The notes under the pieces: generated by a model
The model's input: the letters and a program-made list of their open reading frames with translations, nothing else
Database searches by the model: none
What the model was told of the DNA's origin: nothing
Translations under genes and position numbers: made by a program
Shown: positions 1 to 64,000 of the stretch, in pieces
How the letters are laid out: every line of letters starts with the position of its first letter
Position numbering within the stretch: the stretch's first letter is position 1
Source of the DNA: Lachnospiraceae bacterium
GTDB taxonomy: Bacteria; Bacillota; Clostridia; Lachnospirales; Lachnospiraceae
Assembly: GCA_030526985.1 (NCBI GenBank)
Contig: JAUNBT010000001.1
Location: 2,838 to 66,837 of the forward strand
Reading direction: 5' to 3'
DNA length: 64,000 nucleotides

Positions 1-357
1 CTTACATCCAGCTAAACGGAGCCATTCTGCAGCCTGCTCCACGTCTGCATAAGGATCGTCAATCTTGGTAATTACACCGACTACCTCCCGGTTTGATACG
101 GATGTAACGTTAGGGGGATAGAGGGAAAACGGCTCTGTCGCATTCATTAAAAGACCAATGACATCGGCCTCACAGGAATACACAGCCAAAGCACCGGCCA
201 GATTCTTCGTCTCAGCGTATTCTCCCGGTGTATCAATGATAACATCAAAATGATTGACATACTGGGTTTTATGATATGTAATGGTCTCTCCCTTGATTGC
301 CTGCTTCAGTGTCGTCTTGCCGGCTTCACTTCTGCCTACAAACATGATCTTTCTCAT
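1..357 (-). CDS. EutP/PduV-family small GTPase of a microcompartment operon (C-terminus runs off the window edge)
   Basis: Manual reverse-strand translation from ATG at 355-357: MRKIMFVGRSEAGKTTLKQAIKGETITYHKTQYV... The P-loop GxxxxGKT and overall shape are typical of EutP/PduV. It lies directly downstream of a BMC shell gene. It is absent from the ORF track because the window truncates it. Confidence 0.7.
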   Translation of the reverse strand, partial: MRKIMFVGRSEAGKTTLKQAIKGETITYHKTQYVNHFDVIIDTPGEYAETKNLAGALAVYSCEADVIGLLMNATEPFSLYPPNVTSVSNREVVGVITKIDDPYADVEQAAEWLRLAGCK

Positions 358-371
358 CTTTTAACCGCCTC

Positions 372-776
372 TTATCTCTTTGTGATCTTACAGGTATTGT
401 AACCTAATTCTCTGTTACAGTAGCGTACTACTTCCTGAAGAGCAGACTCTACAGAAGAAATCCTTCCTGTTATGATCAGGGTTCCGCTGAAACGGTCAAC
501 GAATCCGAGGTAGATATCGCCTGTTTTAACAGCGATATCACTTGCGATCACTGCTGCCTCTGCAGGAGTCATCTTGATAATTCCAATCGCAGCTTTCTCA
601 AAATCTATATTCGGATTCAATCCTAACTTTCTATATACGATCGGCTTCGGGCTGGCAATAATATGAGCCAGTGTAATCTCACGTCCTGGTACAGTTTCCT
701 GAATAATTCGAAGCAGACCCTCGCTGCTGCTTCCTTCCTGCATTAATTTACTAAAATCCATGTAACCACGCTCCAA
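372..776 (-). CDS. Bacterial microcompartment shell protein, EutS/PduU-like
   Basis: 134 aa. The segment IGIIKMTPAEAAVIASDIAVKTGDIYLGFVDRFSGTLIITG matches the BMC-domain signature of the permuted EutS/PduU type. Confidence 0.7.
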   Translation of the reverse strand: MERGYMDFSKLMQEGSSSEGLLRIIQETVPGREITLAHIIASPKPIVYRKLGLNPNIDFEKAAIGIIKMTPAEAAVIASDIAVKTGDIYLGFVDRFSGTLIITGRISSVESALQEVVRYCNRELGYNTCKITKR

Positions 777-968
777 TCTTCTTTATTTCCTTCAGACCTG
801 TTCTCTGAAGTATTTTCATGCAATACCTCTGTCCTAAGACCAGACAGGCATAGTAATCTCTAATAAATAGTATATCAAAAACAAAAAAGAGGGAAAAGCA
901 ATATTTCCCCCTTTTTGTGATATTTTTTAGTTGTCTTTCTCTCTGACTAAACCATATTCATGGACTTT

Positions 969-1412
969 TTAGACGGCAGTTCCACTTAGGTCTTTCGCTT
1001 TTTTGACCAGCCACGCCTTTTTTATAAGCTGTATATCCAAATCCGGATCAAGTTCGAGAAACAAGGTGAATTTTTCCGCTTCCTTAAATATCTTTCCCGA
1101 TACAGCTTCCTCAACCTGAATATCCACAATCTGTCCACTGACTAAGATAAGTCCCCTGTTATCAAGGACTTCCACTTTATCCCTGATACGAAACTCCCCT
1201 TTAGCAGTCTCACCGTAGACCCATCCCTGTTTTTTGTCTGTACTGCTGCAATCCATGGAACTTTTATCTCCGGCATCCACATAAAACAAATCCGGCTCCG
1301 CAAGGTGAAGCTCATAGATTCTCTTTTTTGCCTCTTCATAAGCCAGTTCTTCTTCTGTCTTTTGGCGGGCTGCTAAAGGAGGCTTCTCCTTCTTTTTATT
1401 CCAAAATATCAT
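969..1412 (-). CDS. Hypothetical protein
   Basis: 147-aa ORF. Its ATG (1410-1412) overlaps the galE stop (TAATG coupling). No family recognised. Confidence 0.5.
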   Translation of the reverse strand: MIFWNKKKEKPPLAARQKTEEELAYEEAKKRIYELHLAEPDLFYVDAGDKSSMDCSSTDKKQGWVYGETAKGEFRIRDKVEVLDNRGLILVSGQIVDIQVEEAVSGKIFKEAEKFTLFLELDPDLDIQLIKKAWLVKKAKDLSGTAV

Positions 1413-2428
1413 TATTCTTCGTAACCGTCCGGATTACTGCTCTGCCATCTCCAGGAGTCTTCGCACATCTCATCTAGGCCTCGTTTTGCTTCCCAGTGTA
1501 ATTCTTCTTTTGCAAGAGAAGGATCTGCATAGCAGGTCGGGATATCCCCGGCTCTTCTCGGCTTAATTTCATAAGGAATCTCTTTGCCACAGGCTTTTTC
1601 AAATGCTTTGACGATATCTAATACACTATATCCAATTCCTGTACCCAGATTGTAGATTAAAACGCCGCCTTTTTGCTCTTTCATCTTCTCAATTGCACGG
1701 ACATGTCCCACAGCAAGATCCACCACATGGATGTAATCTCTTACACCGGTTCCGTCCGGTGTATCATAATCATCGCCAAATACACCTAAGCAGGAGAGTT
1801 TTCCTACTGCGACCTGAGTAATATAAGGCACCAGATTATTCGGGATTCCCTTTGGATTCTCTCCAATCTTTCCACTCTTGTGGGCACCGATTGGGTTGAA
1901 GTAACGAAGCAGTACAATATTCCATTCTGGATCTGCCACATAAAAGTCTCTTAAAATCTCTTCCAGCATCAATTTTGTTCTGCCATAAGGATTGGTAACG
2001 GATAGAGGGAAATCTTCTTTAATCGGCACAGTTGCCGGATTGCCATATACGGTTGCGGATGAGCTGAACACAATATTTTTCACCCCATGGGCTCTCATCA
2101 CGTCACACAAAACCAAGGTGCCCGTAATATTATTATAGTAATATTCCAACGGCTTTTGTACAGACTCACCAACTGCCTTAAGTCCTGCAAAATGAATGAC
2201 AGAATCAATTTTTTCTGCCTCAAAGATGCTCTCCATTGCACTTTTGTCGAGCAAATCTGCTTCATAAAATGTCAGTTCCTTTCCTGTGATTTCCTCTACT
2301 CTTTTTAAAGACTCCTCACAGGAGTTGCAAAGATTATCAACAACAACTACTTCATATCCTGCATTTAACAATTCCACACAGGTATGGCTTCCAATATATC
2401 CGGCTCCTCCGGTTACTAGTATAGACAT
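1412..2428 (-). CDS. galE: UDP-glucose 4-epimerase
   Basis: [15 protein letters not shown] Rossmann motif, plus the YGRTK and DYIHVVDLA motifs typical of GalE. The ATG at 2428 is preceded by AGGGAGAAAG, so it is preferred over the ORF-track start at 2455. Confidence 0.9.
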
Positions 2429-2535
2429 ATCTTTCTCCCTTCTAAACTCATACAATCTCAGGTCTTATCCCCATCTGGATTTTTTCCTGTTATCAACATT
2501 TTTCCAAATCATCGTACCTCTTATCCACCTTTTTG

Positions 2536-4227
2536 TCAATAAAGCTTTTTCCGCTCCATTTGGATACTAAGCTGTTTTTTAAAAAAACCAACTCCATAAC
2601 AAATAACTTCCTGATATCCTTCTTCCACAAGATCTGCATAATATTTCTTTTCCTCAATCTGTGCCAATGCTTTTTCACAGGCTTTGTCAAGTCCGCTAAA
2701 ACGATCCGCCACCTTTAATTCCAGCAGAACCAGGGGAATTGTAACATCATAGTTATAAATCAGGATATCGAATCTTCCAATCCCGGCTTCCCGATTTGAT
2801 TTTACAATATATTCTTTCAGATTCGCCATTAACCCCACCAGAAATCCATGATAAAAAGCCTCCCCACTATCCATATAGCTGATTGTGCGGTGCAGCTGTT
2901 TTATCAGCTCTTTTTTGAAAATCTCTGTCTTTCCAGTCAACATACTATCGTACAGTACAGAAAGGTCCTGAAGTTTCACTTCATCACGGAACCAATTTTC
3001 TATCTGATTTCGATAAATCGAGCGCACTTCCCGGTTTGGAAGAGCAAACTTTACGTAAATATCGTCCTCCACCATCTGCTTTCCTGCCTGTTTTAAATAT
3101 CCTGTAAAAAACAGAAAATTCCACAAATTCTCTTCTGACTCATAGATATCGTTATAGGTAATATCTTCGTGCACCTTTTTTTCTATGATTTTTCCCGACA
3201 AAAGCGATTCGATTTCTTCCTGCACTTCCCGTCCGGAACGATACACTAAGTCCCTGACTATTTTGTTAGAACTGGTATTACTCCATTCCGCTGTCGGAAA
3301 CGCATTTTCATCCTCATAAATTCTTTCCACATAATGAAGCACGCTCCATGGGTTATAGACTTCTGCCTTTCCAAACAGATAGCCGTCATACCAGTCTTTC
3401 ATCGTCTCCATTTTGTTCTCTCGACCATAAAAAACAAGCATCTGTCTGACTTCCGATTCTACAAAACCGAAATGTTCACCGTATTGTTCATTTAAGATAG
3501 AAATCGTCTTTAAATTATTTAATCCGGTAAAAATAGACTCTTTGCTAATCCTTAAGCATCCCGTAATAACGGCAAATTCCAAATGTGGATTTGTCTTTAA
3601 TGAAGATTCAAACAGAGAGCGGATAAAAGCTAACATCTCATCATAAAAACCAGAATAATAGGCATTTTCCAACGGTACGTCATATTCATCTATCAGGATA
3701 ATTACTTTTTTTTGGTACACTTCATACAGACATTCTGATAAGAAAGCCAATGATGTATAATACGCACTTTCTCCAGCCTTTTCATCGCGAAGGGCAATAA
3801 ATTTTTCTCTGCGCATTTCATTTTTTAGGTCGGATAAGATACTGTCATGGCGGTAGAATTCTGCTGCAATAGCTTCCCTCATACATTCATATGCAATTTG
3901 AAAGGATGGCTGTTTTGCAGATTTTAAAGTCAGGTTGATTACCGGATATTGTTCCTGCAGACTTGTGTATTTCTGTCCAGCCCCCATAATTTTTAAACCG
4001 TCAAATAATTCTTTTTTACTCCTACCATCTATTGGTTTTTCAAAAAAAACTTTCAGCATACTTAAATTCAACGTTTTACCAAACCGACGGGGACGTGCAA
4101 AAAGATTGACTTTTCCTGTCCTATCAAGAAGTTCTTTGATAAACCATGTTTTATCAACATAGTAATACCCTTTCTCCCTTATCTCTTCAAAATCGTCAAC
4201 TCCAATTGGCAATGGCTTATAGGACAT
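2536..4227 (-). CDS. AAA-ATPase-like / PD-(D/E)XK nuclease family protein (predicted AAA-ATPase N-terminus with a DUF1703-type C-terminus)
   Basis: 563 aa. N-terminus has YYVDKTWFI...RPRRFGKTLNLSML. Middle has VIILIDEYDVP. C-terminus has GRFDILI...LELKV, the PD-(D/E)XK-like core. A GGGAGGG RBS precedes the start. Confidence 0.75.
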   Translation of the reverse strand: MSYKPLPIGVDDFEEIREKGYYYVDKTWFIKELLDRTGKVNLFARPRRFGKTLNLSMLKVFFEKPIDGRSKKELFDGLKIMGAGQKYTSLQEQYPVINLTLKSAKQPSFQIAYECMREAIAAEFYRHDSILSDLKNEMRREKFIALRDEKAGESAYYTSLAFLSECLYEVYQKKVIILIDEYDVPLENAYYSGFYDEMLAFIRSLFESSLKTNPHLEFAVITGCLRISKESIFTGLNNLKTISILNEQYGEHFGFVESEVRQMLVFYGRENKMETMKDWYDGYLFGKAEVYNPWSVLHYVERIYEDENAFPTAEWSNTSSNKIVRDLVYRSGREVQEEIESLLSGKIIEKKVHEDITYNDIYESEENLWNFLFFTGYLKQAGKQMVEDDIYVKFALPNREVRSIYRNQIENWFRDEVKLQDLSVLYDSMLTGKTEIFKKELIKQLHRTISYMDSGEAFYHGFLVGLMANLKEYIVKSNREAGIGRFDILIYNYDVTIPLVLLELKVADRFSGLDKACEKALAQIEEKKYYADLVEEGYQEVICYGVGFFKKQLSIQMERKKLY

Positions 4228-4239
4228 AGCATTCCCTCC

Positions 4240-4575
4240 CTAATCATCGAGATTTAATTGCTTTACCAGCTCCCTGTCACGGTTTAATACGTGATAAGAA
4301 TTCATACCTTTATTTCTGGCACGGTACTCCGCTAAAAGTTGGGGATTGCTGATTACCCGATAGGAATACACCGGAATCACACTGTCTCCCCGCTGTTCTT
4401 CGCAAAGAGCATCCTCCATAAGAATGGCTGCTTCCTCCTCGCTTACATCCGCTTCAAACCGAACGTACTCGTCCGGATCTGATTTAAACTCGATTTCTTT
4501 TCTTTCCAGAGCTTTCTTCATATAGCCCTCCACCGATTTTTTTACATAGATATCTCTCATGCTTTTGCCTCCCAT
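4240..4575 (-). CDS. Hypothetical protein
   Basis: 111-aa ORF overlapping the MATE gene stop. It ends in TAG (4240-4242). No family recognised. Confidence 0.4.
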   Translation of the reverse strand: MGGKSMRDIYVKKSVEGYMKKALERKEIEFKSDPDEYVRFEADVSEEEAAILMEDALCEEQRGDSVIPVYSYRVISNPQLLAEYRARNKGMNSYHVLNRDRELVKQLNLDD

Positions 4576-5909
4576 CTTTCTTTTTTCTTATATTTTCTCA
4601 TCATCCAGATATATTTTCCTACCAGAGGAATATCAGCAAAGATCCATGCCATCGGGGAAGCGAAACAGATTCCCAAATATCCCATCGTCGCCGGAAGTGT
4701 AAGAACAATCAAAATACGTGCCACCAGTTCTCCAATACCACCCATCAACGGTGTCATACCATCTCCTAATCCCTGCAAAGAATTACGGAAAATAAAAAGA
4801 ATGGTAAGAGGAATCTGGAAAAATCCAATGGTTCTAAGATAAGTGGCTGCGTACTCTAATACTTCCTCTGTCGGTTCGCTCAAAAACAGCATTGTAGATG
4901 CTCTGCCGCCAAAGATCATCAAAGCACCAATCAAAAGACTTGCCACCACGCCCATCCAGACAGAGCAGCGGATTCCCTGCCGGATTCTGTCCATTCTCCC
5001 TGCGCCGTAATTTTGTCCACAATAAGTCGACATCGTAAGGCCCAGACTTGCCACCGCCTGGGTAATCAATATTTCCACCTTGCTTGCCGCCGTGTAAGCT
5101 GCAATCGCTGCTGCACCAAATCCATTCAACACGGCCTGAAATACGATAATTCCCACACCGGTAATCACACCCTGCATTGCCATGGGAAACCCGATTTTTA
5201 AATGCTCCCATGCAAGGGACCAGTCAAAGACCATGTCCTCTTTTGTAAGTTTGATAATCTCATAATTTTTAAATGCATAGATTGTACAGACGATGGCTGA
5301 AATCAACTGGGCAAACACAGTCGCATAAGCGGCTCCCGCCACGCCCATATGAAATACAAGAATCAAGATTAAATCCACAATTACATTTAAAACAGAGGAA
5401 AATATCAAAAAATAAAGTGGCGTCTTACTGTCTCCCAAAGCACGGATAATGCTGCTCATCATGTTATAGTAAATCGTTGCAATAAAACCGCAATAGATAA
5501 TCACACTATAAAGCCATGCATCATGAAAAATCTCCTCCGGCGTGTTCATCACTTTAAGAAGCGGTGTTACGGTAAATAGACCAATTCCGGTAATAATCAC
5601 TGTCATAATTCCACATAAAATCAAGCTGGTTACAACAGAGCTTCTAACTCCTTTTGCGTCTCCTGCACCAAATCTCTGGGCTGTAATTACTGCAAATCCA
5701 TTGGTCAGTCCGATTACGGACATAATTACCATAAAAGTGACCGGTCCGGAAGCGCCAACCGCTGCTAGTCCTTCCAGACTGACAAATCTTCCCACTATCA
5801 CGGAATCTACCATGCTGTAAAGCTGCTGAAATACATTTCCAATCAGTGCCGGTATAGTAAACAGCAAAATCAGCTTAAGAGGATTTCCCCTTGTCAAATC
5901 CTTCGTCAT
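4557..5909 (-). CDS. MATE family efflux transporter
   Basis: 450 aa and polytopic. The N-terminus LTRGNPLKLILLFTIPALIGNVFQQLYSMVDSVIVGRF is the classic MATE signature. Confidence 0.85.
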   Translation of the reverse strand: MTKDLTRGNPLKLILLFTIPALIGNVFQQLYSMVDSVIVGRFVSLEGLAAVGASGPVTFMVIMSVIGLTNGFAVITAQRFGAGDAKGVRSSVVTSLILCGIMTVIITGIGLFTVTPLLKVMNTPEEIFHDAWLYSVIIYCGFIATIYYNMMSSIIRALGDSKTPLYFLIFSSVLNVIVDLILILVFHMGVAGAAYATVFAQLISAIVCTIYAFKNYEIIKLTKEDMVFDWSLAWEHLKIGFPMAMQGVITGVGIIVFQAVLNGFGAAAIAAYTAASKVEILITQAVASLGLTMSTYCGQNYGAGRMDRIRQGIRCSVWMGVVASLLIGALMIFGGRASTMLFLSEPTEEVLEYAATYLRTIGFFQIPLTILFIFRNSLQGLGDGMTPLMGGIGELVARILIVLTLPATMGYLGICFASPMAWIFADIPLVGKYIWMMRKYKKKERWEAKA

Positions 5910-5924
5910 ATCTAAACTCTCCCT

Positions 5925-8168
5925 CTAATCCAAACCCGGATTCTTCTCGTTCTCTTCTTCCGGGCTCATTTCTTTTAGTCTGTCACAAAGTCCTGTATAT
6001 CGTTTTAATTCATTACTATTTTCAATCATCTGTGTCACAGTGGACGATAACCCTACGATTGTAACACATTTTCTTGCTCTTGTTACGGCAGTATAAAGAA
6101 GGTTCCGGTTAAATAACACCCTCGGTCCGGTAAAAAGAGGCATCACCACCGCAGGATATTCACTTCCCTGGGATTTGTGGATGGTAATCGCATAGGCAAG
6201 CTCTAACTCGTCCAGCATAGTATAGGAGTATTCTACCATTCTTCCCTCATCGAATTCCACTAAAACCTTTTCGGAAAATGTATTAATCTCGCGGATTCTT
6301 CCCATATCCCCGTTAAAGACACCGACTCCTTCCTCCCGGACAAAGCCTTTCGGGGAACGAATCTGCCACTCCAGCTTGTAGTTATTCTTAATCTGCATGA
6401 CCTTATCTCCTTCCCGAAATAAGGTACCTCTCGCTTCCTTCTCCTGTTTTTCGGCGGAAGCCGGATTAAGATAATGCTGCAAGACCTGATTTAACCGTTC
6501 CACACCTAATTCCCCTTTTCGCATTGGAGTCAGTACCTGAATATCAAAAGGGGAAGAATCCACATAATCCGGCAATTTATCACGAACCAGATAGACAAGT
6601 ACCCCTGTGATTGTCGGTGCATCCCTTCGCTCAAGGAAAAAGAAATCCTGACTTTTATTATTCAGCATCACTGCCTCCCCCCGGTTAATCCGGTGGGCAT
6701 TCATGACAATATCGCTTTTTTCCGCCTGACGAAAAATCTTTTTTAACTCCACAACTGGAAATTGTCCAGAGCGGATTAAATCCTTTAATACGTTTCCCGG
6801 TCCTACGGAAGGAAGCTGGTTACTGTCACCAACTAAAATCATCTTCGTTCCCGGAACAGAAGCCTTCAATAGTGCATACATCAAATTAATATCCACCATG
6901 GACATCTCATCGATAATAATAACGTCTGTATCTAATGGGTTCGAAGCATTTTTTTCAAAATGGGAATCCATTCCCAGTTCTCCGTTCACCTCCAAAAGTC
7001 GGTGAATCGTAGATGCATCGTAACCGGTTGCCTCCTGCATCCGCTTCGCCGCCCTTCCGGTCGGCGCCGCAAGCATCATGGTAAGACCCTCTTTTTCAAA
7101 ATAGCGAATCAGGGCATTGATTGTAGTCGTTTTTCCGGTACCCGGTCCTCCAGTCAGAATAAGTACACCCTGCCCAGCAGCCATCATCAGTGCTTCCCTC
7201 TGTTTTTCATCCAGTGCAATACTCAGTTCTTCCTCGATTGCACGAATCTGTTCTATCAGCTTTTCCTCCTCCCAAGGGTAGGAGAGATTTAAATCCAAAA
7301 GCATCTTAGCCGCATTCAGTTCCATAAAATAATACTGATCGCTAAAAATCTGTTCCTGTCCATCCATGGTCTTAATCATCAGCTTTTTATCAAGGACAAG
7401 CTCCATCAGATGGTCCTCTATAAAGGAGGGCTCCACCCCAATCAACTGTGCCGTTTTGGTAAGAAGCATCTCTTTGGGAAGATAGACATGCCCTGCTCCT
7501 ACTCCCTGCATTAGCGTGTACAAAATGCCGGAGCGGATTCGGTATTCGCTGTCTTTTCGAATTCCCGCTTTCGCTGCAATCTCGTCAGCAATCTTAAATC
7601 CGATTCCGGTGATGTCTTCCGCCATCTTGTACGGATTTTCCCGAATTATTTCGTAGACTCGTTCTCCATATTCTTCATAGATTTTCATTGCATAATGGGT
7701 CGTAATCCCAAAATCAGATAAAAACATCAATGCCTGGCGTACATGCTGCTTCTCATTAAACTGAACTGCAATATCCATCGCCTTTTTTATGGAGATTCCC
7801 TTCACTTCCGCCAACCGTTCCGGTTCTTCCTCGATAATCCGGAAGGTGTCTCCCTTGAATTTTTTAACAATACGCATGGCAAAAGCAGGCCCGATTCCAT
7901 GAATCGCGCCTGAGCCTAAGTATCGTTCCATACCGACTGAATCTTCCGGTACTTTCACTTCATATGTATGCATGCTAAATTGAGGGCCGTGGACCCTGTG
8001 GTCCACGAAATCACCTTCTACACTAATGTATTCTCCTTCTGTAATCAGGGGGAAGCTTCCAACTACGACTTCTTCTCCCTCCTCTGTCTCAAGGGATAAT
8101 ACCGTGTAGCCATTGGCTTCATTGCGATATTTGATATGCTCCACATATCCCTCAATCTTCTCGCTCAT
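5925..8168 (-). CDS. recD2: RecD2-type SF1 ATP-dependent DNA helicase
   Basis: 747 aa. Walker A LTGGPGTGKTT, DEMSMVD (Walker B), VGDSNQLPSVGPG, and a C-terminal ITIHKSQGSEY motif. Confidence 0.85.
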   Translation of the reverse strand: MSEKIEGYVEHIKYRNEANGYTVLSLETEEGEEVVVGSFPLITEGEYISVEGDFVDHRVHGPQFSMHTYEVKVPEDSVGMERYLGSGAIHGIGPAFAMRIVKKFKGDTFRIIEEEPERLAEVKGISIKKAMDIAVQFNEKQHVRQALMFLSDFGITTHYAMKIYEEYGERVYEIIRENPYKMAEDITGIGFKIADEIAAKAGIRKDSEYRIRSGILYTLMQGVGAGHVYLPKEMLLTKTAQLIGVEPSFIEDHLMELVLDKKLMIKTMDGQEQIFSDQYYFMELNAAKMLLDLNLSYPWEEEKLIEQIRAIEEELSIALDEKQREALMMAAGQGVLILTGGPGTGKTTTINALIRYFEKEGLTMMLAAPTGRAAKRMQEATGYDASTIHRLLEVNGELGMDSHFEKNASNPLDTDVIIIDEMSMVDINLMYALLKASVPGTKMILVGDSNQLPSVGPGNVLKDLIRSGQFPVVELKKIFRQAEKSDIVMNAHRINRGEAVMLNNKSQDFFFLERRDAPTITGVLVYLVRDKLPDYVDSSPFDIQVLTPMRKGELGVERLNQVLQHYLNPASAEKQEKEARGTLFREGDKVMQIKNNYKLEWQIRSPKGFVREEGVGVFNGDMGRIREINTFSEKVLVEFDEGRMVEYSYTMLDELELAYAITIHKSQGSEYPAVVMPLFTGPRVLFNRNLLYTAVTRARKCVTIVGLSSTVTQMIENSNELKRYTGLCDRLKEMSPEEENEKNPGLD

Positions 8169-9184
8169 TACTCTTCTCTGCCTGCACCTTTGTCTGCATT
8201 GTGTCCGCCTAAGAATTCAATGTATTTTCCAGTACCAATGGCAACAACAGTAAGCGGATCATCTGCTGTCATTGTATTGATTCCTGTCTTTTCTTCAATC
8301 AATTCTTCTAATCCCTGTACTAAAGAACCGCCTCCGGTAAGAACAATGCCTCTCTCTGCAATATCAGCTGCAAGTTCTGGTGGAGTACGCTCTAATACAT
8401 TGTGTACCGCTTCTACAATCTGAGAAGCAACTTCCTGAAGAGCCTCTCTCGTATCTTCTGAAGTGACTGTAACTGTCTTTGGAAGACCGGTTACAAGATT
8501 ACGTCCTTTGATTTCCATGCTGGCCTCACTTGGACGGCTTGTCACTGTACCAATCTGAATCTTAATCTCTTCCGCTGTTCTCTCGCCAATCAAAAGATTA
8601 TGTTTCTTTCTCACATGACGAACTAATGCCTCATCAAAATCATCCCCGGCTACTTTGATGGAAGTGCTTACCACAGTACCACCAAGAGAGATGACAGCAA
8701 TATCTGAAGTTCCGCCTCCGATATCCACAATCATATTACCGCAAGGTTTAGAAATATCAATGCCGGCACCAATTGCTGCTGCCACAGGCTCTTCAATAAT
8801 GAAAACATCTCTTGCCCCTGCCTGATACGTTGCATCTTCCACTGCCTTCTTCTCAACTTCTGTTGCGCCACTTGGAATACAAACGCTGATTCTTGGTTTT
8901 CTTCCAAAAAAGCTCTTGCCAATGGATCTTTGTACAAAATATTTTAACATCTTCTCTGTCACTGTGTAATCGCTGATTACGCCCTGACGAAGAGGTCTGA
9001 TTGCTACAATGTTGCCCGGAGTACGTCCAATCATCAGACGTGCTTCTTCTCCTATTGCCATTATTTTCTTTGTATCTCTGTTAATAGCTACAACGGATGG
9101 CTCTTTTAAAACTACGCCCTTGCCCTTTACATAGACAAGAATACTCGCTGTACCTAAATCAATTCCGATATCTACGGCTGCCAT
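8168..9184 (-). CDS. mreB: Rod-shape-determining actin homologue MreB/Mbl
   Basis: 338 aa. IGIDLGTASILVY, MIVDIGGGTSDIAVISLGG and GIVLTGGGSLVQGL actin-fold motifs. Its stop overlaps the recD2 start (TAATG). Confidence 0.9.
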   Translation of the reverse strand: MAAVDIGIDLGTASILVYVKGKGVVLKEPSVVAINRDTKKIMAIGEEARLMIGRTPGNIVAIRPLRQGVISDYTVTEKMLKYFVQRSIGKSFFGRKPRISVCIPSGATEVEKKAVEDATYQAGARDVFIIEEPVAAAIGAGIDISKPCGNMIVDIGGGTSDIAVISLGGTVVSTSIKVAGDDFDEALVRHVRKKHNLLIGERTAEEIKIQIGTVTSRPSEASMEIKGRNLVTGLPKTVTVTSEDTREALQEVASQIVEAVHNVLERTPPELAADIAERGIVLTGGGSLVQGLEELIEEKTGINTMTADDPLTVVAIGTGKYIEFLGGHNADKGAGREE

Positions 9185-9465
9185 AATAATAGTCCCCTTT
9201 CGTTAAATCATCACATATCCCATTTATTATATACGATATTGTAATTTTTTCAAATCCTTTTTTCTTATTTTTTCTTAAAATTTGCAGTCATTTTCCGAAC
9301 GAAGGCATAAAATAGTGAAAAAACGGAAATAAATGCTGTATTCTGCCAAAGATCACTCCGCCCTCAATGACATTTTTTCCTTTCTGTGCATATTCTATTC
9401 TATAGTTTATTTATTTGTTTGTCAAAGCCATCTCTTTACAGGAAAACATTTTGAAAGGAGCCTCC

Positions 9466-10230
9466 ATGGAAAAAGCACTCTCCCTTTCCCATGTCACATA
9501 TACCTACCACACCAGCCAGGGAGAAACCAAGGCAGTCGATGATATCACTTTTGATGTAAAAAAAGGCGAATTCAGTGCCATAGTCGGACCCAGCGGCTGT
9601 GGCAAATCCACCTTGCTCCATCTGATTGCCAACCTCCTGACCCCCTCTAGAGGAAATATTTTAATTAAAGGGCGTCCCGTCTCATTAGTCAGTGAAAATA
9701 TCGGATATATGCTGCAGCGGGATCAACTTTTAGAACACAGGACAATTTATCAAAATATTACTCTGGGTCTGGAAATCCAAAAGAAAGTGACAAAGAAAAA
9801 TCTGGAACGAATCAATGAAATGTTAGAGCAGTATGGTCTCTATGATTTCCGCCATGTCTATCCCAGACAGCTTTCCGGAGGAATGCGCCAGCGAGTTGCA
9901 CTAATCCGCACGTTAGCATTATCTCCGGAACTTCTTCTTTTAGATGAGCCTTTCAGTGCCCTTGACTATCAGACCCGCCTTAAAGTCTCCGACGATATCG
10001 GCACAATTATTAAAACAAAAAAAATTACTGCCATCTTAGTCACCCATGATTTATCAGAGGCGATCAGTATGGCAGACCGGGTCATTGTTCTTTCCAGCCG
10101 ACCGGGACGAATCAAAACGATCCTGCCGATTCATTTTGCCATCAAACCAGACTCGCCGGAAGCTGCCAGAAATGCACCGGAATTCAAAGATTATTTTAAC
10201 CGGATATGGAAGGAGATTAAAAATGAATAA
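9466..10230 (+). CDS. ABC transporter ATP-binding protein (nitrate/sulfonate/taurine-type importer family)
   Basis: Walker A GPSGCGKST, signature LSGGMRQRV, Walker B LLLLDEPFSALD. The ATG at 9466 follows AAAGGAG, and the ORF-track start at 9415 has no RBS. Confidence 0.85.
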   Translation: MEKALSLSHVTYTYHTSQGETKAVDDITFDVKKGEFSAIVGPSGCGKSTLLHLIANLLTPSRGNILIKGRPVSLVSENIGYMLQRDQLLEHRTIYQNITLGLEIQKKVTKKNLERINEMLEQYGLYDFRHVYPRQLSGGMRQRVALIRTLALSPELLLLDEPFSALDYQTRLKVSDDIGTIIKTKKITAILVTHDLSEAISMADRVIVLSSRPGRIKTILPIHFAIKPDSPEAARNAPEFKDYFNRIWKEIKNE

Positions 10231-10918
10231 AGAAATATCGAAAGAACAACTCGCCTATCTGGAAGCCCGCAAAGTAACCGCCATCAAAATCCGGCTGATT
10301 CAAATCATCATTTTTGTTGTTTTCTTATGTCTCTGGCAGTTCGCCTCGTCAAAAAAAATCATTAATCCCTTTATTTTCAGCAGTCCTGAACGGATTTTCA
10401 TCTGCTTTTGTCAAATGGTCGTAGATAAAACCCTGTTTCGTCATGTTGGACTTACTCTGATGGAAACTTTTATCAGCTTTTTTCTTGTATTCGCCTTAAG
10501 CGTCGGTATTTCGGTTCTGCTTTGGTGGAACAAGACCCTGTCCTCTATTTTAGAACCTTACCTGGTCGTACTCAACAGCCTGCCGAAATCTGCCTTAGCT
10601 CCGCTTCTACTTGTCTGGTTTGGTGCCACAATACAAATGATTCTGATTACCGCTGTCTCTGTCGTCATTTTCGGCAGTATACTAAATATTTATACCGGAT
10701 TTCAGGAAACAGATCCGGATAAATTAATGTTAATCCGTACACTTCGAGGTAATAAATGGCATTGCCTTAAATTAGTCGTCATTCCCGGCAGTATCCCCAT
10801 TCTATTCGGCGTAATGAAATCCAACATAGGCTTATGCTTAGTTGGCGTCATCATCGCCGAATTCATGGGAGCCAGAGCCGGACTTGGATATTTAATCATT
10901 TATTCCAGCCAGGTCTTT
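10223..10918 (+). pseudogene. ABC transporter permease, 5' part, interrupted by an inserted element
   Basis: The ATG at 10223 overlaps the ATPase stop. TM-rich sequence runs up to ...AGLGYLIIYSSQVF. After 10918 the reading frame leaves permease-like sequence and stops at 10960. The missing C-terminus is found at 16023-16127. Confidence 0.8.
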
Positions 10919-13019
10919 CCTCTTGCAGGAGTTTTTGAGATTCTGAATGTGGACATCTAGTGACCACCCATTTCCCCCATCCCCCTTTTCCTTCAAAATG
11001 AACCCATCCATCTTTTTTTAGTCTTCTAATTTTGTATTCTACTGCCGATAGACTCTGTCCTGTCAAAAGTGCAATTTGACGGGCTGTGATTGTTGGCGTT
11101 TCTTCTATTATAGAAAGAATTTCTTTTCGTTCTTCTTCCTTTTTTGCCTGGATTCCCTGATTTTTTATCCCTATGGAAATAGGAGCGGAGAAAAGATTTA
11201 TCTCCTGGTTCCTTCGTTTTTGTTGTTCCCGATTTTGATTCATATAGAGAAGAAGATACTGAGGGTACACCTCTATTCTTTCCGTTTTCTTTATCATTTG
11301 TTCCACTATCACCTGCTCCATGATAGAGTCTTTCATACACAGGTCTATTTTTTTCAACCTGTTTTCCAGCCTGTCTTCCACCGTTATTGTATCTTTCCTA
11401 TTCTCCTGATTTATTTTTATTTTGCTGGGAACGACTTGATGATACTGTTCCTGTAACTGTTCCCTGACTTTTATCTTTTGCCTTTCCAGCTGATTTTGTC
11501 TCACGACATATTTTTCTTTGGAAATCGTCTGGTCAAGCAGACAGTCGAGCAATATTTCCTGTTTTTGCTCCAACTCTTTTTCTTTTTGTTCCAATGCTGT
11601 CTTTTGAGATTCCCATTTCCACGAATTTTTCGTTTCCTCTAACAAAACAGTTCTCAATAACTCTACCATTTTAATTCTCAGCCTCTTTTGCTCTTCATAA
11701 ACCGGCATATCATATTTTTCTCGATTCTTATACAGAATTTTCTTTAGATACTCTTCCGGCAAATGAAGATTATCACAGCCTTCCTTTTCGTCTGCCGTTT
11801 TTCCTTTCCATAATTTCGGTTTTTGATATTGGATACTTTTTCTTCCATAACTTAGATAGGTATTGCATTTCCATTGTATAACTCTTGTTTCTTTACCGTC
11901 TTTTTCTTTTTTGTCATAATAAGTTCTATAATAGGGTGCCTTACATAGACCGCATCTGATTTTACCGGAAAAGATCGGTTTTTCCCGATTCGTACTCCTT
12001 TGAAATGAAAAATCTGTTTTTGAATCTTGAAATGTATTTTGATTGGCTGTTTTTCCCCTTTCATCCACACTCCGATTGGCCCTTTCCCACAATTCTTTGG
12101 AAATAATTGCAGGGACTCTGTTTTCATGAACAATCCATTGTTCTTTTGGAAGATTTATCAACATTTTACGCTCAAAGTCATAGTGTTTTTTGTTCATGAC
12201 CACAGTTCCTTTGTAGAGAGGATTTCGAATCATCCGCAGTATACTGGCATCGGAAATCCGGTTTCCATTTCGATTCCGATATTCTTCCCGATAAAGCTCA
12301 TTTGCGATTCTTTTACATCCCAGACCATTTGCCGCCAACTGATAGATTCTCTCAATCATCGGTGCTTCCTTAACATCAATTTCAACTGTTTTGTCCGGCA
12401 TTTTTTTGTATCCGTAAGTTCGATTGGTAAGAATCAGATTTCTTCCGGTCTGCTGTCTGTGGTAATGGGCATTATTGATCTTTTTGGAAAGTTCCCGGCT
12501 ATAATCCTCCGCCAGAATGGCCTTAATTCCGATAATCAGGCTGTCTTTCGGCATATAAAATTTTCTTTCCAGATAAAGATACAGTTTTTTTCTGTTTTGC
12601 ACCATACGGTCAAGAAACAGATACCAGTCTTTTACATTCCTCATAAGACGGTCCACAGATTTAATAATAATAATGTCAAAATAATCGGTCTCCAGATCTT
12701 CATATAATTTTTGATATTCAAAACGTCCATAAGTAGATGTGGCACTTTTACTCTCTACATACTGATTCAAAAGTTCCCAACCCATCTGCTCTGCGCACTG
12801 ACAGGCTTCTTCTATCTGTTGTTCCAATGCATTTTTCTGGGATTCCTCCTCTGTGCTGCAGCGACAATAGATAACTGCCCGCTCTTTTTCCTCAGTCTCC
12901 CATCTGATCTGATTATTTATACTTATTATTTCTTTCACTGTTTTCCTTAGACAACCTTTCCCATAATTTTTTATATTCCTGTTCTGTAATCTGATTTCCC
13001 CGCAAAAGGTACGTTGCAA
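10896..13019 (-). CDS. Large serine recombinase (resolvase domain, recombinase domain, zinc ribbon/coiled coil, extra C-terminal winged-helix-like tail)
   Basis: AVIYCRCSTEEESQ (catalytic Ser context), SVDRLMRN, GYKK...IYQL..G.G...IA..L recombinase domain, and CGLCKAPYYR...WKCNTY zinc ribbon. The true start is probably the GTG near 12938 (VKEIISINN..., AAGGA RBS). The last 7 codons and the stop lie in host DNA left of the junction. Confidence 0.85.
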   Translation of the reverse strand: MQRTFCGEIRLQNRNIKNYGKGCLRKTVKEIISINNQIRWETEEKERAVIYCRCSTEEESQKNALEQQIEEACQCAEQMGWELLNQYVESKSATSTYGRFEYQKLYEDLETDYFDIIIIKSVDRLMRNVKDWYLFLDRMVQNRKKLYLYLERKFYMPKDSLIIGIKAILAEDYSRELSKKINNAHYHRQQTGRNLILTNRTYGYKKMPDKTVEIDVKEAPMIERIYQLAANGLGCKRIANELYREEYRNRNGNRISDASILRMIRNPLYKGTVVMNKKHYDFERKMLINLPKEQWIVHENRVPAIISKELWERANRSVDERGKTANQNTFQDSKTDFSFQRSTNREKPIFSGKIRCGLCKAPYYRTYYDKKEKDGKETRVIQWKCNTYLSYGRKSIQYQKPKLWKGKTADEKEGCDNLHLPEEYLKKILYKNREKYDMPVYEEQKRLRIKMVELLRTVLLEETKNSWKWESQKTALEQKEKELEQKQEILLDCLLDQTISKEKYVVRQNQLERQKIKVREQLQEQYHQVVPSKIKINQENRKDTITVEDRLENRLKKIDLCMKDSIMEQVIVEQMIKKTERIEVYPQYLLLYMNQNREQQKRRNQEINLFSAPISIGIKNQGIQAKKEEERKEILSIIEETPTITARQIALLTGQSLSAVEYKIRRLKKDGWVHFEGKGGWGKWVVTRCPHSESQKLLQEERPGWNK

Positions 13020-13116
13020 TTAAATAAAGAATTTCCTGACTTTCTTCTTTACACATAAAAAAGCACATCCCTTTTTTATCAGAATATGCTTCTTTTCTTT
13101 TTTTGTTCTGTTCCAA

Positions 13117-14693
13117 TCATTCTTCCGATTTATAAACCGGCTCTGGAAAGTCCGCACTTCCGATTAAAACTTTTTTCCCCTCAAATGCAAAACCATATTT
13201 TCGGATACGTTCTTTCGGAATTCCTCTTGCCGTTAACTGTGATTCATATTTTTTCTCATCGATTTGTTTTAATGCACATTTTACTGTATCAGAGAGATTT
13301 TTTTCTCTCCGGCTATTGAAGACCTTAAATTCTAAAATAATTCCATCCTCATTTTCTGATTTCGGCTCCAATAATACATCATATCTTCCAAACCCGCTTT
13401 CCCAATTCGATGTGATAAAATATCGATTTTGAAGATCCACAATCAATCCCAGTATAAAACCATGATAAAAACGTTCCGGTTCCCTTTTTTTCGTGTCGTC
13501 TTTTCCTTGATCTACATCAAAAAAGCTGAACATGCTAAGCGCAATCCGGTTCATATATTCATTCATGGCATCCAAATCATCCTCCAACAATGCCTTTAAA
13601 AAATCATTGTAATTATCGCTGTATTTCGAAAACCAGTCACGAACCATATTTTCAAACATAAGCTGTACTTCCAGATTGGTAAGCTTTAATTGATAGTATT
13701 CCTGCCCACGCTCCGTCTGCAGCTGTCCACAGATAGTCAGATAACCACTTGCAAGCAAAAGACTCCATACTGCATTCTCCGAGGTATCTAATTGATTAAA
13801 CACCAGCTGTTCCTCCAGCATTTGCTCTAAACACTCTCCCATGAGCAGCTTTTCAAAGTTGACTTTCAGCAATCTGCTGCCTTCCCGAATCACTTTTCCA
13901 ATCATCGCATTACTGCTTGTATTAGCCCAATAAGGTTTCAATTTCCTTTCGTCTAAATAATTCGTAATGGACCACGGATTATAAATTCCGCTTACATTTC
14001 CAAAGGTAAATCCGTCATACCATTTCTTTACCTCTGCTTTATGAGCTGTCAGTCCATATTCTTCCAGTGCCAAAAAAACTTCTTCTTCTGTAAATCCAAA
14101 ACAATCCGCATATTTATCCGACACCGCTGTTACTACAACCATGTTATTCAGATCGGAAAAGATAGACTCCCTGCTCACTCTGGTAATTCCCGTAAGAAGT
14201 GCCCTCTCCATATATGGATTTGACTTAAATGTAGAGTTAAAAATACCACGCATAAATCCTGCTAATTCATCCCAGTATCCATATACATAGGCCTCCTGCA
14301 TCGGTGTGTCATACTCATCTAAAAGCAAAATTACTTTTTTATCATAATATTTTGACAAATCTTCTTCTTTGTCTCTAAAAATGTAGTTTCTTTCACTTCA
14401 GCAAAACTTAAAAACAAGACCGGGTAAGTACCTTGCAGCCTTCGATACTGATTGTCTTCATATATATGAAGTCCTTCAAATAAGTCTTTTTTCTCCCGAT
14501 ATTCATAGGAAAAAAATGCTTCTGTCATGCTGAGCGTCAAGGTTTTTCCAAAACGACGGGGACGGGTAATCAAGGTAACCCTATCCTTGCTTTCCCACCA
14601 TCTTTTTATAAACAGGGTCTTATCGATATAAAAGGCCTGTTCTTTTATTATTTCTTCAAAATTCTGAAATCCAATTCCCACTGTTTTTGCCAC
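13117..14693 (-). pseudogene. AAA-ATPase-like / PD-(D/E)XK family gene, frameshifted and internally deleted
   Basis: Two overlapping ORFs (14331-14693 and 13117-14358) are both homologous to the intact paralogue at 2536-4227 (FYIDKTLFI...RPRRFGKTLTLSM, then VILLLDEYDTP...GRYDVLL...LEFKV). The frame switches near 14340-14360. About 50 aa are missing relative to the intact paralogue. Confidence 0.75.
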
Positions 14694-14784
14694 GACATCA
14701 CCAGCTTCCTTCTTCGCTAAAAAATCATTTCACCTTCTATTTCTTATCCTTTATTATAACCGATTTCTTCTTTTATGAACACTA

Positions 14785-15915
14785 TTATTTCCGGTTTACA
14801 AGATCCATCTCGAAATAGAATGTATAACAATCTTTTCCCAGTCTTTTTGATTTATACAATGCCTCATCTGCATGTTCAAAGAGCTCGTCATACTGCATTC
14901 CATTCTCAGGATATAAGGCAATTCCAATGCTTCCATGGATTTGTCTGGCTTTCTGGGGCATTTCAATCTGCTCTTTCATCATTTTAGTCAACTGCTCCAC
15001 CTTTCCGGTTACCTCTTCTTTACTTTTCATTTTCGGAATAAAAATGACAAACTCATCTCCACCGAATCTCCCCTTCACATCTTTTTTATCAAATATTTTG
15101 ATAATACACTCGCCCATACGGCGAAGCACAGCGTCCCCATAGATATGACCATAGGTATCATTAATTGATTTAAAATCGTCGATATCTATGACAAGCAGGG
15201 CCGCTTTTTCCTCTGTATTTTCGATACACTCTTTTATTCTTCTCTGGGTTGCCGATTTTGTCATAAGCTTTGTCAAATCATCCATATCCCGTTCCCGTTC
15301 AATATAGCGCTGCATAATCAAATCGTGTATTTTCGTCTGGGTAATATGAATATTTACTGCAATTCCAAGAAACAGAAAACTCAAGCTGTTTACCATATCT
15401 AAGTTTGCCATCTCAGCAGGCTTGATTTGATAGGATATATAACAAAAAATAAAGGTAACTACGATCAGGAGAAGGGACATGCGGTAAGGCTTATCGATAA
15501 AAAGGAGAGGAATCACAAAGAGAAGGACACAAAAGGTTGTGGCCGGTTTATCCGGCTGATTGAAAACTCCTAAAACAATGCCAAAGCTATATGTAATAAT
15601 CATTAAAGCGTAGCATCCTGCCAATACCATTTTAGGATGATTTTTACCACACTGTATAGAAAGAAAAAATAATATTCCGATTGCAATCATACAGATTCCG
15701 TACAAATTCCGGTTTCCTTCTATCGTACTGTCTTTAAATGACGCTGCAAACAATAAAAACAAAATAATCCCTGCAATCAAAGTAATACTGCGCAAAACAT
15801 CGCTGTTTTTCTTCTGAATCAAATCTTCCACATCCATATAATCTTTTGGATCGTTACAGCCGTAAATCAAAAATTTTCTAACCCAGAATTTGACTGTTTC
15901 AACTTTGTTTTTCAT
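14785..15915 (-). CDS. Membrane-anchored diguanylate cyclase (GGDEF domain)
   Basis: 376 aa. Multi-TM N-terminus, then DIDDFKSINDTYGH and RFGGDEFVIF (GGDEF active site). Confidence 0.85.
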   Translation of the reverse strand: MKNKVETVKFWVRKFLIYGCNDPKDYMDVEDLIQKKNSDVLRSITLIAGIILFLLFAASFKDSTIEGNRNLYGICMIAIGILFFLSIQCGKNHPKMVLAGCYALMIITYSFGIVLGVFNQPDKPATTFCVLLFVIPLLFIDKPYRMSLLLIVVTFIFCYISYQIKPAEMANLDMVNSLSFLFLGIAVNIHITQTKIHDLIMQRYIERERDMDDLTKLMTKSATQRRIKECIENTEEKAALLVIDIDDFKSINDTYGHIYGDAVLRRMGECIIKIFDKKDVKGRFGGDEFVIFIPKMKSKEEVTGKVEQLTKMMKEQIEMPQKARQIHGSIGIALYPENGMQYDELFEHADEALYKSKRLGKDCYTFYFEMDLVNRK

Positions 15916-16022
15916 ATGAAATCTCTCTCCTCCTTACTTTTTCCCAGCAGGGAAACCAAAGGTTTCCAAGCTTGTCTCTAAACAACTACTGTACTTTTAT
16001 CAAAAAAGCTTCCTGCCTCTTT

Positions 16023-16127
16023 AAACTAGATTGGCTTTTAATGTCTGTGATTTTACTTTGCCTTATGGCTATGGCTCTCTATGGAATCGTTGGAAAATTG
16101 GAAAAATGGATTTTTTCAGAAGAATAA
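16023..16127 (+). pseudogene. ABC transporter permease, displaced 3' fragment
   Basis: Manual translation gives KLDWLLMSVILLCLMAMALYGIVGKLEKWIFSEE*. This is the last TM helix and tail typical of this permease family. It is in frame with 10916-10918 once the element is removed. Confidence 0.75.
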
Positions 16128-16144
16128 TATAGAAGATGATATCA

Positions 16145-16183
16145 CTGTTCAGAACCGGAGGATACGGTTCTGAACAGTTTTTC
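16145..16183 (+). terminator. Intrinsic terminator after the permease fragment
   Basis: 13-bp perfect stem CTGTTCAGAACCG / CGGTTCTGAACAG, followed by TTTTT. Confidence 0.8.
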
Positions 16184-16200
16184 TTTCTATTCATTTTTGA

Positions 16201-16644
16201 TTAATTGGATTTTATACGTTTTGATTTTGCTTCAATCACAATCTCACAATCAGAAATATGGGTATAATTCACTTCCAGTGAATATCTTACTTTGGCGCGA
16301 ATCTTATCTTCCTCTTCCCGGATTCGGATTGATTCTGTTGTCACTCCCATCAAAAGACTCCCCATCACCGTATCATAATAGGTCAGGTTCGTCTTGCCCT
16401 CCTCAAAAATCATCTGGGCATTGGTCGCGCCACTTTTAAAGACTTCTACTTTATTCGGATCAATCTTAATTCGATTCTTGGTAAGACCGCCATCTTCCAT
16501 ATCAGACTCATCGTATAAAATATAATGTTTTCCATTCTTATTATAATAGGAACCCATCGTAATCAATTCTACCGGTTCAGAGGCTTCAATCTCAAACTGA
16601 ATGCCGGACACGGTTACCATAATCTCTTTTGTCATTCTATTCAT
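16201..16644 (-). CDS. DUF1934 family protein (YwiB-like)
   Basis: 147 aa. Beta-rich pattern ...YYNKNGKHYILYDES.......IKI....V.....G.......F..G... is typical of DUF1934. Confidence 0.6.
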   Translation of the reverse strand: MNRMTKEIMVTVSGIQFEIEASEPVELITMGSYYNKNGKHYILYDESDMEDGGLTKNRIKIDPNKVEVFKSGATNAQMIFEEGKTNLTYYDTVMGSLLMGVTTESIRIREEEDKIRAKVRYSLEVNYTHISDCEIVIEAKSKRIKSN

Positions 16645-16652
16645 TCCCTCTC

Positions 16653-17468
16653 TTATTCCTGTTCATACTTTTCTATATTTACTACCCGGATTTTGTCCAC
16701 AGAAAATGGAAGTACACGGTCGGCAAAGGAGGTGAACTGATCTGTCATATCGCTGACATAATATTCGTGATGTACCTCTTCTCCCGAAGTATTCAGTATT
16801 TTTTTTGAAATCAGCATTTCTTTTAAACTTTTGGCTGTCTCATAAGCAGGATTTACAAGTTTAATCTTATCCCCTAATGTTCTTCGGATTGTATTGCTCA
16901 GCAGTGGATAATGGGTACATCCAAGTACTAATGCATCCACGTTATAATCTTTAAATTCCCCTAAATAGCGGTTCGCAATATCATCTGTGACCCTGTCTTC
17001 CACAAGTCCTTCCTCCACCAATGGGGCAAACAAAGGACAGGCTTTCGTAACCACCGTAATCTCCGGATTCAGTTGGTGAAGATACCGGTTATAAACCTTA
17101 CTTTTTATCGTCGCCGCAGTGCCAATGACACCGATATTCTTTGTCTTTGTCGCTTCCGCTGCTGCTATGGCACCAGGCCATACAACACCAATGACAGGAA
17201 TATCAACTTTCTCTGCAATACTTTCTAAGGCAAGCGCACTTGCCGTATTACAGGCAATCACAATTGCCTTGACATTCTTCGTTTTTAAAAAATTCGTAAT
17301 CTGGGTCGAATAACGGATAATCGTCTGTTTGCTCTTACTTCCATAAGGAACTCTGGCGGTGTCTCCAAAATACACCAGGTTCTCCTCCGGCAGCTGGCGC
17401 ATAATCTCCCTTGTCACCGTAAGACCGCCGACACCGGAATCGAATACGCCAATTGGTTCTTGATTCAT
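16653..17468 (-). CDS. murI: Glutamate racemase
   Basis: IGVFDSGVGGLTV, IVIACNTASA and VLGCTHYPLL motifs. The ATG at 17468 follows GAGGTGG. Confidence 0.9.
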   Translation of the reverse strand: MNQEPIGVFDSGVGGLTVTREIMRQLPEENLVYFGDTARVPYGSKSKQTIIRYSTQITNFLKTKNVKAIVIACNTASALALESIAEKVDIPVIGVVWPGAIAAAEATKTKNIGVIGTAATIKSKVYNRYLHQLNPEITVVTKACPLFAPLVEEGLVEDRVTDDIANRYLGEFKDYNVDALVLGCTHYPLLSNTIRRTLGDKIKLVNPAYETAKSLKEMLISKKILNTSGEEVHHEYYVSDMTDQFTSFADRVLPFSVDKIRVVNIEKYEQE

Positions 17469-17478
17469 AAGACCACCT

Positions 17479-18549
17479 CTACTCAAATCGATTCAGGCAC
17501 AGCTCAATTAACTGACTGACTAACTCTTTTGTGTCAATTCCTCTTGCCGCCCACAGCATAGGATACATGCTGATTGAGGTAAAACCAGGCATTGTATTAA
17601 TCTCATTAAATACAACCTCATCTGTTCCATTCTCCACAAAAAAATCCACCCTGGAAAGACCGTTTCCGCTGACTGCAGTAAAAATACGGACTGCAGCTTC
17701 CCGGATTTTCTCAGCAACCCCTTCTGGAAGCTCGGGATCCGTCACTGTTCTTGATTCCGCATTATTATATTTGGAATCGTAAGTATAAAATCCTTCTGCA
17801 CCTGCCGCTAAAATCTCACCCACACCGGACGCTTTCGCCTGTTCATTACCAAGAACTGCACACTCTACTTCTCTTCCGGTAATCGTCTCCTCCACTAAAA
17901 TCTTGCTGTCGTGTCCGGCGGCAAGTAGGAGAGCCTTCTTTAGTCCCTCCCGGTCAGAAGCTTTCGATACTCCGTTAGAAGATCCGGCACAGCAGGGTTT
18001 TACAAATACCGGATAGGAAAGAGTATCTTCTACATCAGATATTACCCGATCCATCTCTTTTAACTCTTCTTTATGTACTCCGACATAGTTTGCCTGACGG
18101 ATTCCGCCGATATGTTCTACAATAATCTTTGTATAAAACTTATCCATGGATACGCTGGAAGCAAGAACACCACATCCTACATAAGGAATCCGGGCAAGTT
18201 CAAATAGTCCCTGCACTGTTCCATCTTCTCCATTCGGTCCGTGAAGTACCGGGAAGATGACATCGATCTTCTTTGAAATTACTGTTCCCTCTCCTGTAAA
18301 GACCAAAAGCTCTTTCGTCTGTGCATCTGGGGAAAGAAGGGCTTTCTTTCCTGTCTCTCTCCAGGTATCCTTCTTAATTTCTTCTATACTGTCTACGAAG
18401 CGCCATGCACCTTCTTTTGTAATTCCCACAAGAGTAATCTGATAGCGTTCTTCGTCTATGTTGCGGATTACAGTCTGAGCAGACATACATGACACCTCAT
18501 GCTCTGATGAGTTTCCGCCAAATAATACCATTACATTCTTTTTATTCAT
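17479..18549 (-). CDS. ddl: D-alanine--D-alanine ligase
   Basis: 356 aa. FPVLHGPNGEDGTVQGLFEL, ATP-grasp core and EINTMPGFT. It ends in TAG. Confidence 0.9.
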   Translation of the reverse strand: MNKKNVMVLFGGNSSEHEVSCMSAQTVIRNIDEERYQITLVGITKEGAWRFVDSIEEIKKDTWRETGKKALLSPDAQTKELLVFTGEGTVISKKIDVIFPVLHGPNGEDGTVQGLFELARIPYVGCGVLASSVSMDKFYTKIIVEHIGGIRQANYVGVHKEELKEMDRVISDVEDTLSYPVFVKPCCAGSSNGVSKASDREGLKKALLLAAGHDSKILVEETITGREVECAVLGNEQAKASGVGEILAAGAEGFYTYDSKYNNAESRTVTDPELPEGVAEKIREAAVRIFTAVSGNGLSRVDFFVENGTDEVVFNEINTMPGFTSISMYPMLWAARGIDTKELVSQLIELCLNRFE

Positions 18550-18684
18550 ACCAATATCCTTCTTTACTTTTCTAAAATTCTCTTTTCCACTTTGATAAAT
18601 ATCAAAAAAGAGAGAACTGCTTGTCGGTACTATTTTACCTTGAAACTAGTGTTTTGGCAAGATTACATTTTCCTGACAAATTAC

Positions 18685-19860
18685 TTAAATGATTTTATAA
18701 GTATTCTTTCCAGATTTTTTCGCCATATACATGGCGCGGTCGGCAAGTTCAAATCCATCTTGAAAAGTTTGAAACCGTCCCGGCTTCACCAAAAGCCCCC
18801 CGACACTTACGGAATAGGAAAGTTTATCCTTCTCTGTTTTCACCAGTTCATTACATTTATGACAAAGCATTTTTGCTCTTTGCTTGATAAGCTCTTTTGA
18901 AATACTGCTATTTCTCATAAATACGACAAATTCATCTCCTCCAAATCTTCCGACGATATCATCTTCCCGAAATACAGTCCGAAGCTCACCTGCAATTTTT
19001 CGAATCAGCAAATCCCCTTCTGCATGGCCTAAGCTGTCATTTACCACTTTAAAATCATCGATGTCCACTACAAACAGGGCACCACCCTCTATGATGATTT
19101 CATCAATCAGAGTCATCGCTGTCACCTTGTTTAAAAGCCCTGTTAGTCCATCGTGGCTTGCTTTTCGGGACAGGCGTTTCATCTCTTTTTCGTATCCCAT
19201 CATCTTAATCAGCCGCATATTATAAAACAGAAAGCCCCAATTCGCACACCAAAACAGAATGCAGATAACAATATTATCCACAATTAACCACGGATTTTTC
19301 AACAATTCTTCTGAAAACAGATATCTGTGGAGTAAAAGGAATAGATTACTCGTTCCCATCCAGCCATTCATTCCCCTTCGAAAAGACGGATGATCGGCGA
19401 TAAGCCGTATCTTTTTCATTGGTAGCTTCTTCTGGGCAAAGGACAAAATAAGAATCAAGGCTGTCGTTGCAACAACTGCACAATGCCAGGTAAAGAATTT
19501 CCCTTTTGACGACCAGTCTGTCCACTGACCTGCAAATAATAAAATAGAAAATACAAGGGTATTGATTACGATAATATTTAAAATATAGGCATTGACCAAA
19601 AATAATACGGATGGCTTCTGCCCATGCCACAAAAGGTTATATGCCAAAAACATAGTAACATAGAGTGACACAATTGCTGCTTCCCCTGGCAAAAATAAAA
19701 TTCCCACTTCGCAAAGCAGACTTCCAATCAGGCAGACAGCGATGCGCTTTCCGCCTGAAGCTTTAATCTCTTTAAAAATCGTCTCTGAAAATACCAGCGA
19801 TTTGCGGGCAAAAATGAATATAAGAATATATAATAACAAAACCCGGATGATTGCTTCCAT
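18685..19860 (-). CDS. Membrane-anchored diguanylate cyclase (GGDEF domain)
   Basis: 391 aa. Polytopic N-terminus, then DIDDFKVVNDSLGH and RFGGDEFVVF. Confidence 0.85.
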   Translation of the reverse strand: MEAIIRVLLLYILIFIFARKSLVFSETIFKEIKASGGKRIAVCLIGSLLCEVGILFLPGEAAIVSLYVTMFLAYNLLWHGQKPSVLFLVNAYILNIIVINTLVFSILLFAGQWTDWSSKGKFFTWHCAVVATTALILILSFAQKKLPMKKIRLIADHPSFRRGMNGWMGTSNLFLLLHRYLFSEELLKNPWLIVDNIVICILFWCANWGFLFYNMRLIKMMGYEKEMKRLSRKASHDGLTGLLNKVTAMTLIDEIIIEGGALFVVDIDDFKVVNDSLGHAEGDLLIRKIAGELRTVFREDDIVGRFGGDEFVVFMRNSSISKELIKQRAKMLCHKCNELVKTEKDKLSYSVSVGGLLVKPGRFQTFQDGFELADRAMYMAKKSGKNTYKII

Positions 19861-19930
19861 AAGTTCCTCACTTTTTCTTTTGTACTATTACAAGCAATAG
19901 TATAGCACAAACAAAAAAATAAAACAGGGA

Positions 19931-20647
19931 TTAAAAAAATTTTTTTAATTTTTCAACCAGCTTCCATTTGATATGCATTACTTTTTTCTTTTCTCCCGCT
20001 TTTGTCTGTCCAGTTTTTTCTCTATTTACTTGATTTAGGAAAAGCGATGCATAAGTATCCTCCGTCAGATTATTTTCAAATTCTTCCTTTGCTTTTTGGG
20101 GCACCTCCTCTATGGCTCCCCCTGCAGTACAAAGAGAAGGATACATCATGCACCACCAGTTCTTTCCTTTTGCCTCTCCTAAGTCCACCCGAAGAGCGTC
20201 ATAGACACCGCAGGGAAAAATCATATCGCCATATTGTTTTAATGGAAATTCTTCTCTGGTAAGTTTTACCTTAACCTTAATATTTTCTCCCTCGGATAAG
20301 CACACCGCTCTGGCAATTTCTTCGATTTGTTTTCTATTATTTTCTACTATTTCCATACAGCTTTGTTTCGACTTACAGTCACCTAAAAGTTCCTGCAGAT
20401 AAACTAACACATGGTCTTTGACTTTTAATTTCAAACGCTGATCTTCTTCTTTGTCACTGACCGCCCGGATATGAAAGCGCAGAACATTCTTTGAGATCTC
20501 TAGCTGTCTTGTCTGCTGCTGCGATGATTTCTTTTGCTTCCATGCAATCCTGCTCCCTGCGAAAAGAATCATAATCAAGAAACATACCATACAAAAAGGA
20601 ACTATAACCATTCGCCTGGCTGCTTTTTTATTCTTTCTTTCTGTCAT
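19931..20647 (-). CDS. spoIIR: Stage II sporulation protein R
   Basis: LRFHIRAVSDKEEDQRLKLKVKD and NWWCMMYPSLC are hallmark SpoIIR motifs. An N-terminal signal anchor is present. Confidence 0.85.
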   Translation of the reverse strand: MTERKNKKAARRMVIVPFCMVCFLIMILFAGSRIAWKQKKSSQQQTRQLEISKNVLRFHIRAVSDKEEDQRLKLKVKDHVLVYLQELLGDCKSKQSCMEIVENNRKQIEEIARAVCLSEGENIKVKVKLTREEFPLKQYGDMIFPCGVYDALRVDLGEAKGKNWWCMMYPSLCTAGGAIEEVPQKAKEEFENNLTEDTYASLFLNQVNREKTGQTKAGEKKKVMHIKWKLVEKLKKFF

Positions 20648-20685
20648 AAGAAAATCCTCCTTTTCTTTTGGAGTATTCCCTGTTT

Positions 20686-22422
20686 TTAATCTTCCAAAAC
20701 AATCCTTTTTTCCTCTAAATAAAGAAGAGGAATTTCCCCATTTTTTCCCTCTGCCCTATCTCTCAATAAATCGCAGAGTGTATATTCTTTTCTCCCGTCT
20801 TCTTTATGATTTACAATCAATTTTTCCAAATAATCTCCAAGCGAAACGGACATTTCTTTTTCCAGTGCGATACAGTCTTTTGCTGGTGCCTCAGTTAGAA
20901 ACACAAAGATTGTTCCGGATAGATTATCTTTTTCTTCTAACTCTTTTAAAATCTGTTCCCTGCTCTCTTTTTTCTGATACACTTTTTTGGAAATTAGAAT
21001 CGCTTTTAAATGGCCAAAGTCCAGTTCCTTTTCATCGGACCGGGCATCTTCTCTTTCTGCCTGTAAAAGGCTGTCTGCCTCATAGGAGGTCTCCTCCCCT
21101 TTCTGCTCACTTCCCCCTTCCCCCTCTCCGGACGGTTGATTTAGATTGGCTGTTCCGTAAGTAATTTCAAACAGCTTCTCCTCTCCTGCATCTATACCAA
21201 GAGAAAGCACATAATTTTTATCTTCAATATCTGTTCTGCTGCCGCAGCCGCTCAAAATCGTTCCGACAAAAAAAAGTAAAACCAAAAGCTGTCCCACCTT
21301 TTTCCCTCTTTTTTCTTTTCTCTTCACAAGTCGTAAAAGAAACGGTAGACCGACTGCCAGGGGAAAATCAATCCACATCATATATTGAAAAAACAGCCCT
21401 ACACTCCTTTCCGGATCTGGAAAACAGACGGCAAGAAGAAAAATACCTCCAAGAAACACCAACGCATACCCTTTTGTATTCCAGTTTTGCCTCCCATTCT
21501 GTTTCCATTTTCTGACCATGCGCTCACTATAAAATAAATATCCGGAAAATAAAGCAAACACACTGAAAATCCAAAAAGCTAAAAATAAAATATCCAGTCT
21601 TTCTAAAAAATGTCCCGGCAGCCTTACATTTTGCATAATAGAGAGGGCAGACCACAATTGCTCTCCTGTCCGAACTGTCCCAAACATTCCTGTAGTGGCA
21701 ATATAAATCCATAAATTTAAAAGAATAACAAAGAATACTGCCTTTCCAAGTGGAAATCCTTTTTTCTTTTCTACCTTCGTCACCGGATATAAAAATAAAA
21801 TAAATTCCATCGATGTGTAGGTCATTACTATTTGATAAGTTGTCCCAAGGTTTTCCATTAAAGAATGCTTTTCTCCCCAGAGCATATCCGGAAGCATTTC
21901 ATAATTCACCTGAAAAAGTGCAAGAATAAGGACAAAGATAAGTGGCACAAAAATATAGTAAAACAACATTTCCAATAACCGTGCCCGAACAGACAGATTT
22001 TTTCTCGCTGCGTAGTAAGAGATTAGAAGAACCGGAAAAAGGATGAGACCTATGCTTTGTTTTGGCAATAACACCGACTGAATCAAAGCAGAAAACAAAA
22101 TCATTAAAAATAATCCTCGAATAAAAAAACGAACACAATATAGCAATGTATATATTCCTGAAAACCATTTTCCAGGAAGAATAGAAATCTCCGTTTCATA
22201 GCTTTCCAAAAACCCTTCCCCAAGCCACAGGTAATACGCCGCCAAAAGAATGGCTGCCGCCGCCCCATAAAGCATAGGCGTAAGACCGCCTTTTCCGGAG
22301 GAGCGGACAACCAGACTTGGCAAAATCATGCTGGTCATACTGAAAAGTTCAATCATGACCATCCGTTGAAACTGTCTTTTTGAAATTTTTTCTACTTTTC
22401 TCTGTCCCATACACTGCCTCAT
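20686..22422 (-). CDS. Spore germination protein: GerAB-type permease fused in frame to the N-terminal half of a GerAC-type lipoprotein
   Basis: 578 aa. About 365 aa form a 10-TM GerAB-like permease. This is followed by KKVGQLLVLLFFVGTILSGCGS (lipobox) and IEDKNYVLSLGIDAGEEK, which resembles a GerAC N-domain. Confidence 0.7.
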   Translation of the reverse strand: MRQCMGQRKVEKISKRQFQRMVMIELFSMTSMILPSLVVRSSGKGGLTPMLYGAAAAILLAAYYLWLGEGFLESYETEISILPGKWFSGIYTLLYCVRFFIRGLFLMILFSALIQSVLLPKQSIGLILFPVLLISYYAARKNLSVRARLLEMLFYYIFVPLIFVLILALFQVNYEMLPDMLWGEKHSLMENLGTTYQIVMTYTSMEFILFLYPVTKVEKKKGFPLGKAVFFVILLNLWIYIATTGMFGTVRTGEQLWSALSIMQNVRLPGHFLERLDILFLAFWIFSVFALFSGYLFYSERMVRKWKQNGRQNWNTKGYALVFLGGIFLLAVCFPDPERSVGLFFQYMMWIDFPLAVGLPFLLRLVKRKEKRGKKVGQLLVLLFFVGTILSGCGSRTDIEDKNYVLSLGIDAGEEKLFEITYGTANLNQPSGEGEGGSEQKGEETSYEADSLLQAEREDARSDEKELDFGHLKAILISKKVYQKKESREQILKELEEKDNLSGTIFVFLTEAPAKDCIALEKEMSVSLGDYLEKLIVNHKEDGRKEYTLCDLLRDRAEGKNGEIPLLYLEEKRIVLED

Positions 22423-23969
22423 GATTTTCCCCCTTTCCGGCGGATTCTTGCTCCCTTTTTTGTAAAGTAAGGTCTTTCGTTCATTCCGGATAAAGGCAGC
22501 CGAAAGTGGTAATCCTTGTGATCTTTTCCGGCTGCCATGGTTCCCGATACAGTCGGCATAAGATAAGGAACTCCGAAGCTTTCAAGACTGCTAAGGTGAA
22601 TGGCTAAAAACAGCCAGGCTAAGAAAAATCCATAGATTCCCCACAGGGCTGCCATAGCGATAAATCCAAATTTCAACAACCGGAATGCTGTTGTCATTGT
22701 CTCATTGGGAATAGAAAAGGAAGCAATTGCCGTAAGTGACACCACAATCACTACAATCGTACTGACAATTCCTGCATCCACAGCCGCCTGTCCCACAATC
22801 AGTCCTCCCACAATTCCAATGGTTCCACCCAACTGTCCCGGCAGACGGATTCCCGCTTCTCTCAAAAGCTCAAACTCCAATTCCATTAAGAGCACCTCCA
22901 CCACGATGGGAAAGGGAATCCCATTTCTCGCCTGGGCAAAGGAGAGTATCAGCGATGTAGGAAGAATTTCTGTGTGAAAATTTGCCGCCGCAATATAAAA
23001 TGCCGGAAGACCGATGGCAAGAAAAGCCGCCGCATAGCGAAGAATCCGGGCAAAGGTCGCCGCCTCCCAGCGATTATAGTAATCATCACTTGCCTGAAAA
23101 AACGTATTCCATGTCACCGGCAGAATCAGTACATCCGGTGAGTTATCGACAACCAGTACAATCCGTCCCTCCAACAAGGCGGAGGCCGTTTTATCTGGTC
23201 TTTGAGTATGCTGAAAATGAGGGAATGGTGTCCTCCAGTCTTCCACTAAAAGCTGCTCTAACATTCCACTGTCCAAAATCCCGTCCATGGTGATATGAGA
23301 CAGTCTGTTTTGAATGGAATATAAAATATCCGGCCGGACCAGATCATCAATATACATCAGTGCAATATCTGTCTTAGAGCGCTCTCCCGCCGTTTTTTGT
23401 TCCACCTTTAACCGGCTGTCCCGAATTCTTCTGCGAATGAGAGCCGTGTTTGTCCGTAGACTTTCACTAAAGCTGTCCTTCGGTCCACGGATGGCTACTT
23501 CCTGGTCTGCCGCCTGTACGCCCCTGGTCGGAAACATTTTACTGGAAATCATAATGGCACTGGCCGCACCCTGAAACATCAAAATTGTATTGCCGGAAAG
23601 AATTTGTGTCACCACATCCTCTAACTGGGAAAGTTCCTTCATATCTGCCATCTCCAACACTTCTTTTTCCACAAACTGAAGAAGTTTTCTCCCTTTTACC
23701 TCCGCTGTTCCCTCGTAATGCTCTAACCGGCAGTGAAGAAGTGGCCGCATAATAGACTCCTCCAACATATCCGTTTTTGCCAGTCCGTCAATATAGCACA
23801 GATAGGCACTGTGATCTCTGTCTATCCCACACGCAAATTCTTTCTCCACTAAGTCATTACAGTCTTTTAAAATTTCTTTCACCAGAAAAATATTTTTGGA
23901 AAGCTGTCTTGACACTCTCCCTTTTATTTTTTGATCTCTTCCATGGAAACGATCCAATAAAATCACCAC
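22419..23969 (-). CDS. Spore germination protein, GerAA/GerKA family
   Basis: 516 aa. Contains ...RGPKDSFSESLRTNTALIRRRI... and a C-terminal TM block typical of GerA-family A subunits. It overlaps the downstream gene by 4 nt. Confidence 0.85.
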   Translation of the reverse strand: MVILLDRFHGRDQKIKGRVSRQLSKNIFLVKEILKDCNDLVEKEFACGIDRDHSAYLCYIDGLAKTDMLEESIMRPLLHCRLEHYEGTAEVKGRKLLQFVEKEVLEMADMKELSQLEDVVTQILSGNTILMFQGAASAIMISSKMFPTRGVQAADQEVAIRGPKDSFSESLRTNTALIRRRIRDSRLKVEQKTAGERSKTDIALMYIDDLVRPDILYSIQNRLSHITMDGILDSGMLEQLLVEDWRTPFPHFQHTQRPDKTASALLEGRIVLVVDNSPDVLILPVTWNTFFQASDDYYNRWEAATFARILRYAAAFLAIGLPAFYIAAANFHTEILPTSLILSFAQARNGIPFPIVVEVLLMELEFELLREAGIRLPGQLGGTIGIVGGLIVGQAAVDAGIVSTIVVIVVSLTAIASFSIPNETMTTAFRLLKFGFIAMAALWGIYGFFLAWLFLAIHLSSLESFGVPYLMPTVSGTMAAGKDHKDYHFRLPLSGMNERPYFTKKGARIRRKGGKS

Positions 23970-24036
23970 ACTCTCTTCGATATTTCACATAAAATCCTGT
24001 TGACTAGAATGAGCAGTTCCCTGTTTTTTTATGCAT

Positions 24037-24088
24037 CAAAAAAAGAACATCCTTGACTGAATTTCCTCTCTTTTAGTCAAACATGTTC
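24037..24088 (-). terminator. Intrinsic terminator downstream of the GntR gene
   Basis: Stem GAACAT..TTGACT / AGTCAA..ATGTTC, followed on the minus strand by a U-run (plus-strand A-run 24037-24044). Confidence 0.55.
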
Positions 24089-24117
24089 TTTCCTGACTTC
24101 ATAAAATATATTCTCAT

Positions 24118-24828
24118 CTAGGATTCCTGTTCTGCTTCCTTCGCTGTCTTTTCCTCTTCCTGTTGATGAATATTTTTCAAAATTACTTCTTCCTGAGTAT
24201 GGATATGATGATTCATCGTTTCTTCCGCTAATGACTCATTCCCTGACAAAATTGCCTCCAGAAGAACCTCATGCTCCCCAATTAAATTCCCATGGTTTGC
24301 AACGTCCTTCACATATTCCATACGATAACGGTACATCTGCTCCTTTAGGTTATTCACAATCTGAACCAGGCGCTGATTGCCTGTCAATTCAAAGATACAT
24401 TCATGAAAGGCTTCATCTTTTGTGGCAATATCCAAAATATCACCCTGCTTCACCGATTCCACAAACTCTTCATGGGCTTTCTTTAACTGTTCCCGGCCTT
24501 CTTCTGTAATTCTCTGACAGCTTAAAACTGCTCCCAGCTTCTCTAAGGCACAGCGTATCTCTAACACTTCTTTTAATCTGTCCTCTGTAATGCTGGCAAC
24601 CTCTGCCCCTTTTCTCGGAACCATGACCACAAGACCTTCTAATTCCAGCTTACGAATTGCCTCCCTCACCGGTGTACGACTGACTCCCAGACGCTCTGCC
24701 AACACAATCTCCATCAAACGTTCTCCGGGAGCAAATTCTCCTGTAATAATTGCCTGTCTTAAGGTATTAAACACTACATCCCGAAGCGGCAAATACTCAT
24801 TAATATTCACTTTCAATTTGTCGTTCAT
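24118..24828 (-). CDS. GntR family transcriptional regulator (FadR/FCD subfamily)
   Basis: wHTH region GERLMEIVLAERLGVSRTPVREAIRKLELEGLV followed by an all-helical FCD-like C-terminus. The ATG at 24828 is preferred over the GTG at 24846. It ends in TAG. Confidence 0.85.
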   Translation of the reverse strand: MNDKLKVNINEYLPLRDVVFNTLRQAIITGEFAPGERLMEIVLAERLGVSRTPVREAIRKLELEGLVVMVPRKGAEVASITEDRLKEVLEIRCALEKLGAVLSCQRITEEGREQLKKAHEEFVESVKQGDILDIATKDEAFHECIFELTGNQRLVQIVNNLKEQMYRYRMEYVKDVANHGNLIGEHEVLLEAILSGNESLAEETMNHHIHTQEEVILKNIHQQEEEKTAKEAEQES

Positions 24829-24876
24829 ATCTCTACCTTCAATCACCTGTATTTTTTATCTCTTCTCTTGCTGTGC

Positions 24877-25770
24877 TTATCGCTTCAAGAAGTATTTCTT
24901 TGTCTCCGGTAAAAAGGGTTCTACCAAATAGGAATTCTTGACCAGTTCAATCTCCCGAACTTTATCTAATGCTTTCTCTGCTTTCTCTTTCTTATCGAAA
25001 ATACCAAAGACTGTCGGACCACTGCCACTCATAATGGAATTTAGAGCTCCATTCTCTTTCATTGTCTGTTTGATTTTCCCGATAATCGGATATTTTTTCT
25101 CAGTCACTGTCTCTAATACATTAGAAAGCCGGTCTGTCACACCCTTTAACTCTTCTCTCTCAAGTGCCTCTATCATTCCATCAATATCCGGATGATAAGG
25201 AAGCTTATCTGCCTCTAAATTCTCATAGACAAAACGGGTCGATACATTAATTCCCGGTTTTGCAAGGAGAATATAACAGGCCGGAAGAGGAGAAAGTGGT
25301 GTCAAAATCTCACCAATTCCTTCTGAAAGAGCCGTTCCCCGCAGCACACAGTATGGCACATCAGCACCAATCTTTGCCCCTAGCTCCATCAGTCTTTCCA
25401 AAGACAACTTAAGATGAAACAAACGATTCATACCGACTAAAGCTGCTGCCGCATCGGTACTTCCACCTGCAAGCCCGGCTGCCACCGGTATTCTCTTCTC
25501 CAAATCTGCTTTCACGCCCTGTGTAATCTTATATTCTTCTCTCATCAAATGAATCGCCTTATACACAAGGTTCTTATCATTATTTGGGAGGTATCCCAAA
25601 TTGGATGATAAGGAAATCTCATCTTTGGATATCTTCTTCATGGTCAACTTATCATAAAGCGTAACGCTCTGCATGACCATGCGGACCTCATGATAATTAT
25701 CTTCTCTTCTCCGGAGTACATCTAACCCCAGATTAATCTTTGCATATGCTTTTAATGCTATCTGTCTCAT
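24877..25770 (-). CDS. ispE: 4-diphosphocytidyl-2-C-methyl-D-erythritol kinase
   Basis: AYAKINLGLDVL, IPVAAGLAGGSTDAAA (GHMP kinase motif) and MSGSGPTVFG. Confidence 0.9.
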   Translation of the reverse strand: MRQIALKAYAKINLGLDVLRRREDNYHEVRMVMQSVTLYDKLTMKKISKDEISLSSNLGYLPNNDKNLVYKAIHLMREEYKITQGVKADLEKRIPVAAGLAGGSTDAAAALVGMNRLFHLKLSLERLMELGAKIGADVPYCVLRGTALSEGIGEILTPLSPLPACYILLAKPGINVSTRFVYENLEADKLPYHPDIDGMIEALEREELKGVTDRLSNVLETVTEKKYPIIGKIKQTMKENGALNSIMSGSGPTVFGIFDKKEKAEKALDKVREIELVKNSYLVEPFLPETKKYFLKR

Positions 25771-25846
25771 CTTTTTTACCTCTTGTATCTTGTATACACA
25801 CTATTATAAACATTTTTTGTTAAAATGCAAGTTAAAATCGCCTATT

Positions 25847-27412
25847 TTATAGTATTTCTTTCACTTTTTTTACGATTAGAAGCTTTTGCCCTTCTTTTAA
25901 TTCTTCTTCTTCCAGATGATTCATCTTTTTCATTTCCTCTATTGTGGAACCATAAGTTTTCGCAATATTCCAAAGAGTATCCCCTTTTCCCACAATATAT
26001 CCTGCAATTCCCGGAATTTGTTTTAACTTAAGATAATCATAGGGTTTTTCTTCTACCTCTGTAATTGCCTTTGCCTCTCTCATGGAGAAGGCAATCACAT
26101 CCAGACTGATGACTGCTTTAATTTCCACTTCGTCGCCGTCAATCATCACACCATGAATCTGATCCAACATTGCCTCAAGTTCGTAGTTATCTCCCTCTTT
26201 TAAATCCTTCGCCTCGACTAAATAGGAAAACGGAAGTACCTTCGTCATTCCATAAAGAGGATTTTGGTCATCTCCGGTAATCGTAAGCAAATCGGCAATC
26301 ACCACACCCTCCACATAGATTCCATTGTCCCGAAGCTCTTTTTCATCAATTTTTACACTGCCATCCACATGAATCAGTTGAAGAATTTTATTCTGATTTT
26401 CTTCCACCGGAAATCGTTTTACTACCTTTGTTTTTGCATTATTTTTTACAATCAGATTTTCATAAAAAAATGGTTTCTCCTTTGGAATCAGCTCTTTCAT
26501 CGGACTATATAAATCTGTGAGAAATTCTACTGTCTCTTCCTGATACCCTTTCATATCAAGATCTAAAATCGCTTCCAACTCTAAGACCCGCTCTTCCCCA
26601 TCTGCATCCGGCTTAATCTCAATCTGCCAGGAACCTGTTTGAATATGTATATTGCCTACCATGTCTTCATCGCACTCCGGGCAATCTAACTCCTGATGAA
26701 AAGGAAGCTCCCATTCCAGATACTGGACAGGAACATGCTCCTCCTCCCCAAGGTAAAGGACAAAAATCAAAAGCTCTCCCCGAATCGATACTTTTCCATC
26801 CATCAGCCTCACATCTGAATTGCGCAAGGCTGCCTGATCCCAGATCACCTCTCGGATATTAGGTTTGCTGGCGGCAAGGGGCATTTCTCCTTTCAGACGA
26901 TTGGTATCTCTTTTATGGAATGCCAGCTGGGTCAGCGTCAAGCTTTGATGGAGCTGTTCTGCCATATCCTCCTCCACCCTTACAGCACCCTCCACTCTGC
27001 GGATTTCATTTACAATGACATGAAAAGTAATCAATGCCCGGATTCCCAACTTTCTCGAATTAATCATAATGACATTTAAATCATCCAACTCTGCGGTTAC
27101 CTTTGTGGAATCCATCGGTTCCATTCCGTCAATATTCAAATATTCCTCAATCTCAAAAGGATAGGAAAGGGAAGATAAGAGTGGTCCGGCTTCTGCCGTC
27201 AGATAAAGTCCTTTATATAACAATGTTCCTTTCATCCGGATTTTATCATTTAATACCTCGATTTCTTCTAAACGAAGTTCTCCCTTATTCTGCACCAGTT
27301 TTTCCATATCCGGCTTATTGTCCGGCACATTCATATCCTTATCCAGCGTAATCTGCACATTTTTCATTGTCTTTACCACACTGGTCTGTATTTCCTTTTT
27401 TGAAATCTTCAT
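25847..27412 (-). CDS. DUF3794 repeat protein with a C-terminal LysM domain (SafA-like)
   Basis: 521 aa. C-terminal YIVGKGDTLWNIAKTYGSTIEEMKKMNHL...LKEGQKLLI is a LysM domain. Confidence 0.65.
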   Translation of the reverse strand: MKISKKEIQTSVVKTMKNVQITLDKDMNVPDNKPDMEKLVQNKGELRLEEIEVLNDKIRMKGTLLYKGLYLTAEAGPLLSSLSYPFEIEEYLNIDGMEPMDSTKVTAELDDLNVIMINSRKLGIRALITFHVIVNEIRRVEGAVRVEEDMAEQLHQSLTLTQLAFHKRDTNRLKGEMPLAASKPNIREVIWDQAALRNSDVRLMDGKVSIRGELLIFVLYLGEEEHVPVQYLEWELPFHQELDCPECDEDMVGNIHIQTGSWQIEIKPDADGEERVLELEAILDLDMKGYQEETVEFLTDLYSPMKELIPKEKPFFYENLIVKNNAKTKVVKRFPVEENQNKILQLIHVDGSVKIDEKELRDNGIYVEGVVIADLLTITGDDQNPLYGMTKVLPFSYLVEAKDLKEGDNYELEAMLDQIHGVMIDGDEVEIKAVISLDVIAFSMREAKAITEVEEKPYDYLKLKQIPGIAGYIVGKGDTLWNIAKTYGSTIEEMKKMNHLEEEELKEGQKLLIVKKVKEIL

Positions 27413-27504
27413 ACCTATTCCTCCTAAAGCTGGCTGTTTAAAACACCTCAGACATTCTCAACTATAGATAAGTCTATGCTTTCAGAAAAATATTTAGAAG
27501 TTTT

Positions 27505-27924
27505 TCATAGGAAAAAAACCGTTTTCTTCGTCCTTTCACACTTTATTACCACATATGGGTAGGTGGATGGCTCCCCGGTCTTTTGATTTTTTACATAGGA
27601 AATGCTGATTAAGGTCGTATCTACATAAATCCCTTTCTCCGTCTCATAAAGTTCACTCACAGCAGCCACATATTCTCCTCTTGGCTGCTCACCATATCCG
27701 ACCACAATATATAAATTGGCGGAGTTTTTAAAGGTAAGCTGGAAAGGCTGCTCCTTCTTCGCCTCAATTAATTCTTTCAGCTCATCCGGAAGCTTTTCCT
27801 CCTCGCAGATTGTAAAGTTCACCTGTTTTAAGTTTCTATTTTCCTCCTGTCTCTTGCAGGATAGGACACAGTAATAAGAAAACAGAAAAAGATAACACAA
27901 AACAATTCCTTTTTTTATTTTCAT
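27505..27924 (-). CDS. Small putative lipoprotein (possibly PrcB-C-like)
   Basis: 139 aa. Signal peptide ending at a Cys (LSC). The PrcB family assignment is tentative. Confidence 0.45.
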   Translation of the reverse strand: MKIKKGIVLCYLFLFSYYCVLSCKRQEENRNLKQVNFTICEEEKLPDELKELIEAKKEQPFQLTFKNSANLYIVVGYGEQPRGEYVAAVSELYETEKGIYVDTTLISISYVKNQKTGEPSTYPYVVIKCERTKKTVFFL

Positions 27925-27993
27925 TTTGCACTTTCATCTATCTGCTTTCTTCTATTCTATTCCATTGTAAAGAAAAAATCCTCATTTCCACTT

Positions 27994-28043
27994 AAAAAAT
28001 GGCTGTTCCGAGCAATTTAATCTACTTAAATTATCGAAACAGC
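27994..28043 (-). terminator. Intrinsic terminator downstream of the phosphoglucomutase gene
   Basis: Stem GGCTGTT(C)CG / CG(A)AACAGCC with an internally paired long loop. A U-run follows on the minus strand. Confidence 0.5.
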
Positions 28044-28113
28044 CGTTTAGAGTAAAGCGGACATGCAAAATCCGCCTTCAACCTATTTTAATCATTGTAA
28101 TGCAAAGATGTCA

Positions 28114-29847
28114 TTACATCATATTCTCTAACATCTCATCAATACATCCCGCAAACTTCGCTGCAAGTTCCTCTGCATTCTCAAGAGAAGTACCTTTCAC
28201 ACCATAGTAGAACTTAATCTTTGGCTCTGTGCCGGATGGACGTACACATAACCACGCATCGTCTTCTAAATCATAGTAAAGAACATTAGAGGAAGGAAGT
28301 CCGGTTGGTGTCACCTCGCCGGTTGCTAAATTCTTAATCGTATCTTCCTTATAGTCTCTTGCAGAAAGCACCTTATATCCTGCAATTTCTGCTGGTGGAT
28401 TCTTTCTAAGCTGCTCTAAAATAGAAGCAATCTTTTCAAGACCTTCTTTACCAGCTAAAGTGATTGCCTTAATGCTGTCTTTGTAGTAGCCATATTTTTC
28501 GTACATATCCACCATGGCATCCCATAATGTCTTGCCCTGCTCTTTATAGAAAGCAGCTGCCTCACAAAGAGCCATTGTTGCCACGATTGCATCTTTATCT
28601 CTTGCATGCGTTCCAATCAGACAGCCATAGCTCTCCTCAAATCCAAAGAGATAGGTTCCCTTTCCTGCGTTCTCAAAGCCTAAAATCTGCTGTCCAATGT
28701 ATTTGAATCCGGTCAATACTTCAATAAAGTTGATTCCATATCCTCTGGCGATGGCACCTGCCATATTCGTTGTAACGATTGTGGAAATCAAAGCACCATC
28801 TTCCGGAAGTTTGCCATCTCTTGCCTTAATCTGTCCAATCGTATAATCTGCCAACAGACAGCCGGACATGTTACCGGTCAATACTCTGTATTCGCCCTCG
28901 GCATCCTTTACATACACACCAAGACGGTCTGCATCCGGATCTGTTGCCAAAACCAGGTCTGCATCTTTTTCTTTTGCCAATTTTAAAGCGAGGGTAAATG
29001 CTTCCTCTGCCTCTGGATTCGGATAGCTTACAGTAGGAAATTCTCCATCTGGAAGTTCCTGTTCCGGTACAACATATACATTCTCAAATCCTAACTCTGC
29101 AAGCACTCTTCTTGCCGGAATATTACCGGTTCCATGAAGTGGTGTATATACAATCTTAATCTCTTTTGCCATCTTATCGATGGAATCCTGATGTTTTACC
29201 TGTTTCTTTAACTCTGCTATGTATTTATCATCGATTGCTTCGCCGATTACTTCGTAGAGTCCTGCCTTTAATGCGTCTTCCTCAGACATAGTCTTAACCG
29301 TAGATAAATCTGTAATAGCTAAAACTTCCTCTGTTACTCCTTTATCATGAGGAGGTGTAAACTGTGCCCCGTCCTCCCAGTATACCTTATATCCATTATA
29401 TTCCGGTGGATTATGGCTGGCTGTAATATTAATACCTGCAACACATCCTAACTCCCGTACTGCAAAGGATAATTCCGGTGTCGGACGCAGCGATTCAAAA
29501 CGATATGCCTTAATTCCATTGGCTGCTAAACAAAGAGCTGCCTCCAAAGAAAATTCCGGTGACATTCTTCTGGAATCGTAAGCGATTGCCACACCTTTTG
29601 CTTCTTTTCCCTGTTTTTTAATGTAATTGGCAAGTCCCTGTGTTGCTCTTCTTACTACATAAATATTCATTCGGTTAATTCCTGCGCCGATAATGCCCCT
29701 TAAACCGGCTGTTCCGAACTCTAAATCCTTGTAGAATCTTTCCTGAATCTCCTTATCATCCTCTTTGATTGCAAGCAGCTCTGCTTTCGTCTCCTCATCA
29801 AAATAAGGATTGGAAATCCATTCATTGTAAACGTCCATGTAGCTCAT
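28114..29847 (-). CDS. Phosphoglucomutase / phosphomannomutase family protein (PgcA-like)
   Basis: 577 aa. Active-site loop ITASHNPPEYNGYKV, metal-binding DPDADR and GFEESYG. Confidence 0.9.
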   Translation of the reverse strand: MSYMDVYNEWISNPYFDEETKAELLAIKEDDKEIQERFYKDLEFGTAGLRGIIGAGINRMNIYVVRRATQGLANYIKKQGKEAKGVAIAYDSRRMSPEFSLEAALCLAANGIKAYRFESLRPTPELSFAVRELGCVAGINITASHNPPEYNGYKVYWEDGAQFTPPHDKGVTEEVLAITDLSTVKTMSEEDALKAGLYEVIGEAIDDKYIAELKKQVKHQDSIDKMAKEIKIVYTPLHGTGNIPARRVLAELGFENVYVVPEQELPDGEFPTVSYPNPEAEEAFTLALKLAKEKDADLVLATDPDADRLGVYVKDAEGEYRVLTGNMSGCLLADYTIGQIKARDGKLPEDGALISTIVTTNMAGAIARGYGINFIEVLTGFKYIGQQILGFENAGKGTYLFGFEESYGCLIGTHARDKDAIVATMALCEAAAFYKEQGKTLWDAMVDMYEKYGYYKDSIKAITLAGKEGLEKIASILEQLRKNPPAEIAGYKVLSARDYKEDTIKNLATGEVTPTGLPSSNVLYYDLEDDAWLCVRPSGTEPKIKFYYGVKGTSLENAEELAAKFAGCIDEMLENMM

Positions 29848-29935
29848 AATTCATCCTCCTAAATTAAATCTGTTTTCTCGTCAGTAGTTTTATTATACTC
29901 TAATTTCACGAAAAAAGGAAGAAAATCTTGCTTAT

Positions 29936-30916
29936 TTACAAGTATTTTTCACAAAATTCTGCAAGGAAATGTTCTCTTTTTGTATTCTGTTCTATGTATC
30001 TTTTTAATTTTTCCAGATTTTTCGGTGGCAGAAAGCATTTTTTACTATTATAATACTGATTCGAAATCTTCCAGAACTTCTCCGGAAAGGAAAACAAAAG
30101 ATAAAGCAGACGGTAGTCTTCCTCTTGCATGGGAAGAACATGGCTATAGGCTTTGATTCCTTCTTCTAAAATCTTTTTCTGATATTGATTTTTCTCCAAA
30201 GCCTTTCTGATTATATTATAGAAATCCAAAATCTGCTGATTGTAGTGAAACTGTCCTATATTAAGGACTGCCGTCTTTTCTCCGGCCATCAACACATTGT
30301 GCTGGTGATATCCGCCGTGACAGATTCCATATCCCCTTTCCCACAGGGAATCCGGCTGCATTTTAGCCCATTCTAAAGCCGCTTTCCCTTCTTCATAAAA
30401 ATACTCGTAACAGGAAGTAAAGGTGAGTTCAAATCCAGTCCGCCTTCCGCTTTTTCTTATATAGGCACGAATTCGGCTAAGCTCTTTCACCTTGTGTTCC
30501 AACATACTTTTTATAGGAAGACTTTGTCTTTTTTCGATCTGATAACCATACATTTTCCTCAAGGCCTGATGAAGGCAGGCCAGACTTTCGCAGGCACGCC
30601 TGACATCCTCTGTCTCTTTTAAACTGCACTCTCTCCCTTCGAAAGAACGTTTCATAATAAATGGTGTACGATATTTATCATAAGAAAGAAGTCCTCCCTC
30701 TTTGTTTGGTATAATTTCATCCAGATTCAAAAAGCCGGCATCCATCAACTTTTTTTGAAGTTCATATTCGCAGGCCAGCCGCAGGGGAGAACCGTTGTAG
30801 GGAGTAATCATAAAAAGGTCCTGACTTGTGACGAGCTGCAAACACCCTCGGCTTCTATAACTGGTATCCACCGAAATATCGTATTGGTCTACTACTTCTT
30901 TTTGTTTTTCATTCAA
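29936..30916 (-). CDS. CotS-family spore coat protein / phosphotransferase-fold kinase
   Basis: 326 aa. ICHGGYHQHNVLM is a catalytic-loop-like motif of the CotS/APH fold. Sporulation genes are nearby. Confidence 0.55.
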   Translation of the reverse strand: MNEKQKEVVDQYDISVDTSYRSRGCLQLVTSQDLFMITPYNGSPLRLACEYELQKKLMDAGFLNLDEIIPNKEGGLLSYDKYRTPFIMKRSFEGRECSLKETEDVRRACESLACLHQALRKMYGYQIEKRQSLPIKSMLEHKVKELSRIRAYIRKSGRRTGFELTFTSCYEYFYEEGKAALEWAKMQPDSLWERGYGICHGGYHQHNVLMAGEKTAVLNIGQFHYNQQILDFYNIIRKALEKNQYQKKILEEGIKAYSHVLPMQEEDYRLLYLLFSFPEKFWKISNQYYNSKKCFLPPKNLEKLKRYIEQNTKREHFLAEFCEKYL

Positions 30917-30983
30917 AGAAAAAACCTCCCCCGCATAAGATTTGGTCCATTTTCTATCTTATGTGAAAGAGGTTTTTCTTATG

Positions 30984-31577
30984 TCAGCTTTTCATTCTCA
31001 TAAAACCTGACATCATGGCACCGCCGGCGGCACCCATTTTCATAACAATGCGAAGATTATCTTCCTGAATTCCGCCAAGAGCATAGACCGGAATTGTCAC
31101 ACTTTTACAGACCTGCTGTAAGAATGTTAATCCTCTTCCCGGAAGACCCTTTTTGCAATCCGTGGCAAACACATGACCTGCTGTTACATAGGAGACAGAA
31201 AGCTGCTGTGCTTCTAAAGCTTCCGTTACAGAATGAACGGAGGCACCGATTTTTAAGGTTTTCATCCAGCCGTCTCGATCAAAAAGCGTGAGCTTTCGAA
31301 GCTGTTCCATCGGAAGATGTACTCCTTTTGTTCCGATGTTTTTTGCTGCATTGATATAAGTATGTGCATATAAGGGCACCTGCCCTTTGCAAATGTCTGC
31401 ACATTTTCCGAGCATCTCTTCGTATTCCTTTTCAGGCAGATCCTTTTCCCTTAAAATAATCAGACGGGGCTTTTTTTCCACGACCCTCTTTATCTGATCA
31501 TAGAAATCCCCCTCCACCAAATGGCGGTTGGTAATGCAAATAAAATCGGAATATAGATTCTTTTTTTCTTCTGTCAT
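30984..31577 (-). CDS. thiE: Thiamine-phosphate synthase
   Basis: 197 aa. LREKDL, GVHL, GASVHS and ALGGI motifs. It is the last gene of the thi operon. Confidence 0.8.
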   Translation of the reverse strand: MTEEKKNLYSDFICITNRHLVEGDFYDQIKRVVEKKPRLIILREKDLPEKEYEEMLGKCADICKGQVPLYAHTYINAAKNIGTKGVHLPMEQLRKLTLFDRDGWMKTLKIGASVHSVTEALEAQQLSVSYVTAGHVFATDCKKGLPGRGLTFLQQVCKSVTIPVYALGGIQEDNLRIVMKMGAAGGAMMSGFMRMKS

Positions 31578-31583
31578 ATTGAT

Positions 31584-32738
31584 TTACACCCTGATATAAT
31601 TTGTATAAACCGGCTGCATTCCCTGGGCTAAAATAGCCTGATGGACTTCTTCCACGTTTCTTGGGTCTGAGATTTCGAACTGTTCATCTCCCTTTTTCTC
31701 CTCATCATGGCCGCCTACACTCACTTTCACACCGGCTGATATTTTGGTCGCACATAGGTTAATGACGTTATCACGGAAACCGGAACGCTCTCTTGTAGAA
31801 ATTGTAATTCCGGCATAAGGCATCAACAGGCGGTAAGATAACATAACTTGTAAAAGCTGGGTTTCATGGACGTCCTTCGGATTTTCCTCTGCATTGTTAA
31901 TGTAAGGCCGAAGTCTCGGCACAGAAAAAGAAATCTCCGCATGGGGATATGCCTGCTGAACAAAATAAGCGTGCAGTCCCACCGCATAGGCATCTTTTCT
32001 AAAATCAGAAAGTCCTAAAAGAGCTCCAAAACCAGCTCCTCTCATTCCACCCTTAAGGGCTCTTTCCTGGGCATTAAAACGATACGGAAATACTCTTTTA
32101 TGTCCGGACAAATGTACCTCTTCGTATTTTTTTGTATTATAAGTTTCCTGATATACACTGACAAAGTCTGCCCCACACTGTCTTAAGTAGGCATACTCAT
32201 CCGTGTTAAGGGGATATATCTCAATTCCAATTGTAGTAAAATACTTCGTTGCCAATTTTACCGCATCGCCGATATAAGGCACATCGGACATATGTCTGGA
32301 TTCCCCTGTGAGAAGAAGAATTTCCTGAAGTCCGGTTGCGGCAATATTTTTATACTCTTTTTCAATTTCTTCCATGGTAAGCTTCGCCCGATGGATTTTG
32401 TTCTTACAGTTATATCCACAATAGACACAATTGTTTTCACAGTAATTCGCGATGTAAAGAGGAGTAAAAAGACAGACTGCATTTCCAAAATTTCTCCTCG
32501 TCTCATATTGTCCCCGCACAGCCATCTGTTCTAAGTAGGGAAGTGCGGCCGGAGATAATAAGGCACCATAATCAGAAAGTGAGATTTCCTCCTGAGACAG
32601 AGCGTGCTCCACATCCTTTGCCGTGTAACTGTCATAATCATATTCTTCCATCAGGGCGAGAACCCGGTCCATAATCCTGGTATCCGTCTTCTCCATTCCT
32701 TCCATATACGTCATACAATCTGGTGTTGTCAAATTCAT
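31584..32738 (-). CDS. thiH: 2-iminoacetate synthase (radical SAM)
   Basis: 384 aa. CENNCVYCGY (CX3CX2C) and a BATS-like C-terminus. It lies next to thiG. Confidence 0.85.
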   Translation of the reverse strand: MNLTTPDCMTYMEGMEKTDTRIMDRVLALMEEYDYDSYTAKDVEHALSQEEISLSDYGALLSPAALPYLEQMAVRGQYETRRNFGNAVCLFTPLYIANYCENNCVYCGYNCKNKIHRAKLTMEEIEKEYKNIAATGLQEILLLTGESRHMSDVPYIGDAVKLATKYFTTIGIEIYPLNTDEYAYLRQCGADFVSVYQETYNTKKYEEVHLSGHKRVFPYRFNAQERALKGGMRGAGFGALLGLSDFRKDAYAVGLHAYFVQQAYPHAEISFSVPRLRPYINNAEENPKDVHETQLLQVMLSYRLLMPYAGITISTRERSGFRDNVINLCATKISAGVKVSVGGHDEEKKGDEQFEISDPRNVEEVHQAILAQGMQPVYTNYIRV

Positions 32739-32750
32739 CCTGCTCTCCTC

Positions 32751-33518
32751 CTAGTCCCTTAAAAATCCAGTCAGTGGGCTGGAAGCCTCTGCCTTGTGCT
32801 CTAAAATTCTTCCAAGGCCGGCAAGATAAGCAGCTCTTCCAGCTTCGATTGCTAATTTAAATGCCGTTGCCATCAGTGGAATATCTTTTGCCGTTGCCAC
32901 TGCAGTATTTGCCATAACTGCATCTACACCGATTTCCATTGCCTCGCATGCCTGAGACGGGCGGCCAATTCCAGCATCCACTACGATTGGAAGATCAATT
33001 TCTTCTACCAGAATTTTAATAAAATCTTTTGTGAGAAGCCCTTTGTTGGTTCCAATCGGTGCACCTAACGGCATGATGGCTGCGGCGCCTGCATTATAGA
33101 GGTCTCTTGCCACATTTAAATCCGGATACATATAAGGCATGACAATAAATCCCTCTTTTGCCATCAGTTCTGTCGCTTTAATCGTTTCATAGTTATCCGG
33201 AAGCAGATATTTGCTGTCTCTGATTACTTCCACTTTCACAAAGTCTCCACAGCCAAGCTCTCTTGAAAGTCTGGCAATCCGCAATGCTTCTTCGGCATTT
33301 CTTGCACCGGAAGTGTTAGGAAGCAGCGTGATTCCCTCCGGCATATAATCCAAAATATTTTCTTCTTTTCCAGAATTTGCCCGGCGCAGTGCTAAAGTTG
33401 CCATCTCCACACCGCCATTTTTAATTACTGCATCCGTCATTTCCAAAGAAAATTTTCCGGATCCTAAAATAAATCTGGACTGAAATTCATGTCCTCCAAT
33501 GATTAATTTGTCTTCCAT
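32751..33518 (-). CDS. thiG: Thiazole synthase
   Basis: [39 protein letters not shown] and VDAGIG motifs. The ATG at 33518 is preferred, because the ORF-track N-extension overlaps thiF. It ends in TAG. Confidence 0.9.
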
Positions 33519-33547
33519 TTTTGTAATCTCCTTTTTGTTTTTTATAT

Positions 33548-34165
33548 CTATGCTTCTTCCATCAAGAGGCGGATCACCTGATTCGCCTGGTGGGCTGCGC
33601 ACAACGTCACTCTCGGAGCCAGCATGCCCTCCACCTTTTCAAAATCACTTTTTTCATCTCCGCAAAGGTAGAGCCGGCTCATCTTCTTTACGGTTCGTAT
33701 TTCATTTGCATCGCCGTATCCGGCCATCCCAGAACCGGAAATAATTTTTGTTCCGGGACATTTAGTTAAAATCCCATTAATCAGCCCTGCTTTTTGATCG
33801 GCTGCATCAAGTGCCTCGCAGACAATCTGACAGTCTTTAAATAGGATATGACAATTTTCCTCTGTTATTTTTTCCCGGCTCAAAGTAAGCGTAATCCCAG
33901 GATTTATTTTCTTTAAGTTTGTGGCAAGGGCCTCTACCTTATCCAAACCAATCTGGTCTAAGGTATACTGCTGTCGGTTCAGATTACTCTCCTCTACCTT
34001 ATCAAAATCCACCAGCACAAGAGACGAAATTCCGGTCCTTGCAAGCATAACAGCGATGTTGGATCCAAGCCCTCCGGCTCCGGCAATTCCAACCCTGCTT
34101 TTTTGCAGCCGATCATATACCTTGTCGGGCACTCTGGCAAACATTTCTCCTTTTTCGGCTCCCAT
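33548..34165 (-). CDS. thiF: Sulfur-carrier protein ThiS adenylyltransferase
   Basis: [11 protein letters not shown] Rossmann motif of the E1-like fold, and its position between thiS and thiG. The ATG at 34165 follows GGAGG. It ends in TAG. Confidence 0.8.
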
Positions 34166-34166
34166 A

Positions 34167-34361
34167 TCAGCCTCCCCCCACAAAGCTTACAATCTCCAAC
34201 TCATCTGCTTCACTTAAAAATGCACTGTCATATTCGGCCTTTGGAATAATCTCTCCGTTTTTTTCCACTGCAACCCGCAGCCGGTTATATCCTTGTTCTT
34301 CCAACAGACCGCCAACTGTCATCCTTTTGGTAAGCTCCATATAAGTTCCGTTGACCTTCAT
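34167..34361 (-). CDS. thiS: Sulfur-carrier protein ThiS
   Basis: 64 aa ending ...VSFVGGG, the ThiS/MoaD C-terminal GG. A GGAGGTG RBS is present. Confidence 0.85.
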   Translation of the reverse strand: MKVNGTYMELTKRMTVGGLLEEQGYNRLRVAVEKNGEIIPKAEYDSAFLSEADELEIVSFVGGG

Positions 34362-34399
34362 GATTTCGTCACCTCCAATTCAAAAATAATTCCCTATAT

Positions 34400-34462
34400 A
34401 GAAAAAAGGACATAAAATGAAACCCACACCCGAGGTGGTGTGCCCCATTTTATGTCCTTTAG
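34400..34462 (-). promoter_or_regulatory. Candidate thiS-motif (HMP-PP) riboswitch: a terminator-embedded hairpin in the thiS leader
   Basis: Minus strand: AAGGACAUAAAAUG-GGG-CACACC-ACCUCG-GGUGUG-GGUUUC-CAUUUUAUGUCCUU followed by UUUUUU. It sits about 40 nt upstream of the thiS ATG. The roughly 100-nt leader has no room for a TPP aptamer. Confidence 0.45.
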
Positions 34463-34471
34463 ACGTTTTTT

Positions 34472-34499
34472 ATTGTAACACAACAAAGAAAAATGTCAA
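34472..34499 (-). promoter_or_regulatory. SigA-type promoter of the thi operon
   Basis: Minus strand reads TTGACA-16 nt-TACAAT. Confidence 0.6.
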
Positions 34500-34540
34500 T
34501 ACTGTTTCTAAATTAATACAAACCGGAGGGCTTTGCCAGC

Positions 34541-34650
34541 AAATAAGAAAGAATCCCGCTTTGCGGGATTCTCCGCCTGCGGCGGGTCGCATAAGCGACA
34601 TCTTCCCTTCCGCCGCAGTGCGATCCTGCCCGGAGGGCTTCCCCGACAAA
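34541..34650 (-). ncRNA. GC-rich structured element of unknown class, ending in an intrinsic terminator
   Basis: Minus strand carries a 9-bp stem CUGCGGCGG/CCGCCGCAG enclosing GUCGC-UUAU-GCGAC. Next comes the perfect hairpin AGAAUCCCGC-AAA-GCGGGAUUCU followed by UUCUUAUUU. It is far more GC-rich than its surroundings. Confidence 0.3.
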
Positions 34651-34769
34651 TAAAAAACTACCATCATACTGTCCATTCCCCCCAGAATGCTGGCGACAGT
34701 ATAACGATAGTTCCGTCTTTTGTTTTTGTCAAACAAAACGATTAAAGTCTTTGCTACTTTTTAATCAGT
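34651..34769 (-). ncRNA. Candidate ~120-nt small RNA or leader (consensus promoter to strong terminator)
   Basis: It begins about 7 nt downstream of a perfect TTGACA-17-TATAAT promoter. It has two AU-rich hairpins. A 17-bp stem ACUAUCGUUAUACUGUC/GACAGUAUGAUGGUAGU then follows, with UUUUUU after it. Confidence 0.35.
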
Positions 34770-34775
34770 GTGTTA

Positions 34776-34804
34776 ATTATACAGTTTTGTAATCATTTTG
34801 TCAA
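34776..34804 (-). promoter_or_regulatory. Consensus SigA promoter (TTGACA-17-TATAAT)
   Basis: Plus strand has ATTATA at 34776-34781 and TGTCAA at 34799-34804, with an exact 17-nt spacer. Confidence 0.65.
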
Positions 34805-34832
34805 GCCTTTTATTGCATATTTCACAATTATC

Positions 34833-35049
34833 GTAACAGGTCAGCCTTCGGCTGACCTCAAGAATTTTGATGCAGAACATATTGGCGACAATGAATAAGG
34901 TTGAAAATTTCCTATGGGCAAAAAACAAGCTTTTTATCTCCCTTTAGAAAAATGAATGCCAAAATGAAGTTTTCAGCAGTAAATTATGGGATTTAACAAC
35001 AAAATTAGATAAATTTTAAAGTCCAGTATTCCTATTGCCCAACCGATGG
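34833..35049 (+). repeat. Copy A of a ~215-bp repeat (inverted partner at 63754-63971)
   Basis: By-eye alignment to the reverse complement of 63754-63971 shows identical runs GGCGACAATGAATAAGGTTGA and TTAGAAAAATGAATGCCAAAA (21 nt each). Many shorter identical blocks are also present. Confidence 0.8.
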
Positions 35050-35123
35050 AATAAAGATGTCATATATCCCCTCATAGAAAGCCTGCCCCTCACCAAAAGA
35101 TATAGTCTCCCTTTCTTTTCTGT

Positions 35124-35564
35124 TTATTTTCTTTTTTTTGTGAGCATAAACCACTTTTGCGGAATGGACAAAGCCACAATAATTCCCATTACGATTGCCA
35201 TTGCAACTTTCAGCGTTTCTACGCCCTGATAGATTGCCTGAGACAATTCATCCGTCATCAAATAGTAGATTACATAGTAAATCTGGACACCCGGAACCAG
35301 AGGAAACAGTCCAGCGATGGCAAATATAATAACCGGGCACTGCCGTCTCACTGCCAAGATCCGGGCAGCAATCCCTACAATCAAGGCAGCACCAAAACAG
35401 GAAAAAAGCGGGTAGGAAAAACGTTGCAGCACCAGATAGCACATCCAGCCCAGTGTACCGGTAAGACCGGCCCACAAAAAATGCTTTTTGGGTGTATTAT
35501 AAAGAATGGAAAAACCCACTGTCCCGCCAAATGCAGCAACCATCTGAAATAAGATTCTGCTCAT
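35124..35564 (-). CDS. Threonine/serine exporter family protein (ThrE_2, small subunit)
   Basis: 146 aa with 4-5 TM segments. It overlaps the upstream ThrE gene by 4 nt. Confidence 0.65.
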   Translation of the reverse strand: MSRILFQMVAAFGGTVGFSILYNTPKKHFLWAGLTGTLGWMCYLVLQRFSYPLFSCFGAALIVGIAARILAVRRQCPVIIFAIAGLFPLVPGVQIYYVIYYLMTDELSQAIYQGVETLKVAMAIVMGIIVALSIPQKWFMLTKKRK

Positions 35565-36385
35565 AAGAGTCCTCCTAACCGGTTGGCGAATTCAATCACT
35601 ACACCAGAGCCGATTGCCATACAGGTTGTCGCCACTGCCACATCCAAAAGGCGTACCATCCCGGATAAAAAATTATTGTCTGATAAATCTCGGATTCCAT
35701 TGACAAAGGACACACCGGGAATCAACGGAATCAGAGTTCCAATAATCATCTTATCTACACTGTCTCCAAATCCAATGGAATGGAACACAATACAAAGACT
35801 GCAAGCGATTGCACTTCCAAGTACATTGCAAAGAGTCCGTTTCATCCCCCATTTTCGAAAATACACAACTAAAATCCACATTAAAAAGCCAGCCAGAAAG
35901 GAAAACAGCGAATCTCTTGGACTTCCATCTAAAAGATAACAAAAACAGATTGCACCTAATCCCGCCCCAAAAGCATGCACAAACACAGGATAGGAAGGCA
36001 TCCGTTTTACCAGTTTCATTCTCTCATAGGCATCCTCTACTGTATAATGTCCGCTGACTAACTGGCGGGAAATCTCGTTCACTTCATCAATTTTCCCAAA
36101 GTGAGGGGATGCCGCCTGAATTTCTTTGATTCTGGAATTTAATCTCCGATCATCAATATCTGCCGAAGCAAACAGACCGCTGGTCAGTACGTAAATATCA
36201 AAATTTTCAAGCTGAAATGCCCTGGCAATTCTTCGCATCGTATCCTCCACGCGGACGATTTCTGCACCACTCTCCAGAAGAATCTCCCCGGCAAGAATGG
36301 CCGTCTCGAAGACTTTTGTTTTAAAAATCTGACTGGTTTCCACCTGTGCTTTCTGCTCCATTGCAGTTATCCTCCTATGAATCAT
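35561..36385 (-). CDS. Threonine/serine exporter family protein (ThrE domain)
   Basis: 274 aa. The N-terminal region ...LLESGAEIVRVEDTMRRIA... is typical of ThrE/DUF1212. The C-terminus is TM-rich. Confidence 0.65.
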   Translation of the reverse strand: MIHRRITAMEQKAQVETSQIFKTKVFETAILAGEILLESGAEIVRVEDTMRRIARAFQLENFDIYVLTSGLFASADIDDRRLNSRIKEIQAASPHFGKIDEVNEISRQLVSGHYTVEDAYERMKLVKRMPSYPVFVHAFGAGLGAICFCYLLDGSPRDSLFSFLAGFLMWILVVYFRKWGMKRTLCNVLGSAIACSLCIVFHSIGFGDSVDKMIIGTLIPLIPGVSFVNGIRDLSDNNFLSGMVRLLDVAVATTCMAIGSGVVIEFANRLGGLL

Positions 36386-36446
36386 TGTGGTTTCATCTTA
36401 TCATAACTGATTCATTTGTAAAGCACAAAAATAAAAACTTTCCGGC

Positions 36447-36839
36447 TCAGTCAAACAGGGCATTCATCCAGTCGAAAGAACAAATTACTTTGTCAATACC
36501 CCTCTGACAAAAAAATTCTTTTTTCCCTATATCATCGATTACAGCGATCGTCTGTTTCACCCCATATTTTTCTTTGCACATTTTACAGATTACAAAGTTA
36601 TCTTCCTCTTTTTGTCTCATCGCAATCACTGTATCTATCGTATCAACCATCGCTGCTTCTAATATCTTCGCCTTGCTTCCATCCCCCCAGACAACATGGA
36701 CTCTTTCCTCTTCTGCTAATCTTTCACATTCTTCTCTGTCCGGATTGATTACTGTCACCTGGTATCCTTGTTGAAGAAAGGTCTCTCCCAAAATCCGGCT
36801 TTTTTTCAAATCTCCAATCAGTAAAATATGATTTCCCAT
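36447..36839 (-). CDS. TrkA-N (NAD-binding) domain protein
   Basis: MGNHILLIGDLKKSRILGETFLQQGYQVTVIN is a Rossmann-type RCK N-domain. The ATG at 36839 is preferred over the ORF-track start. Confidence 0.6.
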   Translation of the reverse strand: MGNHILLIGDLKKSRILGETFLQQGYQVTVINPDREECERLAEEERVHVVWGDGSKAKILEAAMVDTIDTVIAMRQKEEDNFVICKMCKEKYGVKQTIAVIDDIGKKEFFCQRGIDKVICSFDWMNALFD

Positions 36840-36840
36840 T

Positions 36841-37278
36841 TTACAGCCCCCATTCTTCAAAACGATTTTTTTCTTCCTCTGAAATCTTAATCGGACAAAA
36901 CAACTCGATTCCACTTTGTTTTAAAAGAGACTGCTTATCCTCATCATCAACCCGGCTTACTATGTTGGGAAGCTGATACTTATATTGAACCAATTCAGCT
37001 GTAAATAGATTCACATTATCCCGGTCTGTCACTGCCACAAAAAGGTCTGCCTCCTTTATTCCCGCTTTTTCCAACACGAAAAAATCCCCCGCATCACCGG
37101 TCACTCTTTCTCCGCCGTAATCAGAAGAAAGCTTTTGAAAGGCCTCTTTTCTTGTATCAATCACTGTGACATGATGGTTTTTCCTGTAAAAATACATGGC
37201 AAGCTCTGCTCCCGTTCTTCCGCAGCCTGCAATCACAATATTCTTTATCCTTTTTCCAAATAATTTCATATTTAACAC
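36841..37278 (-). CDS. TrkA-N (NAD-binding) domain protein
   Basis: IVIAGCGRTGAELAMYFYRKNHHVTVIDT is a Rossmann-type RCK N-domain. 145 aa. GGGAGGTG RBS. Confidence 0.65.
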   Translation of the reverse strand: MLNMKLFGKRIKNIVIAGCGRTGAELAMYFYRKNHHVTVIDTRKEAFQKLSSDYGGERVTGDAGDFFVLEKAGIKEADLFVAVTDRDNVNLFTAELVQYKYQLPNIVSRVDDEDKQSLLKQSGIELFCPIKISEEEKNRFEEWGL

Positions 37279-37320
37279 CTCCCGAAGGATTCTTTCCTAC
37301 TTATAGTATAAGAAAATTCC

Positions 37321-37369
37321 TGTGAGACGTGTGTGAGAAAAGCTCCATCGGTGTGAGAATTCTGTGAGA
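37321..37369 (-). promoter_or_regulatory. Four phased TGTGAGA direct repeats (candidate OmpR-family response-regulator operator)
   Basis: TGTGAGA occurs at 37321, 37332, 37352 and 37363 (spacings 11, 20, 11). The repeats lie between the response-regulator stop and the trkA-N start, abutting a TATACT -10 element on the minus strand. Confidence 0.45.
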
Positions 37370-37381
37370 AAAACTGTTCTG

Positions 37382-38080
37382 TTATTTTTCCAGCATCCGG
37401 TATCCGATTCCAATCTCCGTCAAAAAATATTCCGGTTTTGCCGGATTATCCTCAATCTTTCTTCGAAGACCTGCCATCAAAGCCCTCAGTGCCTGGGTAT
37501 CTGATCCATAATTTTTGCCGTACAGCTTTTTAAGGATAAATCCGTAGGTTAATACTTTCCCCAGATTCTCCATAAATAATAACAAAAGATCATATTCTTT
37601 CCGGGTTACATGAAGTTCTTCTCCTTTTTTATAGACCAGATGTTTTTCCAAATCCATTTTTAAATCCTTATTTTCAAGAAAAACAGGAGCCGGCTCCCGA
37701 TTCATTTTATTGGAATGGCGAACTGCCACCCGGATTCTTGCTAAAAGCTCCGCAGCAGAAAAAGGTTTGGTCAGATAATCATCCGCACCGGCATCTAATG
37801 CATTTACCTTTTCCTGATCCTGATCCCTTGCTGAAACGATGATAATCGGCATTTCTGACCACTTTCTCACCTCTTTTAACAGTTCCATTCCATCCATATC
37901 CGGAAGCCCCAGATCTAAAAGGAGCAAGTCAATCTGATCGGAAAGAATCTTCTTCATCGCCGTCTCTGCGTCAGGGGCCTCCTCTGCCTTAAATCCTTCC
38001 AGCTCCAGCGCATAACGGATAAAACTACTGATTTGAACATCATCTTCTATAATTAATATTGTTTCATGATACATTGTCAT
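37382..38080 (-). CDS. OmpR-family response regulator (KdpE-like)
   Basis: Receiver domain (ILIIEDD..., DLLLLDLGLPDMDG) plus a winged-helix output domain (...LTRKEYDLLLLFMEN...GIGYRM). Confidence 0.85.
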   Translation of the reverse strand: MTMYHETILIIEDDVQISSFIRYALELEGFKAEEAPDAETAMKKILSDQIDLLLLDLGLPDMDGMELLKEVRKWSEMPIIIVSARDQDQEKVNALDAGADDYLTKPFSAAELLARIRVAVRHSNKMNREPAPVFLENKDLKMDLEKHLVYKKGEELHVTRKEYDLLLLFMENLGKVLTYGFILKKLYGKNYGSDTQALRALMAGLRRKIEDNPAKPEYFLTEIGIGYRMLEK

Positions 38081-38089
38081 TTCCTCGCT

Positions 38090-39586
38090 TCATTGTCTTA
38101 AAGGAAGGGTAAAACAAAAAACAGCCCCTTTTCCGTCTGTCCGGTTTTCTCCGGTAATCGTCCCTCCATGGGCTTTGATTACGGTTTCACAGATTACAAG
38201 ACCAAGACCGATTCCCAGTCTGGCATCTGCCGGACGCTCCATGGAAGTGTAAAAGGTCTGGAAAATATGATCTAAATCTGCTTTTGCAATTCCCTCTCCC
38301 CGGTCCATAACACTGACTTCTATCTCATCATTTGACCTCTTTTTGGCTCTGACACAGATTTCTTCCCCTTTCTTTGTATGCTTTACCGCATTCTCCAAAA
38401 GATTTACGATTACCTGTTCAATCAGACGTCCATCCACTAAGACTTCGATATATTCTTCCGGAATTTCTACTGCAATCTCATAGCCGGGGCTTCCTTTTTC
38501 CACCCGTCTGACTGCGGCTGCAATCAGATCTTCGATTGCTTCCGGAGATTTTCGAAGTTCCAATTTTCCCTCCTGAAGTCTGGTAAGCCCTAATATATTT
38601 TCCACAAGTGAATGGAGCCAGGATGCATCCTGATAAATGTCCATCGCCATTTTCTTTCTCGGATCCTCCTTTTTTGAGATTCCCATAATCATCTCAGAAC
38701 TTCCCATAATCCCCATCAGTGGTGTTCGAAGGTCGTGGGAAATTGACCGGAGCAGATTTGCCCGATAGCGTTCCTGCTCCATCAATTCTTTATTCCGGTA
38801 CCGTTCCTCAGAAGAGTGAATTCTCTCCATGGTAATACTGATATTTTCAATCATGGAAGAAAGAAATTTTTTCTCATGTTCCTCAAACAATTCCGCTGTT
38901 TTCATTGGAACACGAAGAATTCCCATCAGCCCTTCCCTCCCATGAATCGACCATTCCATCGTCTCGCCTTCGATTTCATACCCATTTTTACAACGTCTCA
39001 TCTTCTCTAAAAATGCTTTCGATAAGGAGATTTCTTCATGGAGTATTTTCCCGTCTGTTTTTTCCAGATAGTGAAAGACCGATTTTTCTCTTTTTATATC
39101 ATAAATACAGCCTGCTTTACAGTCAAAAAACCGACTGACTGCCTCTACAGCCACAATTCCTGCCTCTTTTAATGTGTCTGCATGAGAAAGGTGATTCGTA
39201 AGCTGATACAGCATTTTTACCTCTTTTTCTCTCTCCTCCGCCTGCCTGGCATGGAGCTTGTCCTTGGATGTAAGTGCACTGGTAAGCACCGCAACTAACA
39301 TCATAACGCCAAAGGTAATAATGTAACTGGTATTATCGACTTTAAAGGTAAAATAAGGCTCTGTAAAGAAAAAATTAAAGGCAAACATAGAGGCACCGGA
39401 AGCAGCAATTCCCCAAAAATATCCATCCGTAAATCGGGCCGTCAAAAGTACTGCCACAATATATAAAAGCACAATATTGGTCTCTGGAAAATCCGCTAGC
39501 CGGAATAAATATCCACAAAGAGTCATTGTGCCAAGGGACATTGCCATCACAGCTGCCGGAAACAGCCTTTTCTCCTTTAAATCCAT
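38090..39586 (-). CDS. Sensor histidine kinase (resembles the KdpD C-terminal half: DUF4118 membrane domain, HisKA, HATPase)
   Basis: H-box SISHDLRTPL, N-box LLENAVKHT and G-boxes DRGEGI / GIGLGL. The N-terminal KdpD sensor/Usp domains are absent. Confidence 0.8.
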   Translation of the reverse strand: MDLKEKRLFPAAVMAMSLGTMTLCGYLFRLADFPETNIVLLYIVAVLLTARFTDGYFWGIAASGASMFAFNFFFTEPYFTFKVDNTSYIITFGVMMLVAVLTSALTSKDKLHARQAEEREKEVKMLYQLTNHLSHADTLKEAGIVAVEAVSRFFDCKAGCIYDIKREKSVFHYLEKTDGKILHEEISLSKAFLEKMRRCKNGYEIEGETMEWSIHGREGLMGILRVPMKTAELFEEHEKKFLSSMIENISITMERIHSSEERYRNKELMEQERYRANLLRSISHDLRTPLMGIMGSSEMIMGISKKEDPRKKMAMDIYQDASWLHSLVENILGLTRLQEGKLELRKSPEAIEDLIAAAVRRVEKGSPGYEIAVEIPEEYIEVLVDGRLIEQVIVNLLENAVKHTKKGEEICVRAKKRSNDEIEVSVMDRGEGIAKADLDHIFQTFYTSMERPADARLGIGLGLVICETVIKAHGGTITGENRTDGKGAVFCFTLPLRQ

Positions 39587-39706
39587 CTTTCCATCCTCCT
39601 TGTACCCACTATGGATTTATTATAACATGAAAAGACAGGAAAATCCCGTTTTTGGAATTCTTCCTGTCTTGTTTTTTATTCTCTCTATTATTTTACATAT
39701 CTTAAT

Positions 39707-41332
39707 TTATTCCGTAAATCCGGTATCCGCTGATACCCAGTAATAATCGGAAGTATGACTGGTAACTCCTGTCACATCTGCTCTCACTCCAAAGTTCATA
39801 ATTGGATAGCACAGATAGAAGCAGGCTGAATCATCCATTAATATCTGCTCGATCTCTTTTACAATCTCAATTCGCTTATCGGTATCAAATTCAACGCTTA
39901 AGTCTTTCAACAGAGTGTCTACTTCTTCGTTACTGTATCCACTCAGATTGTAATTCGGATTCTCCTCATCATAGCTCATGAAATAAGATCTGAGTCCTGT
40001 TTCCGGATCACCGGAGCTTGCAAGAGAGATGCTCATCATAACCATATCATACTCACCTGTGGTAAGCATATTCCATGCAGATTCCTGATCTACTGTATTT
40101 AATTCAATGTGAATTCCAATTGCCTGACAGTCCGACTGCATTGCCTGACTCAACAGTGGAATCTCAGCGCGGGCATTATAATTGGTAAGTGTTATGGTAA
40201 GCGGTTTTCCATCCGGCTGTTCCCGGTATCCGTCTCCATCCGTATCCACATATCCTGCCTCATCTAATATCTTAGCTGCACCTTCCGGATCATAAGCATT
40301 CACATCATTTAATTCATCATATCCATAAGGAAGCGAAGATGTAAGTGGGGTCTTTCCTGGAACAAACATATCCTGAAGCAGGGAACTACAATAGGTTTCC
40401 CTGTCACATGCCATCATAATTGCCTGTCGCAAATTCTGATCCTTCAGTACACCATTCTGGTTCATAAAGCTAAAAGTCGTTCTCCCACTTGGCGATGTCT
40501 CAAGATAAAAATCATCAGAATTTTCATAATTCCCCACATCCGCTGTATCCAATGAGTATGCCGCATCAATCTCACCTGTCTGTAAGGACAAATTCAAAGT
40601 AGCCGTATCTTTAATAATCTTAAAATCAATTCCGCCTAGTTTTACATCTCCATTCCAATAATTCTCATTTCTCACAACAGAGGTATCACCGGTCGTAACA
40701 TCAAAGCTTTTCACAACAAACGGTCCTGTTCCAACCACGCCGTTATCCGCCGCATTGGTCAAATCCTCTGATGTATCATAGATAACAAATACCGGATCCG
40801 CCAAAAGATAAGGGAGAGTTGGTGTCAGTTCTTTCGTGGTAATCTCAAGAGTCAATCCATCCGCATTGATTGATTCACACTGAAGATAAGTAGAGGCAAT
40901 TGTGGTATCCTTTAAGGTTCTTTCCAGGCACGCCTTTACATCTTCTGCTGTCAGCTCTTTCCCACTTGAGAAAGTAATTCCTTCCCGAAGCTTGAATGTC
41001 CATGTTAGCTGATCCTCCGATAACTCATAATCATCTTCTAACAGCCATCCATAAGGGGTCATATCCTCATTAAATCCCATCAGTGTCTCGCATACACCAT
41101 ATCTTACCAGGTACCAATAATCATACCCGTTTGTCGGGTCTAAGGAAGCAGACGACTGGGGTGTTCCAATTGTCAATATCTTATCCGATTTTACCGCTTC
41201 TTTGCTGGTTGTCTCCTGTACTGCTGTTTCCGTCTCATCTTCGCCCGCACTGTCAGATGAGCAGCCTGTGAATACAAAAGAACAACACAGTACCATCACA
41301 ATCAGCAATGACAGTATCCTTTGTTTCTTCAT
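39707..41332 (-). CDS. ABC transporter substrate-binding lipoprotein (family 5, peptide/nickel type)
   Basis: 541 aa. Lipobox FTGCSS. The body resembles SBP_bac_5 (...LTIGTPQSSASLDP...). Confidence 0.75.
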   Translation of the reverse strand: MKKQRILSLLIVMVLCCSFVFTGCSSDSAGEDETETAVQETTSKEAVKSDKILTIGTPQSSASLDPTNGYDYWYLVRYGVCETLMGFNEDMTPYGWLLEDDYELSEDQLTWTFKLREGITFSSGKELTAEDVKACLERTLKDTTIASTYLQCESINADGLTLEITTKELTPTLPYLLADPVFVIYDTSEDLTNAADNGVVGTGPFVVKSFDVTTGDTSVVRNENYWNGDVKLGGIDFKIIKDTATLNLSLQTGEIDAAYSLDTADVGNYENSDDFYLETSPSGRTTFSFMNQNGVLKDQNLRQAIMMACDRETYCSSLLQDMFVPGKTPLTSSLPYGYDELNDVNAYDPEGAAKILDEAGYVDTDGDGYREQPDGKPLTITLTNYNARAEIPLLSQAMQSDCQAIGIHIELNTVDQESAWNMLTTGEYDMVMMSISLASSGDPETGLRSYFMSYDEENPNYNLSGYSNEEVDTLLKDLSVEFDTDKRIEIVKEIEQILMDDSACFYLCYPIMNFGVRADVTGVTSHTSDYYWVSADTGFTE

Positions 41333-41450
41333 CTCATGTTCCTCCTTGGTTTTTCTTTAGGCAAGCGGATATTTGAACTCCGCTTTACTGCTACCTAAAT
41401 ATTTTAACTTTCAAAATTATTTTACGCAAGGGCAAAAAAGGCATAGCCTT

Positions 41451-42404
41451 TCATGCATGAAACGCATAGTCAGTTAAAAAAATATCGTGAAGCAATTTAC
41501 AAAACTCCTGACAATAGATTGATTTTTCTTCATTTTTCCGGACAATATATCCCATAGAAATCGCTCCATCCTTTGAATCCAGCAAAATAGGGTTGTCAAA
41601 AATGGTATGATCTTGATCATTTCGGATGACTGCGTTTTCGTCCGCATTCATCCAGACATGTCCAAGATAAGCAAAACAGCTGTGATTTAACATCTGGGTC
41701 ATTCCGTATCCGTCATCTACAATAAATGCTTCTCTGAGATTTTTTTCCAGATTATAATATTCCACTGTGTGAATCAAATCATGATAATTTTCCCGATAAT
41801 CGTGATCCACCTTAAAAAACTGCAAATCCTTCAAATCTTCTATATCCGGCTGCCGTTCCTTTAAGATTGGATTCTGCTTTCCAATATATACCGCCGGTCT
41901 GGCATGACAAACCGGAAAAAACTGAAGCTGCCTTTTGTCAAGGATATGCTTCAGTCTTTTTTTCTGTTTTTCTGAACTGTAAATAAATCCGATATCTGCC
42001 GTGTGGTTCTCCACCTCACTTATAATCTTGCTCGTCCCTTCCGACAAAAGCCGCAGCATCACCGGTTTTCCCGTATTCATTACACATAGTTTTGTAAATA
42101 CATAGGAGACATAATTACTGGGAAAGGTCGTTATGGTGAACGTATCCTGAACCGGATTTACATTCTTGCCCAAGTGTTTTAAGGTTGTCAGTATCTGCCT
42201 GGACTTTTGGTAAATCCGTTCTCCTTCTAAAGTAAGATAGATTCCTTTATTATTCCGGATAAACAATTTTGTATTCAATTCTTTTTCTAAATTACGCACA
42301 GTGCGGCTTACATTGGATTGGTTCATAAATAAGATGTCTGCCGCCTTAGTAAAGCTTCCTGTCTGTGCACAGGCAACAAAGCATTCTAACTGTTTAATTT
42401 CCAT
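41451..42404 (-). CDS. LysR family transcriptional regulator
   Basis: MEIKQLECFVACAQTGSFTKAADILFMNQSNVSRTVRNLEKEL is the canonical LysR HTH. Confidence 0.85.
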   Translation of the reverse strand: MEIKQLECFVACAQTGSFTKAADILFMNQSNVSRTVRNLEKELNTKLFIRNNKGIYLTLEGERIYQKSRQILTTLKHLGKNVNPVQDTFTITTFPSNYVSYVFTKLCVMNTGKPVMLRLLSEGTSKIISEVENHTADIGFIYSSEKQKKRLKHILDKRQLQFFPVCHARPAVYIGKQNPILKERQPDIEDLKDLQFFKVDHDYRENYHDLIHTVEYYNLEKNLREAFIVDDGYGMTQMLNHSCFAYLGHVWMNADENAVIRNDQDHTIFDNPILLDSKDGAISMGYIVRKNEEKSIYCQEFCKLLHDIFLTDYAFHA

Positions 42405-42407
42405 CCT

Positions 42408-43652
42408 TTATACCATTCTGTCATCCTGGATAGCCATATGGCGGCGCCGTTTATTCTCTAATTTATCCTGATACATTCTCTCATCTGCCTCGGACAGTAA
42501 AATCTGCAGTGTCCGCTCATCCTCTGCTGTTCTGGCAGATACTCCATAGCTAAAACTCTTGCTTATGGTCTTCTCCTTGTCAAAATAGTTCATTCCGAGA
42601 ATTCTTCTCGTATGTTCTAACAGTCCGGCAAGCTGATCACTTGTCAGATTCTCGCTGACTACGAGGAATTCATCTCCTCCGGTACGACATACCGTACAGC
42701 CCTCGTCTAAATGTTCAAGAATCTCAACAATCTCAATCAGATAATCATCTCCTGCCGCATGACCAAACGTATCATTACAATATTTCAAATAATCTACATC
42801 CACAAAAGCAATGGAAAAATCCTTTCCGCCCTCGTAGATTAAATTCATATATTCCATGGCATAGCTTCGGTTAAATGCCCCTGTCAGACAGTCCTTCATC
42901 GCAAGATTCTCCATCTTCCGCTGAGTTGTCACGTCAGAGAACATATGGGCAATTGCTCCCTGATTCTCCCATATAATATAAATCGAATGTACATGAAAAA
43001 TCTCTGTAACCGGCTCCCCTAACTCATCCGGATGGGTCACTGTATGGGTCCACTGACTATAAGGATTATCCACGCTGCAGCCGCTCTCCCGATTCAGGGT
43101 AAATGCATCATCTACATACTCCTTGATCTGTTCCCTGTACTCCCTTGCCACCTTATTACCAAATAAAACCTCTCCGGTTTCTTCGCCCAATACAACAATA
43201 CGCTCACTCGCACTCTCTGTAAACTGAATAAACAGATTCCGTTCATTCTCTAAGGCCGAAGTCCGTTTGTGAAGTTCCCGAACCATCGCATCGAAATTAC
43301 CTTCTATTAGTTCTTCTTCTCTCTTATAATTACTGCTCTGGTCAATAATCCGCTCAATTTGCTGCGTCATATGTCTTAAAATTGACTGCAGATTAATAAT
43401 ATTATTTGCAAATACATTCTCCGGATCCGGAATCAATGCCCGCTCAATTTTTCCTGCTGCCACTTCTCCCGCAAAACGGTCCGCCTCTAATGCCCATTCT
43501 CCAAGACATTTGACCTTCTCACCTAACTCACGGTATTCTTCCGATAATAAAGCCAGATTAATATCGGCATCCTCCGGGTGAAACAAAACATTGTTTATAT
43601 AATTTACAAGTAAATCCTGTTCTTTCTTCATATATATGCCCTCAATATCCAT
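42408..43652 (-). CDS. Cytoplasmic diguanylate cyclase (GGDEF domain) with an N-terminal sensory region
   Basis: DVDYLKYCNDTFGH and RTGGDEFLVV (GGDEF). Confidence 0.8.
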   Translation of the reverse strand: MDIEGIYMKKEQDLLVNYINNVLFHPEDADINLALLSEEYRELGEKVKCLGEWALEADRFAGEVAAGKIERALIPDPENVFANNIINLQSILRHMTQQIERIIDQSSNYKREEELIEGNFDAMVRELHKRTSALENERNLFIQFTESASERIVVLGEETGEVLFGNKVAREYREQIKEYVDDAFTLNRESGCSVDNPYSQWTHTVTHPDELGEPVTEIFHVHSIYIIWENQGAIAHMFSDVTTQRKMENLAMKDCLTGAFNRSYAMEYMNLIYEGGKDFSIAFVDVDYLKYCNDTFGHAAGDDYLIEIVEILEHLDEGCTVCRTGGDEFLVVSENLTSDQLAGLLEHTRRILGMNYFDKEKTISKSFSYGVSARTAEDERTLQILLSEADERMYQDKLENKRRRHMAIQDDRMV

Positions 43653-43797
43653 TTAAAATAATACTTTTAAACAGCTTTCACTCCCATGCAAATATTTTCA
43701 AGTTCCGCTACTTACTATTATATTGGTTTCATCTGTGATTTGCAACAAGATTGTAAATTTTAATATGCGCATGGTGATTCTTGAGAGCTTCCATTTT

Positions 43798-45126
43798 TTA
43801 TATCCCTTTTTGAATCATTTCATAAATCTGTTCTAAATTAAGACACTCCCGAACAACATCAGCAAGCCGGTCATACTGATTCTCCCGATATTGTGCCAAT
43901 GTAAAATGTTCCATTCTACTGCTGTTTAAACCCTTTTCCTTTAAAATAGACCGGACAATTCGTTTTAGTATCTCCTCATGGGAAAATACTCCCTTTTCCT
44001 TTGTCCCATATACATTTTCTTCCCGTTTCTCATTATTTTCTGTTTCGGATGCATCGGTAAGAAAGCCCATTCCGTGTATCTGTGTACCGTCTGTTCCAAT
44101 CAGCTCTTCCCCTAACATTTGACATCCACTGCAGATACCCAGCACTGGTTTATCCCTGAACACATGCTGCATAATCCTTGTCTCCAAACCATTTCGCCGC
44201 ATCCACAAAAGATCTGCAACAGGATCTGTAGAATGAGGAAGAATCAGAAAATCCGGGTCTCCCACTTCACTCAAACTGGCTGCATAGTGCAGGGAAACTT
44301 CCTCCACACATTCTAACGGATTAAATTCCACATAGCTTTCTATATGAGGAAAATGAATCACGGTAATATCAACCACAGGATTCGAATTTTCTTTTTCATA
44401 CTGTCCATTGAATTCCTCTATATCATCGATGGAAGAATAGAGATAAGGAAAGATGCCAAGAACCGGAACCTGCCCTTTTTGTTCTGTTAGACGAATCATT
44501 GTAAGAAGGCTCTTTCTATCTCCCCGGAATTTATTCAACAAAAATCCTTTCAGACATTTTTTAGCTTCCTCATCGAATAGACCGGCTGTACCTAACAGCT
44601 GGGCCATGGCACCACCTCTGTCCATATCTCCCATCAAAAGCACAGGAGTCTTTGTCCGTTTTGCGATTCCTGCATTCGCCATGTCCTCTCCATCCAAAAT
44701 AAATTCTACCGGGCTTCCAGCCCCTTCCATGATTACAATATCGTACTTTTTTGACAATTCCCCGTAAGAAGATAAAATCGCATCTTCCATGTATTTTCGT
44801 TGTTTTGCATATTCACTGACCGGCATCTGCCCATATACTTCTCCTTTTACGACCACCTGCATTTCAGAAGAATTGACAGCCTTAAAAAGGATGGGATTCA
44901 TAACCGATTCCGGCTGAATTCGGGCTGCTTCTGCCTGAAGCGCCTGCATTTTACTGATTTCTTTTCCGTCATTCGTGATGAAGGTTCTCAAAGCCATGCT
45001 TTTGGGACAAAAAGGTGCTACTTTATACCCATCCTGGCAAAATGCCCTAGATAATCCTGCAATCAGGGTACTTTTTCCCACATTCGCCATCGTTCCCTGA
45101 ATCATCATCGACTTTCCCATATTCAC
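43798..45126 (-). CDS. Cobyric acid synthase-like amidotransferase (CobQ/CbiP family, short form)
   Basis: MIQGTMANVGKSTLIAGL (CobQ N-terminal P-loop), IMEGAGSP, and a GATase-like GICSGCQMLG motif. At 442 aa it is shorter than typical CobQ. Confidence 0.7.
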   Translation of the reverse strand: MNMGKSMMIQGTMANVGKSTLIAGLSRAFCQDGYKVAPFCPKSMALRTFITNDGKEISKMQALQAEAARIQPESVMNPILFKAVNSSEMQVVVKGEVYGQMPVSEYAKQRKYMEDAILSSYGELSKKYDIVIMEGAGSPVEFILDGEDMANAGIAKRTKTPVLLMGDMDRGGAMAQLLGTAGLFDEEAKKCLKGFLLNKFRGDRKSLLTMIRLTEQKGQVPVLGIFPYLYSSIDDIEEFNGQYEKENSNPVVDITVIHFPHIESYVEFNPLECVEEVSLHYAASLSEVGDPDFLILPHSTDPVADLLWMRRNGLETRIMQHVFRDKPVLGICSGCQMLGEELIGTDGTQIHGMGFLTDASETENNEKREENVYGTKEKGVFSHEEILKRIVRSILKEKGLNSSRMEHFTLAQYRENQYDRLADVVRECLNLEQIYEMIQKGI

Positions 45127-45145
45127 CTACCTCCCATACTCTCAC

Positions 45146-46561
45146 TTATTTTTTCTGTTCCATATATTCTTTTAAGGCGGCTCCCAATGCCTGACAACCC
45201 TTCACAATTTCCTCTTCTGTCATAGCATTAAACCCGACCAGAAAAGTATCTTCTCTGGCCCGGTTTTTCTGATAATAGTACTCCTTTGTACCGTATATTC
45301 CTATTGAACGATTTTTCATCCATTCAATCAGCTCATTCTGATTTTTACAATCCGGAATTCTGATTAGAGTATGAACTCCTGCCGGATGCTCAAAAAGTTC
45401 AATATATTTTTTTAAATACTTCTTTAATGCCCCCACCAACACATGATATTTCTGCTCATTTATCAGGGAAATTCGTCGGATATGTTTTTCTAAGGAGCCT
45501 TCCTCAATAAATCGAAACAGCGCTCTTTGGTGATAACTGGGCAAAGCAGAATTAAAATACTGATATACCTCCTGATACCGGGGCAAAAGCTGTTCTGGTA
45601 AAACAAGATAGGCACATCGGATTGACGGCAGCATTACCTTCGATAATGTGCCGGTATAAATGACTCTGTCTTCTTCGTCTAAAGACTGAAAAGACGGGAT
45701 TGGCACCACACCGTACCGGAATTCACTGTCATAATCATTTTCAATGATATAAGCATCATTTTCTCTGGACCAGTCAAGAATTCTTTTTCTCTTTTTTACA
45801 CTGGTCACTGTTCCGGTAGGAAACTGATGAGAAGGAGTCATATAAACTAAGTTACAATTTGTATTTTCTAAAAGTTCAGCATCGATTCCGTCGTCCAATA
45901 CCGGAATAGATGTGATACTGTATCCTTTATTAATAAAAATATTTCTCATGGCATCATAGCCCGGCTCTTCATAAGCTAAACGATACTGATTCGCCGGAAG
46001 CAGCGTTGTGATAATATCCACTGCAAACTGGGTTCCCGGACACATAATAACCTGCTCCGGTTTACATTTTACACCTCTGTGCTTATTTAAAAAACTGCAC
46101 AGACTTTTTCTTAACTCTTCATTTCCTTTATTGCATTCATATGGAATTGTCTGCATGCTTTCTTCGTCAAGCAATGCTTCCTGTATGCATTTTTTCCATT
46201 TATTCCAGGGAAATACACTGGTATCGATACTGGAATATAAAAAATCATATTTGTTATAAAACTCTTCTGATGGTTCTTTTTTAGAGAAATGTTTCTTCCG
46301 GCTGTTTTGTTCAAAATAGTCCTTCGTAATATCTTCTACATAATAACCGGAACCAGGAACAGAACGGATATAGCCTTCCGCCAAAAGCTGCTGATAAGCC
46401 CGATCCACCGTATTTTTGCTAATCTGAAGCTCTTTTGCTAAAATGCGGACAGAGCTTAAAACTGTATTTTGAGGTAATTTTCCAGTGACGATTTCTTCCT
46501 TCAATTCTTCATACAATTGTTCATATAACGGTTTGTTAATATTTTTATCTAAATAAACCAT
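45146..46561 (-). CDS. MocR-type regulator (GntR wHTH fused to a PLP aminotransferase-like domain)
   Basis: N-terminus LSSVRILAKELQISKNTVDRAYQQLLAEGYI. The roughly 350-aa C-terminus has a fold-type I aminotransferase pattern (...TGTLSKVMLPSIRCAY...). Confidence 0.8.
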   Translation of the reverse strand: MVYLDKNINKPLYEQLYEELKEEIVTGKLPQNTVLSSVRILAKELQISKNTVDRAYQQLLAEGYIRSVPGSGYYVEDITKDYFEQNSRKKHFSKKEPSEEFYNKYDFLYSSIDTSVFPWNKWKKCIQEALLDEESMQTIPYECNKGNEELRKSLCSFLNKHRGVKCKPEQVIMCPGTQFAVDIITTLLPANQYRLAYEEPGYDAMRNIFINKGYSITSIPVLDDGIDAELLENTNCNLVYMTPSHQFPTGTVTSVKKRKRILDWSRENDAYIIENDYDSEFRYGVVPIPSFQSLDEEDRVIYTGTLSKVMLPSIRCAYLVLPEQLLPRYQEVYQYFNSALPSYHQRALFRFIEEGSLEKHIRRISLINEQKYHVLVGALKKYLKKYIELFEHPAGVHTLIRIPDCKNQNELIEWMKNRSIGIYGTKEYYYQKNRAREDTFLVGFNAMTEEEIVKGCQALGAALKEYMEQKK

Positions 46562-46576
46562 TCTTTATCCACTCCA

Positions 46577-47281
46577 TTACCCAACCCACCTTGCGGCATA
46601 ATTTTTGCAATATTCACAGTTCTTATGTCCGGACAGACACTCACTGCAGTTCATTGACGACAGAACCATCTCCTGATCTAGAAGAAGGAAAATGCCGACA
46701 AAGCTTTTGACTGGATTCATCATCCCACTCTCTAAAAGTTCTAAGTCAATCTTTTTGTGATCCATAAATCGAAAGAATGTCCGCACCTTCGAAGATGCTA
46801 TGCCAAACATACCCGGTGCAAGCGTATCTGTAATATACAGTTCCTTTTTGTACTCTTTCTTTGCTTTTTTTAGCAGCAGTTCTCTTAGCACATCCCTTCC
46901 GGCATCCACAAAGCTTGTCTGCCAGGAATCAGCCAGATACATTTCACTGACCGGATAGGACGAAAGATCCGGCATCGGTGCATGAAACATAAATACATAT
47001 CCGCCCAGGACACTTTCTAAGTCCACTTTACTTAATATATTACATTCAATTTTATAATTTTCAAGAAGAAAATGGTCTTCTTTCACACATTCTTTTGTAA
47101 AAGGACGAAGTAAAAAATCCATCTTTGTGCCGTCAAATATCTTTTTCCTAACTTTCATCGCATTGTCCCGGATTTTTTTTGCCCCTTTGGTATCCCGGTC
47201 AAATCCGCACATCACTGCCATATACTGTTCTGAAAGGTCGTATAACTTCTCCGTCTCTATTGTCAAAATTTCATCTGGCAT
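46577..47281 (-). CDS. Methionine-synthase activation-domain-like protein with a C-terminal CX2CX6CX2C motif
   Basis: 234 aa. ...LAPGMFGI.......F.....IDLELLESGMMNPVKSF.GI... resembles stand-alone MetH activation (Met_synt_B12-like) proteins of Clostridia. The tail reads CSECLSGHKNCEYC. Confidence 0.5.
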   Translation of the reverse strand: MPDEILTIETEKLYDLSEQYMAVMCGFDRDTKGAKKIRDNAMKVRKKIFDGTKMDFLLRPFTKECVKEDHFLLENYKIECNILSKVDLESVLGGYVFMFHAPMPDLSSYPVSEMYLADSWQTSFVDAGRDVLRELLLKKAKKEYKKELYITDTLAPGMFGIASSKVRTFFRFMDHKKIDLELLESGMMNPVKSFVGIFLLLDQEMVLSSMNCSECLSGHKNCEYCKNYAARWVG

Positions 47282-47289
47282 TTTCTCTC

Positions 47290-48330
47290 CTAATATTTTC
47301 CGTATGTATTCGCTTCCTCCACCATAACTCTGGCAAAATGATCATCCATCAGTGCCGGATATTCACAGCCGGTGGCAAGGATGAATCCGCCATCCTTTTT
47401 GTAGGCATCGATCTGTTCCCGGCAGAGTTTTCTCAGTCTTTCATCATCGGCCACCATTAAAAATCCCGGGTCGATATGTCCAATAATCGTTGTCTGGCTT
47501 CCGTATTTTTCTTTTAATTCCTCCATAGTCCCACAGTCTGGTGGAAGATAAAGCATGGAAATCGCTTCCGGATGCATCCTTGCAATCTGCTCTTTAAAAT
47601 AAATACCGTCTCCGCAGTTGTGAATCATAAATGCTTTTCCCTGACGATGGACATTTTCAGCCAGCCTCTGTAAGGCTGCTCCCTCAAACTCATCCCACAT
47701 AGATGCTCTCATAATTGTTTTGGAAGAATATAAAGTATCGTACATAATACCATCGGCACCCGCTTCAATGAGGGCATTACTGTACTCAATCAAAACATCT
47801 GTAACAACATTGATTTTTTCTTTGACTTTGTCCTTCATTTTTTTCTTCATACAGTGCATCATAAGTCCCTCTAAGCCGGTCATCATACTCAATATCCCCA
47901 TCGGTCCAAATACAAAGGCAATAATCGGATACTCTTTTCCCTTTTTCTCAACCAGAATCTTTGTAAGCTCAATCATTTTACTCATCCGCTCTGTTTTTCT
48001 CGGATTAATTGGAACGACCTTTTCGTAATCTTCCAATGTTTTGATAAAAGTATCACCGGAAGGCATCACCGCTTTATCTGGATAGTAGGTAATATCCATT
48101 CCCCAGTCTGCAGCCTCCACAGATAAATCCACTAAAGTTACGATCACATCTAATCCCAAATCTTCTGTTGTCTTAATAATCGCATCTGCACATTTTTCAG
48201 GATCCTTTGTCCACTCATCATAACCAATTCCATATTTTCTCCATGAAATACTGTTGCAAATCGGGTAAACAGGAACTCTGTCTGCCTCCTCATGGTTTAA
48301 TATTTTCATTACTCTTTCCCTTGCATTCAT
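47290..48330 (-). CDS. Uroporphyrinogen decarboxylase (URO-D) family methyltransferase (MtaA/MtbA/CmuA-like)
   Basis: 346 aa. MNARERVMKILNHEEADRVPVYP and the overall length are typical of the corrinoid-dependent MT2/URO-D family. It ends in TAG. Confidence 0.7.
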   Translation of the reverse strand: MNARERVMKILNHEEADRVPVYPICNSISWRKYGIGYDEWTKDPEKCADAIIKTTEDLGLDVIVTLVDLSVEAADWGMDITYYPDKAVMPSGDTFIKTLEDYEKVVPINPRKTERMSKMIELTKILVEKKGKEYPIIAFVFGPMGILSMMTGLEGLMMHCMKKKMKDKVKEKINVVTDVLIEYSNALIEAGADGIMYDTLYSSKTIMRASMWDEFEGAALQRLAENVHRQGKAFMIHNCGDGIYFKEQIARMHPEAISMLYLPPDCGTMEELKEKYGSQTTIIGHIDPGFLMVADDERLRKLCREQIDAYKKDGGFILATGCEYPALMDDHFARVMVEEANTYGKY

Positions 48331-48493
48331 GTCTAATCCCTCCTGGATGTGTAATCAACCTTGCTGTTGTATAACTATATTTATACTATCTGTCTCTTTT
48401 TTCGGAAAGTGTCAATTATGAAAAAAAAGAATGGGACAATTTTTTTCACACAGGCAGTAAAGCTGCAAAATCACTTTCATCTATCCACCTTTT

Positions 48494-50470
48494 TCAGATT
48501 CCGCAGTATGCCGTTACCGTCACTCTTCCACCTAACAGCAGACTTTTGCCGCCTGTATTGGATTGAAACTGATCTACATTCTGAAAGAAGGTCACTTCAC
48601 CCCTTCCCCCTCTTTCCTTTAACTTTTCTTCTGCCGTTTTTTCTAAATATTTTGTCACAATCTCAACAGCCTCTTCAAAGTCTTCCACGATTTTTTTCTC
48701 TCCTGAAAGAAAGAATCGGAAACCTTCTTTTTCCTTCTCACTTCCAAAACTAAGCTCGATTGCATCTGTCACTGCTATTCTTCCAGCCAGTGTGCCAACT
48801 GCATTCGCCGCCATAGAATATGGAGGGATGCATACTTTTGCCGACAGTTTTTTTCCCACTTTCTCCATAAAAATGTGGGCCGGTCCTCCAACTCCGACTA
48901 TGGAAAGCTTACTGAAAAATCCGGGAACAATCAACTCAGACTGATTTTCTTCGCTTGCATATTCAATGAAACGGGACAGTTCCTCCGGAATTCCGTTTTG
49001 ATAAAGTTTCGTCCCTTTTTCCAAAAGGACCCGGACAATATTACAGTAAAGTTTTCTTTCCACAAGAGCATAAATTTCATCCGCTATTTCGTTTTCTGTC
49101 CGCTCTTCAAGCTTAGCCAAAAACCGGAGTACAATCCGGGAAGCCTCCCCATCAAATCCATTGTAATCCCCTTTTACATGCATGGCATCTGTGGGCGTGA
49201 TACCAAACCGTAAAAGAACCCCTTCTTTTTCCAACTGTTTTACAGTATCCTCCAGATAGTATCTTCCACAAAGATGGGCTGCTTCCTCGTAAAGAATGGG
49301 GCCATCCTTTAACCTTTCTATCAGTGCAAGCTGTTTTTCGTCGTAATAAGCCGCATTCCTGCTTTCATCCTGGAGGACAAATCCCTCAAAGACAAAACCT
49401 TTCCCCAACTTTTTTACAAGCGGAAGCTGTTTTAATTTCTCCAAAAGCTCCGGATAGCAGGCCGCCGCCATAGCAACCGGCATGACACGAAAATTTTCCA
49501 GGTACAGTCCTTTCTCGTTATATCTGATACAGCTGTCACCGCCCAGGCCAACGGTATCGATATAGAGACCTTTTACAAAGGTTTTCCAGCCATTCATTCG
49601 AATCCCATCTTTTACTGTGACCGCCATCCCATTTCGCAGAAGAGCCATATCCGTCGTGGTGCCGCCGATATCAACAATCAGGGCATCTTTTTCTTTCGAC
49701 AAAAAACTTCCTCCCACCGCACTAGCCGCCGGACCACACAAAAGAGTTTCTACCGGATGGTTTTTTGTAAATGTCTCATTCATCAATGTTCCATCGCTTC
49801 TCACCACATAAATCGGAAGATTTAAGCCTTTCCTTTTTAACACACATTTGACTGCGCACAAAAACTGGTCAATCAGTGGAATCAAACGGATATTTAGATA
49901 AGTACCGGCTCCCCGCATGATTGCATTTACATCAGAAAACAGAAAACTTCCACAGATCACTGGGACAGAATATCTCTTTTCAAACCGTTCTTTTGCCTGT
50001 CTTTCATAGGCCCCGTCGTTCCATTCAGGAAAATACTGCACAATTCCAATCGCTTCTGCCTCTTTAAATTCGTCCATCATCCCTTCTAGTTTCTCCCAGT
50101 CAGGCTCTACCGGTCTGCAAAATCCACCCTCCGGCACACCATCTATAAAATAGAGGTCGTCCATACCGTCAAAACCATATTGTTTGTAATGCCTTTTTAC
50201 GATTTCTTCTTTCACGCCGATAAATAAAAGCTTGACCCGTCCACCTTTATTTTCCACACACGCATTGGTAGCAAGGGTAGTAGAAAGGGAGACAAAGGAA
50301 ACTTCCCTTAATTTTTCTTTTTCCAAAAGATTTAGAGCCTTTTCGATTCCGGTTTCAAGATGTCCTTTTGTCGTCAGCGTTTTTCCGGTAGATAACACCT
50401 GCTGGCTGTCAAAATCATAGATTACCGCATCTGTACAGGTCCCTCCTGTATCAATTCCCAGTCCAATCAT
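48494..50470 (-). CDS. Hydantoinase/oxoprolinase-family (ASKHA-fold) ATPase
   Basis: 658 aa. N-terminus MIGLGIDTGGTCTDAVIYDF and an internal IVDIGGTTTDMAL are the two phosphate-binding motifs of hydantoinase A-type proteins. Its start lies 21 nt after the pylSc stop. Confidence 0.7.
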   Translation of the reverse strand: MIGLGIDTGGTCTDAVIYDFDSQQVLSTGKTLTTKGHLETGIEKALNLLEKEKLREVSFVSLSTTLATNACVENKGGRVKLLFIGVKEEIVKRHYKQYGFDGMDDLYFIDGVPEGGFCRPVEPDWEKLEGMMDEFKEAEAIGIVQYFPEWNDGAYERQAKERFEKRYSVPVICGSFLFSDVNAIMRGAGTYLNIRLIPLIDQFLCAVKCVLKRKGLNLPIYVVRSDGTLMNETFTKNHPVETLLCGPAASAVGGSFLSKEKDALIVDIGGTTTDMALLRNGMAVTVKDGIRMNGWKTFVKGLYIDTVGLGGDSCIRYNEKGLYLENFRVMPVAMAAACYPELLEKLKQLPLVKKLGKGFVFEGFVLQDESRNAAYYDEKQLALIERLKDGPILYEEAAHLCGRYYLEDTVKQLEKEGVLLRFGITPTDAMHVKGDYNGFDGEASRIVLRFLAKLEERTENEIADEIYALVERKLYCNIVRVLLEKGTKLYQNGIPEELSRFIEYASEENQSELIVPGFFSKLSIVGVGGPAHIFMEKVGKKLSAKVCIPPYSMAANAVGTLAGRIAVTDAIELSFGSEKEKEGFRFFLSGEKKIVEDFEEAVEIVTKYLEKTAEEKLKERGGRGEVTFFQNVDQFQSNTGGKSLLLGGRVTVTAYCGI

Positions 50471-50491
50471 ACTCTTTTGTTCTCCTTTTAC

Positions 50492-51334
50492 TTATTTAAT
50501 GTTTAATCTCGCTCCATCTAAAAATGCAAGGCTTCTGGAATAACGGTGGATTCCCTCTTCCTTTTCCCGATACATTAAAAGCCGCTCTAAGCCAAATCCA
50601 ACTCCCACCCAGCTGCAGGTTACATTCCAGGCATCATCTAGTGGATGTGGCCCCATGGAAGTAGAGGCAAGCTCCAATCCATCGGGACTTACAATATCAA
50701 TCCCTTTTCCGTATACAACAGATTCTTCCTCCTCCACCTTGAAATCTTTTATTCCAGCTGCATTTAATACAATTTTGGAAAACTCTTTTAACCTTTCGTT
50801 CCTCTCTTCTATAGGAGTTCCCCACTCTACCAGATTTAACATGGTAAATTCTTTTAAATGCTGTCTTCCCTCTGACTCTTTTCGAAAACAGGAACCAATT
50901 TCAAATACCCTGAGGGGAAGCTTTGAAAAATTCATCAGCCGTTTGGATACATCATAAAGATTCGGTGCTAACATCGGACGCAGACAGGTCTTTTGGTCCA
51001 GCCAGAACACTTGATCATTTAACGGATGGGTTCCATCTATGGTCATCCTCTCTAAAAATTTTCTAGAAAGAATGGTCGGTGTCGCCACCTGAGTAAATCC
51101 ATGCCCAATCAAACAATCGGCAAGATCATTTTGCAGACGGCACAATTTGGGTTGACGGGTTTCGTAAAGAAGAGTACGAATCCGTCTTTTATTTTCTGTC
51201 ACTGCTTCTTTTTCAATTTTTTGATAACTTTTTCCTGCTGCCTGTTTCTCTTCAAACTCCTGTTCTCTTACTTCCTTTTTTACCCCTAATTCTGACAAGC
51301 GGATTTTTTGTGTCTCTGAAAATGAATATGCCAT
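50492..51334 (-). CDS. pylS: Pyrrolysyl-tRNA synthetase, catalytic (C-terminal) subunit PylSc
   Basis: Class II aaRS core: LRPMLAPNLY, RVFEIGSCFRKESEGRQHLKEFTMLN, WVGVGFGLERLL and tail SLAFLDGARLNIK. This closely resembles the bacterial PylSc sequence as I recall it. The ATG at 51334 follows AAAGGAGG. Confidence 0.9.
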   Translation of the reverse strand: MAYSFSETQKIRLSELGVKKEVREQEFEEKQAAGKSYQKIEKEAVTENKRRIRTLLYETRQPKLCRLQNDLADCLIGHGFTQVATPTILSRKFLERMTIDGTHPLNDQVFWLDQKTCLRPMLAPNLYDVSKRLMNFSKLPLRVFEIGSCFRKESEGRQHLKEFTMLNLVEWGTPIEERNERLKEFSKIVLNAAGIKDFKVEEEESVVYGKGIDIVSPDGLELASTSMGPHPLDDAWNVTCSWVGVGFGLERLLMYREKEEGIHRYSRSLAFLDGARLNIK

Positions 51335-51348
51335 CTTAAAATCCTCCT

Positions 51349-51723
51349 TTACCTTTTTGCTTTTGAATCTGTAAATACGGTCGCCGAATATTTGGAAAGC
51401 TTCCACTGGGGCACTTTACATTTGGGACATGCATGCTGACACCAGCGATTCCGAATCCATCTTGCACTGCGGCTGTTTTTTGAATTCCACACGGTAAACT
51501 CTTCTCCGCAGTGAGTCGTAATATGAAGCATATTGCCCCGCTGTTCAATCTCTTTTATGCCATGAAGCACACCGGAACGGGCCGGCCATAATTTAATCTT
51601 ATGAATCAACTCATATAAACTCTGATTTTTATAAATATATCGTTTCGGTTCTATCTTTTTTTGTACTGTCCCCGCTGCCATCCTGATTCCCTCTTTTCTT
51701 TTTATGTCAGTTTTTGTTTTCAA
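51349..51723 (-). CDS. pylSn: Pyrrolysyl-tRNA synthetase N-terminal (tRNA-binding) subunit PylSn
   Basis: 124 aa. ...LWPARSGVLHGIK...ITTHCGEEFTVWNSKNSRSARWIRNRWCQHACPKCKV matches the zinc-binding PylS N-domain pattern. The start could instead be the internal Met at 51681. Confidence 0.8.
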   Translation of the reverse strand: MKTKTDIKRKEGIRMAAGTVQKKIEPKRYIYKNQSLYELIHKIKLWPARSGVLHGIKEIEQRGNMLHITTHCGEEFTVWNSKNSRSARWIRNRWCQHACPKCKVPQWKLSKYSATVFTDSKAKR

Positions 51724-51738
51724 TTCCGGTCCATTTCT

Positions 51739-52548
51739 TTATCCAATGTCCTGTTTCATGCAGTCATAATACATTGTAAGTACGCCGGATTCTAATGGAT
51801 TAAAAATTAGCACCGCCTCTTTTTGTGCCTCCTTTGTTGTCCCAATCGGCATTCCCGGAGAAGCGATTACTGTCCCTGCTGCAACATCATTCTTTGTAAT
51901 CACGCCCTCTACCGGAGTAGCATCCAGAAAATAATGAAATTCCTTTTTCTTTCGTCCCGATTCAAGCACCTTTCCGTAAGGAAGTCCTTTTACAGCCTCG
52001 ATTGCTCTTTCTTCCACCACATCATAGACAGAAAATGGAATCTGATTTAAGTCAAACCAACCGGCAGCCGCCCTTCCAACCGGACCTGCCCCTAACACTA
52101 ACACTTCCTCTTTCTTCCCTTTCATCGCCAGACTTAAAGCCGCCGCATAACCGATTCCTGTTCCATAGCCATTATCCGAATAAATCCGTCTCCCATCCAA
52201 TAAAAATGCACTGAAAATATCATCATCAGCCATAAAGACCATTTCCGCATTTTTTTCATAGGCTTCCTGTAACCCTGCCACATCGGTTTTTTGGGTCACC
52301 CATGCATCAATACCACAGTATTTTAATATTTCACAGACAGTATCGGAAAAACCACCAATGATTCCAAGACCACTTGTCACCGGTACTACTGCAGTCCGGT
52401 AATGAGTTCTCCTGTTTTTTAATCCCACTGCATACTGAGCAGTCTCCTCCATGGTGCATCCCGTCTGCTTTTTAAATTCCTGATCAGAAAGAGCCATCCG
52501 CTCTGCAACTTTTTCAATATCTGATTCTATTAATCTTGACATAATCAT
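51739..52548 (-). CDS. pylD: Pyrrolysine biosynthesis dehydrogenase PylD
   Basis: 269 aa. VVPVTSGLGIIGGFSDTV, MADDD and VLVLGAGPVGRAAA (Rossmann) are collinear with archaeal PylD. Confidence 0.85.
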   Translation of the reverse strand: MIMSRLIESDIEKVAERMALSDQEFKKQTGCTMEETAQYAVGLKNRRTHYRTAVVPVTSGLGIIGGFSDTVCEILKYCGIDAWVTQKTDVAGLQEAYEKNAEMVFMADDDIFSAFLLDGRRIYSDNGYGTGIGYAAALSLAMKGKKEEVLVLGAGPVGRAAAGWFDLNQIPFSVYDVVEERAIEAVKGLPYGKVLESGRKKKEFHYFLDATPVEGVITKNDVAAGTVIASPGMPIGTTKEAQKEAVLIFNPLESGVLTMYYDCMKQDIG

Positions 52549-52565
52549 CCGCCTTTCTGTCTCGT

Positions 52566-53711
52566 TTACCCTTCTATTAATTTTAACTGTCTGTTCCCAA
52601 GTGATTCATTAATATTGTCAATGCAATTTAAAAATTCTTTTCTTGCCTCTTTTTCAGTTTTTGCCGTGACAATCAAGATTGCTTTAAATGCCTTCGCTCC
52701 TTTTTTATAATCCGTAATGCCCTCTTTGGCTCCAAAAAAATGTTCTTTTACATATAATTCTTTACAATCCGTCAGGATATGTTCTCCCTTTACTAAGATT
52801 CTGTCCGGTTCCACACTAATCTGCTGGTAATAGCAAACTTCCTCTTTCTTCTTTTCGGCCCGGGCAGATTTTTTCAGTGTCAATTCCACCAACAACTGGA
52901 TCATATTAATCCCACTTGACTGATACACGCTGATTGGTGTCTGGCTCGGAAATCTGGCATCAATTTCTAATATTTTTAAAACTCCATTATGGCAGATTAC
53001 TTCAATGTCAAAAATTCCTCTTATTTTTAAAGCTTTTGCCAATTTTTCTGCCATATGGTAAAACTGCTTTTCCTGCTTTTTACTCAAAGAAGCCGGGGCT
53101 ATAATTCGTTTACAGTCATACCCTTTGTCAATCACAACTTCTGTAATCTGCGGAAAATAAAACTGATTTCCATCTCCAATCACCTCCAAAGAAAAGGAGC
53201 GTCCTTCTAAAAACTCCTGTACTACCGCATTTTCTCCCATTTCTTTTAAGATTTCTTCCGCTTCCTCCTTCGATTTCGCCTTTTTAACCCCTACACTTCC
53301 GCTTAAACCGTCTGGTTTTATAATAACTGGAAATGCATTCTCCCCATATCTCCCCGGCATAGGAAGGTCCAACTTTTCAAATAGCTCGTTAGATTTTTTC
53401 TTGGAAGAAGATATTTCATAGGCTTTTGGATCGAAAATAACCGGAATATGAAATCGTTCCCCAAAACAGCTGAGTTTTTCTAAAACTGCTTTCTTCTCCA
53501 TCGCTGGAATCACCACATCTGCTTCCTGAAACAGGCGTGTAAATCGTTCCTCTTCTTTTAAAATGTCGATTACCTCTACACGGTCTGCAATTCCAAATGC
53601 CGGAGCATGTTTTCTTTTATCTGCCACGGTTACATGATATCCGGCTTTTTTTGCCAGATAGGTGACCTCGATTCCCTGAAGTTTTCCTCCGACTACTAAA
53701 ATTTGAATCAT
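52566..53711 (-). CDS. pylC: 3-methylornithine--L-lysine ligase PylC (ATP-grasp)
   Basis: MIQILVVGGKLQGIEVTYLAKKAGY plus an ATP-grasp body. The ATG at 53711 follows AGGAGG. The ORF-track N-extension overlaps pylB. Confidence 0.85.
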   Translation of the reverse strand: MIQILVVGGKLQGIEVTYLAKKAGYHVTVADKRKHAPAFGIADRVEVIDILKEEERFTRLFQEADVVIPAMEKKAVLEKLSCFGERFHIPVIFDPKAYEISSSKKKSNELFEKLDLPMPGRYGENAFPVIIKPDGLSGSVGVKKAKSKEEAEEILKEMGENAVVQEFLEGRSFSLEVIGDGNQFYFPQITEVVIDKGYDCKRIIAPASLSKKQEKQFYHMAEKLAKALKIRGIFDIEVICHNGVLKILEIDARFPSQTPISVYQSSGINMIQLLVELTLKKSARAEKKKEEVCYYQQISVEPDRILVKGEHILTDCKELYVKEHFFGAKEGITDYKKGAKAFKAILIVTAKTEKEARKEFLNCIDNINESLGNRQLKLIEG

Positions 53712-53754
53712 ATCGCTCTCCTCCTGTTCCTTCCAATGTTGTCTCATTGCTGTT

Positions 53755-54801
53755 TTATCGCTGACTTTGTCTTTTTTCAATCCATTTTTGGTAACTTAAG
53801 GCGCCTGCATCGGAAAGCCCACATTCCTTTACAGTCTCCATAATACCTTCCACGGTACGTCCGCCTTCATCAATATCGGTTTTCGCACTGGCAACCCCGG
53901 CAAATCCTTTTTTCGGTGGGATAATGGATGTGATTACATTTGCCCCCGCCATCAGACGCTGTTTTAATCCGTTAAGGCCATCCACGTCTAAAGAGGCCGG
54001 AATCAGTCTGTCCGGAAACAAAATCCTCATCAGTGCAATATTTAAAAGTTCATCGTGAAAACTTCTGCGTTCTATTTTTCCCATCGGTGTTCCATCCTGG
54101 GGGATAAATGTCATCGTCCTTACCTGAGAGGCTCCTAAACGCTCCATTTCTTGAAAGGACAAATAAATATCTTCCCTCGATTCCCCTACTCCTGTAAGAA
54201 GTCCTTCCTCAATCAACATTCCTTTTTGAGCTGCATATTCTTTCGCCGCCATTCTTTCTTCGTAAGGCTGTCCGGTCCGCAGACTATCATAGAGCTTCTT
54301 TTGATGTGTCTCCTGATACAGTGCATACCAGGAAGCTCCAGCTTCTGCAAGCTGATCAATTACTTTGTGGGAGACAACCCCGGGAGAAATCATGACTGGG
54401 AGTCCAGTTTTATCCTTTACCTCCCTGACCGTCTCTATCAGTTCCTCCGGATGAGAAATATAATAAGGATCTTCTCCCATAGTAAGATCAATTAGATGAA
54501 CACCGGATTCTTTTAAACTTACCGCCGTCTCAATAATCTCCTGTCGGCTTTTCCGATAGCGGGGCGGTTGTTTATTTTCTTTCCGGTAAAAGCAGAAAGA
54601 ACAATTATTTCTACAATAAGTAGAAAAATAGACAAATCCATAAAAAAATACCTGGTCATTAAAATATTTCTGTCTGACCTTTCTTGCTGCCCTATAGATT
54701 TCCTCTCTGGCATCCTCCTCTTTCTGATTTAATAAAAATAGGATTTCTTCCTTTTTAAAATTTTCTATTCCTGTTTTCTTTAAAATATCTGTCAGATTCA
54801 T
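53755..54801 (-). CDS. pylB: Methylornithine synthase PylB (radical SAM)
   Basis: 348 aa. YFSTYCRNNCSFCFYRKEN (CX3CX2C), biotin-synthase-like fold, and its position at the head of pylBCD. Confidence 0.85.
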   Translation of the reverse strand: MNLTDILKKTGIENFKKEEILFLLNQKEEDAREEIYRAARKVRQKYFNDQVFFYGFVYFSTYCRNNCSFCFYRKENKQPPRYRKSRQEIIETAVSLKESGVHLIDLTMGEDPYYISHPEELIETVREVKDKTGLPVMISPGVVSHKVIDQLAEAGASWYALYQETHQKKLYDSLRTGQPYEERMAAKEYAAQKGMLIEEGLLTGVGESREDIYLSFQEMERLGASQVRTMTFIPQDGTPMGKIERRSFHDELLNIALMRILFPDRLIPASLDVDGLNGLKQRLMAGANVITSIIPPKKGFAGVASAKTDIDEGGRTVEGIMETVKECGLSDAGALSYQKWIEKRQSQR

Positions 54802-54851
54802 CGCTTTCTCCTCCGGTTGTTTTATTTCTGTTGGCTGTTTTCAAGTGCACG

Positions 54852-54888
54852 AAAAAAGAGAAGTGTATCCGCTACACTTCTCTTTTTT
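54852..54888 (-). terminator. Symmetric intrinsic terminator between pylT and pylB
   Basis: Stem AGAGAAGTGTA / TACACTTCTCT with an A-run on one side and a T-run on the other, so it is potentially bidirectional. Confidence 0.6.
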
Positions 54889-54933
54889 CTTTGCCTGGCA
54901 TTGTTTCTTCCCTGTTTATACACAAACAGTAAG

Positions 54934-55002
54934 CGGAGAATCCCGGCGCTGCACCCGGCTGTACGGAGTTAGAGTCCGCATGATCACTTCGATCCATCCT
55001 CC
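54934..55002 (-). tRNA. pylT: tRNA-Pyl (anticodon CUA)
   Basis: Manual fold of GGAGGATGGATCGAAGTGATCATGCGGACTCTAACTCCGTACAGCCGGGTGCAGCGCCGGGATTCTCCG. It has a 7-bp acceptor stem, a single linker nt, a 4-bp D stem with a 5-nt loop, a 6-bp anticodon stem, loop CUCUAAC, and a 3-nt variable loop CAG. CCA is not encoded. Confidence 0.85.
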
Positions 55003-55005
55003 AGA

Positions 55006-55092
55006 TTTTTCAGTACGGGATTTTTTCAGACCCATCCGAAATTCTGCCCTGAAAATTTTGGTGCCGGTCTGAAAAAATATTCCGCCTGAAAA
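55006..55092. repeat. Array of five TTTTCAG/CTGAAAA heptamers forming a long inverted repeat between mtmB and pylT
   Basis: TTTTCAG occurs at 55007-55013 and 55023-55029. CTGAAAA occurs at 55049, 55069 and 55086. ATTTTTTCAGACC (55020-55032) pairs perfectly with GGTCTGAAAAAAT (55066-55078). Confidence 0.7.
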
Positions 55093-55123
55093 TAAATCGC
55101 GTGTTAAAATGTCTGCTTAATGC

Positions 55124-56512
55124 TTAATCCCAATAATCTAATCCAAGGCCTTTTAAGATTTCAACTGCCTCATCATAAATCTCAACATATTCCTGTGATG
55201 GTGTCAGAGTCTTCACGTCATAGCATTCCTGGAATTTCTTTCCTGTCGGAGCAGTCTTATAGTCCTTCTCATACATGGAAACTAACTTATCCAGTAATAC
55301 ATTTACCTCATGAAGATCCATTCCTGCAACAGCATGTGCTGCCTCACCCATCATTCTGGCCTCCATTGCGGTAAATAAATCTGTTGTTACTCCTTTACAG
55401 GATGCAACACCGGAGAGAATCTCTCTTCCACTTGCCGTATCTGTAATTGCCTGTGCCGCTGTCTCTAAAAGACACATAACGGTACATGGACCAGCCAGAG
55501 TATAGTATTGATTTCCAAGGATTAAATGTGTATTTTCTTCAATTGCTTTTGCTGCATGACCTGCCACGCAAAGAGCTTCTCTCGCTGTTGTGATACCCCA
55601 GCGGACGTGAACAGGACCATCCAGATGCCAGGTAGCCTGTAACATTACAAAAGAGTTCAGTGTAGTTGCTACGTCAACGATTGTGGTAGCCTCAAGACCA
55701 CCAGCATATCCTCCGTAAATCGGCATCTGCTCTACCATAACATTTACACCAGCTTCTGCGTAATGAGCACCAACACACAACGCACCTACGTCGATTTTGA
55801 GCTCATTAAGCTGGGAAACCTCATGGGAGTCAGATGGACGCATGCCGCCCTCGAAGTCTGCTTCGATTACACCAGCGGCACTAAGGGATGTTTCGTTGCC
55901 CTACAATCCCATGCCGCATCGTCCGGCTCTCATCTGTGCTTCCCGCACCTGTAAAGCTTCGGAACGAACGGCCATAATTTCCCAAGGTGATCCTGGAACA
56001 GGATCTTTGCCCATCACTGTCTGCATAACACCGTCAACAATCGTATCCACAATTGGTTCCTGAGCATATGCCTGATGGATCGGAAGGAACATTTCCTCTG
56101 AACATGGAGATCCGGTCGGACCACCCTGAATCACAGGTGCCTTCTTTTCACTGGAATGTCTCGGTACTACGTTGATGGCCTCTTTGCCCTCACCGTATGT
56201 AAAATGATCCGGTGCTGTTTTAATTGCATGCAGCACTTCATCTCTTGTATATTTAATTACTCTTTTCGTATCGATGCAGTAAACACCACATTCTACCAAA
56301 AGGTCTAACCCTGCTTGAAACAGCTTATCACAAAGCTCTTTATCTTCAGGTATAATCGTCTTTTTATCCATTTTGATGCCGTACTTTTTCTTTAAAGCAG
56401 CGGCGGTCTGAGGAATGACTTTAAAATCCCATTCTTTTTCATCCATCTTAGGACCGCTTTTTGCTCTGTCATAGACATCATAAACGGTAATCGCTTTTCC
56501 GATTGCCTTCAT
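55124..56512 (-). CDS. mtmB: Monomethylamine methyltransferase MtmB with an in-frame UAG (pyrrolysine) codon at 55901-55903
   Basis: ORF-track pieces 55901-56512 and 55124-55843 are in the same frame and are separated only by TAG. Manual read-through gives ...AGRCGMGL-[UAG]-GNETSLSAAGVIEADFEGGMRPSDSHEVSQLNELKID... This is collinear with archaeal MtmB, which carries Pyl at the equivalent position. Confidence 0.9.
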
Positions 56513-56515
56513 CCT

Positions 56516-57178
56516 TTAAGCACTCCTTTTCTCACTCAATAATTTCTTTGCTATCTCAACTGCTTCTGTTGCCGTATCGGAATATCCGTCTGCCCCGATT
56601 GTATCGCACCATTCTTTTGAAACCGGTGCACCGCCAAACATGACAATATAATCGTCTCTGACTCCATCCTCATTTAAGAGAGTAATAATGTCTCTCTGAG
56701 CCGGCATGGTTGTGGTCATCAGCGCGGATCCTAAAATAATATCTGCATTGACTTCCTTTGCTGTTTCCACAACTGTTTCCACTGGTACATCACGTCCTAA
56801 ATCATGGACTGTAAAATTGTTTGCGGAAAACATTGTCTTTACAATATTTTTTCCAATATCATGGATATCTCCCTGAACGGTATGGATTACAACAGTTCCA
56901 TTCGACGTACTGTTCTTTTCTTCCTCAGTCATTCCACTCGTCAGAATTTCCACCGCTTTTTCAAAAGCTTCGGAAGCCATCAAAAGTTCCGGTACAAAAG
57001 CTTCTCCTTCGTCAAACAGATCACTCATTTTCTGCATTCCGGCAGATAAACCTTCGCTGATACATTCTAAGGGATCTAATCCAGCTTCTAAAGCGGCATT
57101 GGCAGCTTCTTCGGCAATGTCTTCATCCATCTCTGTAACGGCTTCTTCTAACTTGCTCATAATCTCTTCTTTGCTCAT
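56516..57178 (-). CDS. mtmC: Methylamine-specific corrinoid protein (MtmC-like, B12-binding)
   Basis: DxHxxG motif GDIHDIGKNIV and a helical-cap N-domain. The ATG at 57178 follows AGGAGG. Its stop lies 3 nt before the mtmB start. Confidence 0.85.
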   Translation of the reverse strand: MSKEEIMSKLEEAVTEMDEDIAEEAANAALEAGLDPLECISEGLSAGMQKMSDLFDEGEAFVPELLMASEAFEKAVEILTSGMTEEEKNSTSNGTVVIHTVQGDIHDIGKNIVKTMFSANNFTVHDLGRDVPVETVVETAKEVNADIILGSALMTTTMPAQRDIITLLNEDGVRDDYIVMFGGAPVSKEWCDTIGADGYSDTATEAVEIAKKLLSEKRSA

Positions 57179-57412
57179 CTTCCAACCTCCTTTATGTCTT
57201 CTCTTCATAGCCTCTAGCACATGAGCTTTTTTGTTCCTCATGTCTATGGTTCGTATTATACGGATTTTTTTGTCCTCTCTAAAGGGACAATCCCGGCGTT
57301 TTTTTCGGGGTCAGGAAAAAAATCTGCACAAAACGGCTTAAAATAAGGCTTTTTTTCTATTTCCTACTATTTTGCTTCCCCTTCTTTTCCTTTTTCCCTT
57401 TTTCTTTTTTGG

Positions 57413-57464
57413 GGTCAAAAAAAAGAACTGTCCCTTCGGTTTTTTTAATCCGAAGGGACAGTTC
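57413..57464 (-). terminator. Intrinsic terminator downstream of cstA
   Basis: 15-bp perfect stem GAACTGTCCCTTCGG / CCGAAGGGACAGTTC, followed on the minus strand by an 8-nt U-run. Confidence 0.85.
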
Positions 57465-57492
57465 CCAATTTGTAAAGTCTTATTTATAAAAT

Positions 57493-59193
57493 CTATGCTG
57501 TTTTCGTTTTTCCTGTTTCTTCTTTTTCTGTCAACTTTTTAATTCCCTGAATTGCCACAATAACACCAAGAATTAATAACAGTACGGCGAAAATCAGCTG
57601 CAGTGTATTTCCAAGGCTTAATCCGGTTGTCATAAATGCTTTTGTCAGATTGATGATTGTCATGGAAAGAGCAGTAAAGGTAACTGCCATCATAAATACC
57701 ATCGGAATCCAGAGCATTGCACCCTGCCGTTTTGTTTTCTTTAAAAATACTGCGCAGGCTACAAGAGCAAGTACAGAAAGCAGCTGGTTTGCAGAACCAA
57801 ACAGCGGCCAAATTTCTGCGTAACCTACTTTAGCTAACAGATAAGCAAGAACTAAGGTGATAACGGTTGCAAAATATTTATTCGTCATCAGTTTGATTAC
57901 AGGACTCATGTTCTTTGTATCTGTATCTTCATCCATGAAAAATTCCTGGAAGGAAAGTCTTCCGATTCTGGCTACAGAGTCCAAAGAAGTCAGTGCAAAA
58001 GCAGATACAGCTAAATTAATTAATGTAAATACCAGGCTATGAGGAAGTCCCACTGCTGATAAGAAATTGGCAATCGCACCGGCAAAAATCTGAGGCTGTG
58101 TTGTCAGTCCCTGCGCTGCTGCCTCTCCTTCTGCAAAAGAAGCAACTGCAATCAATGCGATAATAGCAAGCATACTCTCCATCAACATGGCACCGTAAGC
58201 TACTGGAAGCATATGCTTCTCACTCTTGATCTGTTTGGAAGCGGTACCGGAAGATACTAAGGAATGGAATCCGGATACTGCACCACAAGCGATTGTAACA
58301 AATAAGATTGGGAACATATACTGTCCGTCCACATTAAATCCATTAAATGCAGAAAGGTTACAGGACGGATTTGCCACAAAGACTCCGACAACTGCACCGA
58401 CAATCATAAAAATCAACAGGTAACTGTTCAGATAATCACGAGGCTGAAGCAGTGCCCACACAGGAACCACACATGCGATCATAATGTATAAAAAGATAAT
58501 AATATGCCATACATCCCTTGTAATGTAGATTGGGAAATTAAGACCAACAGCAACAGCTACCACAAGCATGACAATAGCAATAATCGTGTTGACCCATTTT
58601 GATAATTTTGCATATTTTAAAATCATTCCAAGTAAAACTGCCTCTAAGATAAACAGCATGGAAGTCATAGCAACTGCACCATTTGCTGCCACTTTTGTCA
58701 CAGTACCTGCCTCATCTGCAACAAAACCGTTAAAGGTTCCTGCTACAACGTCAGCAAAAGCTGCAACAACAAGAATACAAAACAGCCAGCAGAAAAGTAA
58801 AAATAATTTCTTTCCAAGCTTACCAATGTACTCTTCGATAATATAACCAATGGTACGTCCTTTGTTTTTTACTGAGGCGTACATGGATGCGAAATCCTGC
58901 ACCGCACCAAAGAATACACCACCAATTAAAATCCAAAGTAAAACAGGAAGCCAACCAAAGATTGCTGCCTGAATCGGGCCGTTAATCGGTCCTGCGCCAG
59001 CGATAGAAGCAAACTGATGTCCAAATACAACGTTTGTATCTGCCGGAACATAGTCCACACCGTCTTCAAACTCGTAAGCCGGAGTTTTTGCATTAGGGTC
59101 AATGCCCCACTTGTTCTGTAAATAGCGGCCATAAAGCAGATAAGCTCCGCCTAATACGATGATCGCTATTACCATCATTAAAATACCACTCAT
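57493..59193 (-). CDS. cstA: Carbon starvation protein A family transporter
   Basis: 566 aa. VFGHQFASIAGAGPINGPIQAA is the conserved CstA N-terminal motif. It ends in TAG. Confidence 0.85.
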   Translation of the reverse strand: MSGILMMVIAIIVLGGAYLLYGRYLQNKWGIDPNAKTPAYEFEDGVDYVPADTNVVFGHQFASIAGAGPINGPIQAAIFGWLPVLLWILIGGVFFGAVQDFASMYASVKNKGRTIGYIIEEYIGKLGKKLFLLFCWLFCILVVAAFADVVAGTFNGFVADEAGTVTKVAANGAVAMTSMLFILEAVLLGMILKYAKLSKWVNTIIAIVMLVVAVAVGLNFPIYITRDVWHIIIFLYIMIACVVPVWALLQPRDYLNSYLLIFMIVGAVVGVFVANPSCNLSAFNGFNVDGQYMFPILFVTIACGAVSGFHSLVSSGTASKQIKSEKHMLPVAYGAMLMESMLAIIALIAVASFAEGEAAAQGLTTQPQIFAGAIANFLSAVGLPHSLVFTLINLAVSAFALTSLDSVARIGRLSFQEFFMDEDTDTKNMSPVIKLMTNKYFATVITLVLAYLLAKVGYAEIWPLFGSANQLLSVLALVACAVFLKKTKRQGAMLWIPMVFMMAVTFTALSMTIINLTKAFMTTGLSLGNTLQLIFAVLLLILGVIVAIQGIKKLTEKEETGKTKTA

Positions 59194-59385
59194 TTTTTTA
59201 CCTCTTCCTTCTTAAACGTAAAGATAACTGTTCAAAGAATTTCTTTGAACAGTTACATTTAAAGTTTCTCAAACACATATTTAATCACTTTCAGGCAAAA
59301 AATGCAACACGTATTTTTTACAAAATATTACTTATAATCGCAAATTTTTTTAGACATTTTTTAACTTTCTGTCGATTTTTGGACT

Positions 59386-60396
59386 TTAACTTAATTTTCT
59401 TAAGGTGACAGCCCGGATAATACCGGCGAGAGCCGCATATAACACTCCAGCTACCGGCCAGATAATCCAGCTTATATGCCAATTATTATAGTAAAAACTA
59501 ATACCAAGATAAATTGCCGTCGCAAGACACCAGTATGCACCTGGGAAAAAACTGGTCTTTTTTCTAACGATTTTATTCTCCGGTGTAAATTCTTCCTCCT
59601 GCAAAAGTTTCTGATAAGCCTCATAAGGCCCACCTACACAGATAAAAATAAACACTCCCATGGCAACTAAAAGCAAAAGATCCACCACACATAATACCAT
59701 CACCAGCTCCGTTGCACCGAATGCACCTGTACCGATTAACGGTACTACAGATACAATACATAGCGCTGTTCCAATCGCTATGCCTTTATGAAATCCAGCT
59801 TCACAACCTTCTTTCTGTTCCTGAATGAAACTTCTGGTACTTCCATCCATTGTGATCCGTTCTTCTCCCAGATACTGATATTTTTTCAGATGTCCGTCTG
59901 TCAGTACCAGTATCACCACTCCAACTATGATAAAAAGGAAAAGTACAATCATCCCAATTCCTCCTGCCATGTTTTCTGTAACATACTGCGGTGTATATTC
60001 TGACATAGCACCAAGGAGCAACAGGCAGACCGGAGAGAGGATAAACAGTACAACAGCTAATGCTATCTTTTTTACATTTGCTTTCGTTACAGCTATGAAA
60101 TCTTCCGCTTCCTGACGAGACACATATCTTCCAGTTTCTTTTTCTTCCATATAGGTAGTTTCCAGATGAGCGGTGCCGTCTTTTTCCTGTTCTTCTTCAT
60201 TCTCTTCTTTTAAAAGATAATCCGTTGTGACCTGAAATATCTCACTTAATTTCAATATCTTATCCAAATCCGGAACCGATGCTTCTGATTCCCACTTGGA
60301 AACAGACTGTCTGGATATGCCAAGCTGTCCGGCCAAATCCTCTTGAGACCAGCCTTTTTGTTTTCTTAAAATCATGATTTTTTCTGCAAGCTTCAT
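59386..60396 (-). CDS. XRE-family HTH regulator fused to a multi-TM membrane domain
   Basis: N-terminus [30 protein letters not shown] (HTH_3), followed by 5-6 TM segments. Confidence 0.75.
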
Positions 60397-60533
60397 GGTA
60401 TTCCTCCTCTTTTTTTATAAGTCTGATTTTTTTTCATTCTCTCCCTTTCGATAGGTCTATCATACCAGAAAATGCAGTTGACAACCACCAATTGCACTTG
60501 AAAATGTGTCAACTGGCAGTTGCTTTTTGATTC

Positions 60534-62402
60534 TTATTCAAAATTTCTGTCATACAACAATGCCGCAATCAATACAACCAGACAGGATCCGGCATTGTGG
60601 ACTAAGGCCCCTGTTGTAGGAGTCAATACACTGAAAAGAGAAAGGGTAATCGCCACTGCATTGATACATAAAGATAAGGTAATACTTAATTTAATTGTCC
60701 GCACTGTTCCATTAGCCAGACGTTTCAGATAAGGAATCTTGGAAATATCATCGCCCATCAAAGCAATATCTGCCGCCTCCACTGCAATATCACTTCCCAT
60801 TGTTCCCATGGCCACACCGACACTGGCGGTTTTTAAAGCGGGAGCATCATTAACTCCATCACCAATCATGCACACATTGTGTCCCTGTTTTTGAAGCTTA
60901 TCAATATTTTCCACTTTTTCCCCTGGCAAAAGCTCTGCCTGAATGTTGGTGATTCCTGCCTGGACCGCAAAATAATCTGCTGTCTTACGGTTATCCCCTG
61001 TAAGAAGCACGGTTTTTGTTCCCATGTTATGAAGAGCCGCTGTCATCTCCTTTGCTTCAGGGCGGATTACATCAGAAAGCGCAGTAATACCAATGCATTT
61101 TCCATCGCAGGCAGTAAGAATACTGGCTTTTCCCTGTTCCCGGAATAAATCCAACTGGGCTTTTCTCTTTTCGGAAATCTCAATCCCTTTTTCCATTAAA
61201 TATTTTTCACTTCCACATAAAATCCTGCTGCCGGATATTTGTGCATATATTCCTTTACCGGCCTCCATCTGGAATTGTTCTGGCTCTGTAAATTCTGCCT
61301 CTTTTTCTCTTCCATAGGCTGTGATCGCCTTCCCTAAAGGGTGTTCGCTCTTAGACTCAGCGGAGGCAGTCAGGGAAAGAAGTTTTTCATCTTCATAATC
61401 CTTGGAAAAAGAAACCACATCACTCACCTGCAACTCGCCATAGGTAAGCGTTCCTGTCTTATCAAAGGCTATGGTATCCACTTTCCCCATTTTTTCCAAG
61501 GCTTCCCCTGATTTTATAATCACACCATGCTTTGTCGCCTGACCAATTGCCGCCATAATCGCAGTAGGCGTAGCAAGCACAAGGGCACAGGGACAAAACA
61601 CGACAAGAATGGTAACAGCTGTGACAATATTTCCTGTACCAATATAGGCAAAGATGGCAATTAGAAGTGCTACCGGTACCAGATAGCTTGCCCATTTATC
61701 GGCGATTCGCTGCATTGGAGCCTGTTTTTGCTCCGCTTCCTCCACCATGCGGATTAATTTCTTAAGGGAACTGTCCTCTCCTACCCGGGACGCCCGGACA
61801 TCCACCGCGCCAAACCGATTGAGGGTTCCACAAAATACTTCATCCCCTACTTCCTTATCCACAGGAAGTGACTCCCCCGTCATAATAGACTGATCCACGG
61901 AAGTCTCTCCCTTTAAAATCACTCCATCTACCGGAACAGTTTCACCGGGAAGAATCCGGAGTACATCCCCAGGACAAATCTCTTCTGCCGGAATCATCTC
62001 CTCTTTTCCATCCCGAATCCGCCGCCCCTGCTGCGGTGCCAGACTAATTAGTTTCTTTAATCCCTTCTTTGCCCGTTCTGTCGTTTTTTCCTCCAAAATT
62101 GCTCCAACTGCCATAATGAATGCCACTTCCCCCGCTGCAAACAAATCTCCAATCATGAGTGCTGCAAACATGGCGATAGAAATCAAAAGTGCTGACGAAA
62201 TCTTACTGATACCCGGATTATAGATAATTCTCCAAACCGCCAGATAGACCATTGGAATTCCACAGATGATTACTGCAATCCACGCCGGATTTACCGATAC
62301 TACCCTGTCTGTAAAAGAAAGCCAGAGACTTACCACCAGCGAAATCCCTCCCACCACTGTCATCGGAATTCCTGCCAAAAAATCATTTAACCTTTTTATC
62401 AT
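60534..62402 (-). CDS. Heavy-metal translocating P-type ATPase (P1B type, no N-terminal metal-binding domain)
   Basis: CPC motif in VVFCPCALVLATP, DKTGTLT phosphorylation site, TGDN and GDGVNDAPAL. The ATG at 62402 follows AAGGAGG. Confidence 0.85.
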   Translation of the reverse strand: MIKRLNDFLAGIPMTVVGGISLVVSLWLSFTDRVVSVNPAWIAVIICGIPMVYLAVWRIIYNPGISKISSALLISIAMFAALMIGDLFAAGEVAFIMAVGAILEEKTTERAKKGLKKLISLAPQQGRRIRDGKEEMIPAEEICPGDVLRILPGETVPVDGVILKGETSVDQSIMTGESLPVDKEVGDEVFCGTLNRFGAVDVRASRVGEDSSLKKLIRMVEEAEQKQAPMQRIADKWASYLVPVALLIAIFAYIGTGNIVTAVTILVVFCPCALVLATPTAIMAAIGQATKHGVIIKSGEALEKMGKVDTIAFDKTGTLTYGELQVSDVVSFSKDYEDEKLLSLTASAESKSEHPLGKAITAYGREKEAEFTEPEQFQMEAGKGIYAQISGSRILCGSEKYLMEKGIEISEKRKAQLDLFREQGKASILTACDGKCIGITALSDVIRPEAKEMTAALHNMGTKTVLLTGDNRKTADYFAVQAGITNIQAELLPGEKVENIDKLQKQGHNVCMIGDGVNDAPALKTASVGVAMGTMGSDIAVEAADIALMGDDISKIPYLKRLANGTVRTIKLSITLSLCINAVAITLSLFSVLTPTTGALVHNAGSCLVVLIAALLYDRNFE

Positions 62403-62578
62403 AAAAATATCCTCCTTAAAAATGTTGCTTTTCCAGATCAAGTTCCGTATAATAAATTCTATACTGAACACTTTGTTCTGTATTTATTATATCGATTGAA
62501 AAATCACGATACAATGGGCAATCCATGTAAAATGTTCCTTAGCGAACAAATCTTTCATTTTATTAGGAGGAATTTCTT

Positions 62579-63187
62579 ATGGACAGACGACAGAAAAAAA
62601 CAAGAGAAGCTATTCTACAGGCATTTGCCCGGCTTCTCCCACAAAAAAGTTATCATAAAATTACCGTTCAGGATATTATCGACGCCGCAGATGTGGGGCG
62701 GACCACTTTCTACGCTCATTTTGAAACAAAAGATGATTTGTTAAAAGAACTATGTCAGGAATTATTTGCCCATATTATTGATACGGCGATGGACTGTACT
62801 CACACTCACGGATTGTATTCCGATACCGATGCGCCCAACTCCGTCTTTCTCCATCTCCTGTTACACTTACAGGAAAATGACAGAAACATTTTGGGACTTC
62901 TCTCCTGCGAGAGCAGTGAAATCTTTCTCCGTTACTTTAAAGATAGCTTACAAGAGCTAATCCGGGTTCAACTGATCAGCCGAAGAAAAGAACAGATCCT
63001 GAATGAAACTTCCGTCGTTGAAAAAATTGCTTTACAGAAACAAACGCCTGTCCCAGAAGACTTCCTCATCAATCATATCTCTGGCAGTTTTGTGGAAATG
63101 GTCCTCTGGTGGCTCAAGGGTGGCCAAAAGCAGACACCAGAAGAATTAGACCACTATTTTGAGGCAGTCATCAGTGGAATTTTATAA
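62579..63187 (+). CDS. TetR/AcrR family transcriptional regulator
   Basis: N-terminus KKTREAILQAFARLLPQKSYHKITVQDIIDAADVGRTTFYAHF is the TetR HTH. Confidence 0.85.
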   Translation: MDRRQKKTREAILQAFARLLPQKSYHKITVQDIIDAADVGRTTFYAHFETKDDLLKELCQELFAHIIDTAMDCTHTHGLYSDTDAPNSVFLHLLLHLQENDRNILGLLSCESSEIFLRYFKDSLQELIRVQLISRRKEQILNETSVVEKIALQKQTPVPEDFLINHISGSFVEMVLWWLKGGQKQTPEELDHYFEAVISGIL

Positions 63188-63712
63188 AAAAGTTTTGGTA
63201 AGCCTTTCCAAGAGAAATGCAAAAGCCCCGTCAATATCCTCCTGATTGGGATGTTTTCTTGATTCTAAATGTCGTTCATATGCCTCATCATTTAAATAGT
63301 GGGGATTTTCAGGCGAAAGACTTCTTCTGTGGGCGGTACTTTGCTCATCAATCTTTCCCTGACTTAAGAAAATTCCCTCACAGTAGTTTTCCTTTTCAAT
63401 ATCTGTGCGGACATTTTTTCTCACCCGATTGCCATACTCGCTGTCCGGGTAACCGCCCATTGTACCAATTGCAATCACCCGTTTCCCCTTCCATTTTTCC
63501 AGAAACACTTTGCTCTCTGGGTTCAGGGTGCTTCTCCGACACCAGAAAAAAATCAAAATCAGCTCATTTTCCATATTATCGGGTTGAAAGTTCTCATTTT
63601 CATGGAGATTTAGGCAAATCCCCTGTTCTTTCAGCTTATTTTTAACACCTTCTGCCAGCTTTTTTGTATTTCCAGTCACTGTAGACAGATAGGCATCGAT
63701 TGTATATTCCAT
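63182..63712 (-). CDS. Flavodoxin-like fold protein
   Basis: 176 aa. N-terminus ...AYLSTVTGNTKKLAEG is a flavodoxin-type FMN-phosphate loop (T/S-x-T-G-x-T). Confidence 0.6.
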   Translation of the reverse strand: MEYTIDAYLSTVTGNTKKLAEGVKNKLKEQGICLNLHENENFQPDNMENELILIFFWCRRSTLNPESKVFLEKWKGKRVIAIGTMGGYPDSEYGNRVRKNVRTDIEKENYCEGIFLSQGKIDEQSTAHRRSLSPENPHYLNDEAYERHLESRKHPNQEDIDGAFAFLLERLTKTFL

Positions 63713-63753
63713 ATGTAGTTTCCTCCTTTTTCTTCTTCAAAAGACAGGTCTTT

Positions 63754-63971
63754 TTCATCGATTGGGCAATAAGAACCCTAGACTTCAAAATTTATCCATT
63801 ATTGTTGTTAAAATACTTAATTTGTCGCTGAAAACGTCGTTTTTGGCATTCATTTTTCTAAGGGGAGATAAAAATGCTTGCTTTTGCCCATACGAAATTC
63901 TCAACCTTATTCATTGTCGCCTATACTCTTTACTTCAAAATCCTGGGGGTCAGCCGAAGGCAGAATTGTTA
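63754..63971 (-). repeat. Copy B of the ~215-bp repeat (inverted partner of 34833-35049)
   Basis: The reverse complement aligns with copy A across its whole length. Homology may continue past the window end. Confidence 0.8.
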
Positions 63972-64000
63972 CATATATCCTTGTATCCTTGCATCTTATC

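Follow-up and report, generated by a model that had tools for sequence, protein, structure and literature searches.

A compact serine-recombinase element in an ABC permease gene of a gut Lachnospiraceae bacterium, and its family at a common landing site

A 5104-bp segment splits the permease gene of an ABC transporter operon in an uncultured, spore-forming gut Lachnospiraceae bacterium. The segment is very probably a compact, 5.1-kb site-specific integrative element, inserted by its own large serine recombinase (LSR) and belonging to a large family of elements that use the same site. The main new result is that one permease codon is the common landing site of many distinct islands. The window, which is the whole 64,000-nt stretch of DNA analysed, comprises positions 2,838-66,837 of the forward strand of contig JAUNBT010000001.1 (Lachnospiraceae bacterium, assembly GCA_030526985.1). 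Sporulation and germination genes are present near the element, namely SpoIIR (above cutoff), the Ger receptor GerXA/B/C, and CotS. The host species is represented by one assembly, and the protein collection contains nothing from it besides the window's own.

Target operon and restoration of the permease

The operon has two genes on the forward strand. The first encodes the ATP-binding protein (9466-10230; Pfam ABC_tran, E 2.9e-34), which from the ATG at 9466 has 254 aa, the same length as called in relatives, and 254-aa orthologues are located directly 5′ of the permease in loci L001-L003. The second gene is, judged by sequence, a NitT/TauT-type ABC permease, and comparison with Pfam and NCBIfam profiles gives no sporulation family match. 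Its 5′ fragment (10223-10918, forward strand; Pfam BPD_transp_1) comprises codons 1-232 and ends in ...YSSQVF. The interrupted ORF continues into element DNA up to a stop at 10958-10960, giving 245 aa that end in ...QVFPLAGVFEILNVDI*. The 3′ fragment (16023-16127, forward strand) consists of the 34 codons KLDWLLMSVILLCLMAMALYGIVGKLEKWIFSEE and a stop, aligns with the orthologue C-termini, and is intact, in frame, and without disabling mutation. It encodes the last membrane helix, which the insertion takes off the permease. The strong terminator noted in the initial annotation is present as the intrinsic terminator of the operon (16144-16188, forward strand); its perfect 14-bp stem, at 16144-16178, contains seven G-C pairs and leads into a stretch of T.

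The left junction (10918/10919) passes from ...CCAGCCAGGTCTTT into CCTCTTGCAGGAG, and the right junction (16022/16023) from ...GCTTCCTGCCTCTTT into AAACTAGATTGG. Because TCTTT is present at both, the 5104-bp deletion can be drawn in six registers, all with an identical product. Removal of 10919-16022 joins 10223-10918 to 16023-16127 as one in-frame ORF of 266 aa with the C-terminus ...QVFKLDWLLMSVILLCLMAMALYGIVGKLEKWIFSEE*. These junctions, the common TCTTT, and the in-frame fusion were all given in the initial annotation and are reproduced exactly. Intact orthologues (264-266 aa, 87-88% identical) continue from ...YSSQVF into KLDWLLMSVILLC... across the join. They cover 98-99% of the rebuilt permease including the C-terminal peptide, so a natural end of the orthologues near 10960 is removed from consideration. 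The uninterrupted alleles that were sought in relatives occur in L001 and in L002-L004. The L001 locus is syntenic on both sides (RecD2-MreB-ATPase-permease...DUF1934-MurI-Ddl). The G+C content of the element is 37.1%, compared to 41-42% in the flanks. The insertion is confirmed as real and well defined, and the element appears from its sequence to be excisable in principle.

Recombinase, small ORF, and cargo

The LSR gene (10896-12941, reverse strand) starts at the GTG at 12941, encodes 681 aa, and reads towards attL, antisense to the permease operon. The protein comprises catalytic, recombinase, zinc-ribbon, and coiled-coil domains, and an extra C-terminal winged helix. Pfam identifies Resolvase (2.4e-22), Recombinase (6.9e-23), and HTH_24 (8.1e-09), with Zn_ribbon_recom (5.7e-05) below its cutoff (23.9 vs 25.3). 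The AF2 model has a confident LSR fold, and Foldseek matches it to full-length serine-integrase complexes (E 1e-20). Across 40 homologues, neither the catalytic residues R27, S29, D97, R98, and R101 nor the zinc cysteines vary. Sequence and model together make the recombinase look intact. Among NCBIfam models CcrB scores best, with 88 bits where the cutoff is 900, and no named NCBIfam equivalog is closely related to the recombinase. A point beyond the earlier reading is that the stop codon (10896-10898) is located outside the element, in permease DNA. The ORF therefore crosses attL, and the last ~24 aa are a read-through tail.

Overlapping with the start of the recombinase gene is a small ORF (12913-13068, reverse strand), 51 aa long when read from its first ATG. 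It has no significant match in Pfam, PHROG, or NCBIfam. At least 12 other family members have a comparable ORF of 35-60 aa, sharing the helix/'E.L[IL].P.E' motif, ahead of the recombinase, and the ORF is a conserved companion of the recombinase family. It is a candidate accessory or directionality factor, and its role is proposed on this basis; the Pfam, NCBIfam, and PHROG profiles reveal no recognisable directionality factor in the element.

The cargo comprises two genes on the reverse strand. One is a pseudogene (13117-14693) with AAA-ATPase_like and PD-(D/E)XK regions, the latter matching PDDEXK_9 (E 1.4e-17); its decay was also not part of the earlier reading. It is broken into two ORFs, 14693-14331 and 14358-13117, which carry AAA-ATPase_like profile positions 2-106 and 136-201, while positions 107-135 are absent at the break. 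The other encodes a membrane-anchored GGDEF diguanylate cyclase of 376 aa (14785-15915; Pfam GGDEF, E 2.1e-39; TIGR00254 above cutoff) with an intact GGDEF motif, and is 35% identical over the GGDEF domain to a host GGDEF gene at 18685-19860. Profile searches with Pfam, NCBIfam, and PHROG find no phage, relaxase, or conjugation genes in the 5.1 kb. PHROG matches are confined to the integrase itself, its helix-turn-helix region, and function-unknown GGDEF families.

Attachment sites and proposed insertion

The attL core TCTTT is located at 10914-10918 (forward strand) and is common to attR. The crossover dinucleotide is probably TT (10916-10917), positions 1 and 2 of a conserved Phe codon: the window core and the core of a sibling element, TTTAAA, overlap in TTT, and GTN-TT is kept before the break in all interrupted alleles. 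The attR site (15996-16022, forward strand) consists of the P arm TTATCAAAAAAGCTTCCTGCC and the core (16018-16022). In ten related elements the P arm ends in [CT]TC-TTT, with TATCA ~20 nt upstream in most of them; the window arm fits this pattern. The P′ arm CCTCTTGCAGGAGTTTTTGAGATTCTG (10919-10945, forward strand) falls within the recombinase ORF, in its 3′ tail, and is assigned by its symmetry with the P arm. Its outer TGAGA mirrors the P-arm TATCA, as TGATA/TGAAA do in relatives, and both arms have homologues throughout the family. The imperfect inverted arms claimed for attP hold in part. The gapped arm-versus-arm score is 9, compared to 5.2 ± 1.2 in shuffles (~1.2% of which reach 9), and the family P-arm pattern agrees, but the ungapped symmetry scan is not significant. 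The attP of the sibling element is clearly symmetric, with a score of 14 reached by 0/2000 shuffles.

By analogy with established LSR biochemistry, the LSR would have recombined a circular element with attP ...TATCAAAAAAGCTTCCTGCC-TC-TT-T-CCTCTTGCAGGAGTTTTTGAGA... and a chromosomal attB ...CCAGCCAGGTC-TT-TAAACTAGATTGG... inside the 3′ part of the permease gene. Cleavage and exchange at the TT of the Phe codon would leave attL (10918/10919) and attR (16022/16023) as products, and the GGDEF cyclase and the now-decayed ATPase/nuclease gene would have been carried in as cargo. With a directionality factor, the same LSR could reverse the insertion and rebuild the permease exactly. Such a reversal is possible because the recombinase looks intact, and the element may still be active today. 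Lacking its own transfer genes, it would need a helper to move between cells.

Element family at the same codon

The recombinase family contains more than 1000 proteins; all have the additional winged helix at the C-terminus, and all are preceded by a small conserved ORF. The closest recombinase, P0122 (52% identity), belongs to a 3.8-kb element that has other cargo and occupies the identical nucleotide position. This sibling element is polymorphic in its related species, being present in L005-L007 and absent from L002-L004, whose empty-site alleles have 98.6% nucleotide identity on the flank. The break follows directly on the same Phe codon (...QVF) in at least seven distinct, independent interrupted alleles. 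Relatives at 36-54% identity (2.3 kb to more than 16 kb) also adjoin permease fragments, with permease C-fragments at the far element end in L008/L009, L017-L019, L028, L029, and L032. The same codon is used in every case with enough flank available. Together with the full LSR domains and the restored ORF, these alleles bear out the claim of an LSR element in permease coding sequence with reconstructable attB and attP.

The cargo differs between family members and includes candidate defence, toxin-antitoxin, and nuclease genes. Some members have relaxase fragments (MobA_MobL), and the larger ones (>12-16 kb) also have toxin-antitoxin genes. A decayed 2.3-kb version with a 297-aa recombinase stump occurs in 37 human-gut contigs. 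In an abundant gut species with a truncated recombinase, pN/pS is 0.21 for the ATPase and 0.16 for the split permease fragment. Purifying selection alongside a dead recombinase suggests that the truncated transporter is tolerated or still functional; excision would not be needed in this species, since the split fragment is still under such selection. No full-length family member is found in phage or plasmid collections. The attB 42-mer of the window element is absent from species-representative genomes and its attP/attR 23-mer from metagenome and viral collections, and the collections searched contain neither an empty site nor a circular junction nor a further copy of this element.

Alternative explanations

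An assembly chimera of unrelated contigs, or a chance resemblance, is practically out of the question, even though the host has a single assembly. Independent assemblies from other species have their junctions at the same nucleotide positions, both flanks show synteny with L001, and the two permease fragments join in frame with 87-88% identity to orthologues over the full length. Orthologue alignment, L001 synteny, the same-nucleotide sibling, and the interrupted alleles effectively refute it. An immobilised relic, in which a larger integrative mobilizable element has shrunk to 5 kb, no longer excises, and leaves the permease permanently split, is unlikely. Judging by the decay of one cargo gene, the element may have been an inactive resident for some time. 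The profile searches give no relaxase, oriT-associated gene, or recognisable directionality factor, neither empty site nor circle of the window element was found, and the site is used both by larger relatives with MobA_MobL and toxin-antitoxin genes and by the 2.3-kb stump version. Against this, the full-length recombinase keeps every invariant catalytic and zinc-binding residue and its LSR fold is predicted with confidence, both att arms match the family pattern, the companion ORF is intact, and the permease 3′ fragment is undamaged.

The initial annotation likened the element to sporulation-linked intervening elements, and this likeness is not upheld. A developmentally regulated element of the skin, SPbeta, vfbin, or gin type, which the germ line would retain and which would leave only the terminally differentiating mother cell of sporulation, rebuilding the permease in that cell, is very improbable. 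The LSR, the intact in-frame 3′ fragment, the nearby sporulation genes, and the lack of transfer or phage genes, as in the non-viral gin (PMC5595907), agree with it. However, known cases hit mother-cell genes such as sigK, spsM, spoVFB, and gerE, and the target here is a generic NitT/TauT-family permease. The polymorphic sibling is as expected of a mobile element, cargo changes among members with relaxase fragments in some, and the permease fragment is under purifying selection where the recombinase is truncated. The analysis links neither permease nor element to sporulation beyond the host sporulation genes and the missing transfer genes. There is similarly little likelihood of a reversible switch resembling 'active lysogeny', in which regulated excision and re-integration toggle the transporter in vegetative growth. 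Excision would be exact, a dedicated conserved landing site in coding sequence is compatible with such a role, and the permease operon and the antisense recombinase unit could interfere with each other in transcription. Yet elements with unrelated cargo take the same site in many species, as site-specific parasites do, and the species with the dead recombinase keeps ATPase and permease fragment under purifying selection, which suggests a transporter that works or is tolerated in its truncated form and has no need of a switch. The family looks like one of ordinary mobile elements, given its presence/absence polymorphism and its varied cargo.

Comparison with known systems

Durrant et al. 2022 (PMC10083194), in the portions considered here, document the convergence of many distantly related LSRs on a single conserved site of one gene family, within coding sequence. 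The LSR elements catalogued there resemble the window element in having one LSR gene at the element edge, a short attB in conserved coding sequence, and the central dinucleotide TT. Target examples in those portions are a Mg-chelatase/ATP-dependent protease gene and a prolyl isomerase gene, compared to an ABC permease here. Unlike the elements described in them, the window family has the C-terminal winged helix and the small upstream ORF, and the window member has no phage, plasmid, or conjugation genes.

The gin element of Bacillus cereus gerE (GirC/GirX; PMC5595907) is likewise non-viral, without structural transfer genes, and LSR-inserted in a spore-former coding sequence, with a short common core and an attP with imperfect inverted repeats. 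A small second factor is required for its excision, which makes the gene whole again (PMC5595907). In contrast, gin has 31 genes, three recombinases, a sporulation regulator as target, and demonstrated excision in sporulation (PMC5595907), whereas the window element is 5.1 kb with one recombinase, a transporter target, and a capacity for excision predicted from its sequence. In SPbeta (SprA/SprB) and skin (SpoIVCA; skinCd), precise excision by an LSR rebuilds a gene and a small partner sets directionality (PMC5499854, PMC5025042). Unlike the window element, these are prophages or remnants of tens of kilobases in mother-cell genes.

The serine-recombinase integrative mobilizable elements (IMEs) of gut Firmicutes, such as IME_Rho_tet (PMC12904643), are also small elements of gut Clostridia. 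Their serine recombinase inserts them into ORFs that are small or conserved, their ends are inverted repeats, and their cargo varies. The larger members of the window family resemble serine-recombinase IMEs in their MobA_MobL fragments. IME_Rho_tet itself, at 10.7 kb, carries relaxase and mobC genes and goes mostly into MAFF2 ORFs (PMC12904643), whereas the window element has no relaxase and targets an ABC permease.

The staphylococcal cassette chromosome (SCC) resembles the window element as a cargo cassette without transfer machinery that LSRs deliver to one fixed site, at a conserved gene's 3′ end, with cargo that varies and with formation of composites. The recombinases of SCC are CcrA/CcrB pairs or CcrC, and its target is the 3′ end of orfX/rlmH. 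The window recombinase is far below Ccr family membership (88 vs 900 bits), though CcrB is its best, if weak, named match.

The interrupted permease gene

The 5.1-kb element at 10919-16022 splits the gene of an ABC-transporter permease. The left part of the gene starts with ATG at 10223, runs through ...TATTCCAGCCAGGTCTTT (10918), and continues into CCTCTTGCAGGAG... of the element as far as a stop codon at 10958-10960, so that the protein has 245 aa as it stands. On the right side, ...AAGCTTCCTGCCTCTTT (16022) is followed by AAACTAGATTGG..., a 34-codon open frame with its stop at 16125-16127. Reread in the window, the sequence and both junctions match the initial annotation. The core common to attL (10918/10919) and attR (16022/16023) is short and consists of TCTTT only, and the cut position is therefore free within any register of these five bases. 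Removal of 10919-16022 (5104 bp) in silico restores the target exactly, as is required of a large serine recombinase (LSR) element. The rejoined attB reads ...CCAGCCAGGTCTTTAAACTAGATTGG..., and the in-frame fusion, as had been claimed, yields a 266-aa protein with the layout of its orthologues. The terminator proposed behind it is likewise present at 16144-16178, as a hairpin whose perfect stem of 14 bp is followed by a T tail.

Intact homologues of the reconstructed permease, obtained by a search of the protein collection, are 264-266 aa long and 87-88% identical at 98-99% query cover. In the alignment, all intact orthologues continue ...GLGYLIIYSSQVF-KLDW(L/V)(L/I)MS(V/I)(I/V)LLC... over the join, and the sole sequence that departs there is the gene call of the window itself (P0008, 245 aa). 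A natural end of the orthologous permeases near 10960, which the initial annotation had named as evidence against an interruption, is thus not found, since they read across the join. An intact locus (L001) has the gene order of the window, namely RecD2 helicase, MreB, ABC ATPase, and permease, then DUF1934, MurI, and Ddl. The permease belongs to BPD_transp_1 and is of the NitT/TauT type, with SaoP, TauC, and SsuC as best matches, each under its equivalog cutoff; no sporulation family in Pfam or NCBIfam matches it. In Rfam searches, permissive over 9000-16400 and at gathering threshold over the whole window, neither the element nor the stretch upstream of the ABC operon shows a riboswitch or any other RNA.

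Contents of the element

Every gene of the element lies on the minus strand, and its G+C content is 37.1% versus 41-42% in the flanks. The genes are a membrane-anchored GGDEF diguanylate cyclase of 376 aa (15915-14785), an AAA-ATPase_like/PD-(D/E)XK-type gene (14693-13117), a small ORF (13068-12913), and a recombinase of 681 aa (12941-10896). The AAA-ATPase_like/PD-(D/E)XK gene is a pseudogene, as it is split in two ORFs with about 30 profile positions absent at the break. For the small ORF and the cargo, Pfam, PHROG, NCBIfam, and PADLOC give nothing past these domain matches. Two membrane-anchored GGDEF proteins are encoded less than 5 kb apart, one in the element (14785-15915) and one in the host (18685-19860). 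With only 35% identity between their GGDEF domains, the cargo gene has not arisen from the host gene by recent duplication.

Several identities are rejected on these contents. None of the five ORFs matches a relaxase, a coupling protein, or a T4SS/conjugation protein in Pfam, NCBIfam, or PHROG, which speaks against an integrative mobilizable or conjugative element. A prophage or phage satellite is rejected because the PHROG matches comprise the integrase, its helix-turn-helix region, and function-unknown GGDEF families, with no phage structural, replication, or packaging genes, and because 50,697 phage records contain no full-length relative of the recombinase. The plasmid collection also holds no full-length relative, and a plasmid-borne element is discarded on this ground.

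Recombinase

The recombinase has a catalytic domain (PF00239, Resolvase, E 2.4e-22), a Recombinase domain (PF07508, E 6.9e-23), and a zinc ribbon (PF13408) that scores 23.9 bits, slightly below the 25.3 cutoff. In the family alignment of 40 homologues, the AVIYCRCST motif, DRLMRN, the catalytic Arg/Ser/Asp/Arg, and the cysteines C330, C333, C359, and C389 are invariant. An extra winged helix (HTH_24, residues 606-647) is present at the C-terminus. An AlphaFold2 model built from the 40 homologues (mean pLDDT 78) contains the catalytic and recombinase domains, the zinc-ribbon strands (328-359), long coiled-coil helices (412-503), and the terminal winged helix. Its top Foldseek matches are the full-length serine-integrase/att complexes 9y66, 9dxd, and 9dxh (E ~1e-20); Bxb1, PhiC31, and the Listeria integrase 4kis come next. 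The catalytic domain superposes on the domains of TP901-1 and of the C. difficile transposon recombinase. PF14287 (DUF4368) has no match in the protein, and its relatives keep to a single site in a single gene family, so that a multi-target transposase of the TnpX/TndX type (Tn4451, Tn5397; compare PMC10083194) is rejected.

The stop codon of the recombinase (10896-10898) sits in permease DNA, and the end of its ORF (10896-10970, minus strand) spans attL. The last seven residues would consequently differ between the integrated form (...QEERPGWNK) and the circle (...QEERGRKLF). The family has a conserved C-terminus, ...GKGGxGxWVV, to which the window copy adds a read-through tail of 24 aa. This tail is probably incidental, because the conserved end of the protein comes about 24 residues before the stop codon.

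A shared landing site across the recombinase family

The main addition to the initial annotation is the repeated use of one site. The closest recombinase besides the window's own in the protein collection, P0122 (52% identity), is encoded in three contigs (L005-L007), where it adjoins a truncated orthologous permease. Three further contigs of the same species and locus (L002-L004) have an intact gene, with 98.6% nucleotide identity in the left flank. The 3.8-kb insert of this sibling element sits at the position of the window element, with attB ...CCAGTCAGGTGTTTAAACTTGATTGG..., attL ...GGTGTTTAAA|TGTGTGGACTTTCTGAAATC..., and attR ...TTTCAGAATGGCAACACATCTC|TTTAAACTTGATTGG... Uninterrupted alleles, which had been suggested as a check, are thus found in relatives, with intact genes and unoccupied attB in L001-L004 and L012-L015, all from species other than that of the window. 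The sibling cargo is different and comprises a DUF3990 protein and an HTH partner (L005, 11457-12753); in PADLOC these two hit the candidate defence pair PDC-M42 A/B at E 2.6e-43 and 2.3e-08.

With the two recombinases as queries, metagenome contigs give 80 further loci at 36-54% identity, which were searched for the permease and for the motif ...GLGYLI.Y.SQ.F. The interrupted alleles are all broken right behind the Phe codon; they comprise the window, L005-L007, L016, L023, L036, L025/L026/L090, and 37 human-gut contigs. A lenient search finds the 34-residue C-fragment of the permease at the far end of the elements in L008/L009, L017-L019, L028, L029, and L032. Of five orthologous permease loci in the scan of species-representative genomes, one is a further broken allele, L016 (10640-10810), in a wild-mouse uncultured Lachnospiraceae MAG (CASCWU010000046.1). 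Its 48%-identical permease reads ...GSQVF|RCVRVSG..., and its element is unassembled because the contig ends 105 bp after the break. Wherever the flank sufficed, the family members abut this permease gene.

Element sizes lie between 2.3 kb and more than 16 kb, and the recombinase gene has either orientation relative to the permease. A larger relative (L008 5017-16644; L009 2570-14199) is at least 12-16 kb long, encodes recombinase P0143 (42% identity), and ends in the same permease C-fragment. Its cargo genes encode LacI with a sugar ABC system, the toxin-antitoxin pairs PhdYeFM/ParE and MazE/PIN, and a sigma factor, and fragments of MobA_MobL and DUF4368 are also present. This relative is possibly a composite form of the element, or a mobilizable one.

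Attachment sites and crossover

The reconstructed circular attP of the window element reads ...GCTTCCTGCCTCTTTCCTCTTGCAGGAG... It spans 43 bp from TCAAAAA to the mirrored TTTTTGA and is centred on TTT. The attP of the sibling element shows strong symmetry (ATTTCAGAATGGCAACACAT / ATGTGTGGACTTTCTGAAAT) and has TT in its centre. The cores TCTTT (window) and TTTAAA (sibling) have the Phe codon's TTT in common, and GTN-TT is kept ahead of the break in every interrupted allele. The crossover is placed by these sequence features at the first two T's, 10916-10917 and 16020-16021, since the cores overlap there, GTN-TT is kept, and both attPs are centred there. The symmetry of the window arms is modest by itself. 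In a gapped comparison, the arms of the window attP score 9 versus 5.2 +/- 1.2 in shuffles, 1.2% of which reach 9; in an ungapped symmetry scan, neither attP nor attB of the window rises above shuffles.

In ten elements the P arm has [C/T]TC-TTT at its end, and in most of them TATCA about 20 nt upstream, and the P' arms have TGATA, TGAGA, or TGAAA at the mirror position. Both arms of the window element conform to this family pattern, TATCA...CTC-TT...TGAnA, which argues that its att sites are homologous to those of its relatives. The pattern ATCA-N14-17-CTCTTT was dropped as a diagnostic test, since it is too loose to discriminate, with 5 matches in the window versus 2.1 expected.

A human-gut species with a recombinase stump

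A 2.3-kb insert occupies the same permease codon in L051 (4811-7952) and in 36 more human-gut contigs (L044-L094). It carries a 138-aa ORF, a secreted Endonuclea_NS_2 nuclease, and a 297-aa recombinase reduced to the catalytic and recombinase domains. This stump lies on the strand of the permease and ends 20 nt ahead of the permease C-fragment. An internal deletion is its simplest account, because its P arm still mirrors the P' arm. A phage record from human faeces (MT836003.1, 3204-4040; a 14-kb "Bacteriophage sp." contig) matches the stump alone, with 54% identity over residues 17-295, and may be a bacterial fragment of the stump species filed as phage.

Polymorphism among the human-gut contigs is mostly at third positions, with pN/pS of 0.21 in the ATPase, 0.16 in the permease N-fragment, and 0.09 in the stump. 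These ratios rest on small numbers (13 segregating sites in the permease fragment, after removal of one misaligned allele, and 30 in the stump). They hint that the split transporter and the stump are both still under selection. The pattern also suggests that the truncated transporter is tolerated or still useful in this species, and excision would on this basis not be required for the host.

Mechanism and a candidate partner protein

The anatomy of the element is observed directly, and by analogy with established serine-integrase biochemistry its recombinase is presumably the catalyst. Integrase dimers on attP and attB would synapse, both strands would be cut at the central dinucleotide, and rotation and religation would produce attL and attR. 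The reverse reaction of LSRs requires a directionality factor (PMC12286644; PMC5499854), and such factors have no sequence conservation (PMC12286644). An ORF of 35-60 aa lies directly upstream of the recombinase start or overlaps it in at least 12 other family members. The ORF of the window is at 12913-13068 (minus strand), and examples in relatives are L005 9301-9444, L009 2461-2631, and L026 6825-6992. These companions share an amphipathic/hydrophobic helix followed by 'E.L(I/L).P.E....L..L'. They have no significant database match, and a faint SHOCT_2 similarity in two family members (E 0.08) is no more than a lead. The small ORF is a candidate accessory factor and the only candidate for the directionality factor.

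The reconstructed attB 42-mer has no exact match in the one-genome-per-species collection, and an exact 23-mer of the P arm and core, which would catch attR or the circular attP, has none in the metagenome and viral collections. Neither an empty site nor a circle of the window element is accordingly seen directly in these collections, and the element may have been recently immobilised.

Relation to sporulation-linked elements

The initial annotation likened the element to the sporulation-linked intervening elements, and it is a low-probability reading that it is a sporulation-specific element of the skin, SPbeta, vfbin, or gin type. The part of the comparison that concerns the host holds. Spore and germination genes lie a few kb away at 19931-23969 and 29936-30916 and encode SpoIIR, a GerXA-like protein, a fused Ger(x)B/C-like ORF, and a CotS-family protein. 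SpoIIR passes its equivalog cutoff (162.5 versus 151.9 bits), the Ger receptor subunits and the CotS-family match are under their cut-offs, and the set indicates that the host is an endospore former. A non-viral intervening element is also known, namely gin. The target, however, is a NitT/TauT-type permease without a sporulation signature and does not fit the expectation of a mother-cell gene. The sibling element is polymorphic within one species, and the cargo is typical of small mobile islands. In the stump species the recombinase is cut to 297 aa, yet the ATPase, permease N-fragment, and stump retain mostly third-position polymorphism. Target, sibling polymorphism, cargo, and stump pattern together place the sporulation reading low. 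Further along the window, a thiamine thiazole-branch cluster (TenI/ThiE-like, ThiH, ThiF) occurs at 30984-34183; neither a TPP riboswitch nor any other Rfam family is found in the 64-kb window at gathering thresholds.

Significance and comparison with known systems

From an uncultured gut Lachnospiraceae, the locus provides a clean attP/attB/integrase triplet that is validated computationally. The homologous triplets with one common attB are raw material for serine-integrase tools and for the study of att-recognition divergence at a fixed target. For annotation, the insertions account for the recurrent 'truncated ABC permease' call in Lachnospiraceae assemblies and flag the permease site as a hot spot for small cargo islands. 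A bolder reading, considered quite improbable, is that the permease codon is the dedicated landing pad of an undescribed Lachnospiraceae cassette system, in which a clade of winged-helix integrases, with one small conserved SHOCT-like partner apiece, would move interchangeable cargo into and out of a single site. Among the observed cargo are nucleases, toxin-antitoxins, candidate defence pairs, and c-di-GMP signalling. The SHOCT-like partner may be the directionality factor, and the transporter may be reversibly switched as a side effect or a regulated function. If this were true, purifying selection on the 297-aa stump in one abundant human-gut species would represent partial domestication of the machinery.

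In the preferred reading, the element belongs with the site-specific LSR elements that Durrant et al. catalogued at scale (PMC10083194). These authors also report that distantly related LSRs converge on a single conserved coding site, and TT cores. The portions of the LSR-element literature at hand contain no mention of a permease target, a C-terminal winged helix, or a small companion ORF. These three features vary a familiar theme. Both the interruption of genes by LSR elements and their convergence on conserved coding sites are established from earlier work, and no new biological principle is involved. Integrative mobilizable and conjugative elements differ from the window element, which has no relaxase, a MobA_MobL fragment being present in the larger relative L008/L009. 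Gut integrative mobilizable elements such as IME_Rho_tet (PMC12904643) resemble it in host range and recombinase type. The likeness to gin and to SCC is that of a cargo carrier without transfer genes of its own.

Follow-up and report, generated by a model that had tools for sequence, protein, structure and literature searches.

Layout of the locus

The window, i.e. the whole analysed stretch of 64,000 nucleotides from a Lachnospiraceae bacterium, carries on its minus strand the genes mtmC, mtmB (with an in-frame TAG), pylT and pylBCDSnSc, followed by an accessory block of five open reading frames. The coordinates and domains that a preliminary description had given for these five frames were confirmed by ORF calls and domain scans. 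In minus-strand order, the features are:

56516..57241, minus strand: mtmC-type corrinoid protein (B12-binding_2 and B12-binding domains)
55124..56512, minus strand: mtmB with in-frame TAG for pyrrolysine (Pyl), matching M. barkeri MtmB1
54934..55002, minus strand: pylT, tRNA with anticodon CUA (read from the sequence; cloverleaf, 6-bp anticodon stem)
53755..54801, minus strand: pylB, radical SAM protein (Pfam Radical_SAM)
52566..53780, minus strand: pylC (TIGR03909, 383 bits)
51739..52548, minus strand: pylD (PF21455 PylD_N, E 1.2e-30)
51349..51723, minus strand: pylSn, N-terminal subunit of PylRS (TIGR03912, 124 bits)
50492..51406, minus strand: pylSc, catalytic subunit of PylRS (TIGR02367, 315 bits)
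48494..50470, minus strand: HyuA-like ASKHA ATPase, 658 aa (Pfam Hydant_A_N, PF05378, and Hydantoinase_A, PF01968, both above cut-offs)
47290..48330, minus strand: URO-D family methyltransferase, MtaA/MtbA-like, 346 aa (Pfam URO-D, E 4e-55)
46577..47281, minus strand: MetH reactivation-domain-like protein, 234 aa, with a C-terminal CX2CX6CX2C motif (by predicted fold)
45146..46561, minus strand: MocR-type regulator (GntR HTH plus aminotransferase-fold), PdxR-like (NCBIfam PdxR model)
43798..45126, minus strand: second CobQ paralogue, C-terminally divergent, 442 aa (NF001989, TIGR00313)

The bacterial pyrrolysine system is complete: it comprises pylT(CUA), a split pylS, pylB, pylC, pylD and a TAG-containing methylamine methyltransferase gene. 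The single in-frame TAG of mtmB is codon 204 (55901-55903); the deduced protein scores 593 bits against M. barkeri MtmB1, and the Pyl position is aligned. A PYLIS_1 match at 55804-55903 reached 66.2 bits and thus lies under the gathering score of 70. The tRNA gene was not picked up by ARAGORN or Rfam in the scan of the window sequence. Over 53 nt, it shares 90.6% identity with positions 5505-5557 of L097, a second pyl locus whose pylB is 51% identical to that of the window, and a hairpin with a T-run follows it at about 54852-54888. The ATG of the ATPase gene, provided with a GGAG-type ribosome-binding site, lies 21 nt past the pylSc stop, as previously described. The distance between the ATPase and URO-D genes is 163 nt; after this gap, the next four genes of the block are spaced by 8-19 nt. 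The statement that the window lacks a RamA-type gene holds for the ORFs scanned near the block.

Properties of the encoded proteins

The Hydantoinase_A profile aligns to the ATPase over the first 153 of its 291 positions only, and the domain scan gave an additional weak match to MutL/GlmL. The structure of the protein was modelled with a pLDDT of 87.4. The best Foldseek matches of the model are acetone carboxylase beta, N-methylhydantoinase, acetophenone carboxylase and caprolactamase (5svc_B, 9h03, 5l9w, 6yra), all extending over the full length with a TM of about 0.6 and E-values of 1e-22 to 1e-26. The predicted fold is that of full-length HyuA (hydantoinase A), a three-domain ASKHA protein. 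In an alignment of 61 family members the motifs DTGGT and DxGGTTTD are invariant, and C71 is the sole invariant Cys. Domain scan and alignment revealed neither a Fer2 or Fer4 match nor an Fe-S motif nor a Cys cluster for electron transfer; likewise, the RACo middle (PF17651) and RACo C-terminal (PF14574) domains were not matched. A search of the own genome, which is 89% complete, revealed no HyuB partner (Hydantoinase_B, PF02538), whereas control genomes gave matches. Nor did Hydantoinase_B turn up among 128 immediate neighbours of ATPase genes in other genomes.

The URO-D protein matches PF01208 with 187.7 bits (cut-off 23.9) over positions 2-345 of 346. Its nearest solved relative is MtaA (4ay7), with which the HxC motif and the distal Cys (GC) align. 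The corresponding residues H237, C239 and C322 do not vary among 47 sequences; in MtaA, these His-x-Cys ... Cys positions are the zinc ligands. The top NCBIfam matches are MtaA/MtbA-type families, every one of them under its cut-off (NF004889, 137.1 bits versus 244; TIGR01463, 118.4 versus 235.4; MtaA, 107.7 versus 400; MtbA, 88.3 versus 600). Judged from these sequence features, the protein is probably a methylcorrinoid:acceptor methyltransferase, i.e. a second-step enzyme.

For the 234-aa protein, the match to Pfam Met_synt_B12 (PF02965) is weak (E 0.1, 12.5 bits versus a cut-off of 25), and comparison with the PDB gave no match, by sequence or by profile. The structure model (pLDDT 89.7) retrieved TM0269 (1j6r) in first place and then MetH reactivation domains among the top 13 Foldseek matches listed, with probabilities of 0.98-1.00. 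The predicted fold is that of a MetH reactivation domain, as the preliminary description had supposed, and the four C-terminal Cys residues are invariant in 29 sequences of the family. A profile of the protein matches 753 cluster representatives; of these, 150 were listed, and those scanned include 12 longer proteins. Six of the 12 are fusions of a MetH-like part with the RACo middle and RACo ASKHA domains, and a Fer2 match is missing in five of the six. Two independent cluster representatives, P0273 and P0276, combine PylC with a MetH-like part; both exceed the cut-off of the PylC equivalog model (352 and 332 bits versus 248) and rank 3 and 6 of the 150 relatives listed from 753 matches. RACo fusions contaminate the local MetH-like profile; the labels of small proteins depend on best-E assignment together with the C-terminal Cys motif.

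The MocR-type regulator passes the NCBIfam PdxR model with 466.6 bits (cut-off 320). The short CobQ exceeds the cut-off of NF001989 (401 bits versus 273) and narrowly misses that of TIGR00313 (308.4 versus 309.9); positions 1-360 (or 362) of 477 are matched, and GATase_3 is covered at positions 1-130 of 196. A full-length CobQ is encoded on contig C374.

Occurrence of the ATPase family

The own genome contains two further paralogues of the ATPase. All three copies adjoin a URO-D gene and lie in or beside corrinoid methyltransferase clusters. On contig C344 the order is corrinoid protein, MttB, ATPase, URO-D, a 232-aa MetH-like protein and RACo. This RACo and a second one on contig C463 are RACo/RamA-type activases. 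The preliminary description had proposed that the block stands in for an absent RamA, and had named such a finding beforehand as evidence against this proposal.

Two samples were used to study gene neighbourhoods. The first consisted of 80 ATPase loci from other species, in 74 of which the gene was called; the second consisted of 34 ATPase loci from 399 evenly drawn genomes of the same class. Corrinoid-methyltransferase genes lie at most three genes away from the ATPase in 16/74 loci of the first sample and in 13/34 loci (9/24 genera) of the second. The neighbourhood statistics called for earlier reveal a link to corrinoid methyltransferases and none to pyl: no pyl gene was found in the 80 + 34 loci, and the three other pyl loci (L091, L092, L097) contain no ATPase gene. 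In the first sample, labelled corrinoid genes account for 13/139, 10/131 and 8/123 genes at distances 1, 2 and 3, compared to 2/108 to 5/103 farther out (distance 5-6). The Pfam matches of the 128 immediate neighbours include four URO-D, two MTTB, two RACo, two Pterin_bind, two PocR and one DUF1638. URO-D genes make up 2-5% of the genes even 5-10 genes off, and this high background density inflates chance proximity to the ATPase. In 58/74 and 21/34 loci no recognisable corrinoid gene lies within three genes, and the neighbours are unrelated housekeeping genes.

The arrangements MttB-ATPase-URO-D-RACo-MetH-like and ATPase-RACo-PocR-corrinoid protein recur in the class sample. Family members with the corrinoid linkage are spread over several distinct clades of the ATPase tree, and the first-step families vary (MtmB, MttB, URO-D-only and Pterin_bind clusters). 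These members cluster on the tree to a modest degree only, with 14 changes versus a shuffled mean of 17 and 17-18 of 500 shuffles being as low.

The ATPase family is present in 35/399 genomes and RACo in 156/399. RACo was found in 33 of the 35 ATPase genomes (24/25 genera) versus 123 of the 364 others, which corresponds to an odds ratio of 32 (Fisher p 1e-12) in a statistic that ignores kinship and genome lifestyle. The two genes are at most 5 kb apart in 8/35 genomes. The ATPase genomes without a RACo match are G005 (73% complete) and G343 (92% complete). Conversely, only 33/156 RACo genomes possess the ATPase, which makes it dispensable for most corrinoid systems. The ATPase as a stand-in for a missing RamA-type activase is contradicted by the two RACo genes of the genome and by this co-occurrence; furthermore, RACo is often adjacent, and the ATPase has no Cys cluster.

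PylD is present in 2/400 genomes. The subfamily of the 234-aa protein occurs in 4/399 genomes of the class sample, including both PylD-positive ones. In the remaining two, the gene adjoins RACo and there is no PylD. In G209, the other pyl genome of the sample, a pyl-MttBC cluster contains a MetH-like protein and no ATPase.

Barring one partial match (L066), limited to the helix-turn-helix part of MocR, this regulator was found in 0/80 ATPase loci; CobQ was found in 2/80. Both are local passengers, or serve local regulation or cofactor supply, and lie outside the conserved module. Of the proposed module for reactivation and methyl transfer, it is the ATPase, URO-D and 234-aa genes that belong functionally with corrinoid-dependent methyl transfer; the inclusion of MocR and CobQ is not supported.

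Interpretation and alternatives

Based on the domains and folds of the proteins, on the order and recurrence of the genes and on the co-occurrence of the ATPase with RACo, we favour, with a probability of roughly 0.55, the interpretation that the block is a module for the maintenance of corrinoid methyltransferases and for second-step methyl transfer, in which the ATPase accompanies a RACo/RamA-type activase and does not replace it. The block would then belong, as its accessory half, to a pyrrolysine-dependent monomethylamine methyltransferase system obtained by horizontal transfer. MtmB(Pyl) would methylate the corrinoid protein MtmC, and the URO-D protein, presumably a Zn-type enzyme of the MtaA/MtbA kind, would perform the second step and hand the methyl group to its acceptor. 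The 234-aa protein would contribute to corrinoid reactivation, like its relatives that at other loci are encoded next to RACo-type activases or fused to them, and its Cys4 motif may bind a metal or an Fe-S cluster. The HyuA-like ATPase would represent a widespread family whose members go with corrinoid methyltransferase systems of any substrate and work alongside the activase. It may spend ATP on a maintenance step for the corrinoid protein or the second-step complex, for which cofactor loading or exchange and conformational gating of reactivation are candidates. The activases encoded on the two other contigs would serve MtmC in trans.

It is conceivable, but unlikely, that the ATPase and the Cys4 protein act jointly as a reductive activase of MtmC that is self-sufficient and independent of RamA, i.e. 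a split analogue of RACo. The clusters of the window and of G209 each contain a MetH-like protein with no RACo nearby, nature has fused MetH-like Cys domains to the ASKHA part of RACo (mostly with no Fer2 match, so that the Cys motif could take over electron transfer), and the phosphate motifs of the ATPase are intact. However, the genome encodes two RACo activases, RACo is kept in nearly all ATPase genomes, and ATPase, MetH-like protein and RACo share a cluster on C344 and in L026, L105, L116, L120 and L121. Moreover, the cluster of G209 manages with the MetH-like protein and no ATPase, and the ATPase family offers a single invariant Cys. We consider it less probable still that the ATPase is an ordinary hydantoinase, oxoprolinase or carboxylase-type enzyme for lactam or ketone activation, whose proximity to methyltransferases is due to chance or shared regulation. 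The full-length HyuA fold, the unrelated neighbours at most loci and the database names, which without exception read "hydantoinase/oxoprolinase family protein", are what one would expect of such an enzyme. The lack of Hydantoinase_B in the genome despite three HyuA-like genes, and among the 128 neighbours, argues against it, as do the partial Hydantoinase_A match and the enrichment near, and co-occurrence with, corrinoid genes. In addition, a putative homologue is induced together with glycine-betaine methyltransferases in strain DCMF according to the proteomics given in PMC9768040.

A role in the synthesis or use of pyrrolysine is very improbable, and would more plausibly fall to the 234-aa protein than to the ATPase. 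It is suggested by the start of the ATPase gene directly beyond pylSc, by the high-ranking PylC fusions and by the presence of the 234-aa subfamily in both PylD-positive genomes. For the ATPase, a direct role in Pyl metabolism, as envisaged initially, is contradicted by the mutual absence of pyl and ATPase genes from each other's loci and by the far wider distribution of the ATPase compared to PylD. For the 234-aa protein, the two other carrier genomes have RACo alongside and no PylD, and RACo fusions are three times as frequent as PylC fusions (among the 12 longer proteins of the 150 listed). A PylC fusion is expected equally well if pyl genes and accessory genes of methylamine methyltransferases are simply neighbours in an operon.

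A more speculative and general reading, which we regard as rather unlikely, is that anaerobes possess beside RACo a second maintenance system for corrinoid proteins, composed of a HyuA-type ATPase without HyuB and a stand-alone, MetH-reactivation-like Cys4 protein with a redox metal centre. Reductive remethylation with SAM would be the task of the small protein, and an ATP-driven conformational or cofactor-exchange step that of the ATPase. If this were true, the small protein would treat oxidised corrinoid proteins of methyltransferases as the MetH activation domain treats MetH. In bacteria using Pyl it would be tied tightly to the methylamine system, which would explain why fusions to PylC arose at least twice.

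Comparison with known systems

A close parallel comes from 'Ca. Formimonas warabiya' DCMF, in which a cluster for glycine-betaine methyltransferases contains a gene for an 'N-methylhydantoinase A' (HydA); all nine cluster proteins were strongly induced on glycine betaine, and synteny of the cluster is reported for Sporomusa ovata and 'Ca. Frackibacter' (PMC9768040). By the labels of the figure legend in that paper, the set of CoP, MTI, HydA and MTII matches contig C344, and the window has the same set with pyl genes inserted. The first-step enzyme of DCMF is a non-Pyl MttB homologue, whereas that of the window is Pyl-MtmB, and here the pyl operon separates the first-step gene from that of the ATPase. 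The association of the ATPase with corrinoid methyltransferases has already been drawn in one paper, whose account of the cluster proposes no function for HydA (PMC9768040).

The ATPase shares the whole-length fold and the N-terminal Pfam part with HyuA of ATP-dependent hydantoinases, 5-oxoprolinase/caprolactamase and acetone/acetophenone carboxylases. It differs from these by a sequence identity of 14-16%, by the missing HyuB in the genome and by gene neighbours that are corrinoid methyltransferases and not enzymes of lactam or ketone catabolism. With RACo/RamA (RACE) it has in common the ASKHA fold, the conserved ATP-binding motifs and the location in corrinoid methyltransferase clusters. 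In contrast to these activases, it contains no RACo_middle, RACo_C_ter, Fer2 or 4Fe-4S domain, the structural likeness is generic for ASKHA proteins (TMq 0.20), and it is found together with RACo instead of replacing it.

The URO-D protein belongs to the same superfamily as the methylcobamide:CoM methyltransferases MtaA/MtbA and the bacterial Mlp proteins (PMC10418091) and conserves HxC...C, but it stays below the MtaA and MtbA cut-offs and its host is a bacterium without coenzyme M. The 234-aa protein resembles the MetH reactivation (AdoMet-binding) domain as well as TM0269, a stand-alone protein of Thermotoga maritima: its predicted fold matches 1j6r, 1msk, 6bdy, 2o2k and others, and the weak Pfam match spans the APG...MxPxxSxxG region. 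It is distinguished from them by its sub-threshold Pfam score, by the invariant C-terminal Cys4 motif and by its company, which consists of methylamine and quaternary-amine corrinoid proteins and RACo, and not of MetH.

Layout of the methylamine and pyl genes

Every gene of the region lies on the minus strand. In the order of transcription, the genes are as follows.

Genes of the MtmBC-pyl region and of the downstream accessory block in the window
59386-60396, minus strand: XRE-type regulator, first in transcription order
57493-59193, minus strand: CstA-family transporter, directly upstream of mtmC
56516-57241, minus strand: MtmC-type corrinoid protein
55124-56512, minus strand: mtmB, two ORFs joined across one in-frame TAG (codon 204)
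55002-54934, minus strand: pylT, tRNA with anticodon CUA, then a hairpin and a T-run
between pylT and the five block genes, minus strand: pylB, pylC, pylD, pylSn, pylSc, in that order
48494-50470, minus strand: HyuA-like ATPase, 658 aa
47290-48330, minus strand: URO-D protein
46577-47281, minus strand: MetH-reactivation-like Cys4 protein, 234 aa
from 43798, minus strand: MocR regulator and CobQ

Together these genes form a complete MtmBC and pyl cluster, a rare bacterial locus. PylD exceeded the cut-off in two of 400 genomes of the class, namely the window's own genome and one other (G209). Twelve genomes of the same family gave no such match. The MtmBC-pyl system of the window was probably acquired horizontally. 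Its MtmB scores 593 bits against MtmB1 of Methanosarcina barkeri, with the Pyl position aligned. The window pylT was detected neither by ARAGORN nor by Rfam, at gathering threshold or at E up to 1. The sequence folds as a cloverleaf whose anticodon stem has 6 bp, and the gene shares 90.6% identity over 53 nt with L097:5505-5557 in the pyl locus of G209. No third pyl locus was found in the class sample. The CstA-family transporter and an ammonium-transporter-family gene in the MttBC-pyl cluster of G209 (L097:5520-6893) may be methylamine importers.

In this bacterial mtmB, an Rfam PYLIS_1 match at 55804-55903 on the minus strand begins exactly at the TAG (66.2 bits; gathering score 70; E 4e-13). 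At gathering threshold, no Rfam family was reported anywhere in the window, and therefore no TPP riboswitch by the thiamine biosynthesis operon (ThiF, ThiG, ThiH-like, ThiE) at 30984-34183, which adjoins a gap at 34184-35123. Two overlapping TrkA_N ORFs of 155 and 145 aa at 36447-37278 on the minus strand may be one frameshifted gene or two short paralogues.

The five ORFs downstream of pylSc and the domains assigned to them in the preliminary description were borne out by domain scans, and the coordinates confirm that the ATPase gene starts 21 nt past the pylSc stop. It is followed by a gap of 163 nt, and the last four genes are spaced by 8-19 nt. A consensus scan for promoters and terminators gave sites no more numerous than in shuffles, and nothing decisive in the 163-nt gap between the ATPase and URO-D genes.

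Nature of the ATPase, URO-D, MocR and CobQ proteins

The model of the ATPase (pLDDT 87.4) matches acetone carboxylase beta, N-methylhydantoinase, acetophenone carboxylase and caprolactamase over its whole length. No Hydantoinase_B was found in the window's own genome (3.87 Mb in 532 contigs, 89% complete). The protein is therefore an ATPase with the HyuA fold but lacking the partner by which the known enzymes are defined. Across 61 sequences, both ASKHA phosphate motifs are invariant, and of the Cys residues a single one is. In the ESM Atlas, a 795-aa cluster automatically named 'DUF1638/Hydantoinase' (51 members, mostly Thermodesulfobacteriota) may join DUF1638 to an ATPase of this type; the genome of the window contains a single DUF1638 gene, located on a different contig (C129:5742-6236).

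The URO-D protein is nearest to MtaA (4ay7); its NCBIfam scores for MtaA and MtbA stay under the respective cut-offs. It retains the HxC and the distal Cys, which do not vary among 47 relatives. The CobQ of the window is a second, C-terminally divergent copy; the full-length CobQ is encoded on contig C374. CobQ recurs in two of 80 ATPase loci from other genomes, and MocR (PdxR-like by NCBIfam) in none, save for one partial HTH match (locus L066). A second candidate MocR near corrinoid genes, in locus L103, proved to be a 235-aa GntR-type protein and was rejected, and the idea of a recurring MocR was dropped for this reason.

The ATPase accompanies RACo

According to the preliminary description, the block, with the ATPase and the Cys4 protein, could stand in for a RamA-type activase, which is absent from the window. 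However, the check set by that description shows canonical activases encoded elsewhere in the genome: two proteins, on contigs C344 and C463, have the full RACo architecture with Fer2, RACo linker, middle and C-terminal domains. Each is encoded in a cluster that also holds genes for a corrinoid protein and a methyltransferase of the MttB family.

The ATPase has two further paralogues in the same genome, with 41-42% identity. On C344, a corrinoid protein gene comes first, then the genes of the MttB homologue, the ATPase and URO-D, followed by one for a 232-aa protein, encoded on the opposite strand, and by RACo. The 232-aa protein is weakly similar to the 234-aa protein of the window and has a Cys motif at its end. 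On C113, an ATPase paralogue and a third URO-D gene are divergently oriented. Judged from the contexts in the window, C344 and C113, the ATPase goes with URO-D and corrinoid genes in all three own-genome copies; it shares a cluster with the canonical activase once (C344). The C344 paralogue is split into L007:10845-12305 (486 aa) and 12362-12853 (163 aa); a frameshift, a genuine split of the gene or an error of assembly may be the cause. The URO-D paralogue beside it (L007:12871-14232, 453 aa) is extended at its C-terminus by about 120 aa, which include a CAAC motif and may be thioredoxin-like.

Among 399 scored genomes of the same class, 35 (about 9%) carry the ATPase family, called at E below 1e-100, and 156 carry RACo. 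RACo is present in 33 of the 35 ATPase genomes versus 123 of the 364 others (odds ratio 32, Fisher p 1e-12, uncorrected for kinship); counted by genus, the values are 24/25 and 101/217. The two ATPase genomes without RACo are 73% and 92% complete. By coordinates, ATPase and RACo lie within 5 kb of each other in 8 of the 35 genomes. RACo is accompanied, not replaced, by the ATPase, and the notion that the latter takes the place of RACo is not borne out.

Neighbourhood of the ATPase: corrinoid methyltransferase genes and pyl genes

A scan of one genome per species yielded 593 confirmed relatives of the ATPase. The best 80 of the 593 were kept, and the gene was callable in 74. The 128 immediate neighbours are by Pfam mostly unrelated genes; among them are four URO-D, two MTTB, two RACo, two Pterin_bind, two PocR-AraC and one DUF1638. 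BLAST clustering of neighbours was uninformative (397 proteins gave 326 clusters). Corrinoid-methyltransferase genes were labelled by means of profiles built on own-genome proteins. They account for 13/139 genes at distance 1 from the ATPase, 10/131 at distance 2 and 8/123 at distance 3, and farther away for 2/108 at distance 5 and 5/103 at distance 6. Such a gene lies at most three genes away in 16 of the 74 loci (from the best 80 of 593). In a second sample, which comprised all 34 other ATPase-carrying genomes of an evenly drawn class sample, the same holds for 13 of 34 loci and 9 of 24 genera.

The recurrent cluster forms are MttB-ATPase-URO-D-RACo-MetH-like and ATPase-RACo-PocR-corrinoid protein. 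The corrinoid-linked loci are scattered over a tree of 75 ATPases, which requires 14 changes compared to a shuffled mean of 17 (as low in 17-18 of 500 shuffles). Two small clades are fully linked, namely the window with loci L011 and L012, and C344 with L026 and L027. The first-step families vary among the clusters and comprise MtmB, MttB homologues, URO-D-only and Pterin_bind-containing forms, which argues for a role of the ATPase that is tied to corrinoid machinery and not to one substrate. It must be weighed against this role, however, that most members of the family are without such a neighbour. For the closest orthologues of the ATPase, the URO-D protein and the 234-aa protein, the length of the longest contig coincides in eight cases (53717, 12108, 49122, 40781, 24140, 25097, 17676, 74194), which suggests, circumstantially, that the three form a conserved trio.

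A direct role of the ATPase in Pyl metabolism had been considered as an alternative. No pylD, pylSc or pylSn was found near the ATPase, neither in the 80 loci nor in the 34. The pyl locus of G209 has the order MetH-like protein, MerR, MttB(TAG), MttC, Pterin_bind methyltransferase, pylT, ammonium transporter and pylSc-B-C-D-Sn; it contains no ATPase, nor does the G209 genome at E 1e-50. A metagenome scan with PylSc gave two loci only, neither with the ATPase. In one (L091), PylSc is 72% identical and the downstream genes code for a MerR regulator and an isochorismatase; the other (L092) has a differing gene order. As these 80 and 34 ATPase loci are without pyl linkage and the other pyl loci found are without the ATPase, a direct Pyl role is not supported. 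Of the proposed conservation of neighbourhood, linkage to corrinoid methyltransferase genes was thus found and linkage to pyl genes was not. The broader proposal, an accessory module related to corrinoids, stands.

Among the main texts searched, PMC9768040 was the one relevant report that links a hydantoinase/oxoprolinase to corrinoid methyltransferases. According to its main text, all nine proteins of a methyltransferase cluster of the DCMF strain ('Ca. Formimonas warabiya'), which includes a hydantoinase-type gene labelled HydA, are strongly induced on glycine betaine, and the cluster is syntenic in Sporomusa ovata and 'Ca. Frackibacter'; the same text proposes no function for the ATPase. 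The main text of PMC10418091 describes clusters of URO-D 'Mlp' with RACE proteins and does not mention this ATPase. After evolution of Methanosarcina acetivorans on methylotrophic substrates, a frameshift in the putative hydantoinase/oxoprolinase MA4396 is reported for one population in the main text of 10.1101/2025.05.05.652248.

Fusions of the MetH-reactivation-like Cys4 protein

When the PDB was queried with the 234-aa protein, neither sequence nor profile search gave anything relevant. The fold search alone succeeded: the predicted structure (pLDDT 89.7) resembles TM0269 and the reactivation domains of MetH from E. coli, human and Thermus. All four Cys at the C-terminus are invariant. The subfamily occurs in 4 of 399 class genomes; in two it adjoins RACo, and the remaining pair is the window's own genome and G209, the sole PylD-positive ones.

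Searched by profile, 1.84 billion representatives yielded 753 relatives, and 12 longer proteins among the matches listed (150 of 753) were scanned for domains. Six of the 12 consist of an N-terminal MetH-like part, the RACo middle domain and the RACo ASKHA domain, and a Fer2 match is absent in five of these six. Two are fusions of PylC with a MetH-like part that is 37-43% identical to the 234-aa protein; both exceed the PylC equivalog cut-off (TIGR03909), and one of them carries the annotation PylC at NCBI. Of the remaining longer proteins, three have a PF04071 Cys-rich domain and one has an HD domain.

Fusion proteins containing the MetH-like part
P0297, P0343, P0347, P0361, P0395, P0413: MetH-like-RACo fusions with Cys motif
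P0273 (596 aa): PylC and MetH-like fusion
P0276 (584 aa, NCBI MFT3951931.1): PylC and MetH-like fusion, without the terminal Cys motif

P0347 and P0395 contain an extra CX3CX2CX2C stretch. The long RACo proteins L019:14220-16415 and L073:6921-9086 are probably MetH-like fusions as well. The RACo and PylC fusions are the by-products of most interest in this analysis.

Interpretation and comparison with known systems

The best reading of the block makes it one half of a rare bacterial MtmBC-pyl system, the half that serves second-step methyl transfer and maintenance, and the locus bears on bacterial methylamine turnover. The use of methylamine, betaine, methanol and methoxy-aromatic compounds by gut and sediment anaerobes is driven by corrinoid-dependent methyltransferases. 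To our knowledge, the RACo/RamA activase is the only described repair route for these enzymes, and SAM-dependent reductive remethylation is so far known for methionine synthase. The fusion of the MetH-like Cys4 protein to RACo or to PylC suggests that such remethylation may also serve methylotrophic corrinoid proteins. Furthermore, because the HyuA-type ATPase occurs almost always with RACo and is repeatedly embedded in corrinoid clusters, it points to a not-yet-accounted step in the upkeep of corrinoid methyltransferases.

In the fold search, the ATPase differs from RACo in that the match is of a generic ASKHA kind only. RACo and likewise GlmL/MutL, EutA and DdrA are ASKHA ATPases that service B12 enzymes, and it is by this precedent that a step can be proposed: the ATPase would spend ATP on the loading or exchange of the cofactor, or on the gating of reactivation.

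Follow-up and report, generated by a model that had tools for sequence, protein, structure and literature searches.

Evidence for an intact bacterial pyrrolysine system within a monomethylamine methyl-transfer operon of a spore-forming Lachnospiraceae-type bacterium

Introduction

Does a contig from a Lachnospiraceae MAG carry a complete and intact system for making and inserting pyrrolysine (Pyl), and how far does the functional unit around it extend? An earlier note on the window, which is the whole stretch of 64 kb analysed here, had proposed a contiguous cassette pylT-pylB-pylC-pylD-pylSn-pylSc as a genetic-code expansion island in an otherwise conventional clostridial setting. Cassettes of this type are well known, and the present one is no new type. 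Guo et al. 2022 listed 81 bacterial Pyl genomes, 41 of them Clostridiales (PMC9630628), and Borrel 2014 gave two gene orders, pylTScBCDSn and pylSnScBCD (PMC3941956); the order of the window is not among these two. Here we explore the identity and integrity of the parts, their genomic neighbourhood and their resemblance to known systems.

Methods

Identity of PylB, PylC, PylD, PylSn and PylSc was judged by the curated equivalog cut-offs of NCBIfam. The tRNA was evaluated with a Pyl covariance model (R1) made from 55 independent bacterial tRNAPyl genes, called by ARAGORN and all from other genomes. Features of the pyl/mtm region are given below in window coordinates and all lie on the minus strand.

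Results

All six parts of the cassette are present, contiguous and co-oriented at 50492-55002, as the earlier note had stated; these limits are exact, in that the stop codon of pylSc ends at 50492 and the tRNA has its 5' end at 55002. Family-specific HMMs, which had been suggested as a check, place the five ORFs in Pyl families and reject generic ones, all five proteins exceeding their equivalog cut-offs. The radical-SAM methylornithine synthase PylB (53755-54801, 348 aa, protein MDO4553564) scores 482 bits with TIGR03910 (cut-off 348) and shows CxxxCxxC (CRNNCSFC) in its translation. The ATP-grasp 3-methylornithine--lysine ligase PylC (52566-53711, start refined to ATG 53711, 381 aa, MDO4553563) scores 383 bits with TIGR03909 (cut-off 248) and matches Pfam PylC-like_N and ATP-grasp_3, and the 3-methylornithyl-N6-lysine dehydrogenase PylD (51739-52548, 269 aa) scores 200 bits with TIGR03911 (cut-off 150), matches Pfam PylD_N (E 1e-30) and has a GxGxxG motif (VLGAGPVG).

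The claim of a split PylS was likewise borne out. PylSc, the catalytic large subunit of pyrrolysyl-tRNA synthetase (PylRS; 50492-51334, 280 aa), scores 315 bits with TIGR02367 (cut-off 178), aligns end to end with Desulfitobacterium hafniense PylSc structures 3DSQ/2ZNI (residues 6-279, E 2e-83) and is 100% identical to a 280-aa GenBank protein named 'pyrrolysine--tRNA(Pyl) ligase large subunit'; its start was refined to ATG 51334, which is preceded by the Shine-Dalgarno sequence aaaggagg. PylSn, the tRNA-binding small subunit (51349-51681, 110 aa), scores 124 bits with TIGR03912 (cut-off 51) and aligns with the N-terminal domain of Methanosarcina mazei PylRS (5UD5, E 5e-11), the His and Cys columns being conserved. 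Its ORF reaches back to TTG 51723, and the start was refined to ATG 51681, in agreement with MDO4553561. Since the reading frames of pylSn and pylSc differ, with a gap of 14 nt, they form a true split gene.

The cassette lies just downstream of a UAG-containing monomethylamine:corrinoid methyltransferase gene, as had been claimed. This gene, mtmB (55124-56512, 462 residues), has a single in-frame stop, a TAG at 55901-55903 that forms codon 204. Its two halves match positions 1-195 and 197-450 of the Pfam MtmB profile, and the whole aligns over 453 residues with M. barkeri MtmB1 (1L2Q/1NTH/1TV2, E 1e-176), the TAG column corresponding to residue 202 (Pyl202). Upstream, a putative mtmC (56516-57241) encodes a cognate corrinoid protein (TIGR02370 'methyltransferase cognate corrinoid protein', 241 bits, cut-off 215) with Pfam domains B12-binding and B12-binding_2. 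Decoding of the UAG is predicted to yield the peptide GMGL-O-GNETSLSAAGVIEADFEGGMR, with a Pyl residue of 237.15 Da, and an unread UAG would yield a 203-residue MtmB.

Might the ORFs instead be generic paralogs of biotin-synthase-like, ATP-grasp and class-II aaRS-like type, with the TAG a pseudogene lesion? The ORFs do have weak secondary matches to BioB, HydE, Ddl, PheRS and similar families, but these score three- to five-fold under their own cut-offs (the best being BioB 102 against 225, HydE 132 against 255 and Ddl 52 against 246 bits), whereas the same ORFs surpass the cut-offs of the Pyl-specific models. The position of the TAG coincides exactly with the Pyl column, the split into 203 plus 240 aa is found again in dozens of homologs, and a cognate tRNA with the anticodon CUA follows mtmB after 121 nt. 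We give this explanation practically no weight and reject it on the equivalog scores, the covariance match of the tRNA and the position of the TAG.

The tRNA, pylT (tRNAPyl(CUA), 54931-55002), passes the proposed check by a Pyl-specific covariance model with 78.6 bits (E ~1e-18) over model positions 1-72 of 72. It is the only such gene in the window, the runner-up in 64 kb scoring 9 bits. Covariation supports the structure of the model: 12 of its 22 pairs vary at both positions, pairing holds in 98.6% of the cells, and none of the shuffled or slid controls equals this. The MFE fold of pylT is a cloverleaf, with acceptor and D stems 1 nt apart, a D-loop of 5 nt, an anticodon stem of 6 bp, the loop CUCUAAC and a variable loop of 3 nt; compared with its nearest relatives it has compensatory changes at pairs 6:67 (A-U for G-C) and 10:25 (G-C for A-U). 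The body spans 55002-54934, 69 nt up to the discriminator G, and CCA is not encoded (GCUU).

A decaying remnant, in which the protein genes look intact while a crippled tRNA (G.G in the T-stem, G58, no CCA) leaves the UAG undecoded and MtmB truncated, is improbable, even though several features of pylT point that way. ARAGORN calls no tRNA here, while 55 of 80 relatives do receive a tRNAPyl call; the covariance model flags a non-standard T-stem pair, the central G.G mismatch; the T-loop has G at position 58, where A58 is nearly invariant; and the score is the lowest of the 17 tRNAs compared (others 80-93 bits). Yet the G.G mismatch is clade-wide, occurring also in L001, L003-L006, L009, L010, L013, L014, L019, L024, L028, L020-23 and L082-84, and ARAGORN accepts several such tRNAs of other loci. 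The canonical T-stem register is supported by covariation of its outermost pair (C-G to U-A in L028 and L020), the GCAGC T-loop is common to L020/21/23, and CCA is likewise unencoded in L005, L011, L012, L018, L027, L070 and L082-84. All five pyl ORFs and both mtmB halves are, moreover, uninterrupted and score above their cut-offs. Rfam does not match pylT either, at its gathering score or at E<=10, which is uninformative because it misses canonical bacterial tRNAPyl as well.

Between pylT and pylB lies an intrinsic terminator (54850-54889), a hairpin with a 17-bp stem followed by a U-run (MFE -27.5 kcal/mol, z = -6.7; none of 200 shuffles folds as well). Of 20 loci with the order T-B-C-D-Sn-Sc, 15 have a comparable hairpin and T-run in the 100 nt that follow pylT; of 16 loci with T-Sc-B-C-D-Sn one does, and of 100 shuffles none, so that the strong terminator is a feature specific to the former order. 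A search upstream of pylB gave no convincing promoter.

The functional unit is wider than the span of the earlier note, extending roughly over 45146-60396. The co-oriented string opens with a CstA-family transporter gene (57493-59193; Pfam CstA, E 3e-147), which adjoins pyl genes in none of the other loci examined and ends in TAG with a backup TAA two codons on; that it takes up methylamine is no more than conjecture. Upstream of the operon an XRE/HTH_3-type protein (59386-60396; Pfam HTH_3, E 2e-16; RstR-like NCBIfam match below cut-off) is a candidate regulator of it. At the other end, 22 nt downstream of pylSc, a Hydantoinase/MutL-like ASKHA protein (Hyd) is encoded (48494-50470; Pfam Hydantoinase_A, Hydant_A_N and MutL, weak GlmL match), followed by a URO-D/MtaA-family methyltransferase (47290-48330; Pfam URO-D, E 4e-55), an uncharacterised 234-aa protein, U234 (46577-47281), and a MocR/PdxR-like GntR-aminotransferase regulator (45146-46561; NF052282, 467 bits, cut-off 320). 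The block Hyd-URO-D-U234 is kept beside pyl/mtm genes in Eubacteriaceae ES2 (57% identity) and L090, and more distant Hyd homologs (49% and 42%) have unrelated neighbours. The URO-D protein, 74% identical to its ES2 ortholog, is a candidate methylcobamide:THF (MT2) enzyme and is placed to family level only, as it scores 118 bits for MtaA/CmuA (cut-off 235) and 88 for MtbA (cut-off 600). Homologs of the MocR/PdxR-like regulator adjoin pyl genes in L007, L009, L010, L012, L016, L018 and ES2. A reductive activase of RamA/RACo type was not found among the ORFs of at least 110 aa in the 64-kb window; in the nearest relatives (L082-84) it resides inside the cluster as a RACo-URO-D fusion.

U234 matches no Pfam or NCBIfam family and ends in a C-terminal CxxC-x6-CxxC motif. 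Its AF2 model (pLDDT 89.8, pTM 0.83) suggests a fold like the MetH reactivation domain, the top 18 Foldseek matches in the PDB all being MetH activation domains (best 1J6R, E 4.6e-6, TM 0.56/0.64). The protein is encoded in or beside the pyl/mtm cluster in 13 of 13 loci examined, and six family representatives have N-terminal fusions to the corrinoid activase RACo.

A spore-forming clostridial host, as had been suggested, here of gut type, agrees with the genes for GerA, a germination permease, SpoIIR, SipL and a CotS-family protein in the window, which also encodes a serine recombinase at 10896-13019. The term island found no compositional support: GC is 0.37-0.45 and skews are uniform throughout the 64 kb and TAG is still a normal stop, so the cassette is not a compositional island. 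It is very unlikely that the pyl/mtm segment is foreign to this host, whether mis-binned, joined by a chimeric assembly or acquired very recently from another bacterium or a methanogen. In favour of such an origin, the contig comes from a MAG, pyl clusters move horizontally (Borrel 2014, PMC3941956; Guo 2022, PMC9630628) and a recombinase is present, though 37 kb away. Against it, GC and skews are uniform, a single contig carries the cluster co-oriented and in continuity with genes for sporulation, thiamine and cobalamin, and an independent Logan assembly of another run repeats the pylSn-pylSc-Hyd junction. A PylS divided into PylSn and PylSc is, moreover, the form of bacteria, and the nearest homologs of PylSc, at 79-63% identity, come without exception from Clostridia.

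Pyl systems in bacteria had been described as known but rare. The first holds and the second is relative, with 2,738 PylSc homologs at E<=1e-10 and at least 558 of 185,579 species representatives carrying PylSc. The gene order of the window recurs in at least 18 of the 80 related loci examined, and the layout mtmC-mtmB-pylT-BCD-Sn-Sc in at least 18 other genomes, including cultured Desulfosporosinus, Bengtsoniella intestinalis and Eubacteriaceae ES2. Standard annotation misses the system only in part. As had been expected, ARAGORN and Rfam miss the tRNA, and automated gene callers (Logan/ENA/JGI) break mtmB into products of 203 and 239/240 aa, but at least four of the five pyl proteins (PylSc, PylSn, PylB and PylC) are correctly named in GenBank on this contig.

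Discussion

The analysis shows what each part is and that all are intact, that the UAG occupies the structural Pyl site, and that covariation accompanies the tRNA structure. With high confidence we consider the locus an intact bacterial pyrrolysine system inside an operon for methyl transfer from monomethylamine (MMA) in a spore-forming bacterium of Lachnospiraceae type, and judging from sequence it is probably expressed and active.

The reaction steps of PylB, PylC, PylD and PylS are established for these families. PylB would isomerise lysine to 3-methyl-D-ornithine, which PylC would join to the epsilon-amine of a second lysine; oxidation by PylD and cyclisation would give pyrrolysine. PylSc would then charge tRNAPyl(CUA), its tRNA binding strengthened by PylSn, and Pyl-tRNAPyl, in competition with release factor 1, would read codon 204 of mtmB into full-length MtmB. 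MtmB would transfer the methyl group of MMA to Co(I)-MtmC, from where the URO-D-family enzyme would probably pass it to tetrahydrofolate. We infer that transcription of pylT accompanies or follows that of mtmCB and stops at the terminator, in which case pylBCDSnSc needs read-through or a promoter of its own. Since TAG still serves as a normal stop in this genome, expression probably depends on methylamine. Read-through at three TAG stops would fuse neighbouring genes, a cost that suggests tight regulation or low activity of Pyl decoding.

With the reference bacterial system of D. hafniense (pylT-pylSc-pylB-pylC-pylD-pylSn) the window shares the split PylRS, the compact tRNAPyl architecture and the three biosynthetic genes; it differs in having BCD first and pylSn directly before pylSc at the 3' end, in the terminator that separates pylT from the protein genes and in the G.G T-stem mismatch. 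Its order is that of Desulfosporosinus sp. HMP52 and D. nitroreducens (L009, L010), Bengtsoniella intestinalis (L013), Eubacteriaceae ES2 (L014) and many Clostridia MAGs. In these clusters mtmC-mtmB precede pylT-BCD-Sn-Sc in all but L013, the G.G T-stem is present in all, and L009, L010 and ES2 have a MocR-type regulator and a U234 homolog close by, as the window does, but PylSc identity is only 60-67% and the window tRNA additionally has G58 and C38. The accessory genes are CstA and Hyd in the window and the RACo-URO-D fusion in L082-84.

U234 resembles Thermotoga maritima TM0269 (1J6R), a stand-alone MetH activation domain, in its modelled fold and as a stand-alone partner of a corrinoid-dependent methyltransferase system. 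Unlike MetH activation domains it has no PF02965 match and its homologs only faint ones (E 0.007 and 4e-4), and unlike TM0269 it has an extra invariant C-terminal Cys4 motif, its linkages or fusions being with RACo and pyl/mtm genes and not with metH.

The archaeal MtmB1/pylTSBCD system of M. barkeri has the same PylB, PylC and PylD families and the UAG in the same Pyl202 column, whereas its PylS is a single fused gene and that of the window is split. There MtbA delivers the methyl group to coenzyme M and RamA serves as activase; the host here is a bacterium, with a URO-D-family MT2 candidate below the MtbA/MtaA equivalog cut-offs. In Acetohalobium arabaticum, Prat et al. (2012) reportedly described a conditional expansion of the genetic code, with UAG an ordinary stop and the pyl cassette beside methylamine methyltransferase genes. 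In the window, too, TAG stays an ordinary stop, ending 9 of the 56 other ORFs; the client gene is mtmB and not mttB, and expression in the organism of the window may depend on substrate.

The pyrrolysine cassette and its protein genes

Five successive ORFs and a tRNA-like sequence occupy positions 50492-55002 on the minus strand, which an earlier note had read as a complete pyl cassette in the order pylT-pylB-pylC-pylD-pylSn-pylSc (hereafter T-B-C-D-Sn-Sc). The ORFs were assigned to families by means of NCBIfam equivalog models at their curated cut-offs. Profiles place all five in Pyl families and not in generic ones: the radical-SAM methylornithine synthase PylB scores 482 bits against a cut-off of 348 (TIGR03910; its CxxxCxxC motif reads CRNNCSFC in translation), the ATP-grasp 3-methylornithine--lysine ligase PylC 383 against 248 (TIGR03909; Pfam PylC-like_N), the dehydrogenase PylD 200 against 150 (TIGR03911; Pfam PylD_N, E 1e-30), PylSc 315 against 178 (TIGR02367) and PylSn 124 against 51 (TIGR03912). 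The generic relatives remain well under their own NCBIfam cut-offs (BioB 102 vs 225, HydE 132 vs 255, Ddl 52 vs 246). PylSc can be aligned over its whole length with crystal structures of D. hafniense PylSc (3DSQ/2ZNI, E 2e-83), and PylSn aligns to 5UD5, the M. mazei N-terminal domain, with the His and Cys columns kept.

The pyrrolysyl-tRNA synthetase is split, pylSn and pylSc lying in different reading frames and pylSc having its own ribosome-binding motif (SD). The pylSc ORF extends 58 nt upstream into pylSn, as a fused pylS broken by a frameshift would; this explanation was rejected since a strong SD (aaaggagg) precedes the likely pylSc start at ATG 51334, the conserved form has 280 aa and bacterial systems are all split (PMC9630628). 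Likely starts of pylSn and pylC are ATG 51681 and ATG 53711, and the products from these three starts are exactly those in GenBank. A GenBank protein from a Lachnospiraceae MAG contig has the same sequence as PylSc (100% identity), and PylSn (MDO4553561), PylB (MDO4553564) and PylC (MDO4553563) are correctly named on that contig as well.

The tRNAPyl gene

Read by eye, pylT (55002-54934, minus strand) shows the typical traits of tRNAPyl: the acceptor stem has 7 bp and is set off by one base from the 4-bp D-stem, the D-loop has 5 nt, the anticodon stem has 6 bp and the loop CUCUAAC (anticodon CUA), and the variable loop has 3 nt. Its minimum free energy fold is a cloverleaf of unexceptional energy (z = -0.49). 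ARAGORN found zero tRNAs in the window, and Rfam none at the gathering score in the window nor at E<=10 on a 501-nt slice. The generic Rfam tRNA model also fails on canonical tRNAPyl (Sporomusa, L001; L numbers denote PylSc-encoding or related loci from other genomes), so its miss in the window is uninformative.

As an independent test, a Pyl-specific covariance model was applied. From 80 PylSc-encoding loci of species-representative genomes, 55 tRNA-Pyl genes called by ARAGORN were aligned and used to build it. Cloverleaf covariation in this alignment is strong, with 98.6% of cells paired and both sides varying in 12 of 22 pairs, and no shuffle or slid control came near. The model gave a single match in the window, at 54931-55002 on the minus strand (78.6 bits, E ~1e-18, model positions 1-72), the runner-up scoring 9 bits. 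Given this match and the failure of Rfam on canonical genes, the blanks of ARAGORN and Rfam were rejected as evidence against pylT; the tRNA and the five ORFs above Pyl-specific cut-offs make the cassette complete. The model also finds tRNAPyl in 11 related loci missed by ARAGORN. A whole tRNAPyl clade escapes generic tRNA tools, and its members are recovered by a Pyl-specific covariance model.

The middle T-stem pair of the window gene is a G.G mismatch (CCGGG...CCGGG), which at first looked like damage. The same mismatch is common to L001, L003-6, L009, L010, L013, L014, L019, L020-24, L028 and the nearest relatives L082-84, and many genes of this clade are missed by ARAGORN. A shift of the T-arm register (4-bp stem, 8-nt loop) would do away with the mismatch; this is the less probable arrangement, since in L028 and L020 the outermost C-G of the T-stem has become U-A, a covariation in favour of the canonical register and with it of the G.G pair. 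Compensatory changes separate the window gene from its nearest relatives at pairs 6:67 (A-U vs G-C) and 10:25 (G-C vs A-U). Together with a few others it has G at the usual A58 (also L020, L021, L023 and L064), C38 and an unencoded CCA. Elsewhere in the sample, C replaces the near-universal U33 (loop CCCUAAA) in the tRNAPyl genes L020:2726-2797, L021:2727-2798, L023:2713-2784, L041:5749-5820 and L007:8362-8433.

UAG in mtmB and in other genes

The only in-frame stop of mtmB (55124-56512) is a TAG at 55901-55903, and the two halves match positions 1-195 and 197-450 of the Pfam MtmB profile. Aligned with M. barkeri MtmB1 (1L2Q/1NTH/1TV2; E 1e-176), the TAG falls in the column of residue 202, the crystallographic pyrrolysine. 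The methylamine methyltransferase gene next to the cassette, described earlier as containing UAG, therefore has this codon on the catalytic Pyl position; around residue 204 the protein would read GMGL-O-GNETSLSAAGVIEADFEGGMR, with a Pyl residue mass of 237.148 Da. Split MtmB products (203 aa, 239/240 aa) were seen only in automated Logan/ENA/JGI gene calls. The prediction that a standard annotation would miss the system holds for mtmB, split in such calls, and for the tRNA, missed by ARAGORN and Rfam, and fails for PylSc, PylSn, PylB and PylC, which GenBank names correctly. One close MtmB homologue from Logan, P0131 (463 aa), is recorded as a full-length protein whose Pyl position is Q (GMGLQGNE), probably owing to a gene caller with a TAG=Gln code rather than to a true CAG codon.

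Four other TAG junctions in the window have at least 70 in-frame codons on either side. Those at 4240, 5925 and 32751 (-) were rejected as Pyl codons, since each marks a normal boundary between genes, an SD and ATG following just past the TAG; the fourth, at 24929 on the plus strand, is antisense to annotated minus-strand genes. No further credible recoded gene was found among the in-frame TAG junctions of the window. TAG ends 9 of the 56 other ORFs, and read-through at 4240, 5925 and 32751 would give three fusions, of ThiG with ThiH, of a RecD2-like helicase with a MATE transporter and of a 111-aa ORF with an AAA-ATPase/PD-(D/E)XK protein. These TAG stops and the gene fusions that read-through would cause argue for conditional expression of the pyl system, as is reportedly the case in Acetohalobium. 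The TAG stop of the CstA gene is followed by a backup TAA two codons on.

Operon layout and a terminator after pylT

Upstream of the cassette lie mtmC, encoding the cognate corrinoid protein (TIGR02370, 241 bits vs a cut-off of 215), a CstA-family transporter and an XRE-type regulator; downstream are a hydantoinase/MutL-like ASKHA protein (hereafter Hyd), a methyltransferase of the URO-D/MtaA family, an uncharacterised 234-aa protein (hereafter U234), a MocR-type regulator and cobQ. CstA was rejected as a conserved methylamine transporter, no other pyl locus having one.

Directly after pylT, at 54850-54889 on the minus strand, is an intrinsic terminator composed of a 17-bp hairpin and a U-run (z = -6.7). 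A comparable hairpin within 100 nt after pylT occurs in 15 of 20 loci with the order T-B-C-D-Sn-Sc, in 1 of 16 with T-Sc-B-C-D-Sn and in 0 of 100 shuffles; what is conserved is the presence of a terminator and not its sequence. It follows that the mtmC-mtmB transcript probably has pylT as its last gene, and that pylBCDSnSc needs read-through or its own promoter, which suggests separate control of tRNA supply and amino-acid supply. A promoter scan gave 20 matches against 22.9 expected from shuffled sequence, and no promoter is claimed. Conserved-G.G tRNAPyl and a terminator before pylBCDS would characterize one PylSc clade, and its tRNA could define a distinct identity class; if true, this class would be of use for orthogonal-pair engineering.

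Methyl transfer and the search for an activase

Based on the established roles of the protein families, PylB, PylC and PylD would make Pyl from two lysines, PylSc, aided by PylSn, would charge tRNAPyl, and UAG204 of mtmB would be decoded as Pyl. The methyl group of monomethylamine (MMA) would then pass to a folate-type acceptor via MtmB, MtmC and the URO-D enzyme. This URO-D-family protein, the candidate methylcobamide:acceptor methyltransferase (MT2), is under the cut-offs of the MtaA/CmuA subfamily (118 vs 235) and of the MtbA equivalog (88 vs 600).

Among the window ORFs scanned (at least 110 aa) none has domains of the reductive activases RACo or RamA. RACo lies inside the cluster in relatives L082-84, L090-92, L005, L012 and L018, and an activase of either type may be encoded elsewhere in the window organism's genome. 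The nearest PylSc relatives (L082:754-3492, L083 and L084:735-3479) have between pylT and pylB a gene in which RACo (Fer2, linker, middle, ASKHA) and a URO-D methyltransferase are joined into one protein of 912-914 aa. The window has neither RACo nor URO-D between these genes, and its URO-D protein is not orthologous to that of the fusion (23% local identity).

Hyd (48494-50470, minus strand), a hydantoinase/MutL(GlmL)-like ASKHA protein encoded 22 nt past pylSc, was considered as a stand-in for the missing RACo. This is not supported: Hyd has no similarity to RACo, L090 contains both, and more distant homologues have unrelated neighbours and are unlinked to corrinoid genes. Only the closest Hyd subfamily travels with URO-D and U234, and the block Hyd-URO-D-U234 is kept in Eubacteriaceae ES2 and L090.

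U234, a candidate accessory protein

U234 (46577-47281, minus strand) has no match in Pfam, NCBIfam or, searched with the family profile, PDB sequences. A word-indexed search gave 30 relatives, each unnamed or 'hypothetical', and an exhaustive profile search a family of 753 cluster representatives. Homologues occur in L005, L007, L009, L010, L012, L016, L018, L022, L085 and L090-L092, and in 13 of 13 loci examined U234 is in or beside the pyl/mtm cluster, in at least four different positions. These are C-U234-D (L007, L016, L022, L091), T-U234-RACo-B (L012, L018), U234-RACo-B (L092), RACo-U234-T-B (L005), Sc-U234-MocR (L009, L010) and Hyd-URO-D-U234 (the window, ES2, L090); in ES2 it is ~9 kb from pylT.

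A confident AlphaFold model from 29 sequences (pLDDT 89.8, pTM 0.83) was compared with the PDB. MetH activation (AdoMet-binding) domains take all of the first 18 places, led by TM0269, a stand-alone domain (1J6R, E 4.6e-6), and the first unrelated fold has E ~1. U234 itself has no PF02965 match at the gathering score; two homologues have sub-threshold PF02965 matches around a conserved APG motif. Cysteines C212, C215, C222 and C225 are invariant and form a C-terminal Cys4 motif, the double CxxC being kept in both homologues read, from L009 and L005, at 27-30% identity.

Among the domain fusions checked, the U234 domain is N-terminal to RACo in six representatives, four of which have no detectable Fer2, and C-terminal to PylC in two. 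A role in assisting PylB/PylC instead of RACo-type activases is the less likely one. Taken together, fold, linkage and fusion best fit a stand-alone module that resembles a reactivation domain and would assist RACo-type activases in their action on the methylamine corrinoid protein. Such a partner would help to bring inactive Co(II)-MtmC back into catalysis. It could do so by keeping the corrinoid protein in a conformation suited to reactivation or, with putative AdoMet binding, by MetH-style AdoMet-dependent reductive methylation. The family, small, unannotated and fused to RACo elsewhere, is a concrete and testable candidate for keeping bacterial methylamine corrinoid proteins active. Nothing relevant on a MetH-activation-like protein in pyl clusters was found in the literature library searched. 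We are evenly divided on the joint reading that U234 is an accessory part, so far undescribed, of Pyl-dependent methylamine clusters in bacteria and that the G.G tRNAPyl forms an identity class.

Host and genomic context

The window encodes GerA, a germination permease, SpoIIR, SipL and a CotS-family protein, in agreement with the spore-forming host proposed earlier. GC content is uniform across the window, and the description of the cassette as an island thus finds no compositional support. A large serine recombinase with Resolvase, Recombinase and Zn-ribbon domains is encoded at 10896-13019 (minus strand) between two AAA-ATPase/PD-(D/E)XK (PDDEXK_9) genes at 2536-4227 and 13117-14358 (-), one of which looks truncated; the region is ~37 kb away from the pyl genes and may be what is left of a mobile element. 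At 36447-37278 on the minus strand, overlapping ORFs (36447-36914 and 36841-37278) each match TrkA_N; they could belong to a single TrkA-like gene that is split or frameshifted, or encode two small TrkA-N proteins side by side.

PylSc homologues at E<=1e-10 number 2,738, and at least 558 species representatives encode PylSc. Judged from its genes, the window organism, which probably comes from gut or rumen, would be one more of hundreds of bacterial species able to demethylate MMA with a Pyl enzyme. This bears on methylamine and TMA turnover in anaerobic gut ecosystems and leaves existing knowledge unchanged.

Comparison with known pyl systems

The earlier observation and its interpretation are correct, and the cassette belongs to a well-known kind that public annotation already recognises. 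Guo et al. 2022 (PMC9630628) described 81 bacterial genomes, mostly Firmicutes, with pylSn and pylSc always split. T-B-C-D-Sn-Sc is absent from the two bacterial pyl orders quoted by Borrel et al. 2014 (PMC3941956); it was found in at least 18 of our 80 loci, usually with mtmC-mtmB ahead, including cultured Desulfosporosinus, Bengtsoniella intestinalis and Eubacteriaceae ES2, and is one of two common bacterial layouts and no novelty. The U234 family is the main part that goes beyond prior knowledge of these systems; the only others are the clade-specific T-arm of the tRNA and the terminator that follows pylT.
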